A DNA stretch of 64,000 bases, taken from Candidatus Omnitrophota bacterium. GTDB lineage: Bacteria > Omnitrophota > Gorgyraeia > Gygaellales > Profunditerraquicolaceae. The stretch covers positions 264,962 through 328,961 of the forward strand of contig JBAZTA010000003.1 of NCBI GenBank assembly GCA_041662125.1, in the 5' to 3' direction. The notes under the pieces were generated by a model. That model was not told where the DNA came from and ran no database searches. It worked only from the letters and a program-made list of their open reading frames with translations. Position numbers and translations under genes: made by a program. This document shows positions 1 to 64,000 of this stretch, piece after piece (position 1 is the stretch's first letter; the number at the start of each line of letters is the position of its first letter).

Positions 1-28
1 GGGATCTTGGCTGGTGTTATTCATACGC

Positions 29-466
29 CTATTTCCAGGTGTAAGGAATTCTCTTATCGGAAGGCTCTGTCCTTATGATTTCATCCGGGTCGTGAGGAAT
101 ATCTGCGCAGTTGGCGATCAATGAAGGAATTTCTGCTGTGCCTTTAAATCCATACCATAATAGCGCGGGTATCTTAACTAAACAATAATTATCTTCCCCA
201 ATTTCCAGCTCCATACAAACCCCTTGACTGGAAGACTGCGCCCGGTCATCGTATATAACCAAGGCGATCTTTCCTACGGGGACCGCGAAATATTGTGTCA
301 TTTTTAAATGTTTTTTCCAGGCTTTTACTGCACCGCTGTTCACGGTAGAAAAATATATTTCTCCGAATTTGCTAAAATAAGGTGAATCACAACGCATCAT
401 ACGCATGACCTTGCCGCGTTCATCCTGAAGAATTTTTAGTTTTTCTACCAAGACACCATTAACCAT
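29..466 (-). CDS. Small cupin-fold sugar-nucleotide 3,5-epimerase / 3,4-ketoisomerase-like protein (RmlC/FdtA superfamily)
   Basis: 145 aa. 'LQDERGKV' resembles the DxRG substrate-binding motif of the RmlC family. Size and beta-rich pattern resemble FdtA/RmlC-like cupins. Lies directly downstream of CDP-glucose 4,6-dehydratase. Confidence 0.5.
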   Translation of the reverse strand: MVNGVLVEKLKILQDERGKVMRMMRCDSPYFSKFGEIYFSTVNSGAVKAWKKHLKMTQYFAVPVGKIALVIYDDRAQSSSQGVCMELEIGEDNYCLVKIPALLWYGFKGTAEIPSLIANCADIPHDPDEIIRTEPSDKRIPYTWK

Positions 467-469
467 AGG

Positions 470-1600
470 TCACTCTTTTGCCCAGGGAAGATTAACTCTC
501 TTTGCCACAGACACATAAAATTCAATTTGTTTAATGGTAAACTCCAGCATATTGGCATTATTATTCTTGTGTTTATAATATTCTTCATACCATTCAGCTG
601 CCATCTTAATAGTATCGGAAAAAGGAAGCAGCGCGTACCAATCTAAGTATTTAAGAGCTTTATCACTGGAGACTTTTAAAAAAATGCATTCTTTCGTAAC
701 TGGCTGCTGCTTGGAATACTTCCAATTATTAGTGCCACTAAAATATTTTGAGAATGTTTTAATCAGCTCGCCTACTGATTTGCTCATCTTATAGTCAGGC
801 CCGAAATTAAAAGATTCACCGCTTAATTTATTAGATTCCGCGCATTTAGCTCCCAGCCATAAATAACCGCTCAAAGGCTCAAGGACATGCTGCCAGGGCC
901 TGGTCGCCTTAGGATTGCGGACATAGACTGTCTTATTCTGGCTCCATGCCCGAACACAATCAGGCACCAAACGGTCAGTTGCCCAATCACCTCCCCCGAT
1001 AACGTTACCAGCACGGGCGGTAACCATTCTACCCCGTTTATCAAGCCTGTTAAAAAAAGATGAGTGATACGCAAAACTCACCAGCTCAGCACACGCTTTT
1101 GACGCGCTATACGGGTCTTTTCCGCCAAGTACGTCGCTCTCACGGTACCCCCAACTCCATTCCATATTCTTATAACATTTATCACTGGTAATGATCACGG
1201 CAACCGCATCGGATACGTATTTACGCATACATTCCAAAACATTAACCGTCCCTAAAACATTAGTCTCAAATGTCAATTTTGGGTCAGTAAACGCCTTACT
1301 GACGATCGGCTGGGCGGCAAGGTGAAAAATAAAATCCGGTTTATACTGAATAAAGACCTTCCGCAACGCTTCAAAGTTCCTCACATCGCCGTTAATATGC
1401 TTAATATGCTTGTCAATAGAACAGACCGAAAATAAACACGGGTTTGATGGCAGGTAGGCTGAATATCCAATGACCTCTGCCCCTAATAACTTCAGCCAAA
1501 TCGAAAGCCATGACCCTTTAAAGCCGGTATCACCGGTAACTAAAACCCGTTTACCTTGATACGCATTCTTAAATATAGATTTGTTATTTTTTTTCTTCAT
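470..1600 (-). CDS. rfbG: CDP-glucose 4,6-dehydratase
   Basis: 376 aa. N-terminal 'GKRVLVTGDTGFKGSWLSIWL' Rossmann motif is typical of CDP-glucose 4,6-dehydratases. Extended SDR with YxxxK ('YSASKACAEL'). Confidence 0.8.
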   Translation of the reverse strand: MKKKNNKSIFKNAYQGKRVLVTGDTGFKGSWLSIWLKLLGAEVIGYSAYLPSNPCLFSVCSIDKHIKHINGDVRNFEALRKVFIQYKPDFIFHLAAQPIVSKAFTDPKLTFETNVLGTVNVLECMRKYVSDAVAVIITSDKCYKNMEWSWGYRESDVLGGKDPYSASKACAELVSFAYHSSFFNRLDKRGRMVTARAGNVIGGGDWATDRLVPDCVRAWSQNKTVYVRNPKATRPWQHVLEPLSGYLWLGAKCAESNKLSGESFNFGPDYKMSKSVGELIKTFSKYFSGTNNWKYSKQQPVTKECIFLKVSSDKALKYLDWYALLPFSDTIKMAAEWYEEYYKHKNNNANMLEFTIKQIEFYVSVAKRVNLPWAKE

Positions 1601-1648
1601 ATTTTAGCTCCTGAATGCATTATATCGAGTAACGACGAAACCGACAAG

Positions 1649-2779
1649 TCATTTTTTACTAAAGAAATCCTTGATTTTCTTTATAATAAACGCTTGGGTA
1701 TTATTCTTTATATCCGGATGAAGCGGGATGCTCAGCAATTCCTCGTAAATTTCTTCGGTTACCGGTAAATGCTTTCCCTTTGAACCAAAATATGTAAGCA
1801 GATGATTCGGATAATAATGCACGCCGCATTCTATACCGCAACCAAGCAAATAACTCCTTAAATCGTTTCTCTTTCCTTCACGTACCCGGATAGAAAATAT
1901 ATGCGGGACAATTTTCTCATAATCATCAGGAAATAACGTTAATTCTTTTATTGCCGATAATGCCTGAAAATACCGTTTTGCCAGTTTTTGACGGCTTGGT
2001 TTAAATTCATTTTCAAACCTTTTGAATTGCGCAATGCCTATTGCCGCAAATAGATTGCTCATATGATACCGGTACCCCTGGTGAAAAACATCAAACTTCC
2101 AGCTGCGCTCTCCAGAATACCTTTTTTCAGTATCGTTATGCACTCCTAAAAGTCGGGCATCCTTGATTATTCTGATAACTTTTGCATCTTTAGTTACTAT
2201 CGCCCCCCCCTCACCGCAGGTAATATTTTTTATACCATCAAAACTAAAACAAACCACATCTCCAAAAGAACCAACCAGCCTGCCTTTGTAAAAAGTTCCA
2301 AACGCGTGAGCCGCGTCTTCAACAACTCTCAAGCCATGTTTACGGGCAAACGCGTATACCTCATCCAGATTCCCTGTCCTGCTGGCATAATGGACAGGCA
2401 TGATTGCTTTAGTCTTCTTGGTTAATCGACCAGCCGCATCCTTAAGGTCAATAGTCACAGTTGCGGGGAGGATTTCGCAGGGAACAGGCCGCGCGCCTAC
2501 CGCGCTGATAGCCTGAAAACAAGCAACAAAGGTAAGCGACTGCACCAAAACTTCATCTCCGGGCCCGATACCAATGCCCATGAGCGCCAGATGCAATGCC
2601 GCAGTGCCCGAATTAACACAGATGACCTCTCTGCCGCCAAAATACTCACCGAGTGTTTTCTCAAACTCACAGACGAACTTCCCCATACCCAGGTAAGATC
2701 CATCGATAACCTTACCGAGTGCTTTTTTCTCAGCTCTGCCAACGACCGATTTCGAAAGCCGGATCATTTTATTTTTCAT
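1649..2779 (-). CDS. DegT/DnrJ/EryC1/StrS-family PLP-dependent sugar aminotransferase
   Basis: Typical N-terminus 'MIRLSKSVVGRAEKKALGKVIDGSYLGMGKFVCEFEKTL'. Active-site lysine context 'FSFDGIKNITCGEGGAIVT' has Lys rather than His, so aminotransferase rather than E1 dehydrase. Start set at the ATGA-coupled Met; the alternative ATG at 2767 is equally possible. Confidence 0.75.
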   Translation of the reverse strand: MKNKMIRLSKSVVGRAEKKALGKVIDGSYLGMGKFVCEFEKTLGEYFGGREVICVNSGTAALHLALMGIGIGPGDEVLVQSLTFVACFQAISAVGARPVPCEILPATVTIDLKDAAGRLTKKTKAIMPVHYASRTGNLDEVYAFARKHGLRVVEDAAHAFGTFYKGRLVGSFGDVVCFSFDGIKNITCGEGGAIVTKDAKVIRIIKDARLLGVHNDTEKRYSGERSWKFDVFHQGYRYHMSNLFAAIGIAQFKRFENEFKPSRQKLAKRYFQALSAIKELTLFPDDYEKIVPHIFSIRVREGKRNDLRSYLLGCGIECGVHYYPNHLLTYFGSKGKHLPVTEEIYEELLSIPLHPDIKNNTQAFIIKKIKDFFSKK

Positions 2780-4275
2780 CGTACTTTTGACCAATCCTTC
2801 CTGCTGATAAAATTAAATATCTTTTTAAGGAAATACCCTGGATCTTTCAATAATTTTGATATAACCACCGCAATAAAACCAAGAGGATCCTTTTTTAGGA
2901 AAGTAAGTAAAAGAAACCGCTGTCCCTCAGCAAGGATTTTCTTGAGTTTTGTGCCATCCATCACTTCAGTTGAAATAGAGAAACTCCTGATATAAAGGTC
3001 ATCAAGTGAAAAATCAGGCCGCAGGAACCCTTTCTCTTTACATAATTTAAAAAGTTCCGAACCGGGATATGGAGTGGCTATCGATATATGCGGAGTAAAA
3101 ACCCCCAGGCTCGCGGAAAAACGAAAACTTTCCCATATTTGCTCTTGCGTTTCGTACGGCATGCCAACGACCAGAAAAATCCCGATACGCAGCCCTATCT
3201 TTTTCGCATACCTTACCAAGGGCGAGACTTTTTTAAGGTCAAGCGGCTTTTTGATGATCGTATTAAGGACTTTCTGGCTCCCGGACTCAAGAGCGAAATT
3301 AAGAGAATGGCAACCGCTTTGCTTCATTTTATTAATAAGGCTTTCATTTAATGTCCACGCGGCGATTCCATTAGGAGTATCCCAAACCAATCCCAATTTA
3401 TCCCTGCACATCCCCTCAAAAATATTATATGCGCGAGAAGGATCCAGGGTAAGGTTATCATCTTCAAACATAATTTCTTCTATCCCGTATTGAGTTTTCA
3501 AAAAGCTCAGTTCACGCAAAACATTTTCCGGTGAACGCGTGCGAAAAGCGCGCCCCCATACCGCGTAGGCAGAACAGAAAGTGCACTGCGCGGGGCATCC
3601 GCGCGAAGTTATAACAGGCGCGAATCTTTTTTTTCGCCTTTCACCGTGAGAAGACTTTAATCCAAAATACTTCTCCATGCTCAAAAGATGCCAGGCAGGA
3701 AACGGCAGAGCGTCAAGGTCTTCAATGAACCTCTTTTTCGGTATTACCTTGACAACACCCTTATCTTTATATCCGACGCCATCAAGCGTTGAAAAATCTT
3801 GATTTCCCTCAATACATGCTATCAAATCAAGGAGAGTTCTCTCACCTTCCCCCAGAACGACATAATCAACAAACTCATCTGCAAGGACCAACTCGGGCAT
3901 CACCGTAGGATGAGCGCCTCCCGCAAGGGTTATGGTTGCCTGGTCAATTTTCTTAGCAATTTCATAAATTTTATGCGCGCATTTTCGCTGTTTCGTAAAT
4001 AAATTGTTAACGCCAACAATATCCGGCTTGTAGTCGCTGGTAATTGCTTCTATCGTCTCAAAAGGCAAACCGATACGGATTGAGTCTTCCGACACACTGA
4101 CTCTGGTATCCCAACCTTCAATCAAAGCATCAATTATCTTTACTTCAATCCCTTTTTTTTCAAGAACCGCGGCTAAATACCCGAGTCCTAAAGGCGGCAT
4201 AGGATTAATATCGATCCTGTCTTTAAAGGTAATCGCAGGAGGATTAAATAAAAGGACTTTTTTGATCTTTTTCAT
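2776..4275 (-). CDS. B12-binding-domain radical SAM enzyme (class B, putative methyltransferase/other radical tailoring)
   Basis: 499 aa. N-terminal cobalamin-binding-like domain followed by radical SAM CxxxCxxC 'CPAQCTFC'. Confidence 0.75.
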   Translation of the reverse strand: MKKIKKVLLFNPPAITFKDRIDINPMPPLGLGYLAAVLEKKGIEVKIIDALIEGWDTRVSVSEDSIRIGLPFETIEAITSDYKPDIVGVNNLFTKQRKCAHKIYEIAKKIDQATITLAGGAHPTVMPELVLADEFVDYVVLGEGERTLLDLIACIEGNQDFSTLDGVGYKDKGVVKVIPKKRFIEDLDALPFPAWHLLSMEKYFGLKSSHGERRKKRFAPVITSRGCPAQCTFCSAYAVWGRAFRTRSPENVLRELSFLKTQYGIEEIMFEDDNLTLDPSRAYNIFEGMCRDKLGLVWDTPNGIAAWTLNESLINKMKQSGCHSLNFALESGSQKVLNTIIKKPLDLKKVSPLVRYAKKIGLRIGIFLVVGMPYETQEQIWESFRFSASLGVFTPHISIATPYPGSELFKLCKEKGFLRPDFSLDDLYIRSFSISTEVMDGTKLKKILAEGQRFLLLTFLKKDPLGFIAVVISKLLKDPGYFLKKIFNFISRKDWSKVR

Positions 4276-5486
4276 AACAAATTATAGTATTTTTCAGCCA
4301 TAACCCCTGCTTGAAACATATGATTCAACCGATCATAACCCTTTTCAACCATAGTATTGGATAGAGTAGCATTATTCAATATTTGTTTCATGGCGCAAGC
4401 TAATTGTTGAGAATTATTTGGTTCAACAATTAACCCTGCATCACCTAATACTTCAGGAATACCGCCAACGTCAGAAGCGATTACAGGTTTTTTATAAAGC
4501 ATTGCTTCAAGTAAAACCATTCCAAAACTCTCATAATTAATTGAGGGAAAAACAAACACATCAAAGCATTCAATGTATTCCCAGGCAGCATCGAGATACC
4601 CGGTTAAAAAAACCTTTTTTTCAAGGCGAAGCTCTTGGATAAGTTTATTTAAAGTAATTGCGTGCGCAAAAGCATCACTTCCTATAATAACTAGTTTTGA
4701 GTGCGGAAATTCATCCTGAATTTGATAAAACGCCCTGATAAGATATTCGTGGCCTTTTCTTTCCTCATAATCGCCAATGCAACCAATAATTTTGCCTGCT
4801 CCATCTAATTTCAGCGTATTCCTTTTATCTCTCAGGGATAAATGAGCGGTTCTCTCAGTAATAATGCCATTATATATATACGTTATTTTCTGGGCAGTCA
4901 GAAACCTTGTTTCTTTAAGCTGCTTGGCGCAAGAAGAAGAAACACAAATAATTTGCGAACAAGAATGATCAATCCACGCATCTATAATTCGGTCAAAAAT
5001 TCTAAAAGGCCACTGAGAGATCGTAGCGTTGTTGTGGATAACAAGAAATATCTTTTTTATCCTCGCCAATCGAGCGGCAACCACAAAAGAAAGACTTAAT
5101 TCAGCTGCCGGATAGCCGCCATTATGAGAAAATACAACTTCGAATTTATCTTTTTTTAATTTAAAATAGAATATGATTATTGAATATAAAAAAATAGGAA
5201 ATTTTAATACACTCGCTATTTTTCGCAGCTTCCAGCAAAATTGAGAGAAGCCAGAGGTTGCCCCTCTCTTAAGACTTGTGAAATTAATATCGCTCGTAGC
5301 CAATACATGAATTTGTTTTACCTTCAGGCCCCCGGCATCATAGACATACTTTCCTTTATGGCCTTTATTAAGCCACACCTCACAATGATCATTTTTAGCC
5401 GGCCATGCCTTAATCAAATTTACTAAAACGGTATCTACTCCTCCTATTTCCCGGCTCGAATAAAAGAAAACGATTTTTTTAGCCAT
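4272..5486 (-). CDS. Glycosyltransferase family 4 (GT-B, retaining)
   Basis: 404 aa. C-terminal EX7E-type motif region 'FPSINYESFGMVLLEAMLYKKPVIASDVGGIPEVL'. Confidence 0.75.
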   Translation of the reverse strand: MAKKIVFFYSSREIGGVDTVLVNLIKAWPAKNDHCEVWLNKGHKGKYVYDAGGLKVKQIHVLATSDINFTSLKRGATSGFSQFCWKLRKIASVLKFPIFLYSIIIFYFKLKKDKFEVVFSHNGGYPAAELSLSFVVAARLARIKKIFLVIHNNATISQWPFRIFDRIIDAWIDHSCSQIICVSSSCAKQLKETRFLTAQKITYIYNGIITERTAHLSLRDKRNTLKLDGAGKIIGCIGDYEERKGHEYLIRAFYQIQDEFPHSKLVIIGSDAFAHAITLNKLIQELRLEKKVFLTGYLDAAWEYIECFDVFVFPSINYESFGMVLLEAMLYKKPVIASDVGGIPEVLGDAGLIVEPNNSQQLACAMKQILNNATLSNTMVEKGYDRLNHMFQAGVMAEKYYNLL

Positions 5487-5498
5487 CTATGCTTTATA

Positions 5499-6383
5499 TT
5501 AACAAACCAAACATTGCCAACCCCATTGCTTAAATTCTGGAACGCTAAAAGAAGATTCTAAAGAAGCAAGATAATTAGGCGCTCCCGGATTGAGCGCTTC
5601 AAGTGTTTTAAGAGGGATCAATTTCACGCCTTTTATTCCCCAGGATATATAGAAAATAGTATACCCGAATCCCTCTAAATACTTATGCACAGAATCTCCG
5701 GCTCCAACAAGATTTTCATAGACGATATTTTTAATCATCTTTTGCCGTAACAAATTCTGCGCACCTTCCAACACTCTTAACTCATGCCCCTCGACATCAA
5801 TCTTTACCAATGATACGCTCTGCTTTGAAACAATTTCATCTAAGGTAGTTGTCATGGCAGGAATCCCTTGAGATTGATCATCTGAAAGATACGATGTACC
5901 CCAACTTTTCAAAATGTCGTCTTCATTAAAAGAAACAAGGCGTTGTTCTTTTCTTGCATTACTGAGCGCAGCATTAAATATCGTTATTTTTCCTGCTTTT
6001 TTGTTTTGCTTGAACAATTGAACATTATCCTTCAATACACTAAATACAAATTGATGCGGCTCAAAAGCTAAAACAGTCCCGGTTGTCCCACAGCGGCTTG
6101 CCATAATACTCGTCATATACCCGACATTGGCTCCTACATCAATAACCAGATCTCCCGGTTTGATAAGCCTCCACAACACTTCGCTCACCTCTAATTCAAA
6201 AATACACCGGTACCATAACGATAGCCCAACCGCTTCCCGGACATCAACCTTAATTTCCATGCCCCAGGGTAAAGCAAGTTTTCGCATTCTTGCTTTTTTA
6301 CAGAATGTTCCGCGCAACAATCGAATAAACAGTTGTTGCGGCCTGAATACGTAATAAGGTTGAAAAGGATTTCGAATTTTCAT
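5499..6383 (-). CDS. FkbM-family SAM-dependent methyltransferase
   Basis: 294 aa. 'LVIDVGANVGYMTSIMA' is characteristic of FkbM-family MTases. Confidence 0.7.
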   Translation of the reverse strand: MKIRNPFQPYYVFRPQQLFIRLLRGTFCKKARMRKLALPWGMEIKVDVREAVGLSLWYRCIFELEVSEVLWRLIKPGDLVIDVGANVGYMTSIMASRCGTTGTVLAFEPHQFVFSVLKDNVQLFKQNKKAGKITIFNAALSNARKEQRLVSFNEDDILKSWGTSYLSDDQSQGIPAMTTTLDEIVSKQSVSLVKIDVEGHELRVLEGAQNLLRQKMIKNIVYENLVGAGDSVHKYLEGFGYTIFYISWGIKGVKLIPLKTLEALNPGAPNYLASLESSFSVPEFKQWGWQCLVC

Positions 6384-6407
6384 ATAAAAGCAATGTAAGT
6401 ATTGCGG

Positions 6408-7148
6408 TTATTTTTTCAACATAGCTTGCCTTACTCCATACCGTATATCAAGCAACAGCTCCCAGGCATAACGCAAGAATACAGTTACAAGCCTTTTAAG
6501 CTTTTGCGCGATAACCTGTTTTCTTGACATCTTATCAATTGGGTTTTGCGGCTCATCAGAAGTTTGCTGTTGAGGAATTACAAATTTACCGATGCTTTTC
6601 AACTTCTTCGCAACGATCCAGATCACAATATCCTCTCCGCGGGCAGGATCCTTAATAATATTTCCATAAACCGTACTGAACTTTAAATATATGACCTGAA
6701 AATTATTTGATTCCAGCGCACCTCGTATCGCTACAGGATTTAACACATGCAATCCGTGTCCGAAAAATCCGTTTACCGCTGTAACCAACACGTAAGCGCC
6801 GCCAACTTTTACCATACGCAAGCAATTCTCAATGCACTGCCTTGTGTCAAAAACATGTTCTAAACATCCTATATCGAAAACGACATTATATTTCTCATTT
6901 TCTTCTCGGGGAACAGGCAAATTCATATCATATTTTAAATCTGCCCTCTCATCAAAATAATCCAATGTCGAAATCTCAGATACTCCTTTTGCAACCAGCA
7001 ACTCCTTAACATCTTTGTATTCAAATTCATTGGAAGCACCACTTGCGTCAAAAACCTGATACCCAAACATCAAAAAAGGCCCTTTTAAAATTCCCGGGAT
7101 ACTGAATATTTCGTTACAAATAGGCATAAGAGCTTTTGATAACGCCAC
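6408..7148 (-). CDS. Hypothetical protein, methyltransferase-like with degenerate motif I
   Basis: 246 aa. 'VVFDIGCLEHVFD' resembles class-I MTase motif III, but no clear GxGxG. GTG start preceded by strong SD 'AGGAGGAG'. Confidence 0.35.
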   Translation of the reverse strand: MALSKALMPICNEIFSIPGILKGPFLMFGYQVFDASGASNEFEYKDVKELLVAKGVSEISTLDYFDERADLKYDMNLPVPREENEKYNVVFDIGCLEHVFDTRQCIENCLRMVKVGGAYVLVTAVNGFFGHGLHVLNPVAIRGALESNNFQVIYLKFSTVYGNIIKDPARGEDIVIWIVAKKLKSIGKFVIPQQQTSDEPQNPIDKMSRKQVIAQKLKRLVTVFLRYAWELLLDIRYGVRQAMLKK

Positions 7149-7217
7149 AGTTCTCCTCCTGAAATTATTCCAAAACTTTTGTTTCTTAACTCGAGAACGA
7201 TCCCTTGTAAAAACGGC

Positions 7218-8150
7218 TTAATTTTTTTTCATAATAAGTGAAAATAACGCCCCCCCGTAAGGAGAATTGTTTTTAATTTTCCTTGAGAAAAACTTATTAA
7301 TTCCGTTACTACTCTCATTGACCCAAGCTCCTAAATGTTTATAGGTATTTACCGAAATTATCTTAAAATCAGGGAAAAATCTTTCATGCAATTTAAAAGG
7401 GTCAAAACCTTCACCCTTTTCATCAGGATCATGAATATCGACAATTGCGTTTATATCCTTAATAGTCAAATCTTGCCCAACAAGCTTCTTTTCCTTAACA
7501 GCCCAATAAACCTTCTGATTAAAATCCTTTCCTGGCCCAAGCCGTTTACGGAACATCCCCAAAAATATAAGGATATTGCGCGCGATTCTCTTTAATACCA
7601 TCCTTACTTTCACTAAATTTTGGTAAACAAACAAAATAAACGACCTGTTTTGAGAATGTAGTTTATTTCTCTCATGCATTATTATAAAAAGACCTCCCTT
7701 AGTAACATGTTTCCCCAGCCCTGACAAAACTTGCGGGTAATCAGGGATATGATGCAAAACTGAATTCATCGTAATACAATCAACTTTTAAGTCCATCTTG
7801 GAAATTTCAAGCGCGTCGGCTTTTATAAATTCTTTCTTAATCTTATTCAGCGATGCTAAATGTTCTTGTGTAATCTTAAGCATTTTCTCAGATAGATCCG
7901 TACAAATTATCTTGTCGTTTTCTTTCAAATACCCGGATACAAGCATAGGAACAAATCCGGTTCCGGTGCCGATATCAAGGATAGTAAGTTGCTTATCACT
8001 TTTTAAAAAGGTTTGCCCGATCTGTTCCCAGGCGGATTTTTCATCTACATATATTTCCGGATGCCTTTGCACATAATATTGGGCTTCCAGATCATGATAG
8101 ATCTCGTTAACTTCCTTAACTTGAGCGTCGTCTAAAATTATTTTAGCCAT
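7218..8150 (-). CDS. Class I SAM-dependent methyltransferase
   Basis: 310 aa. Motif I 'ILDIGTGTGFVPMLVSGYL'. Confidence 0.75.
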   Translation of the reverse strand: MAKIILDDAQVKEVNEIYHDLEAQYYVQRHPEIYVDEKSAWEQIGQTFLKSDKQLTILDIGTGTGFVPMLVSGYLKENDKIICTDLSEKMLKITQEHLASLNKIKKEFIKADALEISKMDLKVDCITMNSVLHHIPDYPQVLSGLGKHVTKGGLFIIMHERNKLHSQNRSFILFVYQNLVKVRMVLKRIARNILIFLGMFRKRLGPGKDFNQKVYWAVKEKKLVGQDLTIKDINAIVDIHDPDEKGEGFDPFKLHERFFPDFKIISVNTYKHLGAWVNESSNGINKFFSRKIKNNSPYGGALFSLIMKKN

Positions 8151-8181
8151 TATTCAACCCACTAAATCCACGTATCCCGTT

Positions 8182-9318
8182 TTAAGATTCTCTTAATGCC
8201 TGGACAACAATATCTTTTGAAAAACGATTTTCGCTTTCTTTCGAAGTAAGACAACTATACTTATATTTATCATACAAAACCGCATTAACAGCAGGGACCT
8301 GCAATGTTTTAATGCATTCTTCTGAGTCAATATTATACGCCTTTGACCCTAGTGACTTTGAAAGAAATTCCAGGGTCCTGAAGTTGGCCTTTCTCTTAAC
8401 CCGATATTCCTGAGTATAAACAAATATGATCGGTTTACGGTAAAGCACGGCGTATGAAGTAGATGTACTTGACTGCGAAATAACAAATCGGGAATCTTTG
8501 ACCAACTCGCATGTCTTTCCTTCATAACTTAAGCGACCCTTAAAAATATTTTTTTCATACGTAATGCCGGGATGCGCAGCAATGACAACCTTTACTTTAA
8601 AGCTTTTTTCGATAACACTAAAAAAATTATTCAATGATTCATAAAACTTTATAAAATCAAGTTGCTGCATGTTCAAAAGCGACACATCATCATTATACAC
8701 AGGCCCTTCATCTAAAAAAACACAATATTCACCGGCAACGACCCGTTGCGACATATTTTTAGTCAGTTGATAATAATCATAATCCTGATAATTAATATTG
8801 ACTACATGGAAATGATCCTTGAAAGCATCGCCGGTCAAGCGGCCGGCAACAAACACAAGGTCATATTTTCTTATTAAACCTGCCCTTTTGCATACATTCG
8901 CGATGAGGTTTAAAAAAGTTTGGAAAAAAACTGCCGGCCTGATCTTATCGATTATTTTCGTAGTCAAATCCTCTCTCGCATACGCCACCCAGGGAAAATA
9001 AACAGTCTTACACCTTAAACGCGTCATAAGTAAATAGAGAGATATGACCTGCCATCCAAAGTATACCTGCAAAACAAATACGGTACTTTTTAAATCCTCG
9101 TTCTTTAAACGCACTTTCAACTCGTCAAAAGAGTTAATTTCTTTGACATATTCCCGGGATAACGTGTTCTTAAAATGACGGCCTTTAAAATAAATACCTT
9201 TTAAATCCCAATACTCAACAGGTATGCCCGCATCAAGCACATCCTGAATTAACAGGTATCTTTCGATCTGGGGTGTTAAAGCAAAGATTGTGATATAAAT
9301 AACCTTTTTATGAGCCAT
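8182..9318 (-). CDS. Hypothetical GT-B-like transferase (TagF/KpsS/sialyltransferase-like pattern)
   Basis: 378 aa, no canonical motifs. C-terminal half 'KVKVVIAAHPGITYEK...FVISQSSTSTSYAVLYRKPIIFV' resembles the TagF/Capsule_synth family pattern. Confidence 0.3.
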   Translation of the reverse strand: MAHKKVIYITIFALTPQIERYLLIQDVLDAGIPVEYWDLKGIYFKGRHFKNTLSREYVKEINSFDELKVRLKNEDLKSTVFVLQVYFGWQVISLYLLMTRLRCKTVYFPWVAYAREDLTTKIIDKIRPAVFFQTFLNLIANVCKRAGLIRKYDLVFVAGRLTGDAFKDHFHVVNINYQDYDYYQLTKNMSQRVVAGEYCVFLDEGPVYNDDVSLLNMQQLDFIKFYESLNNFFSVIEKSFKVKVVIAAHPGITYEKNIFKGRLSYEGKTCELVKDSRFVISQSSTSTSYAVLYRKPIIFVYTQEYRVKRKANFRTLEFLSKSLGSKAYNIDSEECIKTLQVPAVNAVLYDKYKYSCLTSKESENRFSKDIVVQALRES

Positions 9319-9348
9319 TATGATTATGTGTTTTTTTCATAAAGAACC

Positions 9349-10737
9349 CTACGTTTGCCTAAAACCTCGAAAATCCCTGTTCTTTTTTAAATAGAGATTT
9401 TCAGCCTCTAAGATCATAGCCTTGCATTTTTTACTATAATAGTTTTTCAATAACACCGAATTAGCTTCAAGCAAACAACGATGAAAGTCATCAGCAGAAA
9501 GTTCGGTAAAATTTACGGTTAAAAGATCAGAATTAATATGTTTGTTTTCATAAAAATCCTCGCAATCTCTCAATAAACCTTTTCGGATCGCATAGTAATA
9601 CAGCGGAGACCCGGGATACGGAGTTACCGGCCGGATCGTGCGCATCTGTGAACAATCGTCATATTTCAGCAAGAATTCAACCCCTTTAAACAATGTTTCT
9701 TTGTTTTCTCCGATGTTTCCGAAAATAATGTTATAGCCTGGGCTTATTCCGGCTTTCAAAGTCGCTTCTATCCCCTTGATGATCTGTTGCGTCGTTAATG
9801 ATTTATTCATATTTTTGAGTATCCGGTTATCCATGGCTTCTATGCCATAATTAATAAAAACGCAACCGGATCTTTTCATCAGTTTCAAAACTTCTGGCAG
9901 GGCAAAATTGAGCCTGCCGCAACAAGACCATTTAATATGTAATTTGTTTTTAAGAAAATCGTTGCACAGGCTGGTTATTCGTGCGATCGAAGTCATCAAA
10001 AGTTCGTCAGTGAAAACAATATACTGTATACCGTAATCTTTCTTTAACAGCTTTATTTCTTCAATAATGCCGGCACTGGAGCGGATGCGCAGGCCTTCAT
10101 CCATCCGATAACAAAAATTACATTTAAAATTACACCCTCTGCCGGAAAGAACCGGCATCGCAAAATCACTATTCAATGCGTGAGGCATTCTTAAAAGCCT
10201 ATAATGGTCAATGGGAAACAGATTAAAAGCAGGAAATGGTATGCTGTCAATATTTTCTATAAGGGCACGCCTGGGGTTAATCACAACTTTCTGACCTTCC
10301 CTAAACGCTATTCCCAAAACATTCGAAAACGATGTTTTGTTCTTCAAAGCATTCAGCAATTCAATAACAGTGATCTCGCCTTCCCCCATCACCACAGCAT
10401 CCGCTTGTGTTTTTAAAAGAAAATATTCCGGTTCAGGGGTCGGCCCATGGCCGCCGATAACAAAAAAAGGCCGTTTACGAAGCTCGCGTATTACACGCGA
10501 TATCTTTAACAACTTTCTATATTGATAATACCCCGCGATCACACTAACCCCAACAACATCAAAATGATTCTTTTTCAAATATTCCTTAAGATGCTCTTCC
10601 GGATAATGGGATATGTCCTGATTATAAATTTCTACCTCATGCCCGTTTTGAGATAAAACCGCAGCAATATATGCAAGTCCTTGCGGGAAGAAATGAATAT
10701 AGGCTCCGTTATCATAAATAACCAATAAAATTTTCAT
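9349..10737 (-). CDS. B12-binding-domain radical SAM enzyme (class B)
   Basis: 462 aa. N-terminal B12-binding-like domain and radical SAM 'GCNFKCNFCY'. Paralogous architecture to 2776..4275. Confidence 0.75.
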   Translation of the reverse strand: MKILLVIYDNGAYIHFFPQGLAYIAAVLSQNGHEVEIYNQDISHYPEEHLKEYLKKNHFDVVGVSVIAGYYQYRKLLKISRVIRELRKRPFFVIGGHGPTPEPEYFLLKTQADAVVMGEGEITVIELLNALKNKTSFSNVLGIAFREGQKVVINPRRALIENIDSIPFPAFNLFPIDHYRLLRMPHALNSDFAMPVLSGRGCNFKCNFCYRMDEGLRIRSSAGIIEEIKLLKKDYGIQYIVFTDELLMTSIARITSLCNDFLKNKLHIKWSCCGRLNFALPEVLKLMKRSGCVFINYGIEAMDNRILKNMNKSLTTQQIIKGIEATLKAGISPGYNIIFGNIGENKETLFKGVEFLLKYDDCSQMRTIRPVTPYPGSPLYYYAIRKGLLRDCEDFYENKHINSDLLTVNFTELSADDFHRCLLEANSVLLKNYYSKKCKAMILEAENLYLKKNRDFRGFRQT

Positions 10738-10747
10738 AAAATATCCC

Positions 10748-12259
10748 TTAATGTATCGCAGGTTGCTTTAGAAATAATCTTTTTATATCCTGCCTATCTA
10801 ATTCACTCAAACTGGCATAATATAAACTTAACGAAACGCAATAGATAACAGACATCTCAATAAGTACTGCAAATATGTTCTGAGGGTACCAATACTTCAG
10901 CATAACGGCAGAAGCTAAATACACAAACACATATATCAGCAGATTACCGCGAATTGACCTTTTAAAGTACTCAACAAACTTAATTTTCAGATTTATGAGT
11001 GATATTCGCAGAGTAAAAGGGAAACCTATCAATATCATTGAAACTGTCAAGCCGGCTGCAGGCGCGATGATCCCCAATCTTTTTATAAAAGTAAGGGTCA
11101 AAACTATATTTGCGGCTACAACTCCCAATTGAATAAAAAGAGGTTTTTTCACAACTCCCTTAGCAGAAAGCATACTGCTTGCTAACTCCAAGGTCCCGTT
11201 AAAAAGCCAGAATACTATAATGATCTTTGCGGGCAGGATACTTTCGCGAAAAGTATCCCCCATCCAGTATATAATAAACGGCTCGGCAAAGACAAAGAGC
11301 ATAAGAATGACCGGTAAAAAGGCCGCAGACATATACTTGGTCCCTTTAAAGACAAGCTGCCGTTGTAATTCATGTTCTCCCCTTCCTTCCATTTCAGACG
11401 CTATTGTCCATGGCGGCGCACCGATCGTAGAATTAATTACCCTTAAGTACGATTGAATATTATAGGCAACCGCATAGGTAGATACCGCAGAAAGCGAGAT
11501 ATAATATCCAATAATGAGGTTATGGATTTGAAATAAAAAACTACTAAGCAATGCGCTGACAAAACAAAAAAAACTGAAATTAAATATGAATTTGAAAGTT
11601 TTAAGTTCTGTATAGGGGAAAGTTATCCTAAAATCATACCTTTTCTTGACAATACAATACAAAACCGTACTCCCCAATATGGTTAAAACCTGATTCACGA
11701 TGAATAATTGAACTATCCCGCACCCTGACATCAAGAGGGCATACGTACATATACCATTTAAAATTTGAACGGATATATTAACCGAAGCATCTAAATCCCA
11801 TAAATTTAATCCCTGGATGAAACCGCGGAATGTATTGATCGGCCAAACCAGCAATGCTGACAAAGCTGCTACTATAAAGAGGTCTCGAGCAACAGCAATA
11901 TTCGCAGGCAGAACTTTAAAGAATTTGACAAAGAATACTGAGAAAAAAAACAATAATAACGATACCGTGATGCCTATCAGCACATAAAAGGTGAACGATG
12001 CATTAACGATCTTATTGACACTCTCGTTGTCCTTTTTTCCGTTATACTCGGAAACATACTTAGTCAATGCCGACATTACGCCAAGATCTAAAAGCCCGAA
12101 ATATCCGGTAACAGTCATGGCAACCAAGTAAACTCCGTAAATTTCTTTTCCGACATATTTAACTATAAAAGGAAAAAGAAAGAAAGAGATCGCAACGCTG
12201 GCGATTCGGTTTGCCGCTAAAAAACTGATATTTTTTCCGATGAGGCGTATTTTCGACAT
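10748..12259 (-). CDS. Polysaccharide biosynthesis protein / Wzx-like oligosaccharide flippase (MOP superfamily)
   Basis: 503 aa, about 12-14 predicted TM helices, typical Wzx/MATE-like topology. No soluble domains. Confidence 0.6.
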   Translation of the reverse strand: MSKIRLIGKNISFLAANRIASVAISFFLFPFIVKYVGKEIYGVYLVAMTVTGYFGLLDLGVMSALTKYVSEYNGKKDNESVNKIVNASFTFYVLIGITVSLLLFFFSVFFVKFFKVLPANIAVARDLFIVAALSALLVWPINTFRGFIQGLNLWDLDASVNISVQILNGICTYALLMSGCGIVQLFIVNQVLTILGSTVLYCIVKKRYDFRITFPYTELKTFKFIFNFSFFCFVSALLSSFLFQIHNLIIGYYISLSAVSTYAVAYNIQSYLRVINSTIGAPPWTIASEMEGRGEHELQRQLVFKGTKYMSAAFLPVILMLFVFAEPFIIYWMGDTFRESILPAKIIIVFWLFNGTLELASSMLSAKGVVKKPLFIQLGVVAANIVLTLTFIKRLGIIAPAAGLTVSMILIGFPFTLRISLINLKIKFVEYFKRSIRGNLLIYVFVYLASAVMLKYWYPQNIFAVLIEMSVIYCVSLSLYYASLSELDRQDIKRLFLKQPAIH

Positions 12260-12282
12260 ATACGGGTAAACGTCTTTTAAGA

Positions 12283-13302
12283 TTATTGGTCAGCTCGATT
12301 AGCAGCTTTATTAGACAGAGAAATATTATGAGCGCATATCCGACACATAGGACTGAGATAATAATTCCCTGACTTGTGCTGACCGCGAAGCTCTTGTATC
12401 TTAGGGCAATTCCAGAGATCTTTCAAACTCGCAGTATTAACGTTGCCTATAGTAATATTGCCTGCTACATCAGTGGCACAAACACAAACCGTGCCATCGG
12501 TCATGACAACCAAACGTTGAAAAGGCTGTTTACAGCAATACTCATGGAGCGGAACATTGAACGGATTGTTTTTCTGAATTGACCCGAATTCCTGGCAGTA
12601 AGAAATAGTAATTTCATCTACCCTTTTATGCCAATACTCATAGAACTCTCTTGTCTCATGCCTGTTTATGCCGGATTCAGTATACTGCAATCGAATGAAC
12701 GGTTTTCTTGATTTTCCCCGTATATCGATCAAGTTTTTAATATTCTCAATGACCGCATCATAATCGGCGCCAATTCTGATCTTTTCATACGTCTGCTTGG
12801 TAAATCCATCGATTGAAATAATAAGTTGATCCAGCTTTGCTTCTACAATTTCACGGCCTATATTTTGATTCATCAGCGTCGCGTTCGTTAACGAGGTAAC
12901 TTCCAAAATACCTTTAGATTTCGCATAACGCACCATATCCATAAAGTTTTTATTCAGCATAGGCTCACCCCGCCAGCTTAATTTCAAAGCGGGGATCCTA
13001 TATTTTGCGCATTCATCGGCAATTTTTTTAAAAGTATCCATCGCCATAAGGGGAACTTTCGTAGTCTTTGCTACGGGGAGCGTTTCATCACTCTGAAAAC
13101 ACATAGAACACCGCAGGTTGCAAACATTGGAAGCTTCTGCGATGACATCCAAAGGGTATTTTCCAACTTTAAATTTACCCGGGTAAGCGTTAAAACGATA
13201 ACGATAGATATAAAATTGAGGATTGAATCCCCCTTTTTTGTAGAGGTTAGCTACCTTTGTAAAGAAACCTGCTTTAATCTTCCAGTTTTTCTTAAGTTTC
13301 AT
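12283..13302 (-). CDS. Radical SAM / SPASM-domain protein (paralog A)
   Basis: 339 aa. 'CNLRCSMCFQ' radical SAM motif. C-terminal cysteine-rich SPASM-like region 'CCKQPFQRLVVMTDGTVCVCATD...CRICAHN'. Confidence 0.75.
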   Translation of the reverse strand: MKLKKNWKIKAGFFTKVANLYKKGGFNPQFYIYRYRFNAYPGKFKVGKYPLDVIAEASNVCNLRCSMCFQSDETLPVAKTTKVPLMAMDTFKKIADECAKYRIPALKLSWRGEPMLNKNFMDMVRYAKSKGILEVTSLTNATLMNQNIGREIVEAKLDQLIISIDGFTKQTYEKIRIGADYDAVIENIKNLIDIRGKSRKPFIRLQYTESGINRHETREFYEYWHKRVDEITISYCQEFGSIQKNNPFNVPLHEYCCKQPFQRLVVMTDGTVCVCATDVAGNITIGNVNTASLKDLWNCPKIQELRGQHKSGNYYLSPMCRICAHNISLSNKAANRADQ

Positions 13303-14300
13303 TGCGTATCTCTTTTTGAATCAAAAGAATCGGGACAATCAGCGCATAGATGCATTTTTTTGAAACCTCCCTGCCGGTGAAGCTTTCTTACCTTCTGCAT
13401 TATTTCTCCCGTCCAGATATCGGGAACCGTTTGAGTCAAAACATCGCCGATAACATACCCCTTTTTCATATCCCGAGGACAAAGCGTTGCAGTACCATCA
13501 CTCAATATGGTCAGCCGCCGCCATAATTCCGCGCAACAAAAATTATCATCCTGTTTATAATTTTCCCTATGATAAAGCCTTTCTTCTCCCGTTTTACAGT
13601 CAAGATAACGTAAGATCGCTATACGGTTTAGTTTACCCGCCCAATAAGCTATAAACTTGTTTTTCTCGGATGGGTCATCTTCATCCATTTCAATAAAATT
13701 CGCCTTAATATGCAGCCTTGACTTAGGGTTCTGGTTACGCTGCCTGATCAAATCTTCAACCGCTTGCATGACCTTTTCAAATCTTGCCCCGATTCGTATT
13801 TTTTCGTATCTTTCTTTATCGGCGCTATCCAGAGAAATAATAAGCCTGTCAAGGCCGGATTCGATAAGTTTACGGTTAAAATCATGCCCCAGGAGAGTGC
13901 CATTGGTATGCATGTTCACATCAATAACTCCCTTTTCTTTCGCATATCTGATTACTTCAAAAAGTTGCGGGTACAGGGTCGGTTCTCCTAACCCGGTCAA
14001 ATTAAAAGCGCATAATCCATGCGTGCACGCTTGGTCTAATATTTTTTTTACCAAATTAAGATCCATATATCCTTTACCGGGGATATATGCCTGCCGGGGA
14101 CACATAGGGCATTTTAAGTTACAGACGTCAACCGCAAAAAGGTCTATCTGCAACGGAACCTTATCAACGATCCCGGCTTGCGGATACTGGTCCCATTTCC
14201 TTCGGTATTCGATCCACTTTTTATCATGGAATACCAAACCCGTTTTTTTGTCCGTGCCTAAAACCTCCGGAGAAATACTTTTTACCTTAACCCGTATCAT
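13299..14300 (-). CDS. Radical SAM / SPASM-domain protein (paralog B)
   Basis: 333 aa. 'CNLKCPMCPR'. C-terminal 'CCAELWRRLTILSDGTATLCPRD...CADCPD'. Shares 'YEKIRIGA', 'RYAK.KGV', 'DRLIISLD' with paralog A. ATGA overlap with paralog A. Confidence 0.75.
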   Translation of the reverse strand: MIRVKVKSISPEVLGTDKKTGLVFHDKKWIEYRRKWDQYPQAGIVDKVPLQIDLFAVDVCNLKCPMCPRQAYIPGKGYMDLNLVKKILDQACTHGLCAFNLTGLGEPTLYPQLFEVIRYAKEKGVIDVNMHTNGTLLGHDFNRKLIESGLDRLIISLDSADKERYEKIRIGARFEKVMQAVEDLIRQRNQNPKSRLHIKANFIEMDEDDPSEKNKFIAYWAGKLNRIAILRYLDCKTGEERLYHRENYKQDDNFCCAELWRRLTILSDGTATLCPRDMKKGYVIGDVLTQTVPDIWTGEIMQKVRKLHRQGGFKKMHLCADCPDSFDSKRDTQ

Positions 14301-14312
14301 GTATTAAACACC

Positions 14313-15374
14313 TCAAGGATTTAACGGCGAGCCTTCAATCATGTTCCACCCTAATGGTGTCCCTTTTTTTATATCCTTACGCGCTTTTTTTCCCAGGACC
14401 CTTTCCCAATAACGGGGATGTAAACCGTGCCCGGGCCTTATAGAGCGGATATTATCTTTCGAAAATTTTTCACCTTTAAAGATATCTTTCACTACAAAAA
14501 CAGACCTGCGAAAGACTCGATTTTCTTTTTGTTTTTCCGTGAGTTCATATGAAACCTTTCCTAAAGCTTTTTCTGCGGTTCGTATATCAGAGACCATTGT
14601 CCTGAATTCTGCCGGTTCAGTCGAGAATGAGCAGTCGGGGCCGGGATCTTTTCGGGAAAGCGTAAGATGCTTCTCTATGATACATGCACCCAGGGCTATT
14701 GAGGCTACGGCAACAGCACTGCCTAAGGAGTGGTCGGAAAGCCCAACAGGAAAGCCGTATACTTTTGAAAGATCAGGAATCGTATTCAAATTCATTTCTT
14801 TAGATGGTGCAGGATACGCGCTGGTACACTTAAGCAAAGCTATTTTCCTGTTTCCCTCATTAAGGACAGTTTGAACTGCCTCATCTATTTCTGGCCTAGA
14901 GGCCATGCCGGTTGAGATGATGATAGGCTTTCCGGTTGCAGCGACCTTCTTTAAAAAAGGAATATCTACCAGCTCAAATGAAGCGACCTTATATGCGGGC
15001 ACTTTCATTTTTTCCAAATAATCAACCGATGTAAAATCAAAAGGGGTTGAGAAAAAGTCAAGCCCAAGGCTGTCACAGGCCTTCTTTAATCGGGGATGCC
15101 ATTGCCAGGGCGTAAACGCTTCTTGATAAAGCCGGTAAAGATTTTTTCCCGCCCAAACTGTCCCTTTAATCTTAAAATATTTGTTTTCACAATCGATAGT
15201 CATAGTATCCGGAGTATATGTCTGGATCTTTACCGCATCCGCGCCCGAATCGGCAGCGGCCTTTATAATACGGAGGGCTTTATTAAAACTCATAGCATGA
15301 TTCGCTGACATCTCAGCAATGATATATACCGGCTTCCCTGGGCCTATAGTTTTCTTATTGATCTTTATGTTCAT
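14313..15374 (-). CDS. pseI: Pseudaminic acid synthase (NeuB/PseI family nonulosonate synthase)
   Basis: 'IIAEMSANHAMSFNKALRIIKAAADSGADAVKIQTY' NeuB-family TIM barrel. C-terminal SAF-like domain. Start trimmed to 'MNIKINKK' with an upstream SD-like AAAGG. Confidence 0.8.
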   Translation of the reverse strand: MNIKINKKTIGPGKPVYIIAEMSANHAMSFNKALRIIKAAADSGADAVKIQTYTPDTMTIDCENKYFKIKGTVWAGKNLYRLYQEAFTPWQWHPRLKKACDSLGLDFFSTPFDFTSVDYLEKMKVPAYKVASFELVDIPFLKKVAATGKPIIISTGMASRPEIDEAVQTVLNEGNRKIALLKCTSAYPAPSKEMNLNTIPDLSKVYGFPVGLSDHSLGSAVAVASIALGACIIEKHLTLSRKDPGPDCSFSTEPAEFRTMVSDIRTAEKALGKVSYELTEKQKENRVFRRSVFVVKDIFKGEKFSKDNIRSIRPGHGLHPRYWERVLGKKARKDIKKGTPLGWNMIEGSPLNP

Positions 15375-15390
15375 GAATTTTAACCTTTCA

Positions 15391-16089
15391 TCACCCAAAA
15401 ATACGCAGAGCCATAAATGCTTCGGCAAATAAATAGCCTGATTCTGAACCTCTAACCTTCGCCAGTGCCCTTAAAACTTCAGGCGACCGAGGATGAGGAT
15501 CCAGGCGCGCTTCACCTTTGTAAGTTTGCATTGAATTGATCTTTGCAGTAAGATCTGCTTCGGAAACCTCAACATAGACGTTTGGTTCCCATTGCGCTGG
15601 ACGCAGGTACCCGGTGCTGCTGGGGACTTCACCGCATAAAACAGAGATATGCGCATCGGCCGCCGGCCGCGCAGCAACAACGACCGCATTATGGCAATAT
15701 TGATGGTCAATATTCGTACAATAGCGATGATGGGTCAAGATCAAGTCGGGTTTTACGCGGGCAATAATTGCCTCCATCCAATGGACTATTTCTAACAATG
15801 AACTTTTATCCATTTCATTATCAGCGAATTTCCCAAGATAAATATGTTCCTTTGAAACACCTAAGACAGCACAAGCCTTCTGGCAATCTTTTCTTAATGC
15901 GGAGAGTGCGGCTTTCCTTGATTTTAATGATGCTGCGTTTCGACGGCCATGAATGCCTGTCGCGGGGATCGCGACATGAACCTCTGCGCCAAGACGGGTC
16001 AGTTTTTTGATAGTCGCACCTGCCGCTAATGTCTCATCGTCGGGATGCGCGAAAAGTGTCAAAATGGTAGAATAGTCCTTCAGGATCAT
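15391..16089 (-). CDS. PIG-L/LmbE-family N-acetylglucosaminyl deacetylase
   Basis: 232 aa. 'FAHPDDE' zinc-binding motif of the LmbE/PIG-L family. Confidence 0.75.
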   Translation of the reverse strand: MILKDYSTILTLFAHPDDETLAAGATIKKLTRLGAEVHVAIPATGIHGRRNAASLKSRKAALSALRKDCQKACAVLGVSKEHIYLGKFADNEMDKSSLLEIVHWMEAIIARVKPDLILTHHRYCTNIDHQYCHNAVVVAARPAADAHISVLCGEVPSSTGYLRPAQWEPNVYVEVSEADLTAKINSMQTYKGEARLDPHPRSPEVLRALAKVRGSESGYLFAEAFMALRIFG

Positions 16090-16787
16090 TTCCCTCTCCT
16101 TGATTTAGATTGAGTGATTTTAGCTCGGGCATAAAGCGCGCCTTCGCGCATTACAGGGTGAGAAAATTCATACCGTAAACCACCCTGTTCAATAAATGCC
16201 TTTGGATATTCGTCTGCGTCCAGCATGCGGATATGATCGTAGATCTTTCCCAAGGTTTTATGCTTGAGCGCTATCTTACTTTGATCAGGCCGGCGCCGTA
16301 AAAACATTACCGCTTTACCCTGCTGAGCAACTGGCTTTGGTTCCTGCATGATTATTTCCTTGATCATTTTCGCGATGATCTTTGAAGAACGGATATAAAT
16401 ATCCTGGGCCCTTCCTCGCAATGAAAGCTGCCGTTTAAAATAAACCGGCCCGGCATCTAAGACGCCGGTCATTCTTAATGCCGATATTTTAGTGTTTGTA
16501 AACCCGCGGACGATCAAATTCTGTAGAGGGCTGCCCCCCCGCCCAAACGGGACATCTGTCTCGTGAAAACAAACACATTCATAAGAATTCACGATCGAAG
16601 ATGGCACTCGCTTGCTCCAGTGGGGGAAAAAAATATAACGCGGTTTAAAGCGTTTTATTCTTTCAAGTGTTAAATCTTTTGCAGCGGTAATGAGATGCCA
16701 ATTACCTGGATATTTGCTAATACTATTCCTGTAAGCTTTAATATTCCACGGACGTATTGTTGCAATAATATATACTTTTTTACTCAT
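16086..16787 (-). CDS. Formyltransferase-family protein (putative sugar N-formyltransferase)
   Basis: 233 aa. 'HETDVPFGRGGSPLQN' matches the H-x-S/T-x-L-P-x-x-R-G formyl transferase motif. Lacks the Fmt C-terminal tRNA-binding domain. Confidence 0.65.
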   Translation of the reverse strand: MSKKVYIIATIRPWNIKAYRNSISKYPGNWHLITAAKDLTLERIKRFKPRYIFFPHWSKRVPSSIVNSYECVCFHETDVPFGRGGSPLQNLIVRGFTNTKISALRMTGVLDAGPVYFKRQLSLRGRAQDIYIRSSKIIAKMIKEIIMQEPKPVAQQGKAVMFLRRRPDQSKIALKHKTLGKIYDHIRMLDADEYPKAFIEQGGLRYEFSHPVMREGALYARAKITQSKSRRGK

Positions 16788-16799
16788 GGCATCATATTT

Positions 16800-17519
16800 C
16801 TATTGCTGTTTTTGTAAAGGCACATCATAGTCTAGGCGCCCGGAACGTATGATCGCAAGGCTTTTTGGCCCTTCATTGAAAAGAAGATCAATTGCCGACA
16901 TATGCGATATAAAACCTTCAAACATTTGCTTATATACCGGATGCTCATATCGATGATATACCAGGGTTATCCCTTCTTGAGCAAAGACATTATCTTGTTC
17001 TATATAGTCAGCTGCACGTACGGGAGAAAGATATATGTCAGCCTCCAGATAATGACAAATATTTGTCAACAACTTAACCTTTTCGCCGGAAACTGGGATT
17101 TCGGATGCTCTCATAAGCTTTGTTTTGACTCCAAGCTGTTTTTTTAAGAAATTGATCGTGGCTACGTTTAATGTTAAAAGATACTCCCATGATTGATCAT
17201 AGAGCGCTTTCAACTCATCACAATACTGTTTCCAGTACTCAGCACGTTTATAATACTGTTCAATGGTCCCCCAGTGTTTCCTGCACCACGGTGAAGAATT
17301 GCCGGTCTTTACCTCGTTCATTTTCTGTCCCAAGTTTTGAATAACCGGAACGGTTAACCATTTCGACTGATTTTCTGCCGTCTTAATTCTATTGCGTTGC
17401 TGCCACGCCTGTTTTTCGAACTGAACCGTATCCAATAGTACGAACACATCCGCCGTATCCATGAGGTCAAAATACCCTATCCAGGGCAGATATGTCGGCT
17501 GCATGATTACCGCTATCAT
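16800..17519 (-). CDS. WbqC-family protein (function unknown, O-antigen/nonulosonate clusters)
   Basis: 239 aa. N-terminus 'MQPTYLPWIGYFDLM' is the hallmark of the WbqC-like family. Confidence 0.6.
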   Translation of the reverse strand: MIAVIMQPTYLPWIGYFDLMDTADVFVLLDTVQFEKQAWQQRNRIKTAENQSKWLTVPVIQNLGQKMNEVKTGNSSPWCRKHWGTIEQYYKRAEYWKQYCDELKALYDQSWEYLLTLNVATINFLKKQLGVKTKLMRASEIPVSGEKVKLLTNICHYLEADIYLSPVRAADYIEQDNVFAQEGITLVYHRYEHPVYKQMFEGFISHMSAIDLLFNEGPKSLAIIRSGRLDYDVPLQKQQ

Positions 17520-18559
17520 CTGCGCGCCTCTCTCTTAAGATATGCCAGTAATCTTGAAGCAATACGCACAGTGCCGTTGGACGCAATAAGGTTTTTCCCT
17601 TTATAAGCCATATTTTTTCTCATAGGATAATTTTCTAATAACTCTTCTGCGGCATGTACTATTCTTTCGTCTGAAACATCGCTATGCATTCCCAGGCTTA
17701 CAACAGCACCTGCCGTATCAAAAATCCTCGCCTCTTTCTCCTGTTGCTCGTTTTGTGAAACAACCAGCGCAGGGACACCTAAACAACATGCTTCATACAA
17801 TAACGTACCTGCGCTCAGAAACGCAACGTCCGCTTGAGATAGCGCATCAGCAATGTGAGCTATATTACGGCTTATTATAAATCGGGCATCATTCTTCAGA
17901 ATTGAAGTAATTTTACCAACCTGCGCAACTGCAGCGCCAAGAATGACATGAAACTTGATCGAATGTTTAAGTTTTTTCAACAGAGGCACTACACGTAACA
18001 TTAAATTGCCGGAGTCGCTACCGCCAAAACAGACAAGGACCTTTTTGACTTTCGCGGATATTTTATTTTTTTTAAACGCCAGAGCCGCGAAATCAGGATG
18101 CATGATAATGTAGTCACGCCCGGTTAGATATTTATCTGACGGTATGCCTGGCGTTTTAGGTAAGCCAAGGAGATTAGGGCGAATCAGGTAATCCTGGCCG
18201 TTAAGACCGGGGCCTTCATCGTCAATACAAACGGTCATTCCTGATAATCCTTTTATATGTTTTGCTTCTTTTTGATCAATAGTAAGCAAATCGGCTATTG
18301 CCATATCAAAACGAGCTTCCTTTGGAGAATTCCGCCGGACATAGATATCGTAATCTATATCAGGGATAAACTTCCTGACAACATCTTTATTATTGGTCTC
18401 AATGGTAAAATGGCATTTCGTTAAATTTAAAAAACCCAACATCAATGACCGGCAACGGGACAGATGCCCCAACCCGGTTTTTTTATCAGCATCAACTCTG
18501 AAATATACAGAAACAACCCCTTGAGTGATATGCCCTTTCTTTTTTGTATCATTCACCAT
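17516..18559 (-). CDS. pseG: UDP-2,4-diacetamido-2,4,6-trideoxy-beta-L-altropyranose hydrolase (PseG/SpsG family)
   Basis: 347 aa. 'VYFRVDADKKTGLGHLSRCRSL' matches the GxGHxxRC motif of the PseG family. GT-B-like fold. Confidence 0.75.
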   Translation of the reverse strand: MVNDTKKKGHITQGVVSVYFRVDADKKTGLGHLSRCRSLMLGFLNLTKCHFTIETNNKDVVRKFIPDIDYDIYVRRNSPKEARFDMAIADLLTIDQKEAKHIKGLSGMTVCIDDEGPGLNGQDYLIRPNLLGLPKTPGIPSDKYLTGRDYIIMHPDFAALAFKKNKISAKVKKVLVCFGGSDSGNLMLRVVPLLKKLKHSIKFHVILGAAVAQVGKITSILKNDARFIISRNIAHIADALSQADVAFLSAGTLLYEACCLGVPALVVSQNEQQEKEARIFDTAGAVVSLGMHSDVSDERIVHAAEELLENYPMRKNMAYKGKNLIASNGTVRIASRLLAYLKREARR

Positions 18560-18568
18560 TTTATGGAC

Positions 18569-19342
18569 TCATTGAGCGCTTTTTTTTAAAAAAGACCTGT
18601 CTTTTTCCTTTGATTTCATCAATCCTTCATTCCTCAAAAAACCCTGATTTAATACAGAGAGCCCCGGATTCTTTTCAAGAAGCGCCAAAATATCGTTCAT
18701 ACCAAAACATGGATTGAGTGGATACAACTTTTCATATATGGTTTTTACAAATTCAAAATCTTCTGGTTCATCAACAGTCCAGCGTAAAGCGGAAAGATCC
18801 TTATTCGATGCAAGATTTACTATTTTAAAACGTTTGGGTTGTCCTTCAAAAAAAAGCGAGATGTGTTCTAATTGAGATGGCAATAAAGCCTCACTATGAG
18901 CCTCCTGAAGAGCTTTAAAAGCAAATATCTCTGCATCAAGACCATCGGGATATGTTGGCGGCATACAATTAGTGCCATAATCGCCTTTTTTATTCAGATA
19001 AATGCGCACCAACGCGTCAATAACGCTCATGTCGATCAAAGGGCAGTCTCCGGTAAGGCGGACGATGTGATCGGGTTTAAACTTGAGCGCTGCCTGATAA
19101 AACCGGTCAAGGACATTTTCCAGATTTCCGCAAAAAACGCTCACTTTAAGGCGTTTCCCTAAATCAACAATCTGTCTGTCCTCGGAAGAAGTACTCGTGA
19201 GAACAACTACGCGGTCAATTGTTTCGCAAAGTTTAACACGCTCAATTTCTAATTCTAACATCGGCCTTCCCAAGATCGGTTTGAGGACTTTATTAGGAAA
19301 ACGCTTTGATGACATTCTGGCTTGAATAAATGCTGCTATCAT
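18569..19342 (-). CDS. pseF: Acylneuraminate/pseudaminate cytidylyltransferase-family protein (PseF/SpsF-like)
   Basis: 257 aa. 'IQARMSSKRFPNKVLKPILGRPML' matches the CMP-NeuAc synthetase family N-terminus. Confidence 0.65.
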   Translation of the reverse strand: MIAAFIQARMSSKRFPNKVLKPILGRPMLELEIERVKLCETIDRVVVLTSTSSEDRQIVDLGKRLKVSVFCGNLENVLDRFYQAALKFKPDHIVRLTGDCPLIDMSVIDALVRIYLNKKGDYGTNCMPPTYPDGLDAEIFAFKALQEAHSEALLPSQLEHISLFFEGQPKRFKIVNLASNKDLSALRWTVDEPEDFEFVKTIYEKLYPLNPCFGMNDILALLEKNPGLSVLNQGFLRNEGLMKSKEKDRSFLKKSAQ

Positions 19343-19345
19343 TAC

Positions 19346-20248
19346 TTACCTCATCCAAAGGGTAGGGTTTAAAATCTTTTCATCTACTTGATCAAAATAC
19401 TGCGAGACTAAAGGGAGTAAATTGCGTGCCGGTTTTCTTCCCCAGCTTCCCAGATTCTCCTCTAGCTGTTCAGGTGTTTCTACCCCGATAACCAGTTTTG
19501 CCGTAGGAAATCTTTCTTTTAGATATCCCAATGCTAATTCATGTTTCGTGACATTAAGCTGTTGGGCAAGTGATTTTATTTTTTCAAGCACCGGCTTGGC
19601 AAAAGACATTTGCCCAGAAAGCTCGTTTGGATCCATAAGAATAAGACCCTGAAGAAAAACACTCCGGATATATATCTGCCGGCCCGCTTTCTCTGCCAGT
19701 TCAAAAACTCTCTGCTTCTCAAATCTGCTGTCCAGGATATTAGCAGGTAGTTGCACCATATCAAACCCGTTAATAAGCAACGCTTCTAAAGCTCTTTTGG
19801 GAGAATAAACCGAAACACCTACCTTTTTGATCTTTCCGGACTTAACAAAACTATGCAAAATCTCACCAAGGCCGTTTGGCAACTGACTCAAAAGGTCTTC
19901 TTTATGAAGCATCAATCCATACAAAGATGAAACCCCTAATCTTTCTAAAGACCTATTCAAGGCTTCAGACATGATCTGAGGATCGCAATGGTTGAGTTCA
20001 GGATTGATTTTACTGATAACTTGTGCCTCGTGCGAAATGCTCAGTTGAGAAAATGCCGTTCCCAGCATTTTCTCGCTTCCTCCATAGTCTTGTGCGGTAT
20101 CAAACTCTCTAATCCCATTTTCCCAAGCTGTCCGTATTATTTCAGTCACCCTCGCCTGGTCAGGTTGACCAGTTTTGTTGGCTACACCATACAAAAGTCC
20201 AAACTGTACGGTCCCTAACACAAAGGGATGAAAGTTTCCTGGATTCAT
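19346..20248 (-). CDS. Aldo/keto reductase
   Basis: 300 aa. 'EFDTAQDYGGSEKMLG' AKR signature region. Confidence 0.7.
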   Translation of the reverse strand: MNPGNFHPFVLGTVQFGLLYGVANKTGQPDQARVTEIIRTAWENGIREFDTAQDYGGSEKMLGTAFSQLSISHEAQVISKINPELNHCDPQIMSEALNRSLERLGVSSLYGLMLHKEDLLSQLPNGLGEILHSFVKSGKIKKVGVSVYSPKRALEALLINGFDMVQLPANILDSRFEKQRVFELAEKAGRQIYIRSVFLQGLILMDPNELSGQMSFAKPVLEKIKSLAQQLNVTKHELALGYLKERFPTAKLVIGVETPEQLEENLGSWGRKPARNLLPLVSQYFDQVDEKILNPTLWMR

Positions 20249-20263
20249 AATAAAGAATAATGC

Positions 20264-21580
20264 TTACGTCAGGCGTTTAAAGCCGGCAGTTGACGGTTTT
20301 CCTCTTAATTGAAGCTCAACATCCCCTGTTCTCAAAGCTTTTGAAATATGGGCAAATGTCTCATCGACTGCAATAAGATACCGCTTCACGTGAGACGGCT
20401 GATGTGCGTACATGGAATAAAACGATGTAGACGCCAAAAATCCTCTTTCGAGCATTAATTGTACAAATAACGCCTTTAAAACTAACGTAAAGTCGTATTC
20501 GAACATAAAATGGCTAAGCGGGGCAATCCCGGCAACATGGATCTTTATCCCATGTTTTTCAGCCAGCATCTTCCAGCCTTCCTGGACCTGCTTTCCTACC
20601 AATACCAGATGCTTTCCTACGTCGCATACCTGATGTTTCTTTATGGTCGCCAATGCAGCAGTAGGCCCAATGCGTTCTGTCCACATAGTACTGCTGATAA
20701 ATGTCTTTTGCGCAGCATCCATAAAGCGTTCTTTGCCTATAATCGCAGCTATTGGATAGCCATTGCCTAAAGCTTTTGAGAATACGGCTATATCTGGCTC
20801 AATATCATAAACTAAGTGTGCTCCGCCTGAATTCAGTCGAAACCCGGCAGAAATCTCATCTATCACAAAAACAGCTTTTGTCTTGTCTGCAAGAGAACGA
20901 ACCTCTTTAAAAAACCCCGGTTCAGGCTCATCATCCCGTATGGGCTCCATAACAATAGCAGCCAGATCTTTTCCATGCTGAGCTATAATAGTATTAAGCT
21001 CATCAATATGATTATATCGAAAAGGAATTGCTGTCCCGGTTAAACCTTTCGGGACTCCGCGTGGATCCAATCCTGATAAAAGATGCTCACCTAATGAATC
21101 TTTAGTTCCTAAATTCGCCGAAAGATACCAATCATGCCACCCATGATACCCGCAAAAAGCCACGACATCTTTACCCGTATACGCCCGGGCGATCCTAACA
21201 GCTATAGCCATTGATTCTCCACCAGTGCGGGCATAGCGCACTTTATCTGCCCACGGATGAATCTGACACAGCAAATCAGCAAGTTCAACTTCTTCCGGGC
21301 AATTTAAAGAAGAGCTCGATCCTTTTTTTATCGCTTTACACACAGCTTCATCAACATCATCATCGGCGTAGCCAAGCACATTTGCACCAATGCCGCTGAT
21401 GCTCATGTCAATATACTTATTCCCATCTAAATCCCAAACGTGCGCTCCTTTTGCCTTACTATAATAGCCGGGCCATACTCCGAGTGAAAACTGATCAGGC
21501 CGTTTTGAAAGAAGCTGGGTCATACCGGGTATACGCTGCTTTGCGCGCTGCTGCATTAATTGGCTTTTGCTGGTATTCAT
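20264..21580 (-). CDS. Class III (GSA-aminomutase-like) PLP-dependent aminotransferase
   Basis: 438 aa. 'GAHVWDLDGNKYIDMSISGIGANVLGY' is typical of the class III aminotransferase N-terminal region. No heme-pathway context. Confidence 0.7.
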   Translation of the reverse strand: MNTSKSQLMQQRAKQRIPGMTQLLSKRPDQFSLGVWPGYYSKAKGAHVWDLDGNKYIDMSISGIGANVLGYADDDVDEAVCKAIKKGSSSSLNCPEEVELADLLCQIHPWADKVRYARTGGESMAIAVRIARAYTGKDVVAFCGYHGWHDWYLSANLGTKDSLGEHLLSGLDPRGVPKGLTGTAIPFRYNHIDELNTIIAQHGKDLAAIVMEPIRDDEPEPGFFKEVRSLADKTKAVFVIDEISAGFRLNSGGAHLVYDIEPDIAVFSKALGNGYPIAAIIGKERFMDAAQKTFISSTMWTERIGPTAALATIKKHQVCDVGKHLVLVGKQVQEGWKMLAEKHGIKIHVAGIAPLSHFMFEYDFTLVLKALFVQLMLERGFLASTSFYSMYAHQPSHVKRYLIAVDETFAHISKALRTGDVELQLRGKPSTAGFKRLT

Positions 21581-21597
21581 AATTAACTCCGGGTATT

Positions 21598-22635
21598 TTA
21601 AAGCATACGATCTTTGATCACAGGCCCCTTGGGCAGAAATTCCACACGAGTTCTCATAGCTGTTTCCAAATATTCAGCTGGAGTATAGAGGCGCTCGCCT
21701 ATAAGATTACTCTTGTATTCTATTGGTTTGATGCCATCTTTACGAAAGAGAGAACAACGCAGAGAACCATTTTTACACGCCACATAGACGCCATTTTCAA
21801 AAAGGCGGTAAATAATACCGTATTGAAACGGGTGGAATGTTCCATCAAAAGTAACTGAAGTGGCGCTACGAACTCTGACCTGCTTTCCCATGAGAAACGT
21901 GCTTGCGCCCTTGTAGGGACGGCCAAATGCCTGAGCAAACCGCTCAATTTCTTGGCCAGACCACTTCCAATCAATAAAACCATGTACATCAGTAAGCAGC
22001 CGGGGCATATAAATACTCATATGCTCAGACTGTCCATTACGCTGCAACGGCTTTTTTAATTTTATATCTTGCAGGAGGCTTTTAAATACCCCGTACTCAT
22101 GGATTGATTTTTCATTAAGATAGTCTTCTGGGTATTGGCAACTTACCGGATATTCGAACTCTTTAAGAGCAAGTATATCTCCGTTATCGATCCCCTCATC
22201 AACCAAGTGCCATACTGCATAGCCGACGCGATTACCCTGCATGATCATCCAAGAATAACCTCCACCGCCTCTCTGCTGAGGAAGACGGGAGGAGTGGCCA
22301 TTAATTATCCTGTGGCCAAATCGTTCAATAATATCTTTGCTAAAGATATACGGAGAACCGCTTGAGATGCCGATAGTTTGATCAGTAATAAATTTAAAAA
22401 GGCCGGGGCATTTCTGAAGTGATTCGGCAAAAAAACATTTAATTTTCAGACGCTTAAGAAAAACTTCCCACGTCTCTCCCGTATGAGCAAGCATCTCTGC
22501 CTGACGAGGCCCTGTCAAAACGAGGATCTCATCAAAATGTTTTCCCATAATTATTCGGGACAGAGTTTGACTTGCCCCAAAGAGGACTGCTCGCGAGATA
22601 GTGCCGAAATCGAAATTGCGTTCTCTCATAATCAT
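21598..22635 (-). CDS. Formyltransferase-family protein with C-terminal extension (putative sugar N-formyl/acyl transferase)
   Basis: 345 aa. 'IINGHSSRLPQQRGGGGYSW' formyl transferase catalytic motif. C-terminal about 120 aa of unknown function. Confidence 0.6.
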   Translation of the reverse strand: MIMRERNFDFGTISRAVLFGASQTLSRIIMGKHFDEILVLTGPRQAEMLAHTGETWEVFLKRLKIKCFFAESLQKCPGLFKFITDQTIGISSGSPYIFSKDIIERFGHRIINGHSSRLPQQRGGGGYSWMIMQGNRVGYAVWHLVDEGIDNGDILALKEFEYPVSCQYPEDYLNEKSIHEYGVFKSLLQDIKLKKPLQRNGQSEHMSIYMPRLLTDVHGFIDWKWSGQEIERFAQAFGRPYKGASTFLMGKQVRVRSATSVTFDGTFHPFQYGIIYRLFENGVYVACKNGSLRCSLFRKDGIKPIEYKSNLIGERLYTPAEYLETAMRTRVEFLPKGPVIKDRML

Positions 22636-22667
22636 ACCTCAAATTTTAAATTAAAATTATTAAATAC

Positions 22668-23825
22668 CTATAGTAGTTTAAGGACCGCTAAAATAACCCG
22701 GGCAACATCATTATCTGTCATCGCGGGAAAAAGAGGCAAAGACAAACATTCTTTATAATACTTTTCAGCCTCGGGAAAATCCTTCCTGGAAAAATGAAAA
22801 TTCTTTTCATAAAAAGGTTGGCGGTACACAGGGATATAATGCACCTGGGTGCCGACACCTTCCCAAGTGAGCTTCTCAATAAACTCCTTCCGTGACAACT
22901 TTAGCTTCGCAAAATCGATACGCACGACATATAAATGGTACGCGCACAATGCATCATCCGTAGTAACCGGACGCAGGCAGGAATGTTTTTTGAACGCGGC
23001 ATTATAGAGTGAAACAATATGCCGGCGCCGGGCAATAAAACTCTCGATCTTCCTTAATTGGCTTATCCCCAGGGCAGCTTGAATATCCGTCAAACGATAA
23101 TTAAACCCCAGTTGGCGCATCTCATAGTACCAGGGCCCGGGGCTATTTTTTATTAAAAGAGGGCTTCTCGTAACTCCGTGCGACCGCAGGCAACAAAGAA
23201 AGTCATACAATTTTTTATTATTCGTCATGACCGCCCCCCCCTCACCGGTCGTAATCGTTTTAACCGGATGAAAAGAAAAAATAGTCATGTCTGAATATTT
23301 ACCATTACCGACTCGACTGCCGTCAAGATAGCGGCTGCCGATCGCATGAGCGGCATCTTCGATCACAAAACAATTCTTACGTTTGGCAAAAGCGGATATT
23401 TCTTTCATCAGAGCAGGACGTCCTGCAAAATGGACAGGGATAATGACCTTGGTATCCTTTCGAATAACGCCTTCCAGGGCCCCCAATGATACATTCACCG
23501 TTTCTGCATCGATATCCGCAAACAAGGGAATAATACCGTTATACACCAAAGCATTCACCGACGCCAAAAAAGTGATCGGCGATGTAACACCAGTCGCCCC
23601 CTTCTTCAGGCCAAGTGCAGCTACTGCCAAATGAAGGGCGGCTGTGCCGCTGGAGACAGCAACACAATACTTCGCGCCAGTATATGCGCACAACGCGCGT
23701 TCAAATTCAAAAACACGCGGGCCTTGCGTTAAAAATTGACTTTTAAGAACCTTCACTATTGATAGGACATCATCATCATCGATCAGTTGTCTTCCATAGG
23801 GCAGGCAGGAACGAATGCGTTTCAT
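22668..23825 (-). CDS. pseC: UDP-4-amino-4,6-dideoxy-N-acetyl-beta-L-altrosamine transaminase (DegT family)
   Basis: 'LPYGRQLIDDDDVLSIVKVLKSQFLTQGPRVFEFE' and Lys motif 'FSFHPVKTITTGEGGAVMT'. Immediately follows pseB. Alternative upstream Met at 23840. Confidence 0.8.
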   Translation of the reverse strand: MKRIRSCLPYGRQLIDDDDVLSIVKVLKSQFLTQGPRVFEFERALCAYTGAKYCVAVSSGTAALHLAVAALGLKKGATGVTSPITFLASVNALVYNGIIPLFADIDAETVNVSLGALEGVIRKDTKVIIPVHFAGRPALMKEISAFAKRKNCFVIEDAAHAIGSRYLDGSRVGNGKYSDMTIFSFHPVKTITTGEGGAVMTNNKKLYDFLCCLRSHGVTRSPLLIKNSPGPWYYEMRQLGFNYRLTDIQAALGISQLRKIESFIARRRHIVSLYNAAFKKHSCLRPVTTDDALCAYHLYVVRIDFAKLKLSRKEFIEKLTWEGVGTQVHYIPVYRQPFYEKNFHFSRKDFPEAEKYYKECLSLPLFPAMTDNDVARVILAVLKLL

Positions 23826-23826
23826 A

Positions 23827-24828
23827 TCAGTGTGCCTCATTTTTTAGATTTTTAACCATATCGGCAAGCTCATCAAGGCTGAGGCGCTCCCGATTCAAGT
23901 CACTGCGGTACTCAAAACCACCCGGTAAAGGTTTTCCGCGTTTATATTTCGAAAAGGCTTCATCTAAATACAAAAACTGCGGCAACACAACATAATATTC
24001 CTTAAGATCAAAAGCTATGCGCGCCTCGTCTTCAGAAATCAATGTTTCATGGATCTTTTCACCAGGACGGATACCGATCGGTTTTAATCGGCACTCCGGC
24101 TCAATAGCCTTTGCTAAATCCACTACCCGCATAGACGGGATCTTAGGAATAAAAATCTCACCGCCAACAGATTCGTCCAATGCTTTGAGCACCAAATCAA
24201 CGCCTTGATCAAGTGTTATCCAAAAACGCGTCATTCGTTCATCGGTAATTGGAAATTCTTTAATACCCCGATTCTTGAGCTCTAGGAAAAAAGGGATCAC
24301 ACTTCCCCTGGACCCGACAACATTTCCATAACGCACGACTGAAAATTTTACCCGGGCGCCGCCATACGCATTCGCCGCGACAAAGAGCTTCTCAGCAACA
24401 AGTTTGGTAGCGCCATAAAGATTAGCCGGGCTAACGGCCTTATCCGTTGACAAAGCGATAACTTTCTTAACTCCAGCGTCAATGGCCACATCAACGATAT
24501 TATTAGCGCCATCGACATTGGTTCTGACCGCTTCAGTGGGATTGTATTCCAAGGCAGGTACCTGTTTCAAAGCAGCAGCATGAATAATATAGTCAACTCC
24601 TTCAAAAGCGCGGTGCATACGATTTTTATCGCGGATATCTCCGATAAAATAACGCATAGATGGATACTGTTTATCCGAGAAAATCTTTTCCATCTCATGC
24701 TGTTTATATTCATCACGGCTGAAAATGATCAGTTTTGCCGGTTTATACCGTTTGAGCACTATTTCTGTGAATTTATGCCCAAAAGACCCTGTTCCCCCAG
24801 TAATTAAAATAGTCTTATTATTTAACAT
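23827..24828 (-). CDS. pseB: UDP-N-acetylglucosamine 4,6-dehydratase (inverting), PseB/FlaA1 family
   Basis: 333 aa. 'MLNNKTILITGGTGSFGHKFTEIVL' PseB/CapD-like N-terminus. Strong SD 'AAGAAGGGG' upstream. Confidence 0.85.
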   Translation of the reverse strand: MLNNKTILITGGTGSFGHKFTEIVLKRYKPAKLIIFSRDEYKQHEMEKIFSDKQYPSMRYFIGDIRDKNRMHRAFEGVDYIIHAAALKQVPALEYNPTEAVRTNVDGANNIVDVAIDAGVKKVIALSTDKAVSPANLYGATKLVAEKLFVAANAYGGARVKFSVVRYGNVVGSRGSVIPFFLELKNRGIKEFPITDERMTRFWITLDQGVDLVLKALDESVGGEIFIPKIPSMRVVDLAKAIEPECRLKPIGIRPGEKIHETLISEDEARIAFDLKEYYVVLPQFLYLDEAFSKYKRGKPLPGGFEYRSDLNRERLSLDELADMVKNLKNEAH

Positions 24829-24848
24829 AAACCCCTTCTTTTTTAGAT

Positions 24849-24866
24849 TTACTCAAAATTGAGTAA
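24849..24866. promoter_or_regulatory. Perfect 18-bp palindrome TTACTCAA-AA-TTGAGTAA in the pseB leader (candidate operator)
   Basis: Read directly: 8-bp arms are exact reverse complements. Located about 20-40 nt upstream of the pseB ATG and downstream of a TATAAT overlapping the upstream stop. Confidence 0.35.
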
Positions 24867-24916
24867 TACAAACTTAACCTCGCCCCGATTTATGGTTTAA
24901 TTATATCATATCTTCT

Positions 24917-26362
24917 CTATTCCTTGATCTCAGGCTTACCTAAACCTTTTTTTTCAAAAACAAAATAGAGAATAATGCCCAAGAAAATAGGCAAAATCTG
25001 CATGCGGTAACGGCAAACGGTACCCAAATTATAACCGACAAACCCATAAGCAATTGACCAAACCACAATTAAAGAAATTGCCCATATGAAAAAGGGGGTA
25101 AATAATTCACGCCAGCGAACCTTAAAAACAGCAATAATAAATAAAATCAGTAAGACAGTGTCTTCAAGGCCAGCCATGAGCCCGAAAATATTTTTAACCT
25201 CTCCCGGCAAAGGCCTGAATAAAACCGTAAATACCCCGCGAGGGACAAAAAGAGCCAAATCTTTGAGTCCTCGGTATTTAATCTTTACAGTCACCCCTGA
25301 ATTTTCATCAATTGCAGTCTCATACGCCGGCTTATTTTCACCCACAGGATCCTTAGGATCACGAGCCAAAGCGTTATCACCGGAATCTGCTTTTTTAAAC
25401 ATTTTACCATCAGGTTTTGCTTCAAGCAGACTACCCCCGATTGAAAATGTTGTGAATCTTTTATTAGCAAAAATTGAAAGATCCTTGAACGATTTAAGAT
25501 AAAATATCTTCGTGACCCCATGAGTTGAAAACACCAATATTATGATTGAAGAAACAAAAACTAACACATAACCTATTTTTTTAAAACTATTTCTATTCAA
25601 ACACATCATACGGACTACCATTAACAAAACGGGCAAGCCTAAAATAATTCCCAGCCATAAGCGGATATATACCGAAGTGATCAACCCCAAAATTATAAAC
25701 ACGGAAGAAGAAAACGATTCAGTTCTTATTAACTTGACGACGCCATAGCTATAGACGGCTATGGCGATAAGGAGAATCGGTTCTTTGCCGATAACAGAAG
25801 ACCAAAAAAGTATCGATGGGAATAATGCAAAGACGTATAAAAGGCGCACGATATCTCTTCGCAAAAACTCAGCCGCAGCAAGATAAAAAACATAGCAGGC
25901 AAAAAGGCCGATCATTCCAAAACTTGCCTTTATAGCATGAAACGAGTCAAGGAAACTGTTACGCAGGACCTGAATAAGTAATATCACCGGATTGGATGGC
26001 CCCAGGACCTCCATCCTTCTCCATTCGCGGATATGATGCGTAGCAGCGTTAAAATACCCATATGAATCAACCTGATAATGGTGCTCGTAAAAAAGCATCA
26101 AACCAAGCATGACAAAACACTTCACCATCCAAATATAGCCGAGAGCTTTCTTATGAGCTGATGGCACAGGCCAAAAATATATCGTAACTCCCAAAAAAGC
26201 CGCCCATGCTACCCCGATCACATAATCTAAACGGATATTCTTTTGCGGTATACGTTTACCCAAAATCTCAACCAGCTTTAAAAAATGCGGCAGCGTATAA
26301 ACAAAAACTAAAAACCCGACCACTATTAACAAAATTAAAAAAAGATTATTCTTTTTCAACAC
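24917..26362 (-). CDS. Polytopic membrane protein with large soluble loop (possible Wzy-like polymerase/ligase or membrane glycosyl/acyl transferase)
   Basis: About 480 aa with at least 10 hydrophobic segments and a roughly 130-aa hydrophilic loop. No ATG near the 5' end, so GTG/TTG start at about 26362/26359 was inferred just after the upstream stop. Confidence 0.35.
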   Translation of the reverse strand: MLKKNNLFLILLIVVGFLVFVYTLPHFLKLVEILGKRIPQKNIRLDYVIGVAWAAFLGVTIYFWPVPSAHKKALGYIWMVKCFVMLGLMLFYEHHYQVDSYGYFNAATHHIREWRRMEVLGPSNPVILLIQVLRNSFLDSFHAIKASFGMIGLFACYVFYLAAAEFLRRDIVRLLYVFALFPSILFWSSVIGKEPILLIAIAVYSYGVVKLIRTESFSSSVFIILGLITSVYIRLWLGIILGLPVLLMVVRMMCLNRNSFKKIGYVLVFVSSIIILVFSTHGVTKIFYLKSFKDLSIFANKRFTTFSIGGSLLEAKPDGKMFKKADSGDNALARDPKDPVGENKPAYETAIDENSGVTVKIKYRGLKDLALFVPRGVFTVLFRPLPGEVKNIFGLMAGLEDTVLLILFIIAVFKVRWRELFTPFFIWAISLIVVWSIAYGFVGYNLGTVCRYRMQILPIFLGIILYFVFEKKGLGKPEIKE

Positions 26363-26372
26363 AACACCTTTT

Positions 26373-27413
26373 TTAGTTGTCCTTGCATAAAAAATGCCAA
26401 TATGGCAGTGTATCAGAAATAACCACACTTTTAAATGAATCCTGCAACGCGGCAATATCTTTCTTACTAAACCGTTGTTCTATACGCGTAAAAAACCGGT
26501 CATAAACATCTTGACGGATCCGCGCAAGCGTTTTTCCTCTATAGCCTTCATACAGCGGGACAGAACAACGCAAATTCATTTTATGCAACAAAGCTCCGAG
26601 TGAAATTAACGGAAGATACACGGTAATTGCGACAACACTGGTAAATACTGACCGGAAAAATTCATTTCTAACATGCGATACCGCTAAACGGACCATGGTT
26701 ACCAGGGAAAGTAAAACTTGGAAAAATCTCGGCCGGTTATCAAGTGAATAATACAAATATATCAAAAGAGCAGGTGAATAACTTTTAAGTTTTCTGACGG
26801 TTGCCAAAGCGTTAACCGGCATATGGTGCAAAACACCAAGACAAAACAGGAAATCAGCGAACGGGGTTGCAAAGGGGAGACAATTGATATCAGCCATAAA
26901 AAAAATAGCATTATCGCGGCGGCGCAGGTTCCTGCGGGCCACAAAGATCGCTTCTGAAAAATCAACAAGCACCAATTCACGGCAGGCATCCCCAAGGAAA
27001 TAACTCCAGCGGCCGATACCGCAACCTAAATCGCAGACACGCGCATGCTTCAAATCGTCAATATTGACGAGGTCAAAATATTGTGAAAACTCTTCTCTAT
27101 GCTCAGGTAAAATATCGGGAAACTGCTGCCATTCTGACCCAAAGGTAAATTGGATATCTTCCGCGAAATCAGCTGAAACAGCAGTTTTTTTAATACTGCC
27201 GGCCAGCCTTTTTTGAAGCGCAGGCGGATATTGATCAGGCTCAAGCAAGATAATAACATCATCAACAATCGGATACCTGCGATTGTTGACAATAAGTAAA
27301 TCACCTTTAAGCTCGATATTGCGGGTTCCAAAAATATCTTTCAGGCTAGCGATCTTATTGTCATAAAATAGAGTTTTTCCGGGCTTTACACTATTTTGTT
27401 TAAGCTCGTTCAT
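26373..27413 (-). CDS. Class I SAM-dependent methyltransferase with hydrophobic C-terminal extension
   Basis: 346 aa. Motif I 'VCDLGCGIGRWSYFL'. C-terminal about 100 aa hydrophobic. Confidence 0.65.
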   Translation of the reverse strand: MNELKQNSVKPGKTLFYDNKIASLKDIFGTRNIELKGDLLIVNNRRYPIVDDVIILLEPDQYPPALQKRLAGSIKKTAVSADFAEDIQFTFGSEWQQFPDILPEHREEFSQYFDLVNIDDLKHARVCDLGCGIGRWSYFLGDACRELVLVDFSEAIFVARRNLRRRDNAIFFMADINCLPFATPFADFLFCLGVLHHMPVNALATVRKLKSYSPALLIYLYYSLDNRPRFFQVLLSLVTMVRLAVSHVRNEFFRSVFTSVVAITVYLPLISLGALLHKMNLRCSVPLYEGYRGKTLARIRQDVYDRFFTRIEQRFSKKDIAALQDSFKSVVISDTLPYWHFLCKDN

Positions 27414-28329
27414 GCAATTCCTTTATGGTGCGTTTAATGCCATCTCTCAGAGAAAGCGACGGCGACCAATGAATAAGGTTTTTTAAGTGAGTTACGTCAG
27501 CATAGCTTTGCGGTTGAGCAGGTTCATCACTGCGCATAGGCCGGGCGCCAAATTTTAACTTCTCTCTATCGCCACCAAGCAACTTCCAAAAAAGCAAAAC
27601 AAAATCTTTAACTTTAATAACAGTGCCGCGGCCTAAGTTGACTACGGTTGATCCTTCTACAGAATTGCTTATCTTCAGGAGGCCTTCTCCTGCTTCTGAA
27701 ACATGGATATAATCACGATAGTGTTCACAGGGGCTTAATTGCACATCCTTATTCAGAAGAAACGACTGATATAATTCATTGATGAGAGATCCTGGCCTCT
27801 GCCCTGCTCCGTACACATAAAACGTCCTCACATGAACATATGTTTTTCCATACGCAGAAGCACTTTTTAATCCAAACTTTGCAACTTCAATCTTGGCCTT
27901 TGCGTAATTAGTAAGGCGTCCTTGAGGGAGAGAATCTTCGCACAAAAGGCCGGTGCGTGAACCATACTCATTCATGGAACCGATGAACACAAATTTCTTC
28001 AGGCCAAGCCGGAAGAGCGTTTCTATCAAGGTCTTTGACGCCTGAAGATTCTCACCTAAATGCATAGCAGATTCGGGCAAAGCCATATCTCCCCAGCCCG
28101 AATGGATAAAACAATCCGGCAGGCCAATTCGTTCAACCTTTGATTTAATATCACGCTCGCTTAAATAATCAAGGGTGTGACACAAAAATTCTTTCGCTGG
28201 CGCCTCACTCTTTCCCGGGAGCTGATTTGAAAAACAACTGACTTCTCTACCGGCATTTTTAAGCAGGCGAGCCAAAACACTGCCGATGAAACCTCGAGAA
28301 CCGGTTAACCAAATTTTATGTATTGGCAT
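27400..28329 (-). CDS. NAD(P)-dependent epimerase/dehydratase-family (SDR) sugar-nucleotide reductase/epimerase
   Basis: 'IWLTGSRGFIGSVLARLL' Rossmann motif. 'YAKAKIEV' YxxxK. Confidence 0.7.
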   Translation of the reverse strand: MPIHKIWLTGSRGFIGSVLARLLKNAGREVSCFSNQLPGKSEAPAKEFLCHTLDYLSERDIKSKVERIGLPDCFIHSGWGDMALPESAMHLGENLQASKTLIETLFRLGLKKFVFIGSMNEYGSRTGLLCEDSLPQGRLTNYAKAKIEVAKFGLKSASAYGKTYVHVRTFYVYGAGQRPGSLINELYQSFLLNKDVQLSPCEHYRDYIHVSEAGEGLLKISNSVEGSTVVNLGRGTVIKVKDFVLLFWKLLGGDREKLKFGARPMRSDEPAQPQSYADVTHLKNLIHWSPSLSLRDGIKRTIKELHERA

Positions 28330-28341
28330 ATCTTTTGTGCT

Positions 28342-29280
28342 TCACCCCAGCCCTAACTGACGCATCACCTTCGGATGGTCGATTTCAAACTGATCGGCAT
28401 GAGGACGTAAACACGCATCATCTTTTGTGCGAGTCACTAGTACGACATTACCAGGATTGATTACCTGTTGGGCCTCAACCGCCAGATGCAGCCAGGAACC
28501 GTTCACACTTTTTGAATCATCAAGCACCAGAAGTTTCTTGGTACGCCGGACGTTGTTTAAAATCGTACTCCAATTGACCGGAAGCATGGCATTGACAGAA
28601 AAAAGCGTTGCGTCAAGACCATGTTTTTTTAGGTCATGGTAAAGCAAGAGCCCCTGCGGAAAGGAAAAGTTAAAACAGGCAATCGTCAGGCCACTGCCAT
28701 GGGAATATTGGAATATTTCGGCGTTTTCATCACAGGAAACACCCTCAGTTGTTTCCAAAACCTCCTGGCGGCATAGGCGCTGACTGATACCGATAATACG
28801 AAAACCGGGAGCAATGAGATGTTTACTCAAAATGAATTCCGCGTCAGCTTTATTCGTGATCGCATACCCGGGAATACGGGCAATGGAACAAAAATCAGCA
28901 AAATTATTCAAAGAGGATTGCGGCCCTTCATAGCCGCTATCAACAACGACATTGACTATAGTAAAAGAACTTCGAGCCTTCCTGCCCCTGACCAAGTTAT
29001 AGGTATTCACAAGCTGGTCGATACCCAGGAGCAGGAAATCCTGCTGTTTCATGAAAAATATTGATGAAACCCCGTTCAGCATTAAACCAAACCCCGTCCC
29101 CACAAGGGTATTTTCGCAATTAGGGGTATTCAAAACAAACTGGCCGTCTTGATTTTTGAGGCCTTTGGTCAGGCCTCCGATACAGCTTCCGGCGGCGATA
29201 TTTTGCCCAAACATGACTAATGGCTTAATTTCAGAAACTCGCTGCCGGATCAATCCATTGATGTGCGTAATATAATTCAT
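28342..29280 (-). CDS. Thiamin-diphosphate-dependent E1 component beta-subunit-like protein (transketolase-like Pyr/C-terminal domains)
   Basis: 312 aa. N-terminal region aligns in pattern with pyruvate/acetoin dehydrogenase E1-beta ('...FGQNIAAGSCIGGLTKGL...NTPNCENTLVGTGFGLMLNG'). ATGA-coupled to the E1-alpha-like gene. Confidence 0.65.
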   Translation of the reverse strand: MNYITHINGLIRQRVSEIKPLVMFGQNIAAGSCIGGLTKGLKNQDGQFVLNTPNCENTLVGTGFGLMLNGVSSIFFMKQQDFLLLGIDQLVNTYNLVRGRKARSSFTIVNVVVDSGYEGPQSSLNNFADFCSIARIPGYAITNKADAEFILSKHLIAPGFRIIGISQRLCRQEVLETTEGVSCDENAEIFQYSHGSGLTIACFNFSFPQGLLLYHDLKKHGLDATLFSVNAMLPVNWSTILNNVRRTKKLLVLDDSKSVNGSWLHLAVEAQQVINPGNVVLVTRTKDDACLRPHADQFEIDHPKVMRQLGLG

Positions 29281-30206
29281 CCAAGCTCCTTGCGTACGTC
29301 CGCCAGGACGTTTTTCGCCAGCGTCTTTAGAAAATCATTTTCAAAATGTTTAGTCAAAACATATACGGGATCTCCCTCTGTCTCCTCAATGACCGGCCAA
29401 TCAGATAATTCTACCGTGGGAGCTGCCCCCGCATGATAATTAATATATTTTCCTTCAGGATACTCATCGGTCTTCATACGCCAGTCACCAAGGGTGCGAA
29501 GGGAAACTTCAATGATTACCGGAGTTTTTTCAGCCAGTGCTTTTGCGCGCGCTTTCTCCAGCAGCGGGATATATTCAAAAACGTCATTTCCTTTAATTAA
29601 TTCATATGGTATTTTAAAAGCAGAGGCAAAACGATCGAGCGCTATATCGCATCTGCGCTCATGGATCTCTGTTGCCAAGGACCAATTATTGTTCTCGACA
29701 ATAATCAATGCCGCAGTAGCATATGTCTTCATCATCAGTAAGCTCTCTTGGAAAACCCCTTCTTCAATAGCCCCATCACCGATGACAACGATAGCCACAC
29801 CTTTTGTTTTCTTAACGGTGTTTCCTAAGGCTACACCGGTAGCAACAGCCATTTGGTTCCCCAGGATACTTGAGGTATACAAAACTCTTTTCTCCTCATT
29901 GTAAAGGTTCATGCATCCCAATTGGCCGCCAGCCTCTCCTGAATCAAGGCATAAGTATTCAGCGATCTTTTGTTTTAATGAAGGGCTGAGCGCCAAATTA
30001 TAATGGATATTCCGGTGCGTCAATAATAACCAGTCGTTTTCTTTCATTATAGAAGCCAGCGCTACCGCTATAGCCTCATGCCCTAATGCCAAGTGAACCG
30101 GGATTTTAAATTGTTTTTGTTTATTTCCCTGGTTTACCAGCATCTGGCAGAACCGAAGACGCAAGACTTCCCGAGCATTTTTTTTATTATCTTTTTTAGT
30201 AGGCAT
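29277..30206 (-). CDS. Thiamin-diphosphate-dependent E1 component alpha-subunit-like protein
   Basis: 309 aa. 'GHEAIAVALASI' (GQEA-like). ThDP-binding 'GDGAIEEGVFQESL...ENNNWS'. Confidence 0.7.
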   Translation of the reverse strand: MPTKKDNKKNAREVLRLRFCQMLVNQGNKQKQFKIPVHLALGHEAIAVALASIMKENDWLLLTHRNIHYNLALSPSLKQKIAEYLCLDSGEAGGQLGCMNLYNEEKRVLYTSSILGNQMAVATGVALGNTVKKTKGVAIVVIGDGAIEEGVFQESLLMMKTYATAALIIVENNNWSLATEIHERRCDIALDRFASAFKIPYELIKGNDVFEYIPLLEKARAKALAEKTPVIIEVSLRTLGDWRMKTDEYPEGKYINYHAGAAPTVELSDWPVIEETEGDPVYVLTKHFENDFLKTLAKNVLADVRKELG

Positions 30207-30213
30207 AGGTTTT

Positions 30214-31110
30214 TTATTTTTTATTACGTTTTAACCCTAAAAAATCGCTCACTGATTGAAGGCCAACCGTAAGCCCAATTGAAGGAGAAAACTTAAGCAG
30301 GCGTTTTGCTTTTTCATCGCTGACAATCCGCACGCTTACCTGTTGCGGAGTTTTTTCTACAACACGGGGGTTGCGAGCAAGCAACTTTTTTGCTGTTTCG
30401 ATACAATCACCAAGGCTAACTAGTTCCTGCCCCTGAACATTAATGATCTCAAAGCCCTTCAGGCCGATCGAAGCGATTACCGCAGCCGCAATATCCGTTA
30501 CATGAATAAAACGCCGCCCTGTTTTCAGAGATCCGACTGACACCTCATCTTGAGTCGCAACCGTATTTAAAAGTGATTCGACAGCTGACCAGTTATCTTT
30601 TCGCGGCCCATAGACAATACCAAAACGTAATATCGTAACCGGGCAGAATCCACGCAGATACTTCTGGCGAAGGTTAGCTTCGCTGACTAACTTCGAGAGA
30701 GCGTATTCAGAGCTCAAACGCGCGATATCAATCACATCATCTTCTTTTTTTGCCACACCATCTTCAAAACGGTCATAGACCCATTCAGAAGAAGCAAAAA
30801 TAAATTGTTTAGCTCCTTTTGCCTTTGCCGCATCCATAAGATTAAGCGTGCCCATGACATTAACATCAAAACAGGTATACGCCTTATCCTTACAATCCGC
30901 GTCGCGCGATATTGCTGCTAAATGCACTACAGCATCAACGCCCTCAGGTATGTTTTCCGCGATTTTTCCCGAACGGATATCCGCGACAGAACATCCTGCT
31001 TGAGCTGTATCAACTAAATCTACTCCAACGATCTCAATACCTTGAGCGCGCGCAAGACGTAAAACTTCTTTCCCGATAAAACTTCCACAACCAGTTACAA
31101 AGATTTTCAT
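30214..31110 (-). CDS. NAD-dependent epimerase/dehydratase-family protein
   Basis: 298 aa. 'IFVTGCGSFIGKEVLRLA'. 'YALSKLVSE' YxxxK. Confidence 0.7.
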   Translation of the reverse strand: MKIFVTGCGSFIGKEVLRLARAQGIEIVGVDLVDTAQAGCSVADIRSGKIAENIPEGVDAVVHLAAISRDADCKDKAYTCFDVNVMGTLNLMDAAKAKGAKQFIFASSEWVYDRFEDGVAKKEDDVIDIARLSSEYALSKLVSEANLRQKYLRGFCPVTILRFGIVYGPRKDNWSAVESLLNTVATQDEVSVGSLKTGRRFIHVTDIAAAVIASIGLKGFEIINVQGQELVSLGDCIETAKKLLARNPRVVEKTPQQVSVRIVSDEKAKRLLKFSPSIGLTVGLQSVSDFLGLKRNKK

Positions 31111-31139
31111 TCCAAACTCCCCTTTTCAATAAGACAAGC

Positions 31140-32231
31140 CTACTTTTTAACGCTTTCAAATAATCGATCCCACTGCAAAAGATACTGTTCTTGGCTATAC
31201 TCGGTTTCTGCGATTTTAAGGCCGGCAAGGCCTGCAGCCTTTCTTGCATCCGCGCCAAGGATCAACTTTTCCAATTTTTCATACCAGTCCTGGTTATTCT
31301 TGCAATATAACGGCATCCCGATTTTCTCCATGATGCGCGTGTACGTTGGTATAGCAGAAACAACGCAGGGCATACCCATTCTCCAGAAAAACAATAATTT
31401 GTTTTCCGGTTTACCGCGCATAAGCGGATCAGCGGTGTCCAGAGGAATAACAGCAATATCGCATCCGGTTATCAGGCGGGAAACGTCTTGCTTATTCCAC
31501 TGATAGAGATACACCAAAGAATCATTACCGCTTACCGTATTGGCATGATACTCTGAGCCAAAAATGCGCTGCAGCTGTTTAACCATGGAGACCTTTTTAA
31601 AACGATTCATGTATCGGCCATATTCCAGGTCGGTAATGACATATAAAGACAACGGGTATTTCGCCTTGAGTTGTATCAATACATCTTTTATCCCCGCCAA
31701 TGCTGCCGCATTCTCAGGCCGGCCTTCCCAAACAAGTTTTATCTTTTCCGGTTGCGCGTAATCATTTTTAACGCGGCTTGCGATCTTTTGATGGAATTCC
31801 AAGATAACATGGACATTCCGGCAATATTCCTGAATATCGTGCTTCTGTTCGAGAGTAGAACACATAACCGCGTCGGCGCGCCTGCACATGTCTTTAATGG
31901 CATCAGCGTAATTCAGCCGTAACGACCGGTGTTCTCCGACGCAGAATTTGGCAAAACCCCGCAAAGCTCCTTTGAGGTCAAAGCCGGATACCGCTAAATA
32001 GGAATCTACAAGCATATAAATAAGCTTGGTTTTTCTCCTTGGGAAACGGTTCCAAAAGCTTAAATCGACCTGAGGAGTCAAGACCACAATATCATATTCT
32101 TTATTCGGGTCAGCTATTTCAAATGGAATATTTCGTTTACGCGCGTAATAAACGAAATTCCTCAAGTCAAAAGGATGTAACGATGGGCTTCTGAATGGCA
32201 CATAACCAATGCTAAAACCGGATAAATCCAT
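31140..32231 (-). CDS. Hypothetical protein, possible GT-B-fold glycosyltransferase
   Basis: About 363 aa. C-terminal 'CDIAVIPLDTADPLMRGKPENKLLFFWRMGMPCVVSAIP' resembles the GT1/GT4 donor-binding region. Start uncertain; the ORF-track Met at 32309 would overlap hddA by 50 nt. Confidence 0.35.
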   Translation of the reverse strand: MDLSGFSIGYVPFRSPSLHPFDLRNFVYYARKRNIPFEIADPNKEYDIVVLTPQVDLSFWNRFPRRKTKLIYMLVDSYLAVSGFDLKGALRGFAKFCVGEHRSLRLNYADAIKDMCRRADAVMCSTLEQKHDIQEYCRNVHVILEFHQKIASRVKNDYAQPEKIKLVWEGRPENAAALAGIKDVLIQLKAKYPLSLYVITDLEYGRYMNRFKKVSMVKQLQRIFGSEYHANTVSGNDSLVYLYQWNKQDVSRLITGCDIAVIPLDTADPLMRGKPENKLLFFWRMGMPCVVSAIPTYTRIMEKIGMPLYCKNNQDWYEKLEKLILGADARKAAGLAGLKIAETEYSQEQYLLQWDRLFESVKK

Positions 32232-32259
32232 AGGTATTTTATCGCAGCAAGACTGCGCT

Positions 32260-33252
32260 TTAAACCGCCGATTGATCGTAATAGGTGATCCGCGTTCCTG
32301 CGTTCTCAAATTTAAAAGGAAGGCGATAGAGATTATTCAGGGCATGCGCAACTGCCGGCTGTTTTTTCGGTTCTACAAAAAACAGCAGAAATCCGCCTCC
32401 GCCTGCTCCAAGCAGTTTACCTCCCAGCGCCCCTGCCGATAAAGCACGGTTATAATACCCATCGATTTCCGAAGAAGAAATTTCATCGGTTATACTCTTT
32501 TTTAAAAGCCACCCTTTATGCAATAAACGCCCAAATTCGCGTATATCAGCGCCGCTGGAAAGGATCTCACGCAAAGGAGCGACTAAATCCCTCATTGCAA
32601 CAAGCACATGCCGCTTCTCTTGGGTCTTGGTGTTTTGAACAGATAAAATATCGTGCGCATCGCGCTTTATCGCGGTATAAAACAACATCAGATGATTTTC
32701 AATAGTTTCTTTTATTTCAGGGCGGTAAAAAACCGGGTCGACCGAAACAGTGCCGTCAGTATGAAAGGTAAAGACATTAAGGCTCCCATACGCGGCAGCG
32801 TAATGGTCTTGCTTGCCGATAGTGCGCTTCAAAACATCGATCTCAAGGCGTGAAGCCATTCCGGCTAAGACGCCTTTGGTTACCATTTTCCCTTTTAATG
32901 CAAAAAGCGCATGCAAGAGTCCTACGGCGAAAGAACTCGAAGACCCTAAGCCGGTATTAGCAGGTATATCGGCAAACGTGGAAACTTCAAGCGGAATATC
33001 TAAATCCATCATCTTCAAGGCTTCACGTACGATCGGATGTTCGATATCTTCAATCTTATCCTTAAACTCGACCTTACTCCAATTGATACGGAACTTATAT
33101 TCTGAAATAGCAGTCTGGCGTTTTACCGCCACATAAATATACTTATCAATACCGGTGCTGATGACCTGCCCTTCTTCTTTTAAATAAAACTCCGGCAAAT
33201 CGGTGCCACCGCCGGCAAAACTGATTCGAAAAGGAGTCCTTGATAGTATCAT
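32260..33252 (-). CDS. hddA: D-glycero-alpha-D-manno-heptose 7-phosphate kinase (GHMP kinase, HddA type)
   Basis: 330 aa. N-terminus 'MILSRTPFRISFAGGGTDLPEFY' matches the HddA/fucokinase-type GHMP kinases. ATP-binding 'NTGLGSSSSF'. Confidence 0.75.
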   Translation of the reverse strand: MILSRTPFRISFAGGGTDLPEFYLKEEGQVISTGIDKYIYVAVKRQTAISEYKFRINWSKVEFKDKIEDIEHPIVREALKMMDLDIPLEVSTFADIPANTGLGSSSSFAVGLLHALFALKGKMVTKGVLAGMASRLEIDVLKRTIGKQDHYAAAYGSLNVFTFHTDGTVSVDPVFYRPEIKETIENHLMLFYTAIKRDAHDILSVQNTKTQEKRHVLVAMRDLVAPLREILSSGADIREFGRLLHKGWLLKKSITDEISSSEIDGYYNRALSAGALGGKLLGAGGGGFLLFFVEPKKQPAVAHALNNLYRLPFKFENAGTRITYYDQSAV

Positions 33253-34469
33253 GCGCTCACCAAATTATCAAATGCTTCAGATACATTTTTAAATACATAC
33301 CGCGGCCTTTCATCCGGTTGGAGTTTTTTTAATTCATCGACTGGCCCCGTATAAACACAGGCGCATCCGGCCTGATACGCTGCCTGGCAGTCCCGGGAAT
33401 CATCTCCAATAAAAAAAGTTTTATCTAACCGAAAGAGCCATTTACGGGAGGCCTCAAAGAAAAGCCCTGGTTGGGGCTTACGGCAAAAACATTTCTCTTC
33501 CCAGTGGTGCGGGCAAACAAAAATATCTATAATAGGGATCCCTTGATCTTCAAGAGCCCGCTTCATTCGTTTATGAATATCATCAACTGCTTCCCGCGTT
33601 ACCAACCCTCGGGCTATGCCTGCCTGGTTAGAAATGACAATAAACGAATAACCGGCTAAACTGAGCTTTTTCATTCCTTCGACATTTTCCCGCATGAATG
33701 AAAAAGCATCCCATGAAGACACATATTCACCGCGCAAAGCCTTATTATTTATGACTCCATCACGGTCAATCAGCAGGATTTTCTTTGGGCATAAATACTT
33801 TTGGGCCACCTTCAAACGATCCATGTCTGAGATACTGTAATACGCATCCAAAACGAGCATCCCAGCCACTTCTCCCGCCGATACCAACTTGTTTATTATA
33901 TCAGAAAAACTTACCTTTGAACAAGTATAATATTTGAATATTTTCTTACTGACAACCATATACCCCAGCTCAACCAAATCCAATCCTTGAGCCTGGCGGG
34001 ACGTATCATAAGCTTCTACAATCCCGCATTCTCCCAATCGAATATTGCCGTTTTCTTTAGGCGTAACTATAAAACTAAGCAGCTTTTTGTGCTGATTGTA
34101 AAACGATACGCTTTTTTTTAAGCTAAAGACGAGGAAATTATCACTATACAAAAGTAAAAAATGTTCCTGGAGCATATCCCGGGCTTCAAAAAGCCTTCTG
34201 CCGGTCTCCCATTCTGCCGGCCCATGAGAATAGAGTATCCTCAATCCCAGTTTTTCTCCATCTCCGAAATAATTACGGATCTGCTCTCCCAAATACCCTG
34301 TCATCAAAAGAATTTCGCTAATACCGTTATCTTTAAGCTGCTCCAGAAGATACTGTAAAAAAGGAACGCCGTTAATCATGACCATCGGCTTAGGCATCGT
34401 GTCTGTTATCGGGCGTAACCGTACCCCTAATCCGCCGCAAAATATAGCCGCCTGCTTAGGAGAAACCAT
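33249..34469 (-). CDS. Bifunctional heptose-1-phosphate nucleotidyltransferase (HddC-like) / D,D-heptose 1,7-bisphosphate phosphatase (GmhB-like HAD) fusion
   Basis: 406 aa. N-terminal 'AAIFCGGLGVRLRPITDTMPKPMVMINGVPFLQYL' sugar-1-P nucleotidyltransferase. C-terminal 'ILLIDRDGVINN' HAD motif I. Confidence 0.7.
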   Translation of the reverse strand: MVSPKQAAIFCGGLGVRLRPITDTMPKPMVMINGVPFLQYLLEQLKDNGISEILLMTGYLGEQIRNYFGDGEKLGLRILYSHGPAEWETGRRLFEARDMLQEHFLLLYSDNFLVFSLKKSVSFYNQHKKLLSFIVTPKENGNIRLGECGIVEAYDTSRQAQGLDLVELGYMVVSKKIFKYYTCSKVSFSDIINKLVSAGEVAGMLVLDAYYSISDMDRLKVAQKYLCPKKILLIDRDGVINNKALRGEYVSSWDAFSFMRENVEGMKKLSLAGYSFIVISNQAGIARGLVTREAVDDIHKRMKRALEDQGIPIIDIFVCPHHWEEKCFCRKPQPGLFFEASRKWLFRLDKTFFIGDDSRDCQAAYQAGCACVYTGPVDELKKLQPDERPRYVFKNVSEAFDNLVSA

Positions 34470-35343
34470 GTTTTTTCCTTAATTCCTTGATTGTTTCTTT
34501 AATACCTTTTTCAAGCGGCATCAAAGGTTTCCAACTTGTTTTACCGCGCAAGCGTGAAACATCCGCCCAAAACCCGTCTTTACCATTACCATTTGTTTTC
34601 TCCGGTAATTCACCTTTGTAGCCTGCGGCCTGGGCAACATACTGGCAAACTCGGACAACCGGCGTTTGGACGCCTGAACCTATATTAAAAACACCGTTTA
34701 TGCCTTCAGCCTCAATCAAAGCCTTTATTGCCAGAGCTACATCAGAAACATGAATAAAATCACACACAGTGTTTGGATTCTTAACTACCGGTTCCTTCCC
34801 TTTTGCAAAAGCCGCATAACATAGGGGTATCAATGAAGTTTCTCTTTGTCCGGGGCCATAAACAAAAAACATCCTTCCCCAGATAAAATTAACATTCCGC
34901 TGACGTGATAAACTCTCCCCTACCATTCTTACACTTGTTTTAAAAGAAGCAAAGAGGCTTACTTCCTCAGGAATTTGATCCTCTTTTACAGGGCCGTTGA
35001 GATTTCCATACTCCCAACACGTACCCGCCGAGAAAATCTTTTTACACCCGTTTAAGGTGAGGTATTCAAACAACAAAGCGCTTATAGTAAAGTTTTCCAA
35101 ACAGCGTGCGAAAGAATAGTCAGGCAACCCTTTCCAGGCCAAATGACAACAAGCTTCAGGAGCAAAATCCAAAACAGATTTTCCCCAAGCCGAGATATCG
35201 GCCAAATCCGCCTTAAGAGAGGTGACTTTTCTATTGGGGATAGAGACTTCATTTGTGTCCAGCAAAAGCAGTTCATGGCGTGATAAAAGAGGGACAAGGT
35301 GTTTTCCGATAAATCCCGTTGCTCCCGTGATTAAAATACGCAT
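34456..35343 (-). CDS. NAD-dependent epimerase/dehydratase-family reductase (RmlD/GDP-fucose-synthase-like)
   Basis: 295 aa. 'ILITGATGFIGKHLVPLL'. Paralogous to 41669..42580 ('LAW...GTCxEYG'). Confidence 0.65.
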   Translation of the reverse strand: MRILITGATGFIGKHLVPLLSRHELLLLDTNEVSIPNRKVTSLKADLADISAWGKSVLDFAPEACCHLAWKGLPDYSFARCLENFTISALLFEYLTLNGCKKIFSAGTCWEYGNLNGPVKEDQIPEEVSLFASFKTSVRMVGESLSRQRNVNFIWGRMFFVYGPGQRETSLIPLCYAAFAKGKEPVVKNPNTVCDFIHVSDVALAIKALIEAEGINGVFNIGSGVQTPVVRVCQYVAQAAGYKGELPEKTNGNGKDGFWADVSRLRGKTSWKPLMPLEKGIKETIKELRKKHGFS

Positions 35344-35354
35344 AGATTATTCTC

Positions 35355-35915
35355 TTAAAAAGTATTTTTCGCTTTCGAAACTATCTGTGGGTCAAAATCA
35401 GGATAACTGCGGTCTTTTTCAGAAATAACACGGGGTTCCACAGGCCATGTAAACTTGAACATAGGATCATTATAACGCAATCCTTTATAGGCTTCTGGAA
35501 CATAATATTCAGACATGTAATACAAAATCGAGGTATCGTCTTTAAGCGTTAGATAACCATTCGCGCAGCCTGCAGGAAGGTGCAGGCTCACAGGCTCCTC
35601 TGCATTCAGCTCAACCGATATCCATTTTAGAAAGGTAGCCGAATCTGGCCTTAGGTCGACAATAATATCATAGATAGCGCCGGAAATGCAGAGCATGGTT
35701 TTATGCTCAGAATAGGGTTTAAGCTGATAATGCATGCCCCGCAAGGTATGCGACTTGCTGTTCTGGGAAACATTGGTCTGCAGGATCCTTGCTTCCAATC
35801 CGTTGCTCTCAAATTCTTTCTTGCAGAAATGCCTGAAGAACATACCCCGGCTATCTTTAAACGGCTCTGCTTCGATAAGAAAAACTCCCGGGATTTTTTG
35901 TTTATAAAATTTCAT
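35355..35915 (-). CDS. NDP-4-keto-6-deoxy-sugar 3,5-epimerase (RmlC family cupin)
   Basis: 186 aa. 'GVFLIEAEPFKDSRGMFFRHF' RmlC signature region. Confidence 0.75.
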   Translation of the reverse strand: MKFYKQKIPGVFLIEAEPFKDSRGMFFRHFCKKEFESNGLEARILQTNVSQNSKSHTLRGMHYQLKPYSEHKTMLCISGAIYDIIVDLRPDSATFLKWISVELNAEEPVSLHLPAGCANGYLTLKDDTSILYYMSEYYVPEAYKGLRYNDPMFKFTWPVEPRVISEKDRSYPDFDPQIVSKAKNTF

Positions 35916-35917
35916 AT

Positions 35918-37165
35918 TTAGAGTGAAATAGTGTACGGCTCATGAGGCAACGGTATAATGATCTTACCGTGAAAATGATACTTGTTCTTTAACAGTGCTA
36001 AAATTTCAGATTTAAAGTTCCATGCCAACAAAACAATTGTATCGGGCTTTAAAGCAAAGGCTTCTTGCGGGGAGACGATCAGAATATTTGTCCCTGCCGT
36101 ATAGGTATTATGCTTCAAGGGGTTCTGGTCAGCGATACAAACCAAATATTCATTATTGATCGCGCAATAATTAAGCAGTGTTGAGCTGCGTGCTGAAGCG
36201 CCATATCCAATGATAGTTTTTCCTGTTTTGAATTCTGCATCCAGCAATTTGGTTAATTTCTTACGATGTGCCAAGCAATCGCGCGCAAACGCCTTCCACA
36301 GTGTCAATGTATTTAACCCTATTTCTTTCTCACAGAGGATCTTTTGTTTCAAACCCTTTGAATGGGCTTTTTTCTTGTCGTCATGGGTAAAATAGACCAC
36401 CAAAGAACCGCCGCTGATCGGACTTTTCATGAGGTCATAAACCGCTAAACCATGCTGCCTGAGCAAAAACATAATGCTCTTGAGCGAAAAATAGAACAAA
36501 TGTTCATGATAAATAGAATCATACTGCAGGCCGTTTACAATCTCTTGAGCATAATGAAACTCTATCGCACCAACCCCCTCGCAGCCCAGGCAGCATTTTA
36601 TCCCTGCAATAACTTCATGGATTAAAGCAACATGAGGGATAACATTACGGGCAAAAACAAAATCTGCCGCGCCTTGGGTTGCAACAATCTTATGAGCGAC
36701 CGTTTCATTAAAGAATTCTGCCTGCGTCGGTATGCCCTGCTTTCGAGCAAGAGATGCGATATTCTCGGCAGGATCTATACCTTGAACCTTACAACCCTGT
36801 TCCCGGAATGCTTTTAAGAAGGTACCGTCATTACTGGCAATTTCCACAACAAAAGGTTTGTGTGATTTTAAGTGTTTTTTCGCCGCTTGGAAGAAAATAC
36901 CTGCATACTCCTTTGCAGTGGCAGATGTGCCGGTCACCCAAACATAGTGTTTAAACAAGAGCTCTGGATTAACGGTCTGGGTCAACTGAATAGTAGTACA
37001 ATGAGCGCATCGGCAAAGCGCAAGCGCAAATTTTGGCAGTTCTCTAGAAAGGTTCTTGCGAAGGGTGTTCGCAGGAGGCTGCGCGCCTAAATCAAGAAAT
37101 GTTTTGATCAAACCACTTTTACAGATACGGCAGCGCGTGATCGATTCCGATAACTTTTTTGGCAT
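35918..37165 (-). CDS. NDP-hexose C-methyltransferase (TylC3/NovU-type, zinc-ribbon + class I MTase + C-terminal domain)
   Basis: N-terminal 'CRICKSGLIKTFLDLGAQPPAN' matches the CxxC...LDLG.QP.AN start of the C-methyltransferase family. Start trimmed to 'MPKKLSE' to avoid overlap. Confidence 0.65.
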   Translation of the reverse strand: MPKKLSESITRCRICKSGLIKTFLDLGAQPPANTLRKNLSRELPKFALALCRCAHCTTIQLTQTVNPELLFKHYVWVTGTSATAKEYAGIFFQAAKKHLKSHKPFVVEIASNDGTFLKAFREQGCKVQGIDPAENIASLARKQGIPTQAEFFNETVAHKIVATQGAADFVFARNVIPHVALIHEVIAGIKCCLGCEGVGAIEFHYAQEIVNGLQYDSIYHEHLFYFSLKSIMFLLRQHGLAVYDLMKSPISGGSLVVYFTHDDKKKAHSKGLKQKILCEKEIGLNTLTLWKAFARDCLAHRKKLTKLLDAEFKTGKTIIGYGASARSSTLLNYCAINNEYLVCIADQNPLKHNTYTAGTNILIVSPQEAFALKPDTIVLLAWNFKSEILALLKNKYHFHGKIIIPLPHEPYTISL

Positions 37166-37169
37166 GCTT

Positions 37170-38222
37170 TTAGGCTTCTTCCTGATCTTCAATGCTATAT
37201 CGCAGCTCGTTATCAAGCTGGCGCGACTGAAGCATATACTCCAGCTGTTTTAAACGGTTAGTCATTCTACCCCTGAATTGATCTTCATTGAATTTAACTT
37301 TCTTGAAAAACTCAACCAGCTCTTCTCCGCCTCTGATTAAATCCCATTCAGGCTTAAAATAATCTTTCAAAACTGTCAATATCTTCTTAAAACTGACACG
37401 GTATGTCCGGGAATCTTTCCCGTGCTCGCCGGTAAAAATAAGTTTACTCCCCTTTACGGCCTTCTGCGCTGCTTCCCCAAGGTCTCTGACCGTAAAATTG
37501 CCGTTAGGGATACCGACATTAAATGATTGATTCGCAACCAGGTCTTTTGGCGCTTCTAACCCCGCGATAAAAGCACTTGAAACATCCCTGATATGCACCA
37601 CCGGCCTCCAGGGTGTTCCGTCGCTTTTAATCTCAATCTTACCCGTCGTGTAAGCACACCCTACCAGGCTGTTATAAACAATATCGCAGCGCAGCCGCGG
37701 GCTTGCCCCAAAGACAGTTGATGGACGAAAAGCAACAACTACAAAATCCCGGGTTCCCAGCTCCCGCAGCTTCAATTCAGCAAGCCATTTTGTTTTCGCA
37801 TAGACCGTAATAGGATTCTTTTCACTTGTATCTTCATCCAGCTCGCCTTCTACATTTGAGACCCCATACATACTCTGGGATGATGAATATATAAAGCGTT
37901 TAACTCCCGCCTTTTTTGCTAAAGCAGCTAAGGAAACCGTCGCATGAAAATTTATTTCTTCAGTCAAACGCGGTTCCAACGCGCCTAAGGGGTCGTTAGA
38001 AAGCCCGGCTAAATGGATAACAGCATCAAAACCTTCAACATCCCCCAACACAATATCCCGAATATCTTTCCTGATCATGGTATATGCATGCTTTGCCGGA
38101 AACAGGCTGTTTTGGGCGTAATAATCAACATCATACCCAACAATGTCGTAGCCCTTCTCGATCAACATTCCTGTTAATACACTCCCAATATATCCTCGGT
38201 CACCCGTAACCAGAATTTTCAC
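37170..38222 (-). CDS. NAD-dependent epimerase/dehydratase-family protein (GalE/WcaG-like)
   Basis: 350 aa. GTG start with SD 'GAGGT'. 'ILVTGDRGYIGSVLTGML'. 'YAKTKWLAE'. Paralog of 53447..54454. Confidence 0.7.
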   Translation of the reverse strand: MKILVTGDRGYIGSVLTGMLIEKGYDIVGYDVDYYAQNSLFPAKHAYTMIRKDIRDIVLGDVEGFDAVIHLAGLSNDPLGALEPRLTEEINFHATVSLAALAKKAGVKRFIYSSSQSMYGVSNVEGELDEDTSEKNPITVYAKTKWLAELKLRELGTRDFVVVAFRPSTVFGASPRLRCDIVYNSLVGCAYTTGKIEIKSDGTPWRPVVHIRDVSSAFIAGLEAPKDLVANQSFNVGIPNGNFTVRDLGEAAQKAVKGSKLIFTGEHGKDSRTYRVSFKKILTVLKDYFKPEWDLIRGGEELVEFFKKVKFNEDQFRGRMTNRLKQLEYMLQSRQLDNELRYSIEDQEEA

Positions 38223-38278
38223 GTAATTACCTCGATTTGCTAAAAATCTTTTAACGCTTTCTTTAGTACAAGAATAAA

Positions 38279-38307
38279 ATTATATACCTGCCTTCCGGTA
38301 AAGTCAA
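38279..38307 (-). promoter_or_regulatory. Near-consensus sigma70-type promoter TTGACT-N17-TATAAT (minus strand)
   Basis: Read from the reverse complement of the 129-bp gap: 'ggTTGACTttaccggaaggcaggtaTATAATttt'. The -10 element sits about 57 nt upstream of the GTG of the epimerase at 38222. Confidence 0.5.
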
Positions 38308-38351
38308 CCCCGTTTCAAATATTGGCAGAATGATTTTTCAAGAAAATATTT

Positions 38352-39506
38352 TTATACTGATTCTTTTACGTTTTGCTTATTGATCCAGTCGGCGAATTCT
38401 TTTATATTCGAAATATCTTTCAAAAGGATCGCCCCCTGCCAGAGGCTTTGCACTTTAGACTTCTTTGCGCCTGCCAAGAGAAGAAATAAGCGCTGCCAAC
38501 TCTGCGTATCAAAAAATATCGTCAATACGCACAACCAGTCAAAAAAAGACAATTTTCCCATCCAGCGGATAATATCACCCCCAGAAGCAGCCCGGGAACG
38601 ATACTGCAGATACCAGGAATAAACCTGCCGACGCACGTAATTTGCCCGGCTGATCTCAACAGCACTCAAAAGCTCAGGATAATTAGTCTTGAGAAGTTGC
38701 AGCCACACATACATGCAATTATTAAGCTCAATCCCCGCAAGCCTGCCTTTGAAATCAGAATTTATCCCTAAATATTTCTTGCCTTCATCCTGTTTGTCGC
38801 TATACACGTAATGGCCAAAGGATTTAGGAGAAACCCCGACTACCAGCATTTTTTCAGGAAGAAATACCCAGGAATTAACGGTCAACAATAAAGAATTTAA
38901 CGCGTAATGGTCAGGAAATGGCGGTTGAAAAGCCCCACCCTTGATCGTATTCATTGCTTTGCGCGACATTAATGTCGTCTGCATATTCAGAGGGATACGA
39001 TTACGGAAAGAGAACATGTCACGGACAATTGAAAGCCTTTTTTCCGTTAAAATTAATCCTTCTCTTGTGAAATCCGGCCCAAAATTAAAAAAAGGATCTT
39101 TATAAAAACTATTGGCGTTTCCGCTAATTGAATGAGGCGCTACATAACTATACGCGTTATAGGTGACACAGTCAGGATCATGATACGCATGTAAGACTTC
39201 TGCCATGCGGGAAAAATATCCCGGAAGCAGGCAATCATCATCACCCATCATCAATACATAATCGCCGCGGCTCGACTGGAGCGCACGATTCCAATTCTCG
39301 GTCACACACACCGGTTCTTCTAACGTCACCACTTTCAGGCGCTTATCAGAGATAAAAGAATGAATAACTTTTTTAGTTTCATCGGTATTGGCATTATCAG
39401 AAACGACTAACTCCATATCCTGGTACGGCTCATCTAAGATAGAATGCATGCAATGCGAGAGGAAACGCCCTCCGTTACGAGTAGGCAGCAGCACAGAAAA
39501 TTTCAC
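38352..39506 (-). CDS. Glycosyltransferase family 2
   Basis: 384 aa. 'SVLLPTRNGGRFLSHCMHSIL' and 'VVSDNANTDETKKV' (DxD region) of the GT2 family. Confidence 0.75.
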   Translation of the reverse strand: MKFSVLLPTRNGGRFLSHCMHSILDEPYQDMELVVSDNANTDETKKVIHSFISDKRLKVVTLEEPVCVTENWNRALQSSRGDYVLMMGDDDCLLPGYFSRMAEVLHAYHDPDCVTYNAYSYVAPHSISGNANSFYKDPFFNFGPDFTREGLILTEKRLSIVRDMFSFRNRIPLNMQTTLMSRKAMNTIKGGAFQPPFPDHYALNSLLLTVNSWVFLPEKMLVVGVSPKSFGHYVYSDKQDEGKKYLGINSDFKGRLAGIELNNCMYVWLQLLKTNYPELLSAVEISRANYVRRQVYSWYLQYRSRAASGGDIIRWMGKLSFFDWLCVLTIFFDTQSWQRLFLLLAGAKKSKVQSLWQGAILLKDISNIKEFADWINKQNVKESV

Positions 39507-40756
39507 TTCTTATTCTCCTTATCTTTAAGATTCAGATATATTTCTTCAACATAACCGCTCCTGACCCATGAAGCATTTCTCCCAAGGCGTTTAAAACCCC
39601 CTACCTGAGCAACAACTTCAGGCACCCATACCTGCGGTTTTCCATGCACGATACTATAAGCTTCATGATTATAACTGAAAAATATGCCGCGCAGGCGCTT
39701 TTTCGCAAACGAGATATACGCGCTTACGATTTCTTCCGACATCTCCGGCATGCTGTTTTCATTCACCAACACATCGATATCCTGCTTTATTGCCGGCTCA
39801 AAAGCAACATTCGGCAGGATAGATATACAAGCGCTTGATTGGTCAATTTCTCCGTATAACTTCACCTGCCTTACGGTGAACGCCTGCGATAAAAAATATC
39901 CCTGCAACACGTTTATTAACGGCAAATCAATAATAGTATACGTTCTGATCTTAAGGTCCTTAAGTTTCAACAACCAATACGCTAATCCTCCAAAACCAGC
40001 GCCAATTTCCAGCAGATTGAGCTCATTGCCTGCTGTAACATTCAAATGATCCCGGGCAGCCTGACTGATACGCAGTGCGACATAAAGATGTTCAGGATGT
40101 TCCATAGTTATTAACGAACTATTCGCTTTAACGCCGTAGGGACTGCCTATATCAGGGAATCCTATTGAGATGCCCAAACAGGCTTCGATTTGAGAGACAA
40201 CTGCTGTAATCCCGTCCTTTAAACCATACGCTCTAAGCCCTTGTTGAGTAGATTCAGCGCGTACCAAACCCAAGTATTCCGCCAATGAAACCACATTGTC
40301 TTGATATTTCAATGACCAGATTTTACTTCCTATCCGGCTCTTGGAATGTTCCACTAAACTCCCCGAAGCTAAACCATACACAAAATCCTCCCGGAACATC
40401 CTGGATAAAAGCAAAGCTAATTCGTGCGCGTTTCCTCTCTCAACAACAGTCATAAGCTTCCCGGAATAACGCTTAAGGCCTTCTGACCAGATCAGGCTCG
40501 TATTGTTTTCTGGCGTTGATCTCTCAGCGGTAGCTTTACGATACGCGGCGATCAAACGTTCACATAAAACCACGTCTTCTTGAGATACCTCTTTAGCCTT
40601 ATTGTATATGATTTTCAACGTAGGGACCTTTTTTAAATTAAAAACCCAAAGATAGTGCTTCAAATATTTAAGCAGATCATAATTTATAAGCGAAACCCCC
40701 ATCGCCCGGGAGAGCCTGCTGTTGAGGATTTTTTTTATACTGTTCTTTAAAAACAT
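39503..40756 (-). CDS. Putative SAM-dependent (sugar O-)methyltransferase, large LIC12133-like type
   Basis: 417 aa. Motif I 'LLEIGAGFGGLAYWLL' in the C-terminal half. Long N-terminal domain of unknown function. Confidence 0.45.
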   Translation of the reverse strand: MFLKNSIKKILNSRLSRAMGVSLINYDLLKYLKHYLWVFNLKKVPTLKIIYNKAKEVSQEDVVLCERLIAAYRKATAERSTPENNTSLIWSEGLKRYSGKLMTVVERGNAHELALLLSRMFREDFVYGLASGSLVEHSKSRIGSKIWSLKYQDNVVSLAEYLGLVRAESTQQGLRAYGLKDGITAVVSQIEACLGISIGFPDIGSPYGVKANSSLITMEHPEHLYVALRISQAARDHLNVTAGNELNLLEIGAGFGGLAYWLLKLKDLKIRTYTIIDLPLINVLQGYFLSQAFTVRQVKLYGEIDQSSACISILPNVAFEPAIKQDIDVLVNENSMPEMSEEIVSAYISFAKKRLRGIFFSYNHEAYSIVHGKPQVWVPEVVAQVGGFKRLGRNASWVRSGYVEEIYLNLKDKENKK

Positions 40757-40770
40757 TTTTGTATCTCTGA

Positions 40771-41658
40771 TTAAGGTTTGATTTTTTGAAAAACAACCGT
40801 ATAGGCGCTGCTTTTACCTTTCAGGCGGTCAAACACATTCATGGGCAGGGCAACAAGATACCCCAAACAAAAAGCTAACTTCTGAAACAAACGGCTGGAG
40901 CATCGATTCATCAGATACCGCTGCCAGCCAAATCTATTCCAACTTCGTGCGCCTTTATCATTAAAACTAACCAGCATCGGTTCTAATCCTAAAGGCTTCA
41001 TGTGTTTTATCAAAAGCTCAAGCGGGATCAAACAAAGGTGCCGAGGCGCATCCACATGAGGCCAGCATGCTCCCTGAAACCGGAATTGCGCTGCAGCAGG
41101 ATTCGGCGTTGCTATTAAAAAGACCCCTTTATCATTAAGCTTTTGCGCTGCCTTGGAAATAAATTCCCACGGAAACGGCAAATGTTCGATCACATGCCAT
41201 AAGGCGATCACATCATAGTTTTTTGCCGAGTCAAGGGCTGTATGCGGCGAATTACTTTGTACGGTTTTAACGCCAATGGTGTTACGTAAAAACTCGCAGC
41301 ACTTCTTTTCCTTCTCAATTACTTCCACATCAAAACCTGCAGTTTTTGCCTGATACGCGAAAATTCCAAATCCCGGGCCAACTTCAAGCAGGCGTCCGGT
41401 TTTGACAAAAGCAGTGACCATTGCAAGCTGATACGCCTCTTTACGGGCGACTGATCTTACTTTTTCTACTGTCGGCGGACAATAATACTCATCCCCATAA
41501 TACGCATCAAGGTCAACAGGGATATTTGACAAAAAGATCAATTGGCACTCAAAACACAACCGATAGTCAAAAATTTCGCCGGAAACTTTCCTGTTCACAT
41601 CTTTGGTTTTAAACACGATGCCAGAATCTTTTTTACAGCGGGGACAGGTTTCCTGCAT
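40771..41658 (-). CDS. Class I SAM-dependent methyltransferase with N-terminal zinc-ribbon
   Basis: 'CPRCKK...CFECQ' and motif I 'LLEVGPGFGIFAYQA'. Start uncertain; the track Met at 41724 overlaps the upstream gene by 56 nt. Confidence 0.6.
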   Translation of the reverse strand: MQETCPRCKKDSGIVFKTKDVNRKVSGEIFDYRLCFECQLIFLSNIPVDLDAYYGDEYYCPPTVEKVRSVARKEAYQLAMVTAFVKTGRLLEVGPGFGIFAYQAKTAGFDVEVIEKEKKCCEFLRNTIGVKTVQSNSPHTALDSAKNYDVIALWHVIEHLPFPWEFISKAAQKLNDKGVFLIATPNPAAAQFRFQGACWPHVDAPRHLCLIPLELLIKHMKPLGLEPMLVSFNDKGARSWNRFGWQRYLMNRCSSRLFQKLAFCLGYLVALPMNVFDRLKGKSSAYTVVFQKIKP

Positions 41659-41668
41659 AAACTTTATT

Positions 41669-42580
41669 TTATCCTTTCGGCACCGTAAGCTTCCACCAGG
41701 CAATGGTCTTATCAAGGGCTTCATTCATACTGAATTTAGGTGACCAATTGACTTGGTCTTTTAATCTCTTAACAGAGGCGATCAAAACCGATGGCTCATC
41801 AGGTGAAACCTTAAGTAACCCAAATTTCACTAAAGCAGGCCGGCCGACCTTTCCGGCAATAAGGCCAATGATATCTTTTATTGAAACAGCTTCACCTGAG
41901 CCGATATTAACTGCCCCTTCGATAGTGCTTTCCAGGATGGATACAAACGCTCCAGCGACATCTTCGACGTATAAAAAATCGCGTTTTTGGCTGCCTGACG
42001 AACAAGCCACCTCTTTACCCTGCAAAAGAGAACAAATAACCGACGGCACTAACCGGGCGGGATGTTCTCCCGGCCCGTAAACGAAAAAAATCCTTCCCCA
42101 GGCCCAGCTCAAATGAGTTTCCAGAGAAAATTCTTCCAACTTCCGACGAAACTCATTTTTACACCTACCATATACAGTCGCTGGCGCTAAAGGAGTCGCT
42201 GTCTCATCGCAGCATTCTTTTGTCCAATCATACTCAGCGCAGGTACCCGCCGCAACAACGCGTATTCCACCGTACTTTTGAAAAGTACGGGCTAAAAACA
42301 GGCTTGCCTGGACCCAATCATAATTCTCTTGAGCAGTCCAATATTTTTTATGCTCTGTATACCAGGCTAAATGCAATAAATGAGTCGGTTTTACCTTCTG
42401 CATCAACGCTTCTATATCAGAAGTGTTAAGTAAATCCGCCTGGTGCCATACAATCTCATTCTTTGGAGATTGATCATTGAGAAGCGAAACAGCATGGACT
42501 TCATAGCCTTTTTCAATAAGTAATGGTAACAGGTGTCTTCCAATAAAACCTTGAGATCCGGTAACCAGGATTTTCTTCAT
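41669..42580 (-). CDS. NAD-dependent epimerase/dehydratase-family reductase
   Basis: 303 aa. 'ILVTGSQGFIGRHLLPLL'. Paralog of 34456..35343. Confidence 0.65.
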   Translation of the reverse strand: MKKILVTGSQGFIGRHLLPLLIEKGYEVHAVSLLNDQSPKNEIVWHQADLLNTSDIEALMQKVKPTHLLHLAWYTEHKKYWTAQENYDWVQASLFLARTFQKYGGIRVVAAGTCAEYDWTKECCDETATPLAPATVYGRCKNEFRRKLEEFSLETHLSWAWGRIFFVYGPGEHPARLVPSVICSLLQGKEVACSSGSQKRDFLYVEDVAGAFVSILESTIEGAVNIGSGEAVSIKDIIGLIAGKVGRPALVKFGLLKVSPDEPSVLIASVKRLKDQVNWSPKFSMNEALDKTIAWWKLTVPKG

Positions 42581-42615
42581 ATTCTTTTAAAGCGGCACGC
42601 GCCTGTGATCACGTA

Positions 42616-45270
42616 TCAATCGGCGTCATCGTTTAACAAAAAAGCATATTTTCTTAAAAAATCCCTGCCGATCCTTGATAGCGAACCATATGAATAATGC
42701 GTAGGATTCATCAACGCTTTAAAACGGCTCTGCAGCAGTTCATCTTCTTTTCCATAGGTAAGCAAACCGTCTTTTTTATCTAACATTTCCAAGGCCAATT
42801 CACGGATATCAGCCGGAGTATTTTCGTGAGGGCTGGCCCCGGCCCGGACAAATAAATGGTCAAACAAAAAATGGCCAAGGGGTGATTGAAGAACCTCTTT
42901 GAAACGTAAATAGCGTTTTTCTTTTTCTGACCATATAAGTTTCGGGATTCCGATATCATCGGCCCCGTACGGCAGGGATCCGCAGAGATGCGCGTAATTA
43001 GCGATTGCCGCAGAAACACCAAAAATACTGGCAACGTGGTATAAACCGGAATCACTTCCCAGAAAAAATTTACAACTGGCGCAAAGAAAAACATCAAGCT
43101 GTTGGCTTTTATTTTTTGAATGCGCATAATCGATAACATGTTCCTGGTAAGGCAGCGGCTTCATGGTCGCATCACCCATACGCACAACCCATCCTCCCCT
43201 CTTCACAATAGCCTCAACCGCTAAAAGATAATTATTGATATCGGCGTTACGCAGCGACTGGTTAACCTGGCCAAGATACCCATCTTCCCGGCAATGCAGG
43301 CAGACAAACCATGCACCCTGCGGCATACCTTGTTCCTCAAGAAAGGCCTGCCCGCGTTTACGGTCAGTTTCGCTTAATTTCAGAAGCGGCGGACGGCTAG
43401 CGAATTTCTTTTGAATTTCAGGAAAATACGCTGCCCCTTCAGAAAAAGCAAAACGATACGTTGCATACCCGGTCAGTTGATTACGGGCCAGCGGCTCCAA
43501 TAACGAACAAAGCCAGGCAGAACGAATAATGCGAAGATATTTTTCCCAATATCCTAAAAGATGAGCGTTAGAAACCTTACCAGGATGCGCAAGAAGGATC
43601 GTATTGTATTGAGGCCTCATACCCAGTATACCCTCTTTCAGATAACCATCGATCTCAATACAAAGATGCCCAATCGCCCGCTCAGACAAATAAATAAATC
43701 TTACATTAAACAGCCTGCAGATCGGATAGCAAACGATACCTGCAGCCTGACAAAATACTTTATAAATAATCTGCTGCGCGGCTTTTCCCACACAATATAA
43801 AATCCCTTTTTCTTTTAATCTACGGATAAAATATTCATTCCGCAGCGATAATTCCAGCTGTTCAAGGTTATCCTTATGCCACAACCTTCGGCAGCGCTGC
43901 CAGGTCAATACGACAAAAGGAAAAACAAGCAGATTAACTGCTAAAAAACTCCAGGACATCCCCTCTACCCCATAACGACGCCCTAAAACAACCGTGCAGA
44001 AACCGGTAACAATACCAAAAGTTAATGATATCCATAAAAGCGGTTCTCTCTTATGCGCTCTTAAATAGGCGGAAAGCGGCAAGGTCAATGTTGAGATACC
44101 TTGTGCAGCCAGAAAAACAGCTACAGGTAACGGAGATAAAATACGCGATGAGAATGGGTGGCCCGCCTGGTAAAGCATAAATACCAAGAACCACACCATT
44201 ACAGAAACACCCGCGGTTATAACCGTAAAGATCCTCGTTGTCCTCCAAAAAAGCTCATCAAGTTTTTTATAATCTTTTCGGGCGATCAAAATCCCGAATT
44301 GGGGGACCCGGGGAGATAACCACGCTGCCGCGATACCGGCAATAGCGCCGATAACACTCCAGGTCATGCCAAATTGTCCAGCAATAACCGGCCCGTGATA
44401 CCGAAAAAGTATTGGAGTAAAAAGAGAAAAAACAAAATATCCGCTGATCCAACTCAGCGCTATCCTCCATTGCATAGGAAGGATCTCTTTGCGCCAGTCA
44501 ATACGGCATGCGGATGGCTTGGTAAAAAGAAGTGTTTTAATAAATCCGCTGTATCGATATTTAAAGAATATAACGGAACATATAATAATTGAAGCGACAG
44601 AAAGCGAAGCTGCCCACAATCGCGCGCCGGCAAGTATAGCGATCCAAACAGTTAAACTTGAAACTATTCCCTGCAGGAACCGGTATGTGTAAACCGAGGC
44701 AACTTGATTACAGCCCTCCAAGATTGACCACAGAGGGATGAAACAAACAATAATGCCGGTAAGAAAACACAGCGTAAACCAAGGTAATGGCCAATCCACA
44801 CTGGAAATTGCTGAATGCGAGAAAAAAACATATCCTCCCAGGCCTAAACCAAAAGCAATGATACATCCGCCAACCAGATACCAGCGGCTCGTAATATGCG
44901 CTAAACTGATTAACCGTGATAAAGCAGCACTATCTCCCGTAATACCCCGGTCTTTATCTAAACGTAATTTCGACCACTCGTGACTGGCGAATTGGATAAT
45001 AACGGTCCCCAGCCCTAATTCCACAAAAATTTGCAACGCTAACAAACTGCTGAAAGTATAATAATATCCCTGGTATTCAGGAGAAAAGCGAAGCGTTATT
45101 AATAACGCCGTCAACGGACCGGCAATAATACTCCACCCTCTGCTTAAAATTCCAAAAAAAACAGGGCGGTCAACCTCAAACTTTGACAAAAGATTGATTA
45201 TCCGGTCTTTAAACAAAACTGCGATCGATTTCTTTTTATAGAGGGCCGATTCCATCAGTTTAGATTTCAT
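42616..45270 (-). CDS. Fusion protein: N-terminal Wzx/MOP-like polytopic membrane domain + C-terminal soluble transferase-like domain
   Basis: 884 aa. Residues about 1-480 contain at least 12 hydrophobic helices. Residues about 480-884 are hydrophilic with conserved Cys/His and no canonical motif ('...GAWFVCLHCREDGYLG...FLGSDSGLYHV...'). Confidence 0.5.
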   Translation of the reverse strand: MKSKLMESALYKKKSIAVLFKDRIINLLSKFEVDRPVFFGILSRGWSIIAGPLTALLITLRFSPEYQGYYYTFSSLLALQIFVELGLGTVIIQFASHEWSKLRLDKDRGITGDSAALSRLISLAHITSRWYLVGGCIIAFGLGLGGYVFFSHSAISSVDWPLPWFTLCFLTGIIVCFIPLWSILEGCNQVASVYTYRFLQGIVSSLTVWIAILAGARLWAASLSVASIIICSVIFFKYRYSGFIKTLLFTKPSACRIDWRKEILPMQWRIALSWISGYFVFSLFTPILFRYHGPVIAGQFGMTWSVIGAIAGIAAAWLSPRVPQFGILIARKDYKKLDELFWRTTRIFTVITAGVSVMVWFLVFMLYQAGHPFSSRILSPLPVAVFLAAQGISTLTLPLSAYLRAHKREPLLWISLTFGIVTGFCTVVLGRRYGVEGMSWSFLAVNLLVFPFVVLTWQRCRRLWHKDNLEQLELSLRNEYFIRRLKEKGILYCVGKAAQQIIYKVFCQAAGIVCYPICRLFNVRFIYLSERAIGHLCIEIDGYLKEGILGMRPQYNTILLAHPGKVSNAHLLGYWEKYLRIIRSAWLCSLLEPLARNQLTGYATYRFAFSEGAAYFPEIQKKFASRPPLLKLSETDRKRGQAFLEEQGMPQGAWFVCLHCREDGYLGQVNQSLRNADINNYLLAVEAIVKRGGWVVRMGDATMKPLPYQEHVIDYAHSKNKSQQLDVFLCASCKFFLGSDSGLYHVASIFGVSAAIANYAHLCGSLPYGADDIGIPKLIWSEKEKRYLRFKEVLQSPLGHFLFDHLFVRAGASPHENTPADIRELALEMLDKKDGLLTYGKEDELLQSRFKALMNPTHYSYGSLSRIGRDFLRKYAFLLNDDAD

Positions 45271-46303
45271 TCATTCTAACCAGTACGCGCCCGGCGGCTG
45301 TATGCTCCATGAATCTCAGAGCTTCATTAATATCTTCTAACTCGTAAACGCGGCAAATCAATTTCCCCAGGTTAAGTTTACCTGCAATGGCGAATTTTGC
45401 GAACTTCGGGATATCCCTGTCCGGCTGTGTTTCTCCTCCCCAGCTACCAATGATCCGTTTACCTTTAATAAAATCAAACGGGTCTATGTGGATCTTTTGG
45501 CCTTCACTGAGATTACCAGCAATAACACATAAGCCTCCCTTATCCTTCACTGATTTAAAAGCAAATTCCATCGATTCTTTTTTTCCCGCACATTCAAACG
45601 AAAAGTCAGCTCCGCGAGGCAAAATTAAGCCGAGAGCTGCCAAAACATCTTCTTTTTGAGCATGTATGGTATGCGTGGCGCCAAAAGATCTTGCCAAAGT
45701 AAGCCGCTCATCAGAAATATCAACTGCAATAATAATTTCAGCTTCATTCAAGCAGGCAGCCAGAAGGGCGCTTAAGCCGATCCCCCCCATCCCAAAAATA
45801 ACCACACTGCTTCCTTTTTTAACCTGAGCAGTATTTATTACAATGCCGGCGCCTGTAGGGATCGCACAACCCAACAATGCTGCTTGGTCAAGGGCCAGCT
45901 CATTTGGTATTTTGACTAAGCGGTTTTCAGAAACAACCGCTTTGGTCAAAAACGTAGAGATCGCGCCGGAATTGATCAGCCTTCCGTCAAGCGCCTTATA
46001 CGCAGCCGAGGGAATATCTAACCCATTGCCTTTGATCCAGGTCAAAACAACGCGGTCTTTCGGCTTAACCTTAGTTACGCCCTCTCCAATAGCTTCGACT
46101 ACCCCGGAACCTTCATGCCCCAAGGTATGCGGAAGAAACTTATCTTCTCCTTTTAAACCATGGATCTCATTTAACTGGGAATGACAGATCCCGCTGTAAG
46201 CGACATTGACAAGCACCTGGCCGTGTTTGAGAGGCGGAACATTAAGTTTTTCAAGAATCAAAGGCCTGTTTATTTGAGTTAATACTGCCGCGGTAGTTTC
46301 CAT
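45260..46303 (-). CDS. Zinc-dependent medium-chain alcohol/polyol dehydrogenase
   Basis: 'GICHSQLNEIHG' and 'GHEGSGVVEAIGEGV' Zn-ADH signatures. 'GMGGIGLSAL' Rossmann. Start trimmed to 'METTAAVL' with SD AGGAG. Confidence 0.7.
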   Translation of the reverse strand: METTAAVLTQINRPLILEKLNVPPLKHGQVLVNVAYSGICHSQLNEIHGLKGEDKFLPHTLGHEGSGVVEAIGEGVTKVKPKDRVVLTWIKGNGLDIPSAAYKALDGRLINSGAISTFLTKAVVSENRLVKIPNELALDQAALLGCAIPTGAGIVINTAQVKKGSSVVIFGMGGIGLSALLAACLNEAEIIIAVDISDERLTLARSFGATHTIHAQKEDVLAALGLILPRGADFSFECAGKKESMEFAFKSVKDKGGLCVIAGNLSEGQKIHIDPFDFIKGKRIIGSWGGETQPDRDIPKFAKFAIAGKLNLGKLICRVYELEDINEALRFMEHTAAGRVLVRMNEI

Positions 46304-46334
46304 AGAGTATTCTCCTGCATAAATTAGAGAGTGT

Positions 46335-47006
46335 TTAATCAGCAATAAACCACCAGTAATCACCGTTAAAACCTACTTCTGAAAACAGCTTTTTCCAATC
46401 ATCAACATGCATCATCGTCTCGGCAGTAAGCACCCATTTAAAAAGATTCTCACGTTCCAGGTCATTGCGCCAGGCATCAACAGTAATATAGCTGTGGCCG
46501 CGCGAAACCCGTTCTATTTCACGCAGAGAATTTTTAAGGCGTTCAAGCGGAAGGTTATGTATCGAATTTATGGAAATAACCAGGTCAAAACTTTTATCGG
46601 GAAAGGGCAGTATTTCAGCGCTTGCTATCTTAAGATATGGTTTAACATCTTCCAGGGCATTTTCAATCGCGTAGCGGCTGACATCGACACCGGCGATTGC
46701 AGCTTTCGGCAACGCTACTTTAAAATCATAAAGGAGGAAGCCTTTCGCGCATCCAATATCCAAGACCGCGGCATTATCGGGTAAATGATAATATTCTATC
46801 AAGCGTTTCACGACCAGTTTCCAACGTCCGTCATACTTGTAACCGCCGTACCCGCACTTTCTATCACCGTCAAAAAAATCTTTACCGAACTCTTTAGCGA
46901 GTTTAATAATATCCTTTGTTTTCTCTTGCGCGCGCCGATCATAATCTCGCGCGGTCTTTGGATGTGAATCTAATAAATTGATCTCTTTTCCCATATTCAG
47001 TATCAA
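46335..47006 (-). CDS. Class I SAM-dependent methyltransferase
   Basis: 223 aa. 'VLDIGCAKGFLLYDF'. Confidence 0.7.
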   Translation of the reverse strand: MILNMGKEINLLDSHPKTARDYDRRAQEKTKDIIKLAKEFGKDFFDGDRKCGYGGYKYDGRWKLVVKRLIEYYHLPDNAAVLDIGCAKGFLLYDFKVALPKAAIAGVDVSRYAIENALEDVKPYLKIASAEILPFPDKSFDLVISINSIHNLPLERLKNSLREIERVSRGHSYITVDAWRNDLERENLFKWVLTAETMMHVDDWKKLFSEVGFNGDYWWFIAD

Positions 47007-47027
47007 CGCCTCCCTATCGTTTATCCA

Positions 47028-48812
47028 TTATGTATTAACAGACGATTCGTGGGAGGCAACGATCATAGCTTCCCTGAACTCCCCACGATCCAAAAGCGGT
47101 TCAGAATCTTCTAACGCCCTGCCAAACTTCACTTGAGGCAATACCTTTTCATCAGTATGGATCTCAACATTACAAAAGGCCGGACAGTCTGTTTCAAGGG
47201 TATCGACTATTCCGGCGTTGAGATCCTTTTGAGCAGTGATCTGAGTTGTTTTATAACCATAAGCTTTCGCTACTTTAATAAAATCAGGAAATGCTAAGCC
47301 ACTTTCTACTGTAGAAGCAACATATCGGCTGGAAAACCATTGATCCTGCGTCTGTTTGATCATGCTGTACCCATGATTATTGATCAAGAATATCTTTATC
47401 GGTAGATCATGCCGTATAACAGTAGCAAGCTCCTGGATATTCATCTGTAAGCCCCCGTCACCGGTAACACATATTATACGTTTTTTCCCCAGTGCAAAAC
47501 AAGCCCCGATACTGGCCGGCAAAGCATACCCCATAGGAGTATTATTGAAAGCGCTGAAAAGCTTTTGTTTTTTCTTAAACTCAAAGCCTTGCGACATCCA
47601 CGCCACACTACAGCCGGTATCGAGAAATACAACATCACCTTCTTTAAGTTTTTCTGAGAGTCGTTTAACAAACACATAAGGATTAACTTTCTTTTCTTTC
47701 AACGCCTGCTGGCTGCACACCGGATATTTCTTCTTCCACAGGCCGATCTTTTTTACCCAGTCATGAATATCTTCCGGCACTGCCTGTTGAATTCTTTTAT
47801 GCATAGCCAAAAGGAATTCTTTGGCATCTTGATTGATCAAGAGTTCAACATCAAGGCCTAAAACTTTAAATTTCTTGAGTTCATGGATATCAACATCAAC
47901 AACGATCTTCTTGGCTTCCCGCGCGAATGTTGACAACGGAGAACCGGCTTCACGGGTATCCAGGCGTGCTCCGATAGAAAGGACCAGGTCAGCGTTTTGA
48001 ACAGCAAAGTTGCCATAGCGGCTCCCGTGTGTCCCAAAAGATCCGACTAAGAAAGGATGATGTTCAGGAAATAAATAACGCATAGCCCAGGTAGGAACAA
48101 CCGGGACCCTTACATCTTCGACAAAACGCAACGCTTCTTTTTCCGCGTTGGCAAGATAAACGCCCCACCCCAGAATTATAACAGGCCGTTCTGCTTTATG
48201 GAGCATACCGGCACAGGCATCGATCTGTTTTTGAAAAGCTGCAGTAGCAGTTCTTATTTTCGGAGGGATAAAAGATACTAAGCTATCCGGATCGATTTCC
48301 TGCCTTTGCAGGTTATCGGGAACATCGACCAAAACCGGCCCCGGCCTGCCGGACTTGGCAAGATATACGGCTTTTTCAAGTTCATAACGGATACGTTTAG
48401 CATCACGCACTTTAACCGCATATTTAGTGACCGGTTTAAAGATTTCAACCACATCAGTCTCCTGAAAGCCCAACTGCCGTATCCCTAAATTCCCTTTACA
48501 ACGAAAAGTCGCGACCTGGCCGGTTATAAAAAGCGTAGGAATAGAATCATAATACGAACAACAGACGCCCGTGAGCATATTCGTTGCTCCCGGCCCACTA
48601 GTCGAAATAGCGGCTCCCAAGTTCCCCGTAGCCCGGGAATATCCATCAGCAGCCATAGCGCACGCCTGTTCATGCTGCATGCATATATAGTCGATCCCTT
48701 TGGCCTTGGCAATTGAATCGATCAGATGAGCGGCAGCTCCGCCGGTTACGGCAAAAACATGCCTCATGCCCTGTTTCTTTAAAAAATATGCTATATAGTC
48801 AGACAGCTTCAT
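47028..48812 (-). CDS. Thiamin-diphosphate enzyme of the acetolactate-synthase-large-subunit family (YerE-like branched-sugar synthase candidate)
   Basis: 594 aa. N-terminal 'HVFAVTGGAAAHLIDSI...GPGATNMLTGV' Pyr domain. C-terminal ThDP motif 'GDGGLQMNIQELATV'. No ilvN/ilvC neighbours. Confidence 0.65.
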   Translation of the reverse strand: MKLSDYIAYFLKKQGMRHVFAVTGGAAAHLIDSIAKAKGIDYICMQHEQACAMAADGYSRATGNLGAAISTSGPGATNMLTGVCCSYYDSIPTLFITGQVATFRCKGNLGIRQLGFQETDVVEIFKPVTKYAVKVRDAKRIRYELEKAVYLAKSGRPGPVLVDVPDNLQRQEIDPDSLVSFIPPKIRTATAAFQKQIDACAGMLHKAERPVIILGWGVYLANAEKEALRFVEDVRVPVVPTWAMRYLFPEHHPFLVGSFGTHGSRYGNFAVQNADLVLSIGARLDTREAGSPLSTFAREAKKIVVDVDIHELKKFKVLGLDVELLINQDAKEFLLAMHKRIQQAVPEDIHDWVKKIGLWKKKYPVCSQQALKEKKVNPYVFVKRLSEKLKEGDVVFLDTGCSVAWMSQGFEFKKKQKLFSAFNNTPMGYALPASIGACFALGKKRIICVTGDGGLQMNIQELATVIRHDLPIKIFLINNHGYSMIKQTQDQWFSSRYVASTVESGLAFPDFIKVAKAYGYKTTQITAQKDLNAGIVDTLETDCPAFCNVEIHTDEKVLPQVKFGRALEDSEPLLDRGEFREAMIVASHESSVNT

Positions 48813-49510
48813 CGTTTAATTGCATTATTACGCATACCTGCTCCTAGCGCCCAAATATAATGACACATCGGGGCATAACCGGTATGCACAACTTCATCAT
48901 TCATGCCGAACATAAAAACATTTTTACAATATTTCTCAATAAGGTTCTTCAAAGCGCTCATACTTTTTAAATTTATATGTTGGACTTGGCTGCGGGGAGT
49001 TGCGTACGCAGAAGCAGTAATATTCGGTGTTCCCACGATCAATACGCCATCCGGATTCAAACATCGCACGAGGTTACGCATAAATGCTTTTTCTTTTCGA
49101 GGTTCAAGATGCTCGATCACATCGATCATAAATATGGCATCAACTTTTAAGCGTGGCGAATTTTTATTAAGATCCACGTGCACATACTCTACATTCTTTA
49201 AATGAGCGAGCCTCTGGCGATTGCCGTCTAAGAGGCGCATATCCCAATCAGCCGCGTAAACCTTTTTGACTGCCGCAGATATGATCGAGAGCCCAAAACC
49301 ATCTCCTGAGCCGATCTCCATGACCGTATCTTTACCTTCAAGCATCTTCGCGCAAAATTTATAGCGCGCAAGCACAAAACTCATATGTTTAGGGTCGTGC
49401 ACCAGGCTGTATGATGTCCAAGGCCCAAGCGTGATCTCAGGAGTGTTAAATTGATACTCAGTCCCTTCTGTATACGCCTGTTCTGCTGATTGTATTGATC
49501 TCTTCTTCAT
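48809..49510 (-). CDS. Class I SAM-dependent methyltransferase
   Basis: 233 aa. 'VMEIGSGDGFGLSIIS'. Confidence 0.7.
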   Translation of the reverse strand: MKKRSIQSAEQAYTEGTEYQFNTPEITLGPWTSYSLVHDPKHMSFVLARYKFCAKMLEGKDTVMEIGSGDGFGLSIISAAVKKVYAADWDMRLLDGNRQRLAHLKNVEYVHVDLNKNSPRLKVDAIFMIDVIEHLEPRKEKAFMRNLVRCLNPDGVLIVGTPNITASAYATPRSQVQHINLKSMSALKNLIEKYCKNVFMFGMNDEVVHTGYAPMCHYIWALGAGMRNNAIKR

Positions 49511-49540
49511 ATAAGCCCCTCTTTTGGTAAAGAAATACTC

Positions 49541-50359
49541 TTAAGAATTCTTAAACCGCCTTAACTTAAATTTATTTGGGTCACGCCGTAATTGTTGGAT
49601 CAACGTTTTCCCGCCATTCCTCCAGGCGTCATGCACTACAGAAATATTGCGCCCGCCCATCACAGCCCTGCCTTGTTTTATGCACCAATTAATACACTCG
49701 AAAATATCATCATGAGAAGTCCCCGGGTCAGCCGAACTTAAGAAGTTAATTGTCCGCCCGTAACTTTTACCTGCAGCCTTAGGGTTCTTTAACGTCTGAT
49801 TCAATATCTTAGTCCTGACCCATCCCGGGCCCACAATAAAAACATTTAAACCGGTGTTTTCGTCATCTAAAAGTTCACAGGCTTTCATTAAGAATATCTT
49901 GGAAGCGCAATAGGCGGAATAATGCGTCATCGCACTATTGGTGCCGCCTCCGGTGAAAAAAACAACATGAGCAGTTGCCCTTTTTTTACGGTACTGGTAG
50001 ATACTGTGCAAAAAACGCAGCTGTCCCAGGCAATTGACAGTAACTGATTTCTCCCAGGCATCAAAATCAGTTTTAAAGAAATCGCCAACCGGCTCAAGCG
50101 TGCCGGCACATGATATAAAAATATCCCACCCCTTTTGTAAACGCCCATAAGCGGCAGCGGCCATTTTTATATCCGCCTGAGAAGATATGTCGCATCGAAA
50201 AAGTTTTAAGTTTTTGCCCATGGACAAATCTGCGACAGAAGATTTCCTGCGGTATGTGCCAGCGACATAAAAATTCTCATGCGCCAGATAGCGCTTCGCT
50301 AATTCTTTGCCGATATCGCTTCCAACGCCAAGAATGAAAATATTTTTTTTCTCCATCAA
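49541..50359 (-). CDS. Short-chain dehydrogenase/reductase (classical SDR)
   Basis: 272 aa. 'IFILGVGSDIGKELAKRY' TGxxxGxG-like. 'YCASK' YxxxK. Confidence 0.65.
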   Translation of the reverse strand: MMEKKNIFILGVGSDIGKELAKRYLAHENFYVAGTYRRKSSVADLSMGKNLKLFRCDISSQADIKMAAAAYGRLQKGWDIFISCAGTLEPVGDFFKTDFDAWEKSVTVNCLGQLRFLHSIYQYRKKRATAHVVFFTGGGTNSAMTHYSAYCASKIFLMKACELLDDENTGLNVFIVGPGWVRTKILNQTLKNPKAAGKSYGRTINFLSSADPGTSHDDIFECINWCIKQGRAVMGGRNISVVHDAWRNGGKTLIQQLRRDPNKFKLRRFKNS

Positions 50360-50380
50360 AAACGGTTTTTAGTTTAACTG

Positions 50381-51379
50381 CTATGGTTTATGGATATACT
50401 CTAACGGCTCTTTTATAATATCATTCCAGCTGCCCGTTACCCAATTTACGACTTCTTCGAGGCCATCGTTTAAGGCGATAGTTGGCCTCCAGCCAAGCTC
50501 TTTCCTGGCCTTACTCGAATCAATAACATAGGCGGCATCCTGGCCAAGGCGCTCCTCAACAGATTTTGCCGCTTTTTCAAACGGAACCTTTAATTTTTCA
50601 CACATAGTCTTAACCACATCGCTAACCGCCACCCCTTCATCAGGTGAAAGATGATAGATTTCGCCGGTTTTTCCTTTTTCCATAGCCAAAAGCTCTCCGC
50701 GCGATATATCGCGGATATGGATATATGATTTAACGGCTTTACCGCCGCCATGCAATTCTATCAGCCTGCCTGATTTTATATAAATAGCGGAACGCGGGAT
50801 AATTTTAAATAACTGCTGATGCGCCCCGTAAACGTTGGTGGACCGGATCATGACCAGTGGAAACTTAAAATTCTTTACAAAAGTAAATAATGAAAGGTCA
50901 CCCGCTGCTTTTGAGGCGGCATATGGGGTACTCGGGTTAAGGGGTGCATCTTCCTTAATTGTCCCGCTGCAGGTCCCGTAAACTTCCGGAGAAGAGATAT
51001 GGACATACTTCTTAAGGAAGGAACAGTTTTTAAGGAAATCAGCCAACTCAGTGATAGCAACAGCATTGGTTTGAAACCATTGACCTGGATTTTTCCAGCT
51101 GGGAGCAACTTCACTTTGAGCTGCGAAATTAACCACATACTCAGGCTCAAAATCCGCTAGAGTCTTACGCACGCCGGCCATATCTTTATTGAGATCAAGC
51201 TGCATAAATCTAAAGTCAGGCTGCGCATGCCTTTTATACGCCAGGAACAACGCGCTTTTCTCAGGGGAACGGCTGATACCGACGACCGAATATTGTTTTT
51301 TTTCCAATAACAAGTCGACAAAATCGCTTCCTGAGAATGAATTACTGCCTATCACGACTACTTTAACTTTATTCGCCAT
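50381..51379 (-). CDS. NDP-sugar 4,6-dehydratase-like extended SDR (RmlB/GMD family)
   Basis: 332 aa. 'VVVIGSNSFSGSDFVDLLL'. 'ISSPEVYG'. 'YAASKAAGDL'. 'STNVYGAHQ' parallels the RmlB 'SNNYGPYQ'. Confidence 0.6.
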   Translation of the reverse strand: MANKVKVVVIGSNSFSGSDFVDLLLEKKQYSVVGISRSPEKSALFLAYKRHAQPDFRFMQLDLNKDMAGVRKTLADFEPEYVVNFAAQSEVAPSWKNPGQWFQTNAVAITELADFLKNCSFLKKYVHISSPEVYGTCSGTIKEDAPLNPSTPYAASKAAGDLSLFTFVKNFKFPLVMIRSTNVYGAHQQLFKIIPRSAIYIKSGRLIELHGGGKAVKSYIHIRDISRGELLAMEKGKTGEIYHLSPDEGVAVSDVVKTMCEKLKVPFEKAAKSVEERLGQDAAYVIDSSKARKELGWRPTIALNDGLEEVVNWVTGSWNDIIKEPLEYIHKP

Positions 51380-51390
51380 GCTCTCTCCTC

Positions 51391-52455
51391 TTAAAAAGGG
51401 CCGGTAAAATTCTTATCCGGCACATCAAGGGGCGTTTCAGGATCAATACCCAGCGCTGATTCTGTCAGTTGAGACTTATTCAAAAGGCAGCGCACTTCAT
51501 TAACGATATCGATGGTCCGCGGATAATAATGGTTAGCCAATGCCCAGCTCGTTGGCGTAGGCACGTCAGGAAAAGCCAGGCGGCGCGGCGCTGCCTTAAG
51601 AGCAGCAAAACTCTTTTCTGACGCCAAAGCAATAATCTCAGCAGAAACGCCAAAACTTTTCCATGCCCCATCTACGACCAATAACCGTCCGGTCTTCTCC
51701 AGAGAGGCCGCTATCGCCTCTTCGTCAAGCGGCTTTATGGTCCGCAGATCAACTATTTCGATATCAATGCCATCTTCAGAGAGTAAACGAGCGGCTTTCA
51801 TCACTTCTAACGTCGTGTAGGATGAAGTCACCACCGTCACATCGCGGCCTATCTTCATAATACGCGCTTTTCCGATAGGAACCGTAAACATCTCTTTCGG
51901 GACATCGCCGAATGTTCCATGGAGCCAACGATGTTCAATATAGATTACCGGATTATCATCCTGGATAGCTGATATTAACAATCCTTTAGCATCCGAAGGA
52001 GTCGTGGGCATAACTACTTTAAGCCCGGGGATGTGCGCAAAAAGCGCTTGCAAGCTTTGAGAATGCTGCGGCCCCTGGCCCCATCCTCTGCCGACAAGCA
52101 GGCGTATCACTAAAGGCACGCTCATTTTTGAACCAAACATGTAATGCCATTTCGCGGCATTATTGATTATCTGGTCCAAAGATAAAAGCATAAAATCGAT
52201 CCGCTGGTGCGTCATGATCGGACGCATACCAACCAACGCAGAACCGATAGCTATACCAGTCATTGCGTTTTCTGCTACCGGCATATCTAAGACGCGCACT
52301 CGGCCAAACTTTTCCTGCAGGCCTAAGGTCGTCCCAAAAACACCTTTAGGGTCGGGAACACCTAATCCAATAATATAAACAGACGCATCAGACTCCATAC
52401 ATTGCGTAGTTGCTTCAAGCACTGCATTCGCGTATGTTATTTCTCTCGCCATCAA
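51391..52455 (-). CDS. Thiamin-diphosphate-dependent E1 beta-subunit-like protein (second copy)
   Basis: 354 aa. 'VYIIGLGVPDPKGVFGTTLGLQEKFG..RVLDMPVAENAMTGIAIG' is a typical E1-beta N-terminus. Confidence 0.7.
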   Translation of the reverse strand: MMAREITYANAVLEATTQCMESDASVYIIGLGVPDPKGVFGTTLGLQEKFGRVRVLDMPVAENAMTGIAIGSALVGMRPIMTHQRIDFMLLSLDQIINNAAKWHYMFGSKMSVPLVIRLLVGRGWGQGPQHSQSLQALFAHIPGLKVVMPTTPSDAKGLLISAIQDDNPVIYIEHRWLHGTFGDVPKEMFTVPIGKARIMKIGRDVTVVTSSYTTLEVMKAARLLSEDGIDIEIVDLRTIKPLDEEAIAASLEKTGRLLVVDGAWKSFGVSAEIIALASEKSFAALKAAPRRLAFPDVPTPTSWALANHYYPRTIDIVNEVRCLLNKSQLTESALGIDPETPLDVPDKNFTGPF

Positions 52456-52470
52456 ATATATTCCTCTTGG

Positions 52471-53436
52471 TTACGCATAAACACCGGTAAAAGCTTCACC
52501 CGGCTTCGGGAACGGGCTTTTTTGGGCAAAGCTAACGGCTTCATTGATCTCTAATTGGATACCAGTTTTATATTCATTAATGATCTTAGCAGTGATACTC
52601 CCCTTATGAAGCAACTTTCTCTGGTAGGTTTCCAGCGGACAACGCTTACACCAGCGGGAAAATTCAATTTCTGTCCGATAACCCAGTTCATTATCAAAGT
52701 TTGGGCCACAATGTTCCCTGAAACGATAGGTATCAAACTGCAAATAATACGGGCCCCTGAGGCTACGCGCGTACATAACAGCTTTTTTTGCAGCTTTAAA
52801 AACATATTCGACATCATTGCCGTCACCTTCTTCACCCTCAACACCAAAACCACGCGCAATCGAAAGATTATTACGTTTTTTAGGCTGACGCACGGAAAGC
52901 GGAGAATATACCGAAAAATAGTTATTTTCACAGACAAAGATCACAGGAAGTTTCTTAAGCGCGGCAAAATTCAAGCTTTCCGCGAACACCCCTTCTTCAG
53001 TAGCAGCATCGCCGAAAAATGCAACGCTGATAGAATGCTCTTTTTTCATCTGTATCCCAAAAGCGACACCCGCGGCAACAGGAATAATACCTGCGACAAT
53101 AGGAGTAGACCCCAGTATTCCGGCATCAAGATCAACCAAATGCATGGAACCGCCCTTGCCGCCTGAACACCCATTCTCTTTACCGTAAATCTCAGAGAAC
53201 ATAGCCTTAAGGCTTCCTCCCTTAGCAAGGTAATGGCCATGAGAACGATGATTGCTTAACACATAATCTTTTTTCAACAGATTCGCGCAGAGGCCAGCGG
53301 CAACTGCTTCCTGGCCGATACACAGATGCACCGGGCAGCGCATCTGCCACTGAGTATACACTCTGGCAATTGCCTCTTCAACCATGCGGATACGCAGCAT
53401 TTGGTAATACAAAGAAAGGGCGCTATCTTTTCTCAT
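52471..53436 (-). CDS. Thiamin-diphosphate-dependent E1 alpha-subunit-like protein (second copy)
   Basis: 321 aa. 'GQEAVAAGL'. ThDP motif 'FFGDAATEEGVFAESLN...CENNYFS'. Confidence 0.7.
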   Translation of the reverse strand: MRKDSALSLYYQMLRIRMVEEAIARVYTQWQMRCPVHLCIGQEAVAAGLCANLLKKDYVLSNHRSHGHYLAKGGSLKAMFSEIYGKENGCSGGKGGSMHLVDLDAGILGSTPIVAGIIPVAAGVAFGIQMKKEHSISVAFFGDAATEEGVFAESLNFAALKKLPVIFVCENNYFSVYSPLSVRQPKKRNNLSIARGFGVEGEEGDGNDVEYVFKAAKKAVMYARSLRGPYYLQFDTYRFREHCGPNFDNELGYRTEIEFSRWCKRCPLETYQRKLLHKGSITAKIINEYKTGIQLEINEAVSFAQKSPFPKPGEAFTGVYA

Positions 53437-53446
53437 GAGTGATTAA

Positions 53447-54454
53447 TTATTTTAGTTTTATTGCCTGCATCGTCTTGATATTATAGTATCGCTTATCAAC
53501 GAGGGGATTCGGTATTTTTCCTGCCTTAAAGGCACTGCAGAGATCTTCTACTGCTTCCTGGACTGATCTTTTAGCAACAAACCCAAGCTCTTTTTTTATC
53601 TTTTCAGAGGATACATGGTAGGAACGGTTATCGTCGCTCGGGGTGACCTCGATCTTTAAATCTTTTTTCCCAAGCGTTTTTGATACTACCCGATAGACGA
53701 CATCGGCGATCTCTTTCATCTTCATATTATGGTATCCGGCATTAAATATCTTTCCGTTAATCTGCTCGTCACTATACTCAAGAGTTAAAACATAGAGGTC
53801 AGTCATATCTTCAATATGAATATTAGGCCGCTTCTGTTCTCCTCCATAAACCGGAATATTGCCAAGATTTACTGCTTTATTGGTAAGGATATTGACAGAC
53901 AGGTCAAGGCGCAGCCGCGGCGAATATCCGCAGACCGTTGCCGGGCGCAGGATCAATACCACAAAACCTTTTGTTCGCTCTTTTAAAAGGTAATCTTCAC
54001 AGAGAGCTTTATATTTCGAATAATCAGTCAAAGGCTGGAGCGGCAAGTCCTCAGTGACATTATCTTCTTCTTTGATCCCGTAAACGCTGGAACTTGAAGC
54101 ATAAATAAATCGTTTGACCCCTGCTTTTTTAGAAAGATCCACAAGCGTAACAAAAGCGTCATAATTGATCGATTTGCCGAGCGCCGGGTCTAATTCATAA
54201 CTGGGGTCATTGGAAATACAGGCAAGATGGATCACCGCGTCAATATTTACGAGTTCCCGCTTTAATAGATCTTTATCCCGGATATCTCCTTTAACCTGTT
54301 TGAGCTGCGGATGTCCCTTTACCGAGTCCAAAACATCATCCCCGTAAATATACAGGTCAAGGACACTGACGGAATATCCTTTTTTAAGCAGTTTCGGCAC
54401 TAATACGGCACCCACATAACCGGCTCCTCCGGTAACTAAAATATTCTTAAGCAT
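53447..54454 (-). CDS. NAD-dependent epimerase/dehydratase-family protein
   Basis: 335 aa. 'ILVTGGAGYVGAVLVPKLL'. 'YSKYKALCE'. Paralog of 37170..38222. Confidence 0.7.
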   Translation of the reverse strand: MLKNILVTGGAGYVGAVLVPKLLKKGYSVSVLDLYIYGDDVLDSVKGHPQLKQVKGDIRDKDLLKRELVNIDAVIHLACISNDPSYELDPALGKSINYDAFVTLVDLSKKAGVKRFIYASSSSVYGIKEEDNVTEDLPLQPLTDYSKYKALCEDYLLKERTKGFVVLILRPATVCGYSPRLRLDLSVNILTNKAVNLGNIPVYGGEQKRPNIHIEDMTDLYVLTLEYSDEQINGKIFNAGYHNMKMKEIADVVYRVVSKTLGKKDLKIEVTPSDDNRSYHVSSEKIKKELGFVAKRSVQEAVEDLCSAFKAGKIPNPLVDKRYYNIKTMQAIKLK

Positions 54455-54460
54455 TGGCTT

Positions 54461-55039
54461 TTACTCCTTCTTAGTATCGGCAATACTATCCAGCACATAA
54501 TGTAATAGAGAATGATGCATGATCTCTACATGGCTATATGCCTTTGCAGGCACATAAAAATTCAGGTCACCTGATGCGCGCAGCGGGTTCTCAGGAAGGA
54601 ATCCCGAAAAACTCACTACCAAGACTCCTTTCCTTCTGGCCGCTCTCACCGCAGCTAAAATATTGGGAGATTTCCCTGAGCTGCTGATCGCAACCAGGAT
54701 ATCGCCCTTATCCGCGAAAAGCTCAAGCGGTTTTTCAAACACATGGTCATAACCAAAATCGTTTGAGATACAGGTCAAAAGCGACGAATCATTAAAAGCT
54801 ATACCGCGGATACCCGCGTGCTTGGAAAAATCAACCGCCATGTGGCTGGAAATAGCCGCGCTGGCTCCGTTACCGATAAAGATAAGTTTTTTATTCCTGA
54901 GAGCGCAAGCCATAAACAAATCGGCAATTTTCTCAAAGCCTTTTTGCGTAGTAATTACCTTGCCGGTTTTATCCGTAATTATAATATTGTGCGTCAGCCC
55001 CCGTAAAACTTCATAGTAAGACTCGATTTTCTTATGCAT
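54461..55039 (-). CDS. gmhA: Sedoheptulose-7-phosphate isomerase (SIS domain, GmhA)
   Basis: 192 aa. 'LIFIGNGASAAISSHMAVDF' SIS phosphosugar-binding motif. 'SSSGKSPN'. Confidence 0.8.
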   Translation of the reverse strand: MHKKIESYYEVLRGLTHNIIITDKTGKVITTQKGFEKIADLFMACALRNKKLIFIGNGASAAISSHMAVDFSKHAGIRGIAFNDSSLLTCISNDFGYDHVFEKPLELFADKGDILVAISSSGKSPNILAAVRAARRKGVLVVSFSGFLPENPLRASGDLNFYVPAKAYSHVEIMHHSLLHYVLDSIADTKKE

Positions 55040-55044
55040 ATGAT

Positions 55045-56571
55045 TTATTTTAGTATAGTGGTAATAAATTTCTTAAGATCGATCGGGTCAACCGGGTCAC
55101 GGTTACAAATGATCTGCACCGCCAGCGCCCCGACCGCGTTCCCGATAAAAACGACTAAATCCTGAGGCACCCCCAATGCTACTAACGGCGCGGTAAAAGC
55201 AAAAAAAGCATCTCCCGCTCCGATCGGATCAACGACACTGGTAGCCAAAGCAGGAGCATTTAAAAACTCCTTTTTGTTATTAATGCTCAAAGCCCCAAAA
55301 CTTCCTCTGGTAATGATCAAATTATCACAATGGATCTTACGGGAGACCTTTTTCATGATTCCACCCAGCTCACCAGCCTTATCGTGGGCAGCATAGCGGA
55401 TCTCCAGTTCATCCAATGCCGCGTAATCAACATTAGAATAGCGGGTAATAAAATTAAAGCCCATATTCGCGCCGTTAGTCTGAGTATTCACCGCCAGAAA
55501 CTTTGCCTTTTTGCAGATGGACCGCGCCAGGTTATCAGACAAGAAGCCGTGCCCGAAATCAGAAACAACGACTAAATCATAATCCGAGACCATATGTTTT
55601 AATTTCGCCTGTATCTTCTTTTCCACGTCGTTGGGAAGCGGGGAATCATTCAAATAGCATATTTCAAAAAGTTTTTGGTTAGCGTTCACGAAACGGCGTT
55701 TTACGATCGTCTTACTATCAGGCCTTTCGAAATTAACCAGTTTAACGTTGGCCTTCATTTTCTCGCTCAAAAACCCGGCAAACGCTTTATTGTCGTTGCC
55801 TGAGAGCGTAACCAGCGTCACATCTTTTGCCAATCCCGCGATATGATTGGAAACAGCAAGAGATCCTCCGGCGAACGATTCTTCAGAGGCATACTTATAA
55901 ACAACGACATTGCTCTTGCGCGACTTATCAAGAGCTTCACAATAATGGTATTGATCAATAATAGCTTCCCCGATGACCAGGACTTTGAGTTTCTTGATCT
56001 TTTCCAGCGTTTCAAATATATAATCAAGTGGATACTGAGCTGCTATCCCTTTTAAATAAGCCCTGGTTTCTTCAGGAAAAACCTGCATATGCTCATTGAT
56101 CAATTTTGAAGAGCTAAAGGTTATATCATGGGTAAAAGCGATCCTGCCTCCGACAGAAACAATCGCTTCCTCTTCTTCTGAGATCTTGCCGGTAACATCT
56201 TTGCTCTTATTAACATAATCCTGGCCTTTCACATAGACATGGGGTTTAAGCATTTTTATGCATTCTGTGGCTGTGGGAGCAGGATTAATAGCGACATAAT
56301 CAACCGTACTAAACGCTGCCAAGGTCTCAGCGCGCAGGTTCTCATTAAAGATAGGCCTTCCCGGGCCTTTTCTGACAAACGGGTCAGAGGTTACGGTAAC
56401 GATCAAAACATCGCCTTCTTTTTTCGCGGAAGCAAGGTGACGGATATGGCCCGGATGGATCAGGTCAAAAACACCGTGGCAATGGACAACCGTCTTATTT
56501 TGTTTCTTTAAACCGGCGATAATGGTTTTGAGTTCCTGCAATTTCTTGATCTTCTTGTATATCTTTTCCAT
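55045..56571 (-). CDS. Bifunctional heptose-1-phosphate nucleotidyltransferase / heptose-7-phosphate kinase (HldE-like, inverted domain order)
   Basis: 508 aa. N-terminal cytidylyltransferase-like 'HCHGVFDLIHPGHIRHL' (RfaE domain-II type). C-terminal PfkB carbohydrate-kinase motif 'DPIGAGDAFFA'. Confidence 0.7.
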   Translation of the reverse strand: MEKIYKKIKKLQELKTIIAGLKKQNKTVVHCHGVFDLIHPGHIRHLASAKKEGDVLIVTVTSDPFVRKGPGRPIFNENLRAETLAAFSTVDYVAINPAPTATECIKMLKPHVYVKGQDYVNKSKDVTGKISEEEEAIVSVGGRIAFTHDITFSSSKLINEHMQVFPEETRAYLKGIAAQYPLDYIFETLEKIKKLKVLVIGEAIIDQYHYCEALDKSRKSNVVVYKYASEESFAGGSLAVSNHIAGLAKDVTLVTLSGNDNKAFAGFLSEKMKANVKLVNFERPDSKTIVKRRFVNANQKLFEICYLNDSPLPNDVEKKIQAKLKHMVSDYDLVVVSDFGHGFLSDNLARSICKKAKFLAVNTQTNGANMGFNFITRYSNVDYAALDELEIRYAAHDKAGELGGIMKKVSRKIHCDNLIITRGSFGALSINNKKEFLNAPALATSVVDPIGAGDAFFAFTAPLVALGVPQDLVVFIGNAVGALAVQIICNRDPVDPIDLKKFITTILK

Positions 56572-56575
56572 AACC

Positions 56576-57574
56576 TTATTCCTTACTTAAGAAATGAAAC
56601 CAATCTTTGGTGGCTTCGTTAATGGATTCAGGCGTCCATACCGGCGCCCTTTTCCAATAATCAATATTTTTCAGTAAAATCGAGACGCCTTTTTCCAAAG
56701 AAACTTCAGGCGACCATTTAAGTTTTGCCCTGATCTTTGCAATATCAGCAAACGTGCAATCAGGTTCACCCGGCCTTTTGGGAATATACGTAACCGGCCC
56801 CGCTAAAAGCTCAACCAGCCGCTTGACGCTATAGGTATTGCCGCTGCCAACATTGAATATTTCATTCCTACAATCTGACTCTGCCGCAGCAAGAAACGCA
56901 GATGCAACGTCTCCGGCATACGTAAAATCACGGGTTTGCAAACCATCCCCTACCACCGTAAAAGGTTTACCCGCCAATTTCTGAGCGAGAAATACGCCAA
57001 AAACTGCTCCATAGGTTCCCGAAGTACGAGACCGCGGGCCATACACATTAAACAACCGTAACGATACAACCGGCAATTTATATACCTGGCCCCAATGCAA
57101 CGCAATCGACTCTCCTAAATATTTAGTAAGCGCGTAAGGATACTGCGGCCGGATATCCGCAGTCTCAGGGGTGGGAAACGTATCAGGGATGCCATAACAA
57201 GATGATGAAGCGGTATACACAAACTTTGTAAGCTTGGGGCAAACTTGCCGGACAACTTCCAGGACACTTATTGTCCCATCAACATTAGCACGGTGATACG
57301 TCAGCGGATTAACGATCGAAGGGACAATATCTGCCAAAGCAGCCAAATGGAACACACAAGAAACATCTTTAAAATACGGCTTTATTTTCTTCATATCGTT
57401 TACATCTGACTCTACCAGAGTCAGCGCCGGATTACCTTTCAAAAAGTCAAGGTTATCAGGCCTACCCGTTGAGAAATTATCAATGACGCAAACCCGGTAC
57501 CCTTTTTCCAGCAATACTTCAGTTACGTGGCTGCCGATAAACCCGGCGCCGCCGGTAACAACCGCATTTTTCAT
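56576..57574 (-). CDS. NAD-dependent epimerase/dehydratase (GalE/UXS-like extended SDR)
   Basis: 332 aa. 'AVVTGGAGFIGSHVTEVLL'. 'DNFSTGRPDNL'. 'YALTKYLGE'. Confidence 0.7.
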   Translation of the reverse strand: MKNAVVTGGAGFIGSHVTEVLLEKGYRVCVIDNFSTGRPDNLDFLKGNPALTLVESDVNDMKKIKPYFKDVSCVFHLAALADIVPSIVNPLTYHRANVDGTISVLEVVRQVCPKLTKFVYTASSSCYGIPDTFPTPETADIRPQYPYALTKYLGESIALHWGQVYKLPVVSLRLFNVYGPRSRTSGTYGAVFGVFLAQKLAGKPFTVVGDGLQTRDFTYAGDVASAFLAAAESDCRNEIFNVGSGNTYSVKRLVELLAGPVTYIPKRPGEPDCTFADIAKIRAKLKWSPEVSLEKGVSILLKNIDYWKRAPVWTPESINEATKDWFHFLSKE

Positions 57575-58821
57575 ACTTTCTCCAGCACTTCTTTTGAATG
57601 AATTTTTAATTGAGGAATAGCGGTCACAAATTCACCTCCCCATTCCCGGATAAACGACATTTGTTCCATGATCTCTTCTTTAATGTTCCAGGGCAAGATC
57701 AAGACATAATCAGGCTTGGTTTCTTTTATTTTCTCCGGATTTTCAATAGGGATATGGCTTCCGGGGAGAAAACTCCCTTGTTTATGCGGATTTTTATCTA
57801 CCGTATAGGGAATATCAGCCGTACCTATACCGCAATAATTTAAAAATGTGTTTCCTTTCGCAGGGGCACCGTATCCAACAATAGTCTTTCGCTGGCGTTT
57901 AAGACCGGCGAGAAAATCAATGGTGTCTTGTTTAATCCTTTGCACGTTATTTTGGAATGCTCTATACGCATGAATACTGCCAAAACCGCCAGCCAATTCT
58001 TTAGCCTTGAGAGCAGATACCCTGTTTGAAACTCCTTTTTCCTGATCAGAGGAATGGCGAGCATAGATCCGTAACGACCCTCCATGAGTCGGCAGCTCTT
58101 CGACGTCAAATATCGTTAGCGCCTGTCGCGTAAATATTTTTTCTACGGTAATAAAAGAAAGGTAGGAAAAATGCTCATGATAAATAGTATCAAATTGATT
58201 ACCCTGGACCAGCTGCATCAAATGTGGGAATTCCATCGTAATAACTCCCGCCGGCTTTAAAAGGATCTTCAGGCCTTTGACGAAATCATTGATATCCGGG
58301 ACATGCGCCAGGACATTATTGCCTACCAGCAGGTCGGCAGCAAACCCTTCCTCTTTTAACCGTTTGGCAGTGGCTTCGCTAAAAAAAATCACTTGCGTAG
58401 GAACGCCGCTGCGATTAGCAACTAAAGCGACATTAGCCGCCGGTTCGATCCCCAGGACAGGGATCCCCTTATCGATAAAATTCTTCAACAGGCAACCATC
58501 ATTGCTGGCTATTTCAACAACTCGCGAGGTCCCGGAAAGAGAAAACATGCTCGCCATTTGATCAGCGTAAGCTTTTGTGTGTTTAAGCCAGGTATCTGAA
58601 TAAGAAGAAAAATAAGCATAATCGCTGAAGATCTTCTCCGGGCTTTCATATTCAGGAAGCTGCACCAGGAAACAATCCCCGCAGACATAAACATCCAACG
58701 GGAAACGAAGCTCTTTACGCTGCACATCTTGCTTACGCAAAAAGGCATTTGATAACGCAGACTCCCCCAGAGAGACAAAAAGAGTTTCTAATCTGCTGCT
58801 ACAAAACCTGCACTGCATCAA
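57571..58821 (-). CDS. NDP-hexose C-methyltransferase (TylC3-type), second copy
   Basis: 416 aa. 'CRFCSSRLETLFVSLGESALSNAF' N-terminal zinc-ribbon/substrate region of the C-methyltransferase family. Confidence 0.65.
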   Translation of the reverse strand: MMQCRFCSSRLETLFVSLGESALSNAFLRKQDVQRKELRFPLDVYVCGDCFLVQLPEYESPEKIFSDYAYFSSYSDTWLKHTKAYADQMASMFSLSGTSRVVEIASNDGCLLKNFIDKGIPVLGIEPAANVALVANRSGVPTQVIFFSEATAKRLKEEGFAADLLVGNNVLAHVPDINDFVKGLKILLKPAGVITMEFPHLMQLVQGNQFDTIYHEHFSYLSFITVEKIFTRQALTIFDVEELPTHGGSLRIYARHSSDQEKGVSNRVSALKAKELAGGFGSIHAYRAFQNNVQRIKQDTIDFLAGLKRQRKTIVGYGAPAKGNTFLNYCGIGTADIPYTVDKNPHKQGSFLPGSHIPIENPEKIKETKPDYVLILPWNIKEEIMEQMSFIREWGGEFVTAIPQLKIHSKEVLEKV

Positions 58822-58836
58822 TATATAAAGTAGGAT

Positions 58837-59610
58837 TTATTTCCATATTTTCCAAGGCGCCTCATCAGATCTCCAGAGCCTATCTAACTCAACCTTGTCG
58901 CGCAACGTATCCATGCATTTCCAAAACCCGCCGTGCTTGTAAGCGTTAAGTTGTTTACGCGTCGATAATTGTTCCAAAGACTCTTTCTCCCAAATACTCT
59001 CATCATTCTTGATATAATCAAATACTCCCGGTTCCAATACAAAAAACCCGCCATTAACCCAGTCACCATCTCCTTGGGGCTTTTCCCGAAACGAAAGGAC
59101 ATTATGCTTATCATCTAAAGCCAGCGCTCCAAAACGGGCATACGGTTTGACCGCGGTAACGGTCGCGAGTTTTCCTTTCTTTTTATGAAACTCCACAAGT
59201 TTCTTTATGTTAACGTTGCTGACGCCGTCGCCGTAAGTCAACATGAACGTATTATCCGCGATGTAATTTTTGATACGTTTGATCCTGCCTCCTGTCATCG
59301 TATTTAAGCCCGTATCAATCAGCGTAACTTTCCATGGCTCTGCTTTTGACCCCAAAACTTTAATTTTATTCTTCTCTAAATCAATGGTCACATCGCTGGA
59401 ATGTAAAAAGATATTCGCGAAATATTCTTTGATCATAAACCCCTTATATCCAAGGCATATAATAAAATCGTTAAAACCATAACTTGAAAAAATCTTCATA
59501 ATGTGCCACAGGATCGGCTTCTCTCCAATTTCTACCATTGGCTTGGGCTTTAAATCGGTTTCTTCGCTTAAACGAGACCCGATCCCACCAGCTAAAATAA
59601 CCACTTTCAT
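58837..59610 (-). CDS. rfbF: Glucose-1-phosphate cytidylyltransferase
   Basis: 257 aa. 'VVILAGGIGSRLSEETDLKPKPMVEIGEKPILWHIM' is highly characteristic of the RfbF/DdhA family. Confidence 0.8.
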   Translation of the reverse strand: MKVVILAGGIGSRLSEETDLKPKPMVEIGEKPILWHIMKIFSSYGFNDFIICLGYKGFMIKEYFANIFLHSSDVTIDLEKNKIKVLGSKAEPWKVTLIDTGLNTMTGGRIKRIKNYIADNTFMLTYGDGVSNVNIKKLVEFHKKKGKLATVTAVKPYARFGALALDDKHNVLSFREKPQGDGDWVNGGFFVLEPGVFDYIKNDESIWEKESLEQLSTRKQLNAYKHGGFWKCMDTLRDKVELDRLWRSDEAPWKIWK

Positions 59611-59770
59611 TCTTATGCTCCTTTTAAGATCACAACCTTCTGCACCTCAAAAGATTACAACAAAATTCTCTCCACCGCTTTATATGCTTATTAAATGCAG
59701 CTTAATTTATGCAAGAAAATATCCCTTTTTTTGTTTAGAAACTAACGAGTTTCGAGACAAATATCGTTAT

Positions 59771-59798
59771 ATTATACCGCTCCAAGCAAACAAATCAA
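59771..59798 (-). promoter_or_regulatory. Candidate sigma70-type promoter TTGATT-N16-TATAAT (minus strand) upstream of rfbF
   Basis: Reverse complement of the gap reads 'cTTGATTtgtttgcttggagcggTATAATataac'. Located about 160 nt upstream of the rfbF start. A GAAACT-aacg-AGTTTC hairpin lies in the leader. Confidence 0.35.
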
Positions 59799-59811
59799 GC
59801 TTTTTAGATAT

Positions 59812-59970
59812 TTAGAACAAAGTATAAATAAACGGGGCAACGCTAGAAGACTCAAAGAAAATAATGAGGAATCCAAGCAATAACAACATGATAACAATAG
59901 GGGTAAGCCACCAGCGTTTCCTTACTTTTAAGAAATCCCACAATTCTTTAACTAACGCTATCTTTCCCAT
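59812..59970 (-). CDS. Small single-TM protein, SxtK/DUF5989-like (conserved carbamoyltransferase-associated ORF; absent from the ORF track)
   Basis: Hand-translated 52 aa: MGKIALVKELWDFLKVRKRWWLTPIVIMLLLLGFLIIFFESSSVAPFIYTLF. Conserved '...WxFLKxRKxWWLxPI...APFIYTLF' pattern. Confidence 0.6.
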   Translation of the reverse strand: MGKIALVKELWDFLKVRKRWWLTPIVIMLLLLGFLIIFFESSSVAPFIYTLF

Positions 59971-59981
59971 AAAAACTCCTT

Positions 59982-60383
59982 TTAATACTGTTTTTCAAAA
60001 TTTCCCTCTTCCCCATTTTCAGGATTACTCACCCAGTATGAAGATCCCGGTTTGGCTGTCTTTACATCCAGAAACTCTTTGCGCAGTGCCTTCATCACAA
60101 AACTAAGAGGAAACAATATACCATAAAAAATGCCAAAAAGTATGATCCGAATATTAAGCCAGCTAAGAACAGTACCAATCTTGACTGCCAGGAAATAATC
60201 AAAACGCATGTATCGGGGCAAGAAAACCGCGCAAATCAAAACAACAAGAGCGCAAACATTAAAACAAAAAGACAAAAGCATATTTCCTTGCAGAAATTTA
60301 AGTATACCCCACAATAACAGTAAAACGGCCGTTGATAGACCAAATCTCTTTACTTTAGAAAGTTCAATCCGGTTCAAATTCAT
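59982..60383 (-). CDS. SxtJ-like small membrane protein (carbamoyltransferase-associated)
   Basis: 133 aa, 3-4 TM segments. 'KRFGLSTAVLLLLWGIL'. Overlaps the carbamoyltransferase stop by 20 nt. Sits between the carbamoyltransferase and the SxtK-like ORF. Confidence 0.5.
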   Translation of the reverse strand: MNLNRIELSKVKRFGLSTAVLLLLWGILKFLQGNMLLSFCFNVCALVVLICAVFLPRYMRFDYFLAVKIGTVLSWLNIRIILFGIFYGILFPLSFVMKALRKEFLDVKTAKPGSSYWVSNPENGEEGNFEKQY

Positions 60384-62193
60384 TACTCTTTCCTCTCTTA
60401 TTCAAAGGTTTTTGCTGTTGAGCCTTATCTACCAGAAAACTACCCATCATAAGATAATCCATATCAGTGCGCATAAAACACTCATAGGCTTCTTGAGGTG
60501 AACAAACAATTGGCTCTCCCCGCACATTAAATGAAGTATTGATCACCATAGGGCAAGCCGTCAAAGAATAAAACTCGTTAATCAGATCGTAAAACAACCA
60601 ATTAGATTCTAACGTGACAGTTTGCAGGCGCGCCGAATAATCGACGTGAGTAACCGCCGGGATCTCTGATCTTTTAATCTTCAACTTATTTATTCCCGAG
60701 AGCCTGTTTTGCTCTTCACGGATAGGAAGGCGCAATCTTTCCTTAAGAGGGACCGTCATAAGCATATAGGGGCTATCGCCGTCAAAATCAAAGTAGTCCC
60801 TCGCTTTATCAGCTAATACCGCCGGCGCGAAAGGACGAAACGATTCCCTGAATTTGATCTTAACGTTAAGCATTGACTGCATGGTAAGGCTGCGAGGATC
60901 CGCTACAATAGACCGGTTGCCTAAAGCGCGCGGGCCAAATTCCATTCGCCCCTGAAACCAACCCAAAACTTTTTGCTCGGCAATGATCCGGGCAGCTACC
61001 TTTGCTTGCTGCACCCTTTCTATAGCCTCATAAACAACCCCCTGTTCTTTGAGGAAAACCTCGATCTTGGCATTACTGAACTCAGGCCCCAGTAACGACG
61101 AACGCATCGCGTCATGGACGCCATCAGCAAGCCTTTCTTTTCTTAAATACCCATACCATGCCGCAAACGCTGCCCCCAGAGCGCCTCCTGCGTCTGTCGC
61201 AGCAGGCTGCACCCATATTTTCTTAAAAGGGCCGTCTTTGGCGATCAAACCGTTAGCCACGCAATTTAAGGCGACACCTCCTGCCAGGCACAAATATTTC
61301 TGGCCTGTTTGTCTATAGACATGCCGCGCGATTTTAAGCATTATTTCTTCAGTCACGGCCTGTATTGAACGGGCAATATCCATATGGCGCTGTTCCAGAA
61401 CGTCTTTATCCGGCCTGCGGGGTTTTCCGCCGAATAAAACGTGGAATTTATTATTGGTCATGGTTAAACCAACACAATAATTAAAATATTTCATATTTAA
61501 CTGAAACGAGCCATCTTCTTTTATATCCACCAATTCTTTTTTAATTACGTCAACATAGGCTGGTTCTCCGTAAGGCGCTAACCCCATAAGCTTATATTCG
61601 CCGGAATTCACGCGAAACCCGACATAGTAAGTAAATGCTGAATAAAGCAGCCCTAACGAATGAGGGAATTTGATCTGTTCAACAAGCGATATACGATTCC
61701 CTTTTCCAATTCCAAAACTGGCAGTCACCCATTCACCCACCCCATCCATAGTTAAAATCGCTGCTTCCTCGAATGGGCTGGGATAAAAGGCGCTTGCCGC
61801 GTGAGATTCATGGTGGCCGTTAAACAATATCCGGGGATGGTGTGAAACTTTTTCTTCAATGAGGCTTTTTATGAATAGTTTTTGCTTAGCCCATACGGGC
61901 ATCGATTTTGAAAAAGAAAGAAAACCGCGGGGGGCATACTGAAAATACGTCGCAAGAAGCCTTTCAAATTTTATAAAAGGCTTTTCGTAAAAACTAATAT
62001 AGTTTATTTCTTGGGGACTGATACCTACTTCACGCAGGCAATAGGAGATCGCCTGTTCAGGAAAATCCGCGTCATGCTTTTTACGGGTAAACCGCTCTTC
62101 CTGGGCTGCGGCAATGATCACACCGTTTTTCAAGAGGGCGGCGGCAGAATCATGATAAAAGGCAGATATTCCCAGGATATAAATATCGCGCAT
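60364..62193 (-). CDS. O-carbamoyltransferase, NodU/CmcH family
   Basis: 'ILGISAFYHDSAAALLKNGVIIAAAQEERFTRKKHD' is the canonical N-terminus of the NodU/CmcH/TobZ family. About 609 aa. Start trimmed to 'MRDIYILG'. Confidence 0.8.
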   Translation of the reverse strand: MRDIYILGISAFYHDSAAALLKNGVIIAAAQEERFTRKKHDADFPEQAISYCLREVGISPQEINYISFYEKPFIKFERLLATYFQYAPRGFLSFSKSMPVWAKQKLFIKSLIEEKVSHHPRILFNGHHESHAASAFYPSPFEEAAILTMDGVGEWVTASFGIGKGNRISLVEQIKFPHSLGLLYSAFTYYVGFRVNSGEYKLMGLAPYGEPAYVDVIKKELVDIKEDGSFQLNMKYFNYCVGLTMTNNKFHVLFGGKPRRPDKDVLEQRHMDIARSIQAVTEEIMLKIARHVYRQTGQKYLCLAGGVALNCVANGLIAKDGPFKKIWVQPAATDAGGALGAAFAAWYGYLRKERLADGVHDAMRSSLLGPEFSNAKIEVFLKEQGVVYEAIERVQQAKVAARIIAEQKVLGWFQGRMEFGPRALGNRSIVADPRSLTMQSMLNVKIKFRESFRPFAPAVLADKARDYFDFDGDSPYMLMTVPLKERLRLPIREEQNRLSGINKLKIKRSEIPAVTHVDYSARLQTVTLESNWLFYDLINEFYSLTACPMVINTSFNVRGEPIVCSPQEAYECFMRTDMDYLMMGSFLVDKAQQQKPLNKRGKSNEFEPD

Positions 62194-62198
62194 AAGTT

Positions 62199-63296
62199 TT
62201 ACTTCTTTCGTTTCATACGCTCTTTCCAAGCGGCATAGATCTCTCGCACGGAATCTTCAAGGGTATAGGTATGCTTCCATGCAGGATACTGTTCTTTAAA
62301 CTTGGAAACATCACTGATCCACCAAATATGGTCACCTTGACGAGGTACAGCGGCATAGTGGCAGCTCATTTTATCCCCCGAAACCTTTTCGCAAAGCGCA
62401 CGTGCCTCCCGGATTGAAACATGAGCAAAGCGCCCGCCTCCGATGTTATAAACTTCGCCCTGCCGCGGTTTTTTATAAAACTGATAAAAGGCAGAAACCA
62501 GATCGTAGGCGTGTATAGTATCACGGACCTGTTTACCTTGGTAACCGTTGATCACGTAGGTGCGTTTTGAAATACAGCATTGAACCATATATGACAAAAA
62601 CCCATGCATTTTGACTCCGGACTGAGCAGGGCCACTCACACATCCAAGCCTAAAAACGCCTGTTTTAAGGCCGAAATATTTTCCATATTCCTGAGTCATC
62701 ATATCAGCTGAAAGCTTAGATACTCCCATTAAACTATGCATACATTGATCAACGGGCATTGTTTCATTAATGCCTTTATAATAGGCATGCCTTTTCGACA
62801 GGTCATAACGACTCTCTGATTCTTCAAAAGGCAGATCATTTGGCCTGTCGCCATAAACTTTATTGGTAGAAGTAAGGATAAATACTGCGCGGGGACAATG
62901 TCGCCTCAGCGCCTCTAGTATACCTACTGTCGAACGGGCATTAATATCAAAATCAACCAGCGGCGCTGATGCAGCCCAATCATGAGACGGTTGAGCTGCC
63001 GTGTGAACGACTAATTGTATAGAACTTTTATACTTCTTAAAAAGTGAATTGATCTTATTTTGGTCGCGGATATCAAACCAAGCCTGGCGGTACCGGGGAA
63101 GATCCTTCACAAGCATATCGCGGGTTTTGAGTATACTGCCGCCCTTGCCAAAAAAGGTTTGACGCATGTTATTATCGATCCCAATTACATCAAAGCCTTT
63201 TTCACAAAAAAAACGGGCTGTCTGGGAACCGATGAGCCCGCAAGAGCCAGTAACTATTACGATTGGCACGATTTCAAGTCTCCAGTCTCTGAGCAA
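62199..63296 (-). CDS. CDP-paratose/tyvelose 2-epimerase-family (RfbE-like) extended SDR
   Basis: 365 aa. 'STNKVYGD' and 'NGYQGKQVRDTIHAYDLV...YNIGGG' match RfbE signature stretches. Confidence 0.65.
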   Translation of the reverse strand: MLRDWRLEIVPIVIVTGSCGLIGSQTARFFCEKGFDVIGIDNNMRQTFFGKGGSILKTRDMLVKDLPRYRQAWFDIRDQNKINSLFKKYKSSIQLVVHTAAQPSHDWAASAPLVDFDINARSTVGILEALRRHCPRAVFILTSTNKVYGDRPNDLPFEESESRYDLSKRHAYYKGINETMPVDQCMHSLMGVSKLSADMMTQEYGKYFGLKTGVFRLGCVSGPAQSGVKMHGFLSYMVQCCISKRTYVINGYQGKQVRDTIHAYDLVSAFYQFYKKPRQGEVYNIGGGRFAHVSIREARALCEKVSGDKMSCHYAAVPRQGDHIWWISDVSKFKEQYPAWKHTYTLEDSVREIYAAWKERMKRKK

Positions 63297-63306
63297 ACCT
63301 GAAAAT

Positions 63307-64000
63307 TTAACGGTTCTTGTAAAAAGCTGAAATATCTTCGCGTTTACTCGATAACCACTCTTGATGCTTGCGGCACCAGATGATAGTCGAACGTAATCCG
63401 GCAGGCAAATTAACCCTGGCTTTCCAGGCGATCTGGCGTTTCAGTTTCGATGAATCAAGGCGATAACGTATATCGTGGCCAGGCCTGTCTTTGACAAATT
63501 CTATCCTGCTCTGAGGAAGCGTTAAAATCGATAAGATCATTTTTGCTACTTCAATATTTTGTTTTTCGATACCGCTTCCCAGATTATAAACTTCGCCAAC
63601 GGTACCTTTCTTCATAATAGTAAGGATACCCAAAGCGCAATCTTCAACATAAAGCCATTCACGGACGTTTTTACCGTCCGCGTAAAGCGGCATTTTCTCA
63701 TTATGGAATAATTTCATGACCGAAAGGGGGATAAATTTCTCCGGATACTGCCAGGGCCCATAATTATTGCTGGGCCGAATGATGATCGCAGGAAAACGAT
63801 AGGTGCGCACATATGATTTTATCAGCAGGTCGGCAGCTGCCTTGGAAGCCGCATAGGGGCTGCTCGGATTAAGGGGGTCATTTTCAACAAATTTACCGCG
63901 CGCAATATCGCCATAGACCTCATCAGTTGAAATATGCACAAAACGTTTTACCCCAAACATGCGGGAAACAGCCAAAAGGACTTCTGTCCCGAGAATATTT
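63307..64000 (-). CDS. rmlB: dTDP-glucose 4,6-dehydratase (partial; N-terminus beyond window edge)
   Basis: 'HISTDEVYGD', 'SPYAASKAAADLL', 'SNNYGPWQYPEKFIP' RmlB motifs. The reading frame stays open to position 64000 ('NILGTEVLLAVSRMFG...'), so the gene is 5'-truncated. Confidence 0.8.
   Translation of the reverse strand, partial: NILGTEVLLAVSRMFGVKRFVHISTDEVYGDIARGKFVENDPLNPSSPYAASKAAADLLIKSYVRTYRFPAIIIRPSNNYGPWQYPEKFIPLSVMKLFHNEKMPLYADGKNVREWLYVEDCALGILTIMKKGTVGEVYNLGSGIEKQNIEVAKMILSILTLPQSRIEFVKDRPGHDIRYRLDSSKLKRQIAWKARVNLPAGLRSTIIWCRKHQEWLSSKREDISAFYKNR

Follow-up and report, generated by a model that had tools for sequence, protein, structure and literature searches.

A conserved B12-binding-domain radical SAM protein family associated with nonulosonic acid biosynthesis genes

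What would a radical SAM enzyme with a B12-binding domain do among the genes of a surface glycan, and on which sugar would it act? The question is raised by a gene in a stretch of 64,000 nucleotides from a Candidatus Omnitrophota genome (the window). The original prediction was a class B radical SAM enzyme that performs C-methylation, or similar chemistry, on a sugar moiety. The candidates considered below are the nonulosonic acids of the pseudaminic (Pse) and legionaminic (Leg) type, which are found on flagella, S-layers, capsules and O-antigens and influence phage recognition as well as motility and immune interactions. To our knowledge, all known modifications of Pse and Leg are polar chemistry on nitrogen or oxygen atoms.

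Protein, predicted fold and existing labels

The open reading frame starts with ATG and encodes a protein of 462 amino acids (ORF listing and translation). The gene and the features of its product are as follows:

9349..10737, minus strand: B12-binding-domain radical SAM gene (ORF, Pfam PF02310 and PF04055, homologues, AF2 model, Foldseek)
10357..10689, minus strand: N-terminal Rossmann-type B12-binding domain, residues 17-127 (Pfam 68.4 bits, invariant columns, alignment to cobalamin-bound enzymes)
10111..10134, minus strand: CxxxCxxC [4Fe-4S] cluster motif C202 NFK C206 NF C209 (translation CNFKCNFC)
9688..10146, minus strand: radical SAM core, residues 198-350, predicted partial TIM barrel (Pfam, secondary structure of the model)

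The predicted combination of an N-terminal B12-binding domain with a radical SAM core was confirmed. PF02310 matches residues 17-127 (E 6.3e-19, 68.4 bits against a cut-off of 32.1), PF04055 matches residues 198-350 (E 2.2e-23, 83.7 bits against a gathering threshold of 29.5), and the quoted radical SAM motif is present in the translation (GRGCNFKCNFCY). C202, C206 and C209 are invariant in alignments of 26 and of 45 homologues. The B12-binding domain carries the invariant motifs FPxG (17-20), GG(H) (95-97) and GEGE (118-121). Residues at the ends of its Rossmann strands are invariant across phyla in the same alignments, as expected for a retained cofactor site, at which cobalamin would bind. 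Of the further cysteines, C258, C272 and C292 are invariant and C392 is nearly so; C272 lies where strand beta-3 of the radical SAM core ends. An auxiliary Fe-S cluster on these residues is judged unlikely, because they are widely spaced along the chain and the model puts them on separate secondary-structure elements.

The AF2 model (pLDDT 88, pTM 0.87) contains five strand-helix units in the N-terminal domain and an alternating strand-helix core at residues 193-370. Its top Foldseek matches are TsrM (1e-21), MgmA (6e-21), OxsB (3e-20), CysS and TokK, together with AprD4. The predicted fold matches that of cobalamin-dependent radical SAM enzymes, and the class B assignment holds at the level of sequence and fold (Pfam, AF2, Foldseek). 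The B12-binding fold is present in the model: the N-terminal domain can be aligned, by way of the GG and GEGE motifs, with MgmA, OxsB, TokK, CysS and TsrM, all of them cobalamin-bound, but not with AprD4. TsrM, MgmA/QCMT, TokK, CysS and OxsB share the overall fold (Foldseek E 1e-21 to 1e-15, TM 0.61-0.69) at 15-20% identity. They act on tryptophan, a protein glutamine, carbapenams, a pantetheinylated intermediate or a nucleotide, and most of them have extra C-terminal domains that are absent from the 462-aa protein.

AprD4 (PDB 6FD2) is the radical SAM 1,2-diol dehydratase of apramycin biosynthesis and acts on an amino sugar. It is the best sequence match in the PDB (E 1.2e-13 with the single sequence, 1.5e-19 with a profile) and has the highest TM-score to the model (0.73/0.74). 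The Cys and Arg of the WxCxxR segment on strand beta-3 are also found in AprD4, the Cys being C272; the alignment covers the radical SAM core and the C-terminal part only. AprD4 binds no cobalamin, and AprD4 and ArsL illustrate that a Rossmann-like N-terminal domain is no guarantee of cobalamin binding (PMC12931638).

Against NCBIfam the protein gave 25 matches, none of them near its cut-off. The top score was that of the model for ladderane-type lipid biosynthesis B12 radical SAM proteins (TIGR04072, 146.4 bits against 360, split over two stretches), followed by BchE (TIGR02026, 139.3 bits against an equivalog cut-off of 481.35). Lower scores were obtained for HpnJ (121 bits against 578), the B12_rSAM_oligo model TIGR04295 (86 against 400), the AprD4-family diol dehydratase model NF033070 (67.6 against an equivalog cut-off of 500), and YgiQ (TIGR03904, 25.2 against 462.35; PF08497, 16.5 against 25). 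The labels BchE, HpnJ, PhpK, BzaD, AprD4, ladderane and TIGR04295 were rejected, as all remain under the NCBIfam cut-offs. Since no curated cut-off is reached, the sequence does not place the protein among known methylases either. Several homologues carry names from the JGI pipeline as anaerobic Mg-protoporphyrin IX monomethyl ester cyclase (BchE) or YgiQ/UPF0313, and BchE ranks second among the NCBIfam matches. That these names describe the true function can be practically dismissed: the family cut-offs refute the label, methanogens and other organisms that are not phototrophic are among the hosts, and the gene neighborhood is invariably one of glycan biosynthesis. Current annotations of family members ('BchE', 'YgiQ', 'radical SAM protein') are wrong or uninformative.

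The family, the window locus and related loci

The protein belongs to a family that is nearly always 462 aa long and 55-85% identical over some 17 bacterial phyla and two methanogen lineages. Membership is defined here by about 55% or more identity to other members over the full length, a size of about 462 aa, and a nonulosonic acid synthase and/or CMP-sugar cytidylyltransferase gene within 10 kb; the protein and gene of the window show all of these properties. The protein is identical (100%) to one from a Candidatus Omnitrophota MAG, 85% and 84% identical to the homologues P0002 and P0003, and 54-82% identical to those of 80 genome loci. Complete genomes with the gene include CP070780.1, NZ_CP138202.1, OY762430.1 and OY764022.1. 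With clustering at 50% the family shrinks to about two representatives, which score 651-653 bits, against 467 bits for the next full-length relative. By sequence it is a tight orthologous, very strongly conserved and distinct clade, more conserved than the core pathway enzymes encoded next to it. No public name was found for it. A literature search on radical SAM combined with nonulosonic acid, legionaminic, pseudaminic or flagellin glycosylation retrieved no paper on this family, none that places a radical SAM enzyme in nonulosonic acid biosynthesis, and no product or substrate for any family member. The radical SAM genes described for Campylobacter fetus (phase-variable, SPASM-type) and for Plesiomonas (a heme radical SAM gene, HutW) are not of this family.

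Upstream of the gene, the following genes are located in the window:

10748..12259, minus strand: Wzx/MOP-family flippase, directly upstream with a 10-bp gap (Polysacc_synt 2.1e-21, MatE 3.2e-15)
12283..14300, minus strand: two tandem radical SAM/SPASM genes, 12283-13302 and 13299-14300 (PF04055 and PF13186)
14313..15428, minus strand: pseudaminic acid synthase PseI, NeuB family (TIGR03586, 492.4 bits against 340.25; PF03102 NeuB)
15391..19342, minus strand: nonulosonic acid tailoring/activation block, consisting of the next five genes
15391..16089, minus strand: PIG-L deacetylase
16086..16787, minus strand: Formyl_trans_C_2 protein
16800..17519, minus strand: WbqC-like protein
17516..18559, minus strand: PseG-like protein (PseG 124 bits against 153.55, under cut-off)
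18569..19342, minus strand: CMP-sugar cytidylyltransferase
19346..24828, minus strand: aldo-keto reductase, class III aminotransferase, formyltransferase, PseC and PseB (profile matches)
22668..23840, minus strand: PseC (484.1 against 423.5)
23827..24828, minus strand: PseB (504.9 against 407.75)

As judged from PseB, PseC and PseI, which score above their equivalog cut-offs, the window encodes a pseudaminic-acid pathway. The start of PseI lies 3.6 kb and the cytidylyltransferase 7.8 kb upstream of the radical SAM gene. The flippase adjoins the gene as had been stated, and holds the same position in close relatives. The tandem SPASM genes, which the original prediction did not mention, overlap by 4 bp, are placed between the Pse synthase and the flippase and reach no NCBIfam cut-off; the same pair precedes the homologous gene in L004, L083, L084 and the P0003 locus.

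Downstream of the gene, the window contains:

8182..9318, minus strand: 378-aa protein, directly downstream with a 30-bp gap (no Pfam or NCBIfam match)
470..8150, minus strand: downstream syntenic block, consisting of the next seven genes
7218..8150, minus strand: methyltransferase
6408..7148, minus strand: methyltransferase
5499..6383, minus strand: FkbM-type methyltransferase
4272..5486, minus strand: GT4 glycosyltransferase
2776..4275, minus strand: second B12-binding radical SAM gene (product 28% identical to the 462-aa protein)
1649..2794, minus strand: DegT aminotransferase
470..1600, minus strand: SDR

The 378-aa protein has no long hydrophobic stretches and is kept at the same position in close relatives; that it is a glycosyltransferase is a guess. 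The downstream block is syntenic in L084 and the P0003 locus, and the whole block of the window is syntenic in relatives whose homologue is 84-85% identical. The gaps of 10 bp and 30 bp on the two sides of the gene correspond to an operon layout. A scan for promoters and terminators around the gene gave no enrichment, and no intergenic terminator-like site adjoins it. No cobalamin riboswitch, other RNA or B12 gene was found within the 64-kb window.

The link to nonulosonic acid genes extends through the family. Of the related loci, 45 extend for at least 8 kb to either side of the homologue. Among these, a NeuB-type synthase or CMP-sugar synthetase is encoded within 10 kb in 39, and at least four of seven Leg-pathway gene families occur in 32. 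Neither NeuB nor a cytidylyltransferase lies within 10 kb in the other six (L001, L042, L043, L052, L069, L075). The cytidylyltransferase is directly upstream of the homologue in 50 of 83 loci, at a median distance of -10 bp. Most related loci are legionaminic-acid operons, and several belong to flagellin glycosylation islands. In six such islands of Bacillota (L002, L038, L046, L047, L064, L071) the homologue is the only gene beyond the flagellins, a Maf-type transferase and the Leg core; cultured carriers of these minimal islands are Desulfoscipio geothermicus DSM 3669 (L038) and Wukongibacter baidiensis DY30321 (L046). The nonulosonic acid core is constant between loci while other glycan genes vary. 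A member of the sister clade (P0129, 43% identical) is also encoded in a nonulosonic acid locus. Another sister-clade member, P0125, is on a contig of just 1.7 kb. The tie of the family to Leg/Pse biosynthesis genes is well supported, and with it the part of the original prediction that named a sugar.

Other genes recur less regularly. A HisH/HisF-like pair and a 404-aa protein are present in 16-19 related loci, and SPASM genes in 20 of 82. Two B12-type radical SAM enzymes in one glycan locus had been considered unusual. This view was not upheld: at least one further gene of this type occurs in 19 of the 82 related loci, some of which hold three more.

Proposed function and alternatives

The reading preferred here, held at about even confidence, is that the 462-aa protein is a class B radical SAM tailoring enzyme for a Pse/Leg-type nonulosonic acid or its nucleotide-sugar precursor, and most likely a C-methyltransferase. 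The substrate would be a 5,7-diamino-3,5,7,9-tetradeoxy-nonulosonic acid (of the Pse type in the window, of the Leg type in most relatives) or a nucleotide-sugar precursor of it, tailored before the sugar enters a Wzx-exported surface glycan. Reductive cleavage of SAM by the [4Fe-4S] cluster on C202/C206/C209 would produce a 5'-deoxyadenosyl radical, and this radical would attack the sugar or its N-acyl group and remove a hydrogen atom from an unactivated sp3 carbon. The radical left on the substrate would then be methylated by methylcobalamin bound in the N-terminal domain, and another SAM would remethylate cob(I)alamin. These steps are the standard class B mechanism. As one highly conserved enzyme occurs in both Pse and Leg contexts, its target site is likely common to both; candidate shared sites are the C9 methyl, the C3 methylene and the N-acetyl methyl.

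Methylation is consistent with the record of the class: most characterized B12 radical SAM enzymes are methyltransferases, including GenK, GenD1, Fms7 and MoeK5, which carry out cobalamin-dependent C-methylation of sugar carbons in gentamicin, fortimicin and moenomycin (PMC12931638). The latter four have the same two-domain architecture, and the sp3 carbons that they methylate, in amino sugars or uronic acids of glycan or antibiotic pathways, are unactivated; they are thereby a precedent for the proposed chemistry. Their substrates are pseudo-oligosaccharides of actinomycete secondary metabolism, in contrast to the CMP- or NDP-linked nonulosonic intermediates of cell-surface glycans proposed here, and the family is a separate clade, far more conserved and widespread, that is likened to them by architecture rather than by direct sequence comparison. 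Fom3, the class B methylase of the fosfomycin pathway, has a true substrate with a CMP handle, cytidylyl-2-hydroxyethylphosphonate. A CMP-linked substrate is likewise conceivable for the 462-aa protein, since its gene most often directly follows that of the CMP-sugar cytidylyltransferase; this adjacency is no more than suggestive. Fom3 acts on a phosphonate and not a sugar, and the likeness is one of class, not of sequence membership. In its proposed role, diversification of Pse/Leg at the nucleotide-sugar stage, the protein resembles the Pse/Leg tailoring enzymes of Campylobacter (PseA/PtmG amidotransferase, PtmH methyltransferase, acyl- and O-methyltransferases), and canonical tailoring genes of this kind are often found in the same operons as the family.

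Several observations count against methylation. Close to the gene there are already five SAM-dependent methyltransferases, and two TylC3-type sugar C-methyltransferases are encoded farther away; the window holds no cobalamin gene or riboswitch. We know of no sequence signature that tells methylases from non-methylases in class B. It is possible, with a probability well short of even, that the protein acts in the same nonulosonic acid pathway by epimerization, dehydration/deoxygenation, oxidation or carbon-skeleton rearrangement, with or without cobalamin. AprD4, OxsB, BchE and HpnJ are non-methylase precedents in the same structural class, the top NCBIfam scores (ladderane-type model, BchE, HpnJ) belong to non-methylases, and AprD4, a dehydratase without cobalamin, leads the lists of PDB sequence matches and TM-scores. 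The invariant C272, shared with AprD4, could donate a hydrogen atom, and radical SAM epimerases use a donor of this kind. Natural stereoisomers of these sugars exist, namely 8-epi-Leg, 4-epi-Leg and acinetaminic acid; however, the known epimers of the Leg/Pse type are made by NAD-dependent enzymes. On chemical reasoning, the finished sugar offers no obvious site for chemistry of the AprD4 type, as neither Leg5Ac7Ac nor Pse5Ac7Ac contains a vicinal diol. AprD4 moreover fits the radical SAM core only, whereas the extremely conserved N-terminal domain aligns with true cobalamin binders.

It appears unlikely that the protein modifies something else, such as a different sugar from this very large glycan locus, a precursor of an N-acyl side chain or the lipid carrier, and that the link to nonulosonic acids merely reflects shared surface-glycan islands. 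In the window three genes lie between the gene and PseI, its neighbors encode methyltransferases, a GT4 glycosyltransferase and a flippase, and the 64 kb encode many other sugar pathways; the six loci without NeuB or cytidylyltransferase point the same way. The association is nevertheless specific to nonulosonic acid genes. It is kept in the minimal flagellin islands, where only Leg genes, a Maf transferase and flagellins are present, and it holds over very different glycan contexts, over phyla and in the 43%-identical sister clade, while the other glycan genes change by locus. Tailoring of a Pse/Leg-type sugar remains the preferred reading, with C-methylation its most likely chemistry.

A possible carbon-skeleton extension and wider occurrence

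A further, rather improbable proposal is that the family extends or branches the carbon skeleton of Pse/Leg, for example by methylation of the C9 methyl at the CMP-sugar stage, which would yield ten-carbon 'higher ulosonic acids'. In Magnetospirillum gryphiswaldense, CMP-activated C10 ulosonic acids for which no enzyme has been assigned were reported from mass spectrometry (bioRxiv 10.64898/2026.04.20.719630). No family member named Magnetospirillum was present among the best 120 of about 4,000 matches for each of two alphaproteobacterial queries, and a link of the family to these acids is not supported. A C10 acid could arise just as simply by condensation of PEP with a seven-carbon sugar. 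Sugar variants of Kuenenia stuttgartiensis that are 14 Da apart were considered and set aside, as formyl versus acetyl groups, or O-methylation, fit them equally well.

If the carbon-skeleton proposal were true, surface sugars of anaerobes and archaea would owe a widespread layer of their diversity, unseen until now, to radical C-C bond formation. The family is embedded in the Pse/Leg pathways of about 17 bacterial phyla and of methanogens. For enzymologists the protein would be a compact class B radical SAM enzyme whose substrate is small and obtainable by established routes. The minimal flagellin islands of the two cultured carriers open the question to direct test. In Rhodospirillaceae bacterium LM-1, a magnetotactic spirillum related to Magnetospirillum, a family gene is located in a nonulosonic acid/Maf locus.

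Target gene and locus

The target gene lies at 9349-10737 on the minus strand, has an ATG start and encodes 462 aa. Pfam places a B12-binding domain (PF02310) at residues 17-127 (E 6.3e-19; 68.4 bits vs a gathering score of 32.1) and a Radical_SAM domain (PF04055) at residues 198-350 (E 2.2e-23; 83.7 bits vs 29.5). The radical SAM motif is GRGCNFKCNFCY, with cysteines C202, C206 and C209 encoded at window positions 10111-10134. The original prediction had described this pair of domains and the motif, and had proposed the same two profiles as a check. Both matched, with scores far over threshold that exclude chance; the observation is wholly confirmed. The Wzx flippase said to adjoin the gene was also found.

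All window ORFs of good size with family matches share the minus strand; almost all of them are genes of glycan biosynthesis.

Genes around the target, in transcription order (all minus strand; bit scores vs NCBIfam cut-offs)
Upstream: PseB, 504.9 vs 407.75
Next: PseC, 484.1 vs 423.5
Next, in this order: formyltransferase, class III aminotransferase, aldo-keto reductase, CMP-sugar cytidylyltransferase
Next: PseG-like protein, 124, under the cut-off of 153.55
Next, in this order: WbqC-like protein, Formyl_trans_C_2 protein, PIG-L deacetylase
Next: PseI, 492.4 vs 340.25
12283-14300: two radical SAM/SPASM genes in tandem (12283-13302 and 13299-14300, 4-bp overlap), between PseI and the flippase
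10748-12259: MOP/Wzx-type flippase, 10 bp upstream of the target
9349-10737: target
8182-9318: 378-aa protein, directly downstream of the target
Next: three methyltransferases, GT4 glycosyltransferase
2776-4275: second B12-domain radical SAM gene (499 aa), 28% identical to the target
Next: DegT aminotransferase, then SDR

The window is a pseudaminic acid (Pse) context. The gaps flanking the target are short (10 and 30 bp), neither contains a terminator-like site, and promoter-like sites are not enriched around the gene; the target is therefore probably co-transcribed with its neighbors. Synteny with the two closest relatives (85% and 84% identical) extends over the entire block. The G+C content is 0.37-0.38 over 4001-12000, the segment with the target, flippase, methyltransferases and GT4, vs roughly 0.40-0.45 in the remaining window, which is compatible with a horizontally acquired sub-cluster. 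No cobalamin (B12) genes or riboswitches were found within the 64-kb window.

Family and predicted structure

An identical protein is present as an entry from a Candidatus Omnitrophota MAG. Homologues number in the thousands; among the matches listed nearly all are exactly 462 aa long and 60-85% identical. Scanning a single genome for each species gave 143 relatives, of which the best 80 are 54-82% identical to the target and belong to Omnitrophota, Planctomycetota (including anammox lineages), Nitrospirota, Desulfobacterota, Bacillota, Chloroflexota, Campylobacterota, Pseudomonadota, Elusimicrobiota, Actinomycetota, Lentisphaerota, Parcubacteria, Margulisbacteria, Schekmanbacteria, Firestonebacteria and Balneolia, and to two methanogen lineages of the Archaea, Methanolobus and Methanomicrobiaceae. 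Two of the organisms that carry the gene, Desulfoscipio geothermicus DSM 3669 and Wukongibacter baidiensis DY30321, are in culture. Clustering a library at 50% identity leaves about two representatives of the family (651-653 bits); full-length relatives come next at 467 bits (47% identity), ahead of a generic B12 radical SAM background near 250 bits.

No NCBIfam model came near its own cut-off for the target. The scores were 146 vs 360 for the ladderane-type model, 121 vs 578 for HpnJ, 68 vs 500 for AprD4 and 139 vs 481 for BchE. The labels 'BchE' and 'YgiQ' attached to the family by JGI are wrong, since no cut-off is approached, and the chance that the target is what these pipeline labels say is negligible.

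An AlphaFold2 model of the target built with 45 family sequences (mean pLDDT 88, pTM 0.87) consists of a five-stranded Rossmann-type N-domain, a partial TIM barrel and a helical C-terminal part. The B12-binding fold, the absence of which the original prediction had regarded as fatal, is present in this model. Foldseek matched it in the PDB to TsrM (E 1e-21), MgmA/QCMT (6e-21), OxsB (3e-20), AprD4 (5e-20, with the best TM-score, 0.73), CysS and TokK (both about 1e-16). In comparisons with the family profile, AprD4 matches only from position 196 to 397, over the radical SAM core and the C-terminal part, whereas cobalamin-bound enzymes match through the GG and GEGE motifs of the N-domain. As AprD4 and ArsL show, an N-domain of this kind can occur without cobalamin binding (PMC12931638). 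The strand-end residues of the target N-domain (Y8, D9, F17, P18, G20, Q40, D41, H44, G69, Y70, G96 and G118-E121) are invariant across phyla, which suggests that a cofactor site is retained. The invariant C272, at the end of strand beta-3, is aligned with a Cys of AprD4. Many Arg and Lys residues are invariant in the family and would suit an anionic substrate. Residues 456-462 (window 9352-9372) read F-R-G-F-R-Q-T/S and are almost invariant across phyla, with F456, R457, G458 and R460 at the extreme C-terminus invariant. They are the lowest-confidence part of the model (mean pLDDT about 50), and this tail may fold over the active site or touch the substrate.

Nonulosonic acid association and predicted function

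ORFs were called and clustered in 83 related loci, and recurrent clusters were annotated with Pfam; the 'Leg' names of neighbors come from Pfam domain composition and clustering, not from equivalog models. The recurrent neighbors make up the GDP-route legionaminic acid (Leg) pathway.

Recurrent neighbors of the target family (83 loci)
50 loci: cytidylyltransferase, LegF type, directly upstream on the same strand, median distance -10 bp
46 loci: LegB-type dehydratase
46 loci: DegT/LegC aminotransferase
44 loci: NeuB/LegI synthase
37 loci: CBS-nucleotidyltransferase, PtmE type
34 loci: hydrolysing 2-epimerase, LegG type
32 loci: PglD-type acetyltransferase, LegH type
21 loci: GFO/IDH/MocA oxidoreductase, PtmF type
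20 loci: short-chain dehydrogenase, PtmA type

In the subset of 45 loci that extend for at least 8 kb to either side, a synthase or cytidylyltransferase lies within 10 kb in 39, and four or more of the seven core gene families are present in 32. Only similarity of the radical SAM protein decided which loci were picked, and the enrichment therefore does not stem from selection; a nonulosonic acid locus is estimated to fill well below 1% of a genome. In Bacillota the gene sits within flagellin glycosylation islands (e.g. L038 of D. geothermicus, L046 of W. baidiensis, and loci L047, L064 and L071), where it is the only addition to flagellins, a Maf-type transferase and Leg core genes. The association extends to the magnetotactic spirillum Rhodospirillaceae bacterium LM-1 and to a 43%-identical sister-clade protein. 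Given the Pse context of the window and the Leg context of most relatives, one very conserved family serves both pathways.

The target is probably a tailoring enzyme of the nonulosonic acid pathway. The reading with the most support, at an even chance, is that it is, more precisely, a cobalamin-dependent radical C-methyltransferase; it would modify Pse/Leg-type sugars or their nucleotide-sugar precursors by cobalamin-dependent radical chemistry. Methyl transfer to carbon would be the most likely reaction: it is the majority function among B12-dependent radical SAM enzymes, and GenK, GenD1, Fms7 and MoeK5 are precedents on sugar carbons (PMC12931638). The site of attack could be the C9 methyl, the C3 methylene or an N-acetyl methyl. 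Pse and Leg differ in configuration at C5, C7 and C8, and a site common to both is more likely because the family works in both contexts. Other radical chemistry on the same pathway is a less likely reading, at about one chance in a few. Action on a different substrate within the glycan is less likely still; the window also encodes enzymes for other sugars, and the recurrent neighbors are those of nonulosonic acid synthesis. The substrate of Fom3 bears a CMP handle, and the frequent position of the family gene right behind a cytidylyltransferase gene gives, by gene order, a weak hint of a likeness.

Over the same locus pairs (related loci L004-L083) the target family has a median identity of 66-68%, vs 47% for NeuB, 45% for LegG, 38.5% for PtmE, 38% for LegF, 36% for LegC, 36% for LegH and 31% for LegB. 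In 94-100% of pairs the higher identity is that of the radical SAM protein. It is unexpected for a tailoring enzyme to outdo the core Leg enzymes, and this suggests that the family may be under very strong constraint (two cofactors, a small invariant substrate) or, alternatively, may be a cassette of recent and independent spread. The low G+C around the target would fit acquisition by transfer.

None of the B12-dependent radical SAM enzymes listed in a 2026 review acts on nonulosonic acids or cell-surface glycans (PMC12931638). Full-text searches combining radical SAM with nonulosonic, legionaminic or pseudaminic acid or flagellin glycosylation gave nothing relevant; within this literature the family and its nonulosonic acid link are undescribed. 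A known enzyme class is thus found in a pathway without reported radical chemistry. One unconfirmed lead concerns Magnetospirillum gryphiswaldense, which is reported to have CMP-activated ten-carbon ulosonic acids with no enzyme assigned (2026 preprint, bioRxiv 10.64898/2026.04.20.719630). Backbone C-methylation by the target family would explain them, as would a heptose-based condensation. With alphaproteobacterial family members as queries, no Magnetospirillum-named protein was among the best 120 of about 4,000 matches.

Other genes of the window and related loci

In the window, 12 kb of a single glycan locus contain four radical SAM genes. Loci of a member of the Thermodesulfovibrionales (L001), a member of the Vulcanimicrobiota (L003) and strain LM-1 (L085) each have three to four radical SAM genes of the B12 type in a span of 20 kb, and in several such loci two cytidylyltransferase genes flank them. 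In the LM-1 and sister-clade (P0129) loci a sulfotransferase gene is accompanied by genes for APS kinase or ATP sulfurylase, which points to glycans with sulfated nonulosonic acids.

Among curated models, the second B12 radical SAM protein scores best against Sden_1168, a family of B12 radical SAM P-methyltransferases (299.6 bits vs 575 for the cut-off); neither a PEP mutase nor any further phosphonate gene was seen within the window. In close relatives this gene stays ahead of the DegT aminotransferase and SDR. The SPASM pair reached no NCBIfam cut-off, the best being a tungsten-cofactor maturase model (103-111 bits vs 380). It also precedes the family gene in loci L004, L083 and L084 and in that of the 84%-identical relative; SPASM genes are present in 20 of 82 related loci.

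The 378-aa protein matches nothing in Pfam or NCBIfam, and it lacks long hydrophobic stretches, which excludes a Wzy polymerase. Its gene keeps its position in the 84-85%-identical relatives; a transferase for the modified nonulosonic acid is a guess.

Further genes of the window (all minus strand)
15391-16787 and 21598-22635: PIG-L deacetylase and two formyltransferase-like genes, interleaved with Pse genes
24917-26455, 31140-32309, 39503-40756 and 42616-45270: ORFs inside the glycan locus for proteins of 512, 389, 417 and 884 aa, no Pfam match at the thresholds used
35918-37216 and 57571-58821: two TylC3-type NDP-sugar C-methyltransferases (Methyltransf_14 and zinc-binding Methyltransf_13)
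Within 47028-56571 and 60364-62229: three-domain TPP enzyme, E1 alpha/beta pair, GmhA-like SIS protein, HldE-like kinase/nucleotidyltransferase fusion, carbamoyltransferase

A 2026 preprint on Ca. Kuenenia stuttgartiensis reports a similar deacetylase/formyltransferase arrangement and ties it to CMP-nonulosonic acids that bear a free amine and an N-formyl group, one of each; by analogy, the source organism may make a similar zwitterionic sugar. The two TylC3-type genes imply that the conventional, non-radical route to branched-chain sugars is in use in this organism as well. The genes within 47028-56571 and 60364-62229, in the far part of the locus, suggest that the same glycan or neighboring ones contain heptose, acyl-branched and carbamoylated sugars.

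Follow-up and report, generated by a model that had tools for sequence, protein, structure and literature searches.

Two adjacent genes on the reverse strand of the window (the whole 64-kb stretch of DNA analyzed here) encode radical SAM proteins. The open reading frames, Pfam matches and PDB profile comparisons delineate an upstream gene, A (13299-14300; 333 aa), with a radical SAM domain and a predicted C-terminal Twitch domain, and a downstream paralog of the same predicted composition, B (12283-13302; 339 aa). The junction, read directly from the sequence (...acgcaATGAaac), places the ATG of B over the TGA of A in a 4-nt ATGA overlap at 13299-13302 on the same strand. A starts 12 nt after the end of pseI, the gene for pseudaminic acid synthase (14313-15374, reverse strand), and 23 nt downstream of B lies a gene for a Wzx-type flippase (10748-12259, reverse strand) that matches the Pfam models Polysacc_synt and MatE. 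The original prediction, two paralogous CxxxCxxC proteins of about 335 aa with overlapping stop and start codons downstream of pseI, is borne out in each of these respects: A and B are 32% identical across 299 residues (E 3e-51), and PseI scores 492 bits against TIGR03586 (cut-off 340). Of the two stretches described there as identical, YEKIRIGA is exact in both proteins and DRLIISLD occurs in A only, B having DQLIISID.

PseI is also matched by the Pfam NeuB and SAF models. Its longest open reading frame begins with TTG at 15428, but translation probably starts from the ATG at 15374; the TIGR03586 match begins at residue 34, and the orthologs are 347-357 aa long. Further upstream in the same operon (15391-24828, reverse strand), Pfam and NCBIfam identify, in this order, PseB, PseC, a formyltransferase, a class-III aminotransferase, an aldo/keto reductase, a CTP_transf_3 cytidylyltransferase, a PseG-like protein, WbqC, a formyltransferase-like protein and a PIG-L deacetylase. 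The core Pse genes are complete, with N-acylation provided by the formyltransferase and/or WbqC; a search of the literature and of PDB sequences for WbqC returned nothing useful. A and B match none of the six core Pse enzymes (PseB, C, H, G, I and F), and PseB, PseC, the PseG-like protein, PseI and the cytidylyltransferase are all separate genes of the operon. Because the core set is complete without them, A and B appear to be extra tailoring enzymes.

Both proteins belong to the radical SAM superfamily by their CxxxCxxC motif and by their scores against PF04055 (Radical_SAM; 73 bits for A and 60.6 for B, gathering cut-off 29.5). The motif is CNLKCPMC in A (C60, C64, C67; 14100-14123, reverse strand), invariant in 22 aligned orthologs, and CNLRCSMC in B (C61, C65, C68; 13099-13122, reverse strand), likewise invariant in the aligned orthologs. 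Judged by sequence, it is the predicted binding site of the SAM-cleaving [4Fe-4S] cluster. The ortholog alignments show that A and B each retain the CxxxCxxC and GEP motifs, and that the invariant cysteines of each protein are just these three and four more in the C-terminal domain.

The nature of that domain is defined by the four cysteines. In A they are C256, C274, C319 and C322 within residues 254-325 (13326-13541, reverse strand), and in B, C257, C275, C320 and C323 within residues 255-326 (12325-12540, reverse strand), as established from ortholog columns and alignment with BtrN. Their spacing (X17/X44/X2) recurs in 237 of 240 homologs; 226 of the 239 homologs that have the pattern contain no cysteine beyond the CxxC, and the chains of A and B stop 11-16 residues past it. 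A canonical SPASM domain is recognized by the seven-cysteine motif CX9-15GX4C-gap-CX2CX5CX3C-gap-C, which accommodates two auxiliary clusters. This motif is absent, with four invariant C-terminal cysteines in its place, and a full SPASM domain was therefore rejected. The Cys-rich, SPASM-like tail of the original prediction needs correcting: it gives a Pfam SPASM match (49.8 bits for A and 49 for B, cut-off 21.5), as this model also spans the Twitch portion, but has only four conserved cysteines against the canonical seven. On careful alignment, the SPASM pattern is not found, and the four ligands fall, gap-free, on the auxiliary-ligand positions of BtrN. Twitch is a truncated SPASM domain; the auxiliary cluster of BtrN, which performs a two-electron alcohol oxidation, is ligated by four cysteines, and that of MoaA by three, leaving an open iron for the substrate (PMC9012708). 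By its cysteine pattern, the C-terminal domain of A and B is thus of the BtrN Twitch type, with one predicted auxiliary cluster.

BtrN (2-deoxy-scyllo-inosamine dehydrogenase of the butirosin pathway; PDB 4M7T/4M7S) is the best solved relative of both proteins by sequence profile (E 3.7e-21 for A and 4.9e-16 for B) and of the A model in a Foldseek comparison. It combines, as they do, a radical SAM core with a C-terminal Twitch domain, its ligands C169, C187, C232 and C235 have identical spacing, and it is a small-molecule carbohydrate enzyme of an aminosugar pathway. Unlike BtrN, however, A and B are extended at the N-terminus by a conserved segment of some 50 residues and have a longer barrel (total length 333 and 339 aa compared with about 250 aa), and they form a conserved paralog pair in a nonulosonate rather than an aminocyclitol pathway. 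Orthology to BtrN (EC 1.1.99.38) was rejected given the identity of only 17-21% and the setting in a Pse polysaccharide operon instead of a 2-deoxystreptamine context. Of the aminoglycoside Twitch dehydrogenase and epimerases (SpeY, HygY and NeoN), SpeY is farther from A and B than BtrN, and HygY and NeoN probably are as well; anSME, SuiB, PqqE and ChlB differ in their seven-Cys SPASM domains, with two auxiliary clusters, and in their peptide or protein substrates.

None of the NCBIfam radical SAM models, those for MoaA and viperin included, matches A or B at its curated cut-off. The scores are 111 for A and 103.3 for B against W_rSAM_matur (cut-off 380), 75.6 and 89 against spiroSPASM (cut-off 250), and, for A, 67.5 against N_Twi_rSAM (cut-off 170). 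Although A and B are not members of the uncharacterized spiro-SPASM family (TIGR04321), the radical SAM/Twitch half of its model (positions 227-503) matches almost the whole of each protein (residues 46-323), and the N-terminal half of the model resembles the cytidylyltransferase of the operon, which matches the model N-terminus; here, the two functions reside in separate genes.

The order PseI-A-B is found in 10 independent loci (the window, L001, L002, L084, L085, L086, L087, L088, L094 and L096) that span Omnitrophota, one PVC-group bacterium, Thermodesulfobacteriota and Syntrophus. The upstream Pse genes are identical in set and order in L084, L085, L088, L094 and L096. WbqC is present in all pair loci that include the upstream flank, and a metagenome scan with WbqC detected only close relatives and added two further pair loci. 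Most pair loci also contain the aldo/keto reductase and the class-III aminotransferase; the minimal locus, L002, has no reductase and no aminotransferase besides PseC. All genes flanking the pair are sugar-pathway genes, in the window and in all 10 loci. Orthologs of A occur in several phyla at 60-80% identity, and those of B are 60-79% identical. In a neighbor-joining tree, the deep nodes of which are unreliable, A and B fall into separate clades; a recent tandem duplication was rejected given that the two form deep, distinct clades.

The wider family comprises 645 representatives at a threshold of E<=1e-30, mostly in nonulosonate clusters, and extends across bacteria and archaea. It reaches into the flagellin glycosylation islands of Campylobacterota and has members in Pelagibacter, Nitrosopumilus and gut Clostridia, too. 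Most of these relatives of A and B are single-copy. The single-copy enzymes of PseG/WbqC clusters score equally against A and B, and we therefore dropped the notion that they resemble A in particular. The most common neighbor across 80 genome loci is CTP_transf_3 (42 loci, directly adjacent in 21), and a NeuB-family gene lies in the flank of 40. Among the 43 well-flanked loci, in which no less than 5 kb of sequence extends to either side, about a third (16) lack NeuB or a cytidylyltransferase nearby. Family members are fused to CTP_transf_3, GNAT, hexapeptide acyltransferase, FkbM methyltransferase and 2-hydroxyacid dehydrogenase domains.

A sugar-tailoring role of A and B is well supported because of the synteny with pseI, the lack of any fitting peptide gene, and the nonulosonate/cytidylyltransferase context of the family. 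The original prediction of carbohydrate-pathway radical SAM enzymes stands, given the relationship to BtrN, the conserved order in 10 loci and the absence of a peptide gene next to the pair. We consider it about as probable as not (roughly 0.5) that A and B are each a catalytically competent BtrN-type enzyme in its own right, the two constituting a conserved Pse tailoring module of anaerobes that carries out ketone-forming dehydrogenation. Our best guess at the reaction is a BtrN-type dehydrogenation of Pse or CMP-Pse. Each enzyme would hold two [4Fe-4S] clusters, one for SAM cleavage and an auxiliary one ligated entirely by cysteines. Reductive cleavage of SAM would yield a 5'-deoxyadenosyl radical, which would abstract hydrogen from a nonulosonate carbon. 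The likeliest targets would be the carbinols C4 and C8 of Pse, either free or as CMP-Pse, after PseI and around CMP activation. The auxiliary cluster would then oxidize the substrate radical by one electron to a ketone, amounting to a dehydrogenation that would require neither NAD nor O2. A and B would each catalyze a step of their own, one after the other, on a common scaffold. The keto products could be final, or the aldo/keto reductase and the class-III aminotransferase could reduce or transaminate them. A similar logic is known from AhbC/AhbD and NirJ1/NirJ2, co-encoded radical SAM paralogs that catalyze successive steps on one scaffold of the haem pathway. A and B give partial NCBIfam matches to the models of these proteins, which have other substrates and a full SPASM domain, so the analogy is one of logic and not of membership.

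We infer the substrate, the position attacked, the dehydrogenase chemistry and the independent action of A and B; the family has no characterized member, and substrate and chemistry are argued from relatives that are only 17-21% identical. Also against our reading are the lack of a ketone-processing enzyme in L002, the 16 of 43 loci that lack NeuB or a cytidylyltransferase, the near invariance of C255 in A, and the existence of redox-neutral epimerases among Twitch enzymes.

HygY and NeoN are sugar epimerases with the Twitch architecture, and A and B might likewise each invert one stereocenter of Pse or of a hexose precursor, generating a Pse stereoisomer. Two paralogs could fit two stereocenters, the minimal locus has no obligatory ketone-processing enzyme, and C255, beside the first cluster ligand, is kept in 61 of 62 A orthologs. 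HygY and NeoN, however, need a specific cysteine as hydrogen donor, and beyond the seven cluster ligands neither A nor B has an invariant one; some orthologs carry F, V, A or Y at the positions of C235 (A) and C236 (B), and several distant family members contain seven cysteines in total. A tyrosine or another donor is possible, and we regard epimerization as unlikely, although the likeliest of the alternatives; the lack of an invariant extra cysteine is what tilts our guess toward dehydrogenation.

Whether A and B act singly or together is a separate matter. The original prediction inferred a two-subunit enzyme and, possibly, a heteromer. Taken strictly, this would be an obligate heterodimer that carries out a single reaction, an arrangement with which their adjacency and constant order in 10 loci, their co-occurrence on contigs, the translational coupling of the junction in most loci and their divergence into deep, distinct clades are all compatible. 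Overlaps of 4 nt are, however, common between unrelated genes of the operon, with at least nine in the 64-kb window (for example, PseG/WbqC, FT2/PIG-L, 4272-4275 and 29277-29280), and the A/B junction itself varies among orthologous loci, from 4-nt and 8-nt overlaps to gaps of 1 nt (L085) and 23 nt (L086). Moreover, one A ortholog (61% identity) is found without B on a 10-kb contig, the relatives are mostly single genes, and A and B each keep all catalytic motifs and fold confidently as monomers in AF2 (pTM 0.90; pLDDT 91.3 for A and 90.6 for B). On this evidence the heteromer lacks support, and an obligate heterodimer appears improbable.

It is more improbable still that A and B act early or on a side group, that is, on a UDP-hexose intermediate, an N-acyl substituent, or an acyl donor of WbqC or an acyltransferase. 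The fusions to GNAT and hexapeptide N-acyltransferases, the presence of WbqC in each pair locus with an upstream flank, and the adjacency of a DegT aminotransferase in seven cases among single-copy loci would fit such a role, against which stand the position of the pair behind pseI, constant across the 10 loci, and the cytidylyltransferase as the strongest neighbor and fusion partner across the family. Finally, maturation of a peptide, protein or cofactor (RiPP, anSME-like, or tungsten/molybdenum cofactor) is very improbable: the adjacent precursor peptide gene that the original prediction named as its refutation would not fit into the gaps of 12 and 23 nt on either side of the pair, the neighbors in the 10 loci are all sugar genes, no PqqD/RRE domain is matched in Pfam at E<=0.01, the seven-Cys motif is absent, and the best NCBIfam scores fall far below the cut-off of 380; RiPP and cofactor maturases were both rejected on these grounds.

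Flagella, capsules and LPS are decorated with nonulosonic acids such as Pse, Leg and sialic acids, which influence immune recognition. To our knowledge, their biosynthesis involves NAD-, PLP-, acetyl-CoA- and PEP-dependent enzymes only, and the Twitch-type sugar radical SAM enzymes known so far come from antibiotic pathways. The claim that such chemistry is not known in Pse/Leg pathways agrees with our literature search, which found no paper tying radical SAM enzymes to the synthesis of Pse, Leg or nonulosonates; searches on radical SAM with SPASM or flagellin glycosylation and on spiro-SPASM yielded nothing relevant. The fixed A/B pair after pseI in all related anaerobe loci surveyed suggests an undescribed, oxygen-free tailoring step for sialic-acid-like sugars. 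More broadly, and tentatively, A, B and their family of at least 645 members in Pse/Leg clusters may perform an undescribed radical step on a free or CMP-activated nonulosonate, giving rise to a keto, epimeric or further aminated class with no known route. A radical SAM module in Pse operons implies an unrecognized oxygen-independent sugar modification and, probably, unrecognized sugar structures; with it, Twitch-type sugar radical SAM enzymes would gain a role in primary metabolism and at the cell surface. The family has cultured members, which offer a direct route to experiments; candidate culturable carriers are Sporofaciens musculi, Pseudobacteroides cellulosolvens, Marinisporobacter balticus, Azospirillum soli and Campylobacter fetus. 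The only literature lead, by description, comes from Campylobacter fetus, in which phase-variable "MoaA/NifB/PqqE" radical SAM genes lie beside a formyltransferase gene (PMC6321876).

As originally predicted, the polysaccharide operon in the window encodes two paralogous radical SAM proteins directly downstream of pseI. Their genes, here A (13299-14300, 333 aa) and B (12283-13302, 339 aa), lie on the minus strand, and their junction, acgcaATGAaac, indicates that the ATG of B shares 4 nt with the TGA of A. The two proteins are 32% identical across 299 residues (E 3e-51), contain CxxxCxxC motifs (CNLKCPMC in A, CNLRCSMC in B) and pass the Radical_SAM and SPASM Pfam cut-offs; the window encodes no other family member. 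Two stretches had been described as common to the pair: YEKIRIGA is present in both, and DRLIISLD solely in A, B reading DQLIISID. A and B are each 100% identical to proteins on a 396-kb contig of a Candidatus Omnitrophota MAG. Upstream of A, after a gap of 12 nt, lies the gene for a true pseudaminic acid synthase (TIGR03586, 492 bits; cut-off 340). Its longest ORF (14313-15428, minus strand) begins with the TTG at 15428 and shares 38 nt with the PIG-L gene; a PseI model match starting at residue 34 and ortholog lengths of 347-357 aa make the ATG at 15374 the likelier start.

The original assignment of a SPASM domain did not survive alignment of the cysteines. Among 22 orthologs of A (40-80% identity) and 22 of B (39-78%), the only invariant cysteines are C60/C64/C67 and C256/C274/C319/C322 in A, and C61/C65/C68 and C257/C275/C320/C323 in B. 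The C-terminal four are spaced X17, X44 and X2, a pattern found in 237 of 240 homologs, with 11-16 residues between the CxxC and the protein end; in a set captured with looser spacing, 226 of 239 homologs contain no cysteine after the CxxC. Thus, the canonical seven-cysteine SPASM motif is absent. The best match among all PDB sequences for the profiles of both A (E 3.7e-21) and B (E 4.9e-16) is BtrN, the 2-deoxy-scyllo-inosamine dehydrogenase of the butirosin pathway, to which the C-terminal domains align without gaps, placing the four cysteines on C169, C187, C232 and C235. The auxiliary cluster of BtrN has four cysteine ligands, and the enzyme carries out the two-electron oxidation of a secondary alcohol; the cluster of MoaA has three ligands, leaving an iron site open for substrate (PMC9012708). 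From this gap-free register, A and B are predicted to be BtrN-type enzymes with a Twitch (truncated SPASM) domain.

The pair is embedded in a long, densely packed minus-strand operon which runs in the order PseB, PseC, formyltransferase, class-III aminotransferase, aldo/keto reductase, CTP_transf_3 cytidylyltransferase, PseG-like, WbqC, formyltransferase-like, PIG-L deacetylase, PseI, A, B and Wzx flippase, followed by a B12-binding radical SAM protein, a 378-aa protein, methyltransferases and a GT4 glycosyltransferase. The core pseudaminic acid (Pse) pathway is complete without A and B, which are therefore additional tailoring enzymes. The window contains no GNAT PseH, and N-acylation is apparently covered by formyltransferase and/or WbqC. 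The latter, for which a PDB sequence search found no solved relative, is present at every pair locus with upstream flank and may substitute for PseH or remodel N-acyl groups; together with the formyltransferase-like protein (close to PDB 1zgh, E 1.4e-63) and PIG-L, it forms a recurring sub-module (15391-17519, minus strand). The operon encodes four radical SAM enzymes in total, since it also has a pair of B12-binding ones, probably C-methyltransferases, with genes at 9349-10737 and 2776-4275 on the minus strand; a B12-binding radical SAM gene also occurs within 10 kb of A and B in six other loci (L001, L002, L085, L087, L088 and L089).

The order PseI, A, B is conserved in 10 of 10 independent loci with flanks (the window, L001, L002, L084-L088, L094 and L096); contigs L004 and L089 end inside A and are outside this set. 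About 60 cluster representatives match A at 60% identity or more, and about 55 match B; the two sets mostly share contigs and span Omnitrophota, a PVC-group bacterium, Thermodesulfobacteriota, Syntrophus and Oligoflexia. The pair loci have in common PseB, PseC, cytidylyltransferase, PseG-like, WbqC and PseI besides A and B. Formyltransferases, PIG-L, a class-III aminotransferase and an aldo/keto reductase are frequent, optional and all missing in Syntrophus L002. The aminotransferase and the reductase form, with the CTP_transf_3 gene, a trio (18569-21580, minus strand) that is kept in most pair loci and missing from L002. The cytidylyltransferase gene of L084 encodes 597 aa, and that locus has no PseG-like gene called separately. 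In a neighbor-joining tree, the deep nodes of which are unreliable, A and B form separate clades and do not look like a recent duplicate.

Beyond the pair, a phmmer search with A against 1.84 billion representatives yielded 645 family representatives at E<=1e-30, and a genome scan yielded 80 loci (28-76% identity) from Campylobacterota (including Sulfurimonas, Aliarcobacter and Helicobacter bilis), Clostridia, Pelagibacter, Nitrosopumilus, Azospirillum soli, Chloroflexota, DPANN archaea and others. A NeuB-family gene flanks 40 of the 80; where both flanks reach 5 kb or more (43 loci), 27 have NeuB or a cytidylyltransferase. In an unbiased census of neighbors within 5 kb at the 80 loci (immediately adjacent cases in parentheses), CTP_transf_3 cytidylyltransferase was found in 42 (21), NeuB in 37 (10), NTP_transferase in 25 (6), PseB-like SDR in 23 (3), DegT aminotransferase in 15 (7), UDP-GlcNAc 2-epimerase in 13 (3), GFO/IDH/MocA oxidoreductase in 12 (1), PseG in 11 (0), PIG-L in 10 (1), Maf glycosyltransferase in 6 (0) and flagellin in 5 (0). 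The strongest association of the family is with CMP activation. In other family members (P0271, P0275, P0284, P0365 and P0384), the Twitch radical SAM domain is fused to CTP_transf_3, FkbM methyltransferase, D-2-hydroxyacid dehydrogenase, hexapeptide acyltransferase or GNAT, all sugar-tailoring enzymes; the NCBIfam spiroSPASM model describes a comparable cytidylyltransferase-radical SAM architecture. The dehydrogenase fusion gene is flanked by a B12-binding radical SAM gene and, after it, a cytidylyltransferase gene, with no NeuB in 14.4 kb of context. Loci L024-L040 (Sulfurimonas and other Campylobacterota) contain a different tandem, a divergent radical SAM gene of about 280 aa, sometimes a weakly cytidylyltransferase-like gene, then the Twitch gene; Maf glycosyltransferase (6 loci) and flagellin (5) genes make several of these look like flagellin glycosylation islands.

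The link to CMP activation and the position after pseI suggest that A and B act on a free or CMP-bound nonulosonate. Alignment and gene context demonstrate predicted ligands for two clusters per protein, a BtrN-like register and a sugar setting. Each enzyme would cleave SAM and abstract hydrogen from a carbinol carbon of Pse or CMP-Pse, the two secondary alcohols of which are C4 and C8; one-electron oxidation through the fully ligated auxiliary cluster would yield a ketone. At loci that have them, the aldo/keto reductase and class-III aminotransferase might then reduce or aminate this product. The main rival is epimerization, but neither A nor B has an extra invariant cysteine across the 22 orthologs of each; C255 of A, which adjoins a cluster ligand, is kept in 61 of 62 orthologs.

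A complex of A and B, originally proposed from the ATGA overlap, is less favored. The window has 4-nt overlaps in at least eight further gene pairs (PseG/WbqC, FT2/PIG-L, 4272-4275, 29277-29280, 33249-33252, 39503-39506, 48809-48812 and 57571-57574), and the junction varies from an 8-nt overlap (L001) to gaps of 1 nt (L085) and 23 nt (L086). Furthermore, an A ortholog (61% identity) occurs without B on a 10-kb Oligoflexia contig, next to amidase, formyltransferases, PIG-L and PseB; relatives are mostly single genes, and both proteins retain all catalytic motifs. Taken together, these observations favor two enzymes that would work one after the other, as do those of other paralogous radical SAM pairs. 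A peptide or cofactor maturase is rejected because the gaps beside the pair are 12 and 23 nt, with no precursor-peptide gene, a Pfam search detected no PqqD-type RRE domain at E<=0.01, and all neighbors are sugar genes.

A and B belong to a known kind of enzyme, the Twitch radical SAM sugar-tailoring enzymes; what is new is that nonulosonate operons have recruited them as a conserved pair and that they have a large family of relatives. In agreement with the claim that such chemistry is not known in Pse and legionaminic acid pathways, our literature search found no paper tying radical SAM enzymes to Pse, legionaminic acid or nonulosonate biosynthesis; its only lead was a surface-sugar region of Campylobacter fetus with phase-variable radical SAM genes that are unannotated (PMC6321876).

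Searches of Pfam, NCBIfam and PDB sequences gave no match for the 378-aa ORF (8182-9318, minus strand); its orthologs (411-603 bits) lie downstream of A and B, directly or behind Wzx and B12-binding radical SAM genes, in L085, L088, L094 and L096, and it may be a glycosyltransferase for the modified sugar. A TPP-dependent E1_dh gene and a faintly transketolase_C-like gene (28342-30206, minus strand, 4-nt overlap) inside the sugar locus may point to a two-carbon branched sugar or side chain; L002 also has E1_dh near the pair, behind GHMP kinase and nucleotidyltransferase genes. Over 4001-12000, the distal part of the polysaccharide locus, the GC content drops to 0.37-0.38 from the value of about 0.44 that prevails in the window, a reduction common in surface-glycan regions.

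Follow-up and report, generated by a model that had tools for sequence, protein, structure and literature searches.

A Pse-type nonulosonic acid operon of a Candidatus Omnitrophota bacterium, with a formylated and further modified version of a known sugar as its probable product

Pathways for nonulosonic acids are the closest described relatives of the locus analysed here, the reference being the PseBCHGIF pathway for pseudaminic acid (Pse) in Campylobacter and Helicobacter. Substitution of a formyltransferase for the acetyltransferase PseH is already known, PseJ being the accepted formyltransferase for Pse5Ac7Fo (PMC11040635; PDB 6ci2/6ci4). The group I polar flagellin glycosylation islands of Aeromonas carry pseB, pseC, an aldo/keto reductase, pseF, a class-III aminotransferase, pseG and pseI, and in some strains a deacetylase (PMC7874193). 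A cluster of Ca. Kuenenia stuttgartiensis with a deacetylase and a formyltransferase, termed Leg-type by its authors, is linked to a CMP-nonulosonate with one formylated and one free amine (SugarBase preprint, 2026; bioRxiv 10.64898/2026.04.20.719630). An 8-amino nonulosonate is made by Flexibacter/Tenacibaculum maritimum (PMC3210612).

We analysed 64 kb of a 396-kb contig from a Candidatus Omnitrophota bacterium, hereafter the window. Its minus strand carries, from 24828 to 14313, 11 co-oriented genes that are tightly packed, with intergenic gaps of -38 to +32 bp (Table 1). Beyond PseI the operon goes on with a conserved pair of radical-SAM/SPASM genes and with a gene for a Wzx flippase. The radical-SAM/SPASM pair also follows PseI in the related loci L019 and L028 and in the JGI 3300075153 contig. 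Glycan assembly genes, namely Wzx, Wzy_C and an initiating transferase, are found close by.

Table 1. Features of the Pse-type operon and its surroundings (window coordinates).
Feature	Coordinates	Strand	Evidence
PseB, inverting UDP-GlcNAc 4,6-dehydratase/5-epimerase	23827..24828	-	TIGR03589, 505 bits (above cut-off 407.75)
PseC, aminotransferase to UDP-4-amino-4,6-dideoxy-beta-L-AltNAc	22668..23840	-	TIGR03588, 484 bits (above cut-off 423.5)
Variable cassette, the sole block not aligning with the closest related locus	21590..22703	-	Fmt1 here; 195-aa GNAT at 4462-5149 of L002
Fmt1, two-domain N-formyltransferase in the slot after PseC	21598..22635	-	Pfam Formyl_trans_N core and Formyl_trans_C
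AT3, class-III (GSA-aminomutase-like) aminotransferase	20264..21580	-	PF00202, 132 bits
AKR, aldo/keto reductase	19346..20248	-	PF00248, 109 bits
SpsF-type cytidylyltransferase, presumed CMP-nonulosonate synthetase	18569..19342	-	PF02348, 101 bits
PseG-like UDP-sugar hydrolase	17516..18559	-	TIGR03590, 124 bits (below cut-off 153.55)
WbqC-family protein	16800..17519	-	PF08889, 248 bits; predicted BshC / class-I aminoacyl-tRNA-synthetase-like fold
Fmt2, 1zgh-family protein with a formyltransferase fold but no catalytic Asn	16086..16787	-	218 bits to PDB 1zgh; PF21553, 70.7 bits
PIG-L/LmbE-family de-N-acetylase	15391..16089	-	PF02585, 85.9 bits (cut-off 28.2); readable AHPDDE motif
PseI, pseudaminic acid synthase	14313..15428	-	TIGR03586, 492 bits (above cut-off 340.25); NeuB and SAF Pfam domains
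Two radical-SAM/SPASM genes	12283..14300	-	Pfam matches; syntenic with the operon in relatives

An earlier, sequence-only reading had described a co-oriented core of PseB, PseC, PseG, PseI and a PseF-like cytidylyltransferase. As in the Campylobacter and Helicobacter pathway, PseB, PseC and PseI are present at the level of equivalog models. The hydrolase aligns with the PseG model over nearly its full length (residues 18-278) at a score below the cut-off, and we call it PseG-like. The cytidylyltransferase is of the SpsF type (CTP_transf_3) rather than PseF, scoring 33 bits against the PseF model TIGR03584 (cut-off 205.7); in L019 this enzyme and PseG form one fused protein. PseB shares 93% identity with its orthologue in a Planctomycetales MAG (locus L002). 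The PseI alignment to TIGR03586 begins at residue 34, and translation probably begins downstream of the TTG given as start. AT3 and AKR, both inside the operon, had been overlooked; their company with Pse genes recalls the Aeromonas islands, for which, in contrast, formyltransferases and WbqC are not reported (PMC7874193). Relative to PseBCHGIF the locus also differs in its extra Fmt1, WbqC, Fmt2 and PIG-L genes and in having no PseH.

The absence of a GNAT from the window, claimed earlier, was borne out by every search. Pfam scans covering all minus-strand ORFs of 100 aa or more in the 64 kb detected none, nor did a jackhmmer search started from a PseH-like GNAT. Among all six-frame ORFs of 40 aa or longer from the window and 9.5 kb downstream, a GNAT profile of 35 sequences and a NeuD-like query returned only noise (best 8.6 bits). 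Over this same extent we found neither PseH (TIGR03585) nor any other GNAT or LbH/hexapeptide acetyltransferase.

Two formyltransferases with the motif HxSxLPxxRG had been proposed, and one of them answers fully to that description. Fmt1 has the complete motif together with the Asn-x-His...Asp triad, and N112, H114 and D150 are invariant among 15 sequences of its family (alignment A1/A4). Its AF2 model (pLDDT 91.5) has the Fmt and ArnA N-terminal domains as nearest folds, with a TMq of about 0.7. A shorter JGI gene call of 316 aa would leave out the invariant G20, which precedes its start, and the long ORF is favoured for this reason. The database name, methionyl-tRNA formyltransferase, was rejected (TIGR00460, 62.5 bits against a cut-off of 201.5). 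The core of Fmt1, 76 residues (88-163), is per residue most similar to PseJ (6ci2, 39.7 bits), and in both pathways a formyltransferase would perform an N-acylation. PseJ, however, consists of one domain and 192-217 residues, whereas Fmt1, at 345 residues, carries a C-terminal domain of the Fmt/ArnA type, so that the two do not share architecture or qualify as orthologs; members of the Fmt1 family, moreover, usually occur with a class-III aminotransferase and in many cases with a GNAT. Judged by its residues and its model, Fmt1 is apparently active and is the only canonical formyltransferase of the two. It directly follows PseC in the window, in L028, in L019 and in many metagenome loci.

Fmt2, the second candidate, reads CVCFHETDVPFGRGG, with Cys in place of the catalytic Asn. 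In its family alignment H75 and D111 are invariant, and all 19 sequences have C, V, A or I at position 73; the 1zgh-like family (PF21553), itself huge, lacks the canonical catalytic Asn of N10-fTHF transferases. A methionyl-tRNA formyltransferase identity was rejected for Fmt2 as well (TIGR00460, 28.7 bits, same cut-off). Fmt2 adjoins PIG-L, with 4-bp overlaps, in all 13 genome loci, which come from about nine phyla. This pair, with or without WbqC, lies beside PseH-like GNATs in the Planctomycetales MAG, the JGI contig, Peribacteria (L014), Synechococcus NIES-970 (L026) and several metagenome loci. The earlier proposal that Fmt2, WbqC and PIG-L act in place of PseH therefore fails; judged by gene neighbourhood, Fmt2 and PIG-L are a conserved add-on pair and not a stand-in for PseH. 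The Kuenenia cluster likewise unites enzymes of these two classes, a deacetylase and a formyltransferase.

The presence of WbqC and LmbE/PIG-L proteins was confirmed. The top NCBIfam matches of PIG-L are BshB2, BshB1 and MshB, each below its cut-off, and the suggestion that it strips the GlcNAc-derived N-acetyl group (future N5) stands, the enzyme being a good candidate for that step. WbqC is predicted to adopt a BshC-like, class-I aaRS-like Rossmann fold. Its sequence contains no HIGH or KMSKS string, and neither BshC nor MshC was among its PDB profile-search matches. We know of no WbqC protein with ligase activity. With an N-acyl-transferring Fmt2 adjoining, the set resembles mycothiol and bacillithiol synthesis (MshB/BshB, MshC/BshC and the MshD cap), but the substrate here would be a nonulosonate precursor and WbqC is not related to BshC or MshC in sequence.

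The operon has no acetyltransferase but does have two formyltransferase-like enzymes and three added modules, so it probably encodes a pathway of a known kind whose product is a formylated and further modified version of a described sugar. That the product is a non-acetyl Pse, as the sequence-only reading held, is supported by a Pse-type core with an apparently active formyltransferase directly after PseC, which makes an N-formyl, non-standard Pse derivative the most economical product. We assign a probability of about one half to the reading that this one operon makes a CMP-activated Pse-type nonulosonic acid, formylated at N7 by Fmt1, with add-on remodelling and without an N-acetyltransferase. 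PseB and PseC, as the family models indicate, would convert UDP-GlcNAc to UDP-4-amino-4,6-dideoxy-beta-L-AltNAc, and Fmt1, an intact enzyme of the N10-formyl-tetrahydrofolate type, would formylate the 4-amine made by PseC, the future N7. The PseG-like hydrolase would then remove UDP, PseI would condense the hexose with phosphoenolpyruvate and the SpsF-type enzyme would activate the sugar, giving CMP-Pse5Ac7Fo as core product. PIG-L may take off the 5-N-acetyl group, and Fmt2 may re-acylate the freed amine with formyl, in this lineage probably after a step by WbqC, which as a BshC-like ligase might add a carboxylate or amino acid; such a scheme would parallel the sequence of deacetylase, ligase and cap in the synthesis of mycothiol and bacillithiol. 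We count against this reading the missing catalytic Asn of Fmt2 and the restriction of the WbqC-BshC likeness to the level of fold. AKR and AT3 would probably act on a hydroxyl of the (CMP-)sugar by oxidation and then transamination, creating an extra amine that Fmt1 may formylate too, and the finished sugar would feed into the Wzx/Wzy-type glycan assembly encoded by the surrounding genes.

Comparison with related loci bears on which nitrogen Fmt1 formylates. The window and L002 are collinear by blastn, with 77-79% identity on both sides of the variable cassette. The GNAT that occupies this slot in L002 belongs to a subtype that is usually fused to, or a neighbour of, Fmt1; its identity is 47-53% to this subtype versus 22-30% to GNATs in the PseH position, so the apparent exchange of Fmt1 and GNAT may reflect differential loss and not a functional replacement. 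Among 25 well-covered loci with Fmt1 homologues, AT3 is the commonest co-located gene (within 8 genes in 19), while AKR or a Gfo/Idh/MocA oxidoreductase, which replace each other beside AT3 and Fmt1, is found near it in 16, as is PseC. The orders MocA-AT3-Fmt1 and AKR-Fmt1-AT3 recur. Fmt1 homologues also occur alongside PseH-like GNATs (L015, with a PseG::GNAT fusion, L037 and L062), and four proteins are Fmt1::GNAT fusions. The stronger link of Fmt1 to AT3 than to PseC, this coexistence and fusion with GNATs, and the subtype of the slot GNAT are counted against N7 formylation by Fmt1. Because the family follows AT3 and AKR/MocA more than PseC, the nitrogen that Fmt1 would formylate may be N7 or a third amine.

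In the latter case AKR/MocA, AT3 and Fmt1 would form a module that adds a formamido substituent to the CMP-sugar at a third position, such as C8 or C4; N7 would be formylated by Fmt2 or left free, and the product would be a tri-amino nonulosonate. We regard this as possible, at a level of belief that stays tentative. Besides the co-location and fusion data, it draws on the PDB relatives of AT3, which are GSA aminomutases and gentamicin C-6' aminotransferases, the latter acting on sugars, and on the free-amine nonulosonates of Kuenenia. In Kdo8N synthesis by KdnB and KdnA, an ulosonic acid acquires a side-chain amine through oxidation and subsequent transamination. This route and the 8-amino sugar of T. 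maritimum are precedents for a side-chain amine, although the Kdn enzymes belong to other families than AT3 and AKR. We know of no product of the AT3/AKR pair. Against such a module, AT3 and AKR are widespread without Fmt1, as in the Aeromonas group I islands, Legionella Sg6, L002 and L010, and AT3 is missing from some well-covered loci that have Fmt1 with PseB/PseC and no acetyltransferase. AKRs are, in addition, mostly reductive, and the constant pairing of Fmt2 with PIG-L suggests that the target of Fmt2 is the deacetylated amine, not N7.

Ordinary Pse5Ac7Ac, made with a PseH encoded elsewhere in the genome and later decorated by the extra enzymes, appears improbable. The stretch inspected for an acetyltransferase is about 74 kb of the contig, and in C. 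jejuni the Leg acetyltransferase gene does sit away from its cluster; yet the two closest relatives, L002 and the JGI contig, have a GNAT in the Fmt1 slot and L019 has a NeuD-like gene beside PseB, all within the operon. The operon studied here is otherwise complete and tightly packed, and the acetyltransferase is missing independently from the window and L028, both of which keep Fmt1. That Fmt1 or Fmt2 instead acts on a different amino sugar encoded in the 64-kb glycan cluster, for instance the one made by a second DegT aminotransferase (2794-1649) that has SDR and RmlC-like partners and no acyltransferase of its own, is very improbable, as both are embedded among Pse genes and their cross-phylum synteny is independent of other sugar genes.

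The reading in which Fmt1 formylates N7 of a Pse-type sugar can be set beside a broader one. It is doubtful, but conceivable, that both remodelling routes operate, PIG-L, WbqC and Fmt2 converting the 5-N-acetyl group to an N-formyl-aminoacyl or similar group and AKR/MocA, AT3 and Fmt1 adding a third, formylated amino group, to give a heavily N-remodelled, undescribed Pse-type sugar. If so, this would provide the first functions for the large WbqC family, for the 1zgh-like Fmt family and for the AKR and class-III aminotransferase genes that are common in Pse clusters, for example those of Aeromonas and Legionella.

Every real gene of the window lies on the minus strand (GC about 0.42), and the entire 64 kb forms a single very large glycan-biosynthesis cluster, which also encodes many SDR epimerases/dehydratases, C- and O-methyltransferases, B12/radical-SAM enzymes, heptose-pathway genes, TPP enzymes, a carbamoyltransferase, glycosyltransferases and a Wzx flippase. 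Past its left end, genes for an initiating transferase, a PglF-like dehydratase and a Wzy_C protein follow. Within the cluster, 11 closely packed genes (intergenic gaps of -38 to +32 bp) constitute a pseudaminic acid (Pse) operon, in which PseB, PseC and PseI appear, at the level of family models, to make a Pse-type backbone. Profile scores bear out PseB, PseC, PseI, WbqC and the PIG-L deacetylase as named in the sequence-only reading; its "PseG" and "PseF-like" proteins were roughly correct, each scoring below the cut-off of its model, and the class-III aminotransferase (AT3) and aldo/keto reductase (AKR) had been left out. No solved relative of AKR was found at E<=1e-10.

Features of the Pse operon (genes numbered in transcription order), its cluster and related loci
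Feature	Locus	Coordinates (strand)	Identification
Pse operon	window	24828-14313 (-)	11 genes
1 PseB	window		TIGR03589, 505 bits (cut-off 408)
2 PseC	window		TIGR03588, 484 bits (cut-off 423.5)
3 Fmt1	window		345 aa; Formyl_trans_N core + Formyl_trans_C
4 AT3	window		438 aa; PF00202
5 AKR	window		300 aa; PF00248
6 SpsF-type cytidylyltransferase (CTase)	window		PF02348; PseF model 33 bits (cut-off 206)
7 PseG-like protein	window		TIGR03590, 124 bits (cut-off 153.5)
8 WbqC	window		PF08889, 248 bits
9 Fmt2	window		233 aa; PF21553
10 PIG-L deacetylase	window		PF02585, 86 bits
11 PseI	window		TIGR03586, 492 bits (cut-off 340)
Segment breaking collinearity	window	22703-21590	
Segment breaking collinearity	L002	4462-5149	
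Radical-SAM/SPASM pair	window	12283-14300 (-)	paralogous, ~31% mutual identity; directly 3' of PseI
512-aa ORF	window	24917-26455 (-)	no Pfam/NCBIfam match
Class-I methyltransferase	window	26373-27413 (-)	
TPP-dependent enzyme sets	window	28342-30206, 47028-48812, 51391-53436 (-)	E1 alpha/beta-like and acetolactate-synthase-like
TylC3-type C-methyltransferases	window	35918-37216, 57571-58821	
B12-binding radical-SAM enzymes	window	2776-4275, 9349-10737 (-)	
B12-binding radical-SAM enzyme	L024	19859-21131	
Carbamoyltransferase, SxtJ-like protein, DUF5989 gene	window	59982-62229 (-)	
Heptose-type activation sets	window	32260-34469, 54461-56571 (-)	
884-aa ORF, mid-cluster	window	42616-45270 (-)	no Pfam match
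Other ORFs	window	6408-7148, 8182-9318, 31140-32309, 39503-40756	no match
Fmt1::GNAT fusion	L027	10001-11641	
NeuB-family synthase	L015	3737-4807	divergent, after PseC
NeuB-family synthase	L015	10610-11386	PseI-like, after PseG::GNAT

Fmt1, the two-domain formyltransferase encoded after PseC (INGHSSRLPQQRGGG...VDEGIDNGD), carries N112, H114 and D150, invariant in 15 aligned family members; judged from the alignment, these are the Asn-His-Asp triad typical of N10-formyl-THF transferases. Its AlphaFold model (pLDDT 91.5) superposes on Met-tRNA formyltransferase and the N-terminal formyltransferase of ArnA (TMq ~0.7), and likewise matches the sugar N-formyltransferases WlaRD, FdtF and QdtF. Fmt1 does not pass the Fmt equivalog model (62.5 bits vs 201.5). 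Its densest PDB match (39.7 bits over a 76-residue core) is PseJ, cited as the enzyme completing the Pse5Ac7Fo pathway (PMC11040635). The family seemed rare in a word-indexed protein search (17 homologues), a view withdrawn after an exhaustive profile search gave 645 representatives at 50% clustering (E<=1e-30). GC content and GC3 of the gene are not anomalous and therefore give no compositional sign of recent transfer.

The nearest loci share the order PseB-PseC-slot-AT3-AKR-CTase-PseG-WbqC-Fmt2-PIG-L-PseI-rSAM-rSAM and differ in the content of the slot. Like the window, L028 and L019 (a PVC-group MAG) have Fmt1 there, 77% and 37% identical to the window protein, respectively; L019 also has a NeuD-family acetyltransferase upstream of PseB. 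The slot is occupied by a 195-aa GNAT in L002, whose remaining genes are 64-93% identical to those of the window, and by a 197-aa GNAT in the JGI 3300075153 contig, whose Fmt2 is 84% identical. Nucleotide comparison shows the window and L002 to be collinear (77-79% identity) except across the slot segment shown in the table. This looks like the replacement of PseH, the GNAT that acetylates the PseC-derived 4-amine (future N7), by a formyltransferase, a picture complicated by three further results.

The first is the company that Fmt1 keeps. Homologues were found in 80 metagenome loci, 25 of them with at least four genes on either side; of these 25, 19 have AT3 no more than eight genes from Fmt1, 16 an AKR or MocA oxidoreductase, 16 PseC and 12 an acetyltransferase. 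MocA-AT3-Fmt1, AKR-Fmt1-AT3 and PseB-PseC-Fmt1-AKR-CTase-AT3-PseG-GNAT-PseI are recurrent orders. Secondly, Fmt1::GNAT fusions account for four of the five longest top matches, and in loci L015-17 Fmt1 adjoins a PseG::GNAT fusion. Thirdly, the slot GNAT of L002 shares 47-53% identity with GNATs that are fused to Fmt1 or encoded directly downstream of it, but only 22-30% with PseH-position GNATs next to PseG/PseI. The window and L002 may therefore each keep one half of an Fmt1 and GNAT pair, rather than functional substitutes. As proof of functional equivalence, the clean exchange of GNAT and Fmt1 cassettes with L002 is weakened by the GNAT subtyping and the fusions.

Proteins P0260, P0324, P0340 and P0367 and a protein of L027 consist of an Fmt1-type formyltransferase with an Acetyltransf_3 GNAT fused at the C terminus; locus L027 also carries a second Fmt1-like gene with an adjoining THF dehydrogenase/cyclohydrolase fragment. 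We know of no bifunctional formyl/acetyl transferase described for nonulosonate precursors. L015 encodes two NeuB-family synthases.

Fmt2 is a different kind of formyltransferase-like protein, a close homologue of PDB 1zgh (218 bits) from a very large family (at least 7,972 matches at E<=1e-20). Among 19 aligned members His75 and Asp111 are invariant, and not one has the catalytic Asn, which is replaced by Cys, Val, Ala or Ile. PIG-L is its immediate neighbor in 13 of 13 genome loci found (Planctomycetales, Pelagibacteraceae, Bradyrhizobium, Clostridiaceae, Desulfovibrionaceae, Bdellovibrionales, Vicinamibacterales, Kiritimatiellia and Peribacteria); searching plasmids with Fmt2 turned up one match. 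A complete Pse set is present in several such loci and on a plasmid of Synechococcus NIES-970; it includes a GNAT that directly adjoins Fmt2-PIG-L and for which PseH is the best or sole NCBIfam match, below cut-off at 31-49 bits. The Fmt2-PIG-L pair thus appears to be an add-on to the Pse pathway, and this coexistence contradicts the earlier proposal that Fmt2, WbqC and PIG-L stand in place of PseH. The most economical role for the pair is to strip the N-acetyl group inherited from GlcNAc (future N5) and then acylate the freed amine anew.

WbqC belongs to a family with 2,612 matches. No sequence relative was detected in the PDB, where a profile gave spurious matches only, and full-text literature searches found no functional study. 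Its predicted model (pLDDT 94.6) suggests a BshC-like fold. On plasmids of Bacillus mycoides and Mycobacterium branderi, WbqC adjoins PIG-L and has a FemAB-family or GNAT protein and aminotransferases at its flanks; other WbqC genes lie beside or near DegT aminotransferases. The best family matches of PIG-L are BshB2, BshB1 and MshB. Together, the predicted fold, the neighborhoods and these matches suggest a deacetylase-ligase-cap sequence, as in mycothiol and bacillithiol synthesis. The two plasmid loci (L020, B. mycoides pBWB401; L023, M. branderi) share a block conserved in Firmicutes and Actinobacteria: sugar dehydrogenase, DegT, epimerase, aminotransferase, FemAB/GNAT (~300 aa), WbqC and PIG-L, followed downstream by an MFS transporter. 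The block resembles a pathway to an aminoacylated amino-sugar metabolite.

We infer, with a probability of about one half, that Fmt1 would formylate the PseC-derived amine to give N7-formyl, as in the PseJ pathway, that PIG-L with Fmt2, probably via WbqC, would remodel N5, and that AKR and AT3 would introduce or epimerise a further position. In favor of this reading, some loci combine Fmt1 with PseB/PseC and have neither AT3 nor an acetyltransferase, and besides Fmt1, the only candidates in the operon for acylating the PseC amine are Fmt2 or WbqC. The main alternative, less likely, is that Fmt1, AKR and AT3 add a third, formylated amine, N7 being formylated by Fmt2 or left free. Chemical precedents are the gentamicin C-6' aminotransferases among the relatives of AT3, an 8-amino nonulosonate from Tenacibaculum maritimum (PMC3210612) and the CMP-nonulosonates, reported from Kuenenia, that bear one free and one formylated amine (bioRxiv 10.64898/2026.04.20.719630).

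The initial observation that the window contains no GNAT ORF was confirmed: none was detected by Pfam scans of all window minus-strand ORFs of at least 100 aa or by jackhmmer seeded with a PseH-like GNAT, and a 35-sequence GNAT profile and a NeuD-like seed scored at most 8.6 bits against all six-frame ORFs of at least 40 aa from the window and 9.5 kb past its left end. Under either scheme the cluster cannot N-acetylate the new amine unless PseH is encoded elsewhere in the genome, which we consider improbable.

The radical-SAM/SPASM pair is syntenic in L019, L028 and the JGI contig (71-72% identity) and may modify the nonulosonate. Directly upstream of PseB, L002 and the JGI contig likewise have the 512-aa ORF and the class-I methyltransferase (64% and 75% identity). 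The product of the ORF could be the Pse transferase or some other tailoring enzyme; the TTG start is probably mis-set, as it creates an 83-bp overlap with the methyltransferase. Elsewhere in the cluster, the TPP sets and nearby TylC3-type methyltransferases suggest branched-chain sugars with two-carbon or methyl branches. The three B12-binding radical-SAM enzymes of this one glycan cluster are likely sugar C-methylases; one scores 146 bits, below cut-off, on the anammox "ladderane" B12-rSAM model. The carbamoyltransferase trio, also known from saxitoxin clusters, presumably carbamoylates a sugar. One heptose set comprises a GHMP kinase and an NTP-transferase/HAD-phosphatase fusion, the other a GmhA-like SIS isomerase and an HldE-like kinase/adenylyltransferase.

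Pseudaminic acids are found on flagella, pili, capsules and O-antigens, and their N-acyl groups set antigenicity, charge and phage recognition; to our knowledge, few of the enzymes behind the diversity at N5 and N7 have been identified. Replacement of acetyl by formyl in Pse biosynthesis is already known from PseJ and Pse5Ac7Fo, and the Pse clusters of Aeromonas, Legionella and Vibrio commonly carry uncharacterized genes for an AKR, a class-III aminotransferase and a deacetylase. New here are the particular gene combination and its lack of any acetyltransferase, an Fmt1 lineage that has two domains and differs from PseJ, the BshC-like fold predicted for WbqC and the neighborhood evidence for two add-on modules. 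In gene content the window locus and its relatives vary naturally, having Fmt1 alone, GNAT alone or the two together, and they open to testing three accessory modules from very large uncharacterized families, the 1zgh-like Fmt2, WbqC and Fmt1. Once assigned, their functions would improve genome-based prediction of nonulosonate structures and provide enzymes to make modified CMP-Pse donors.
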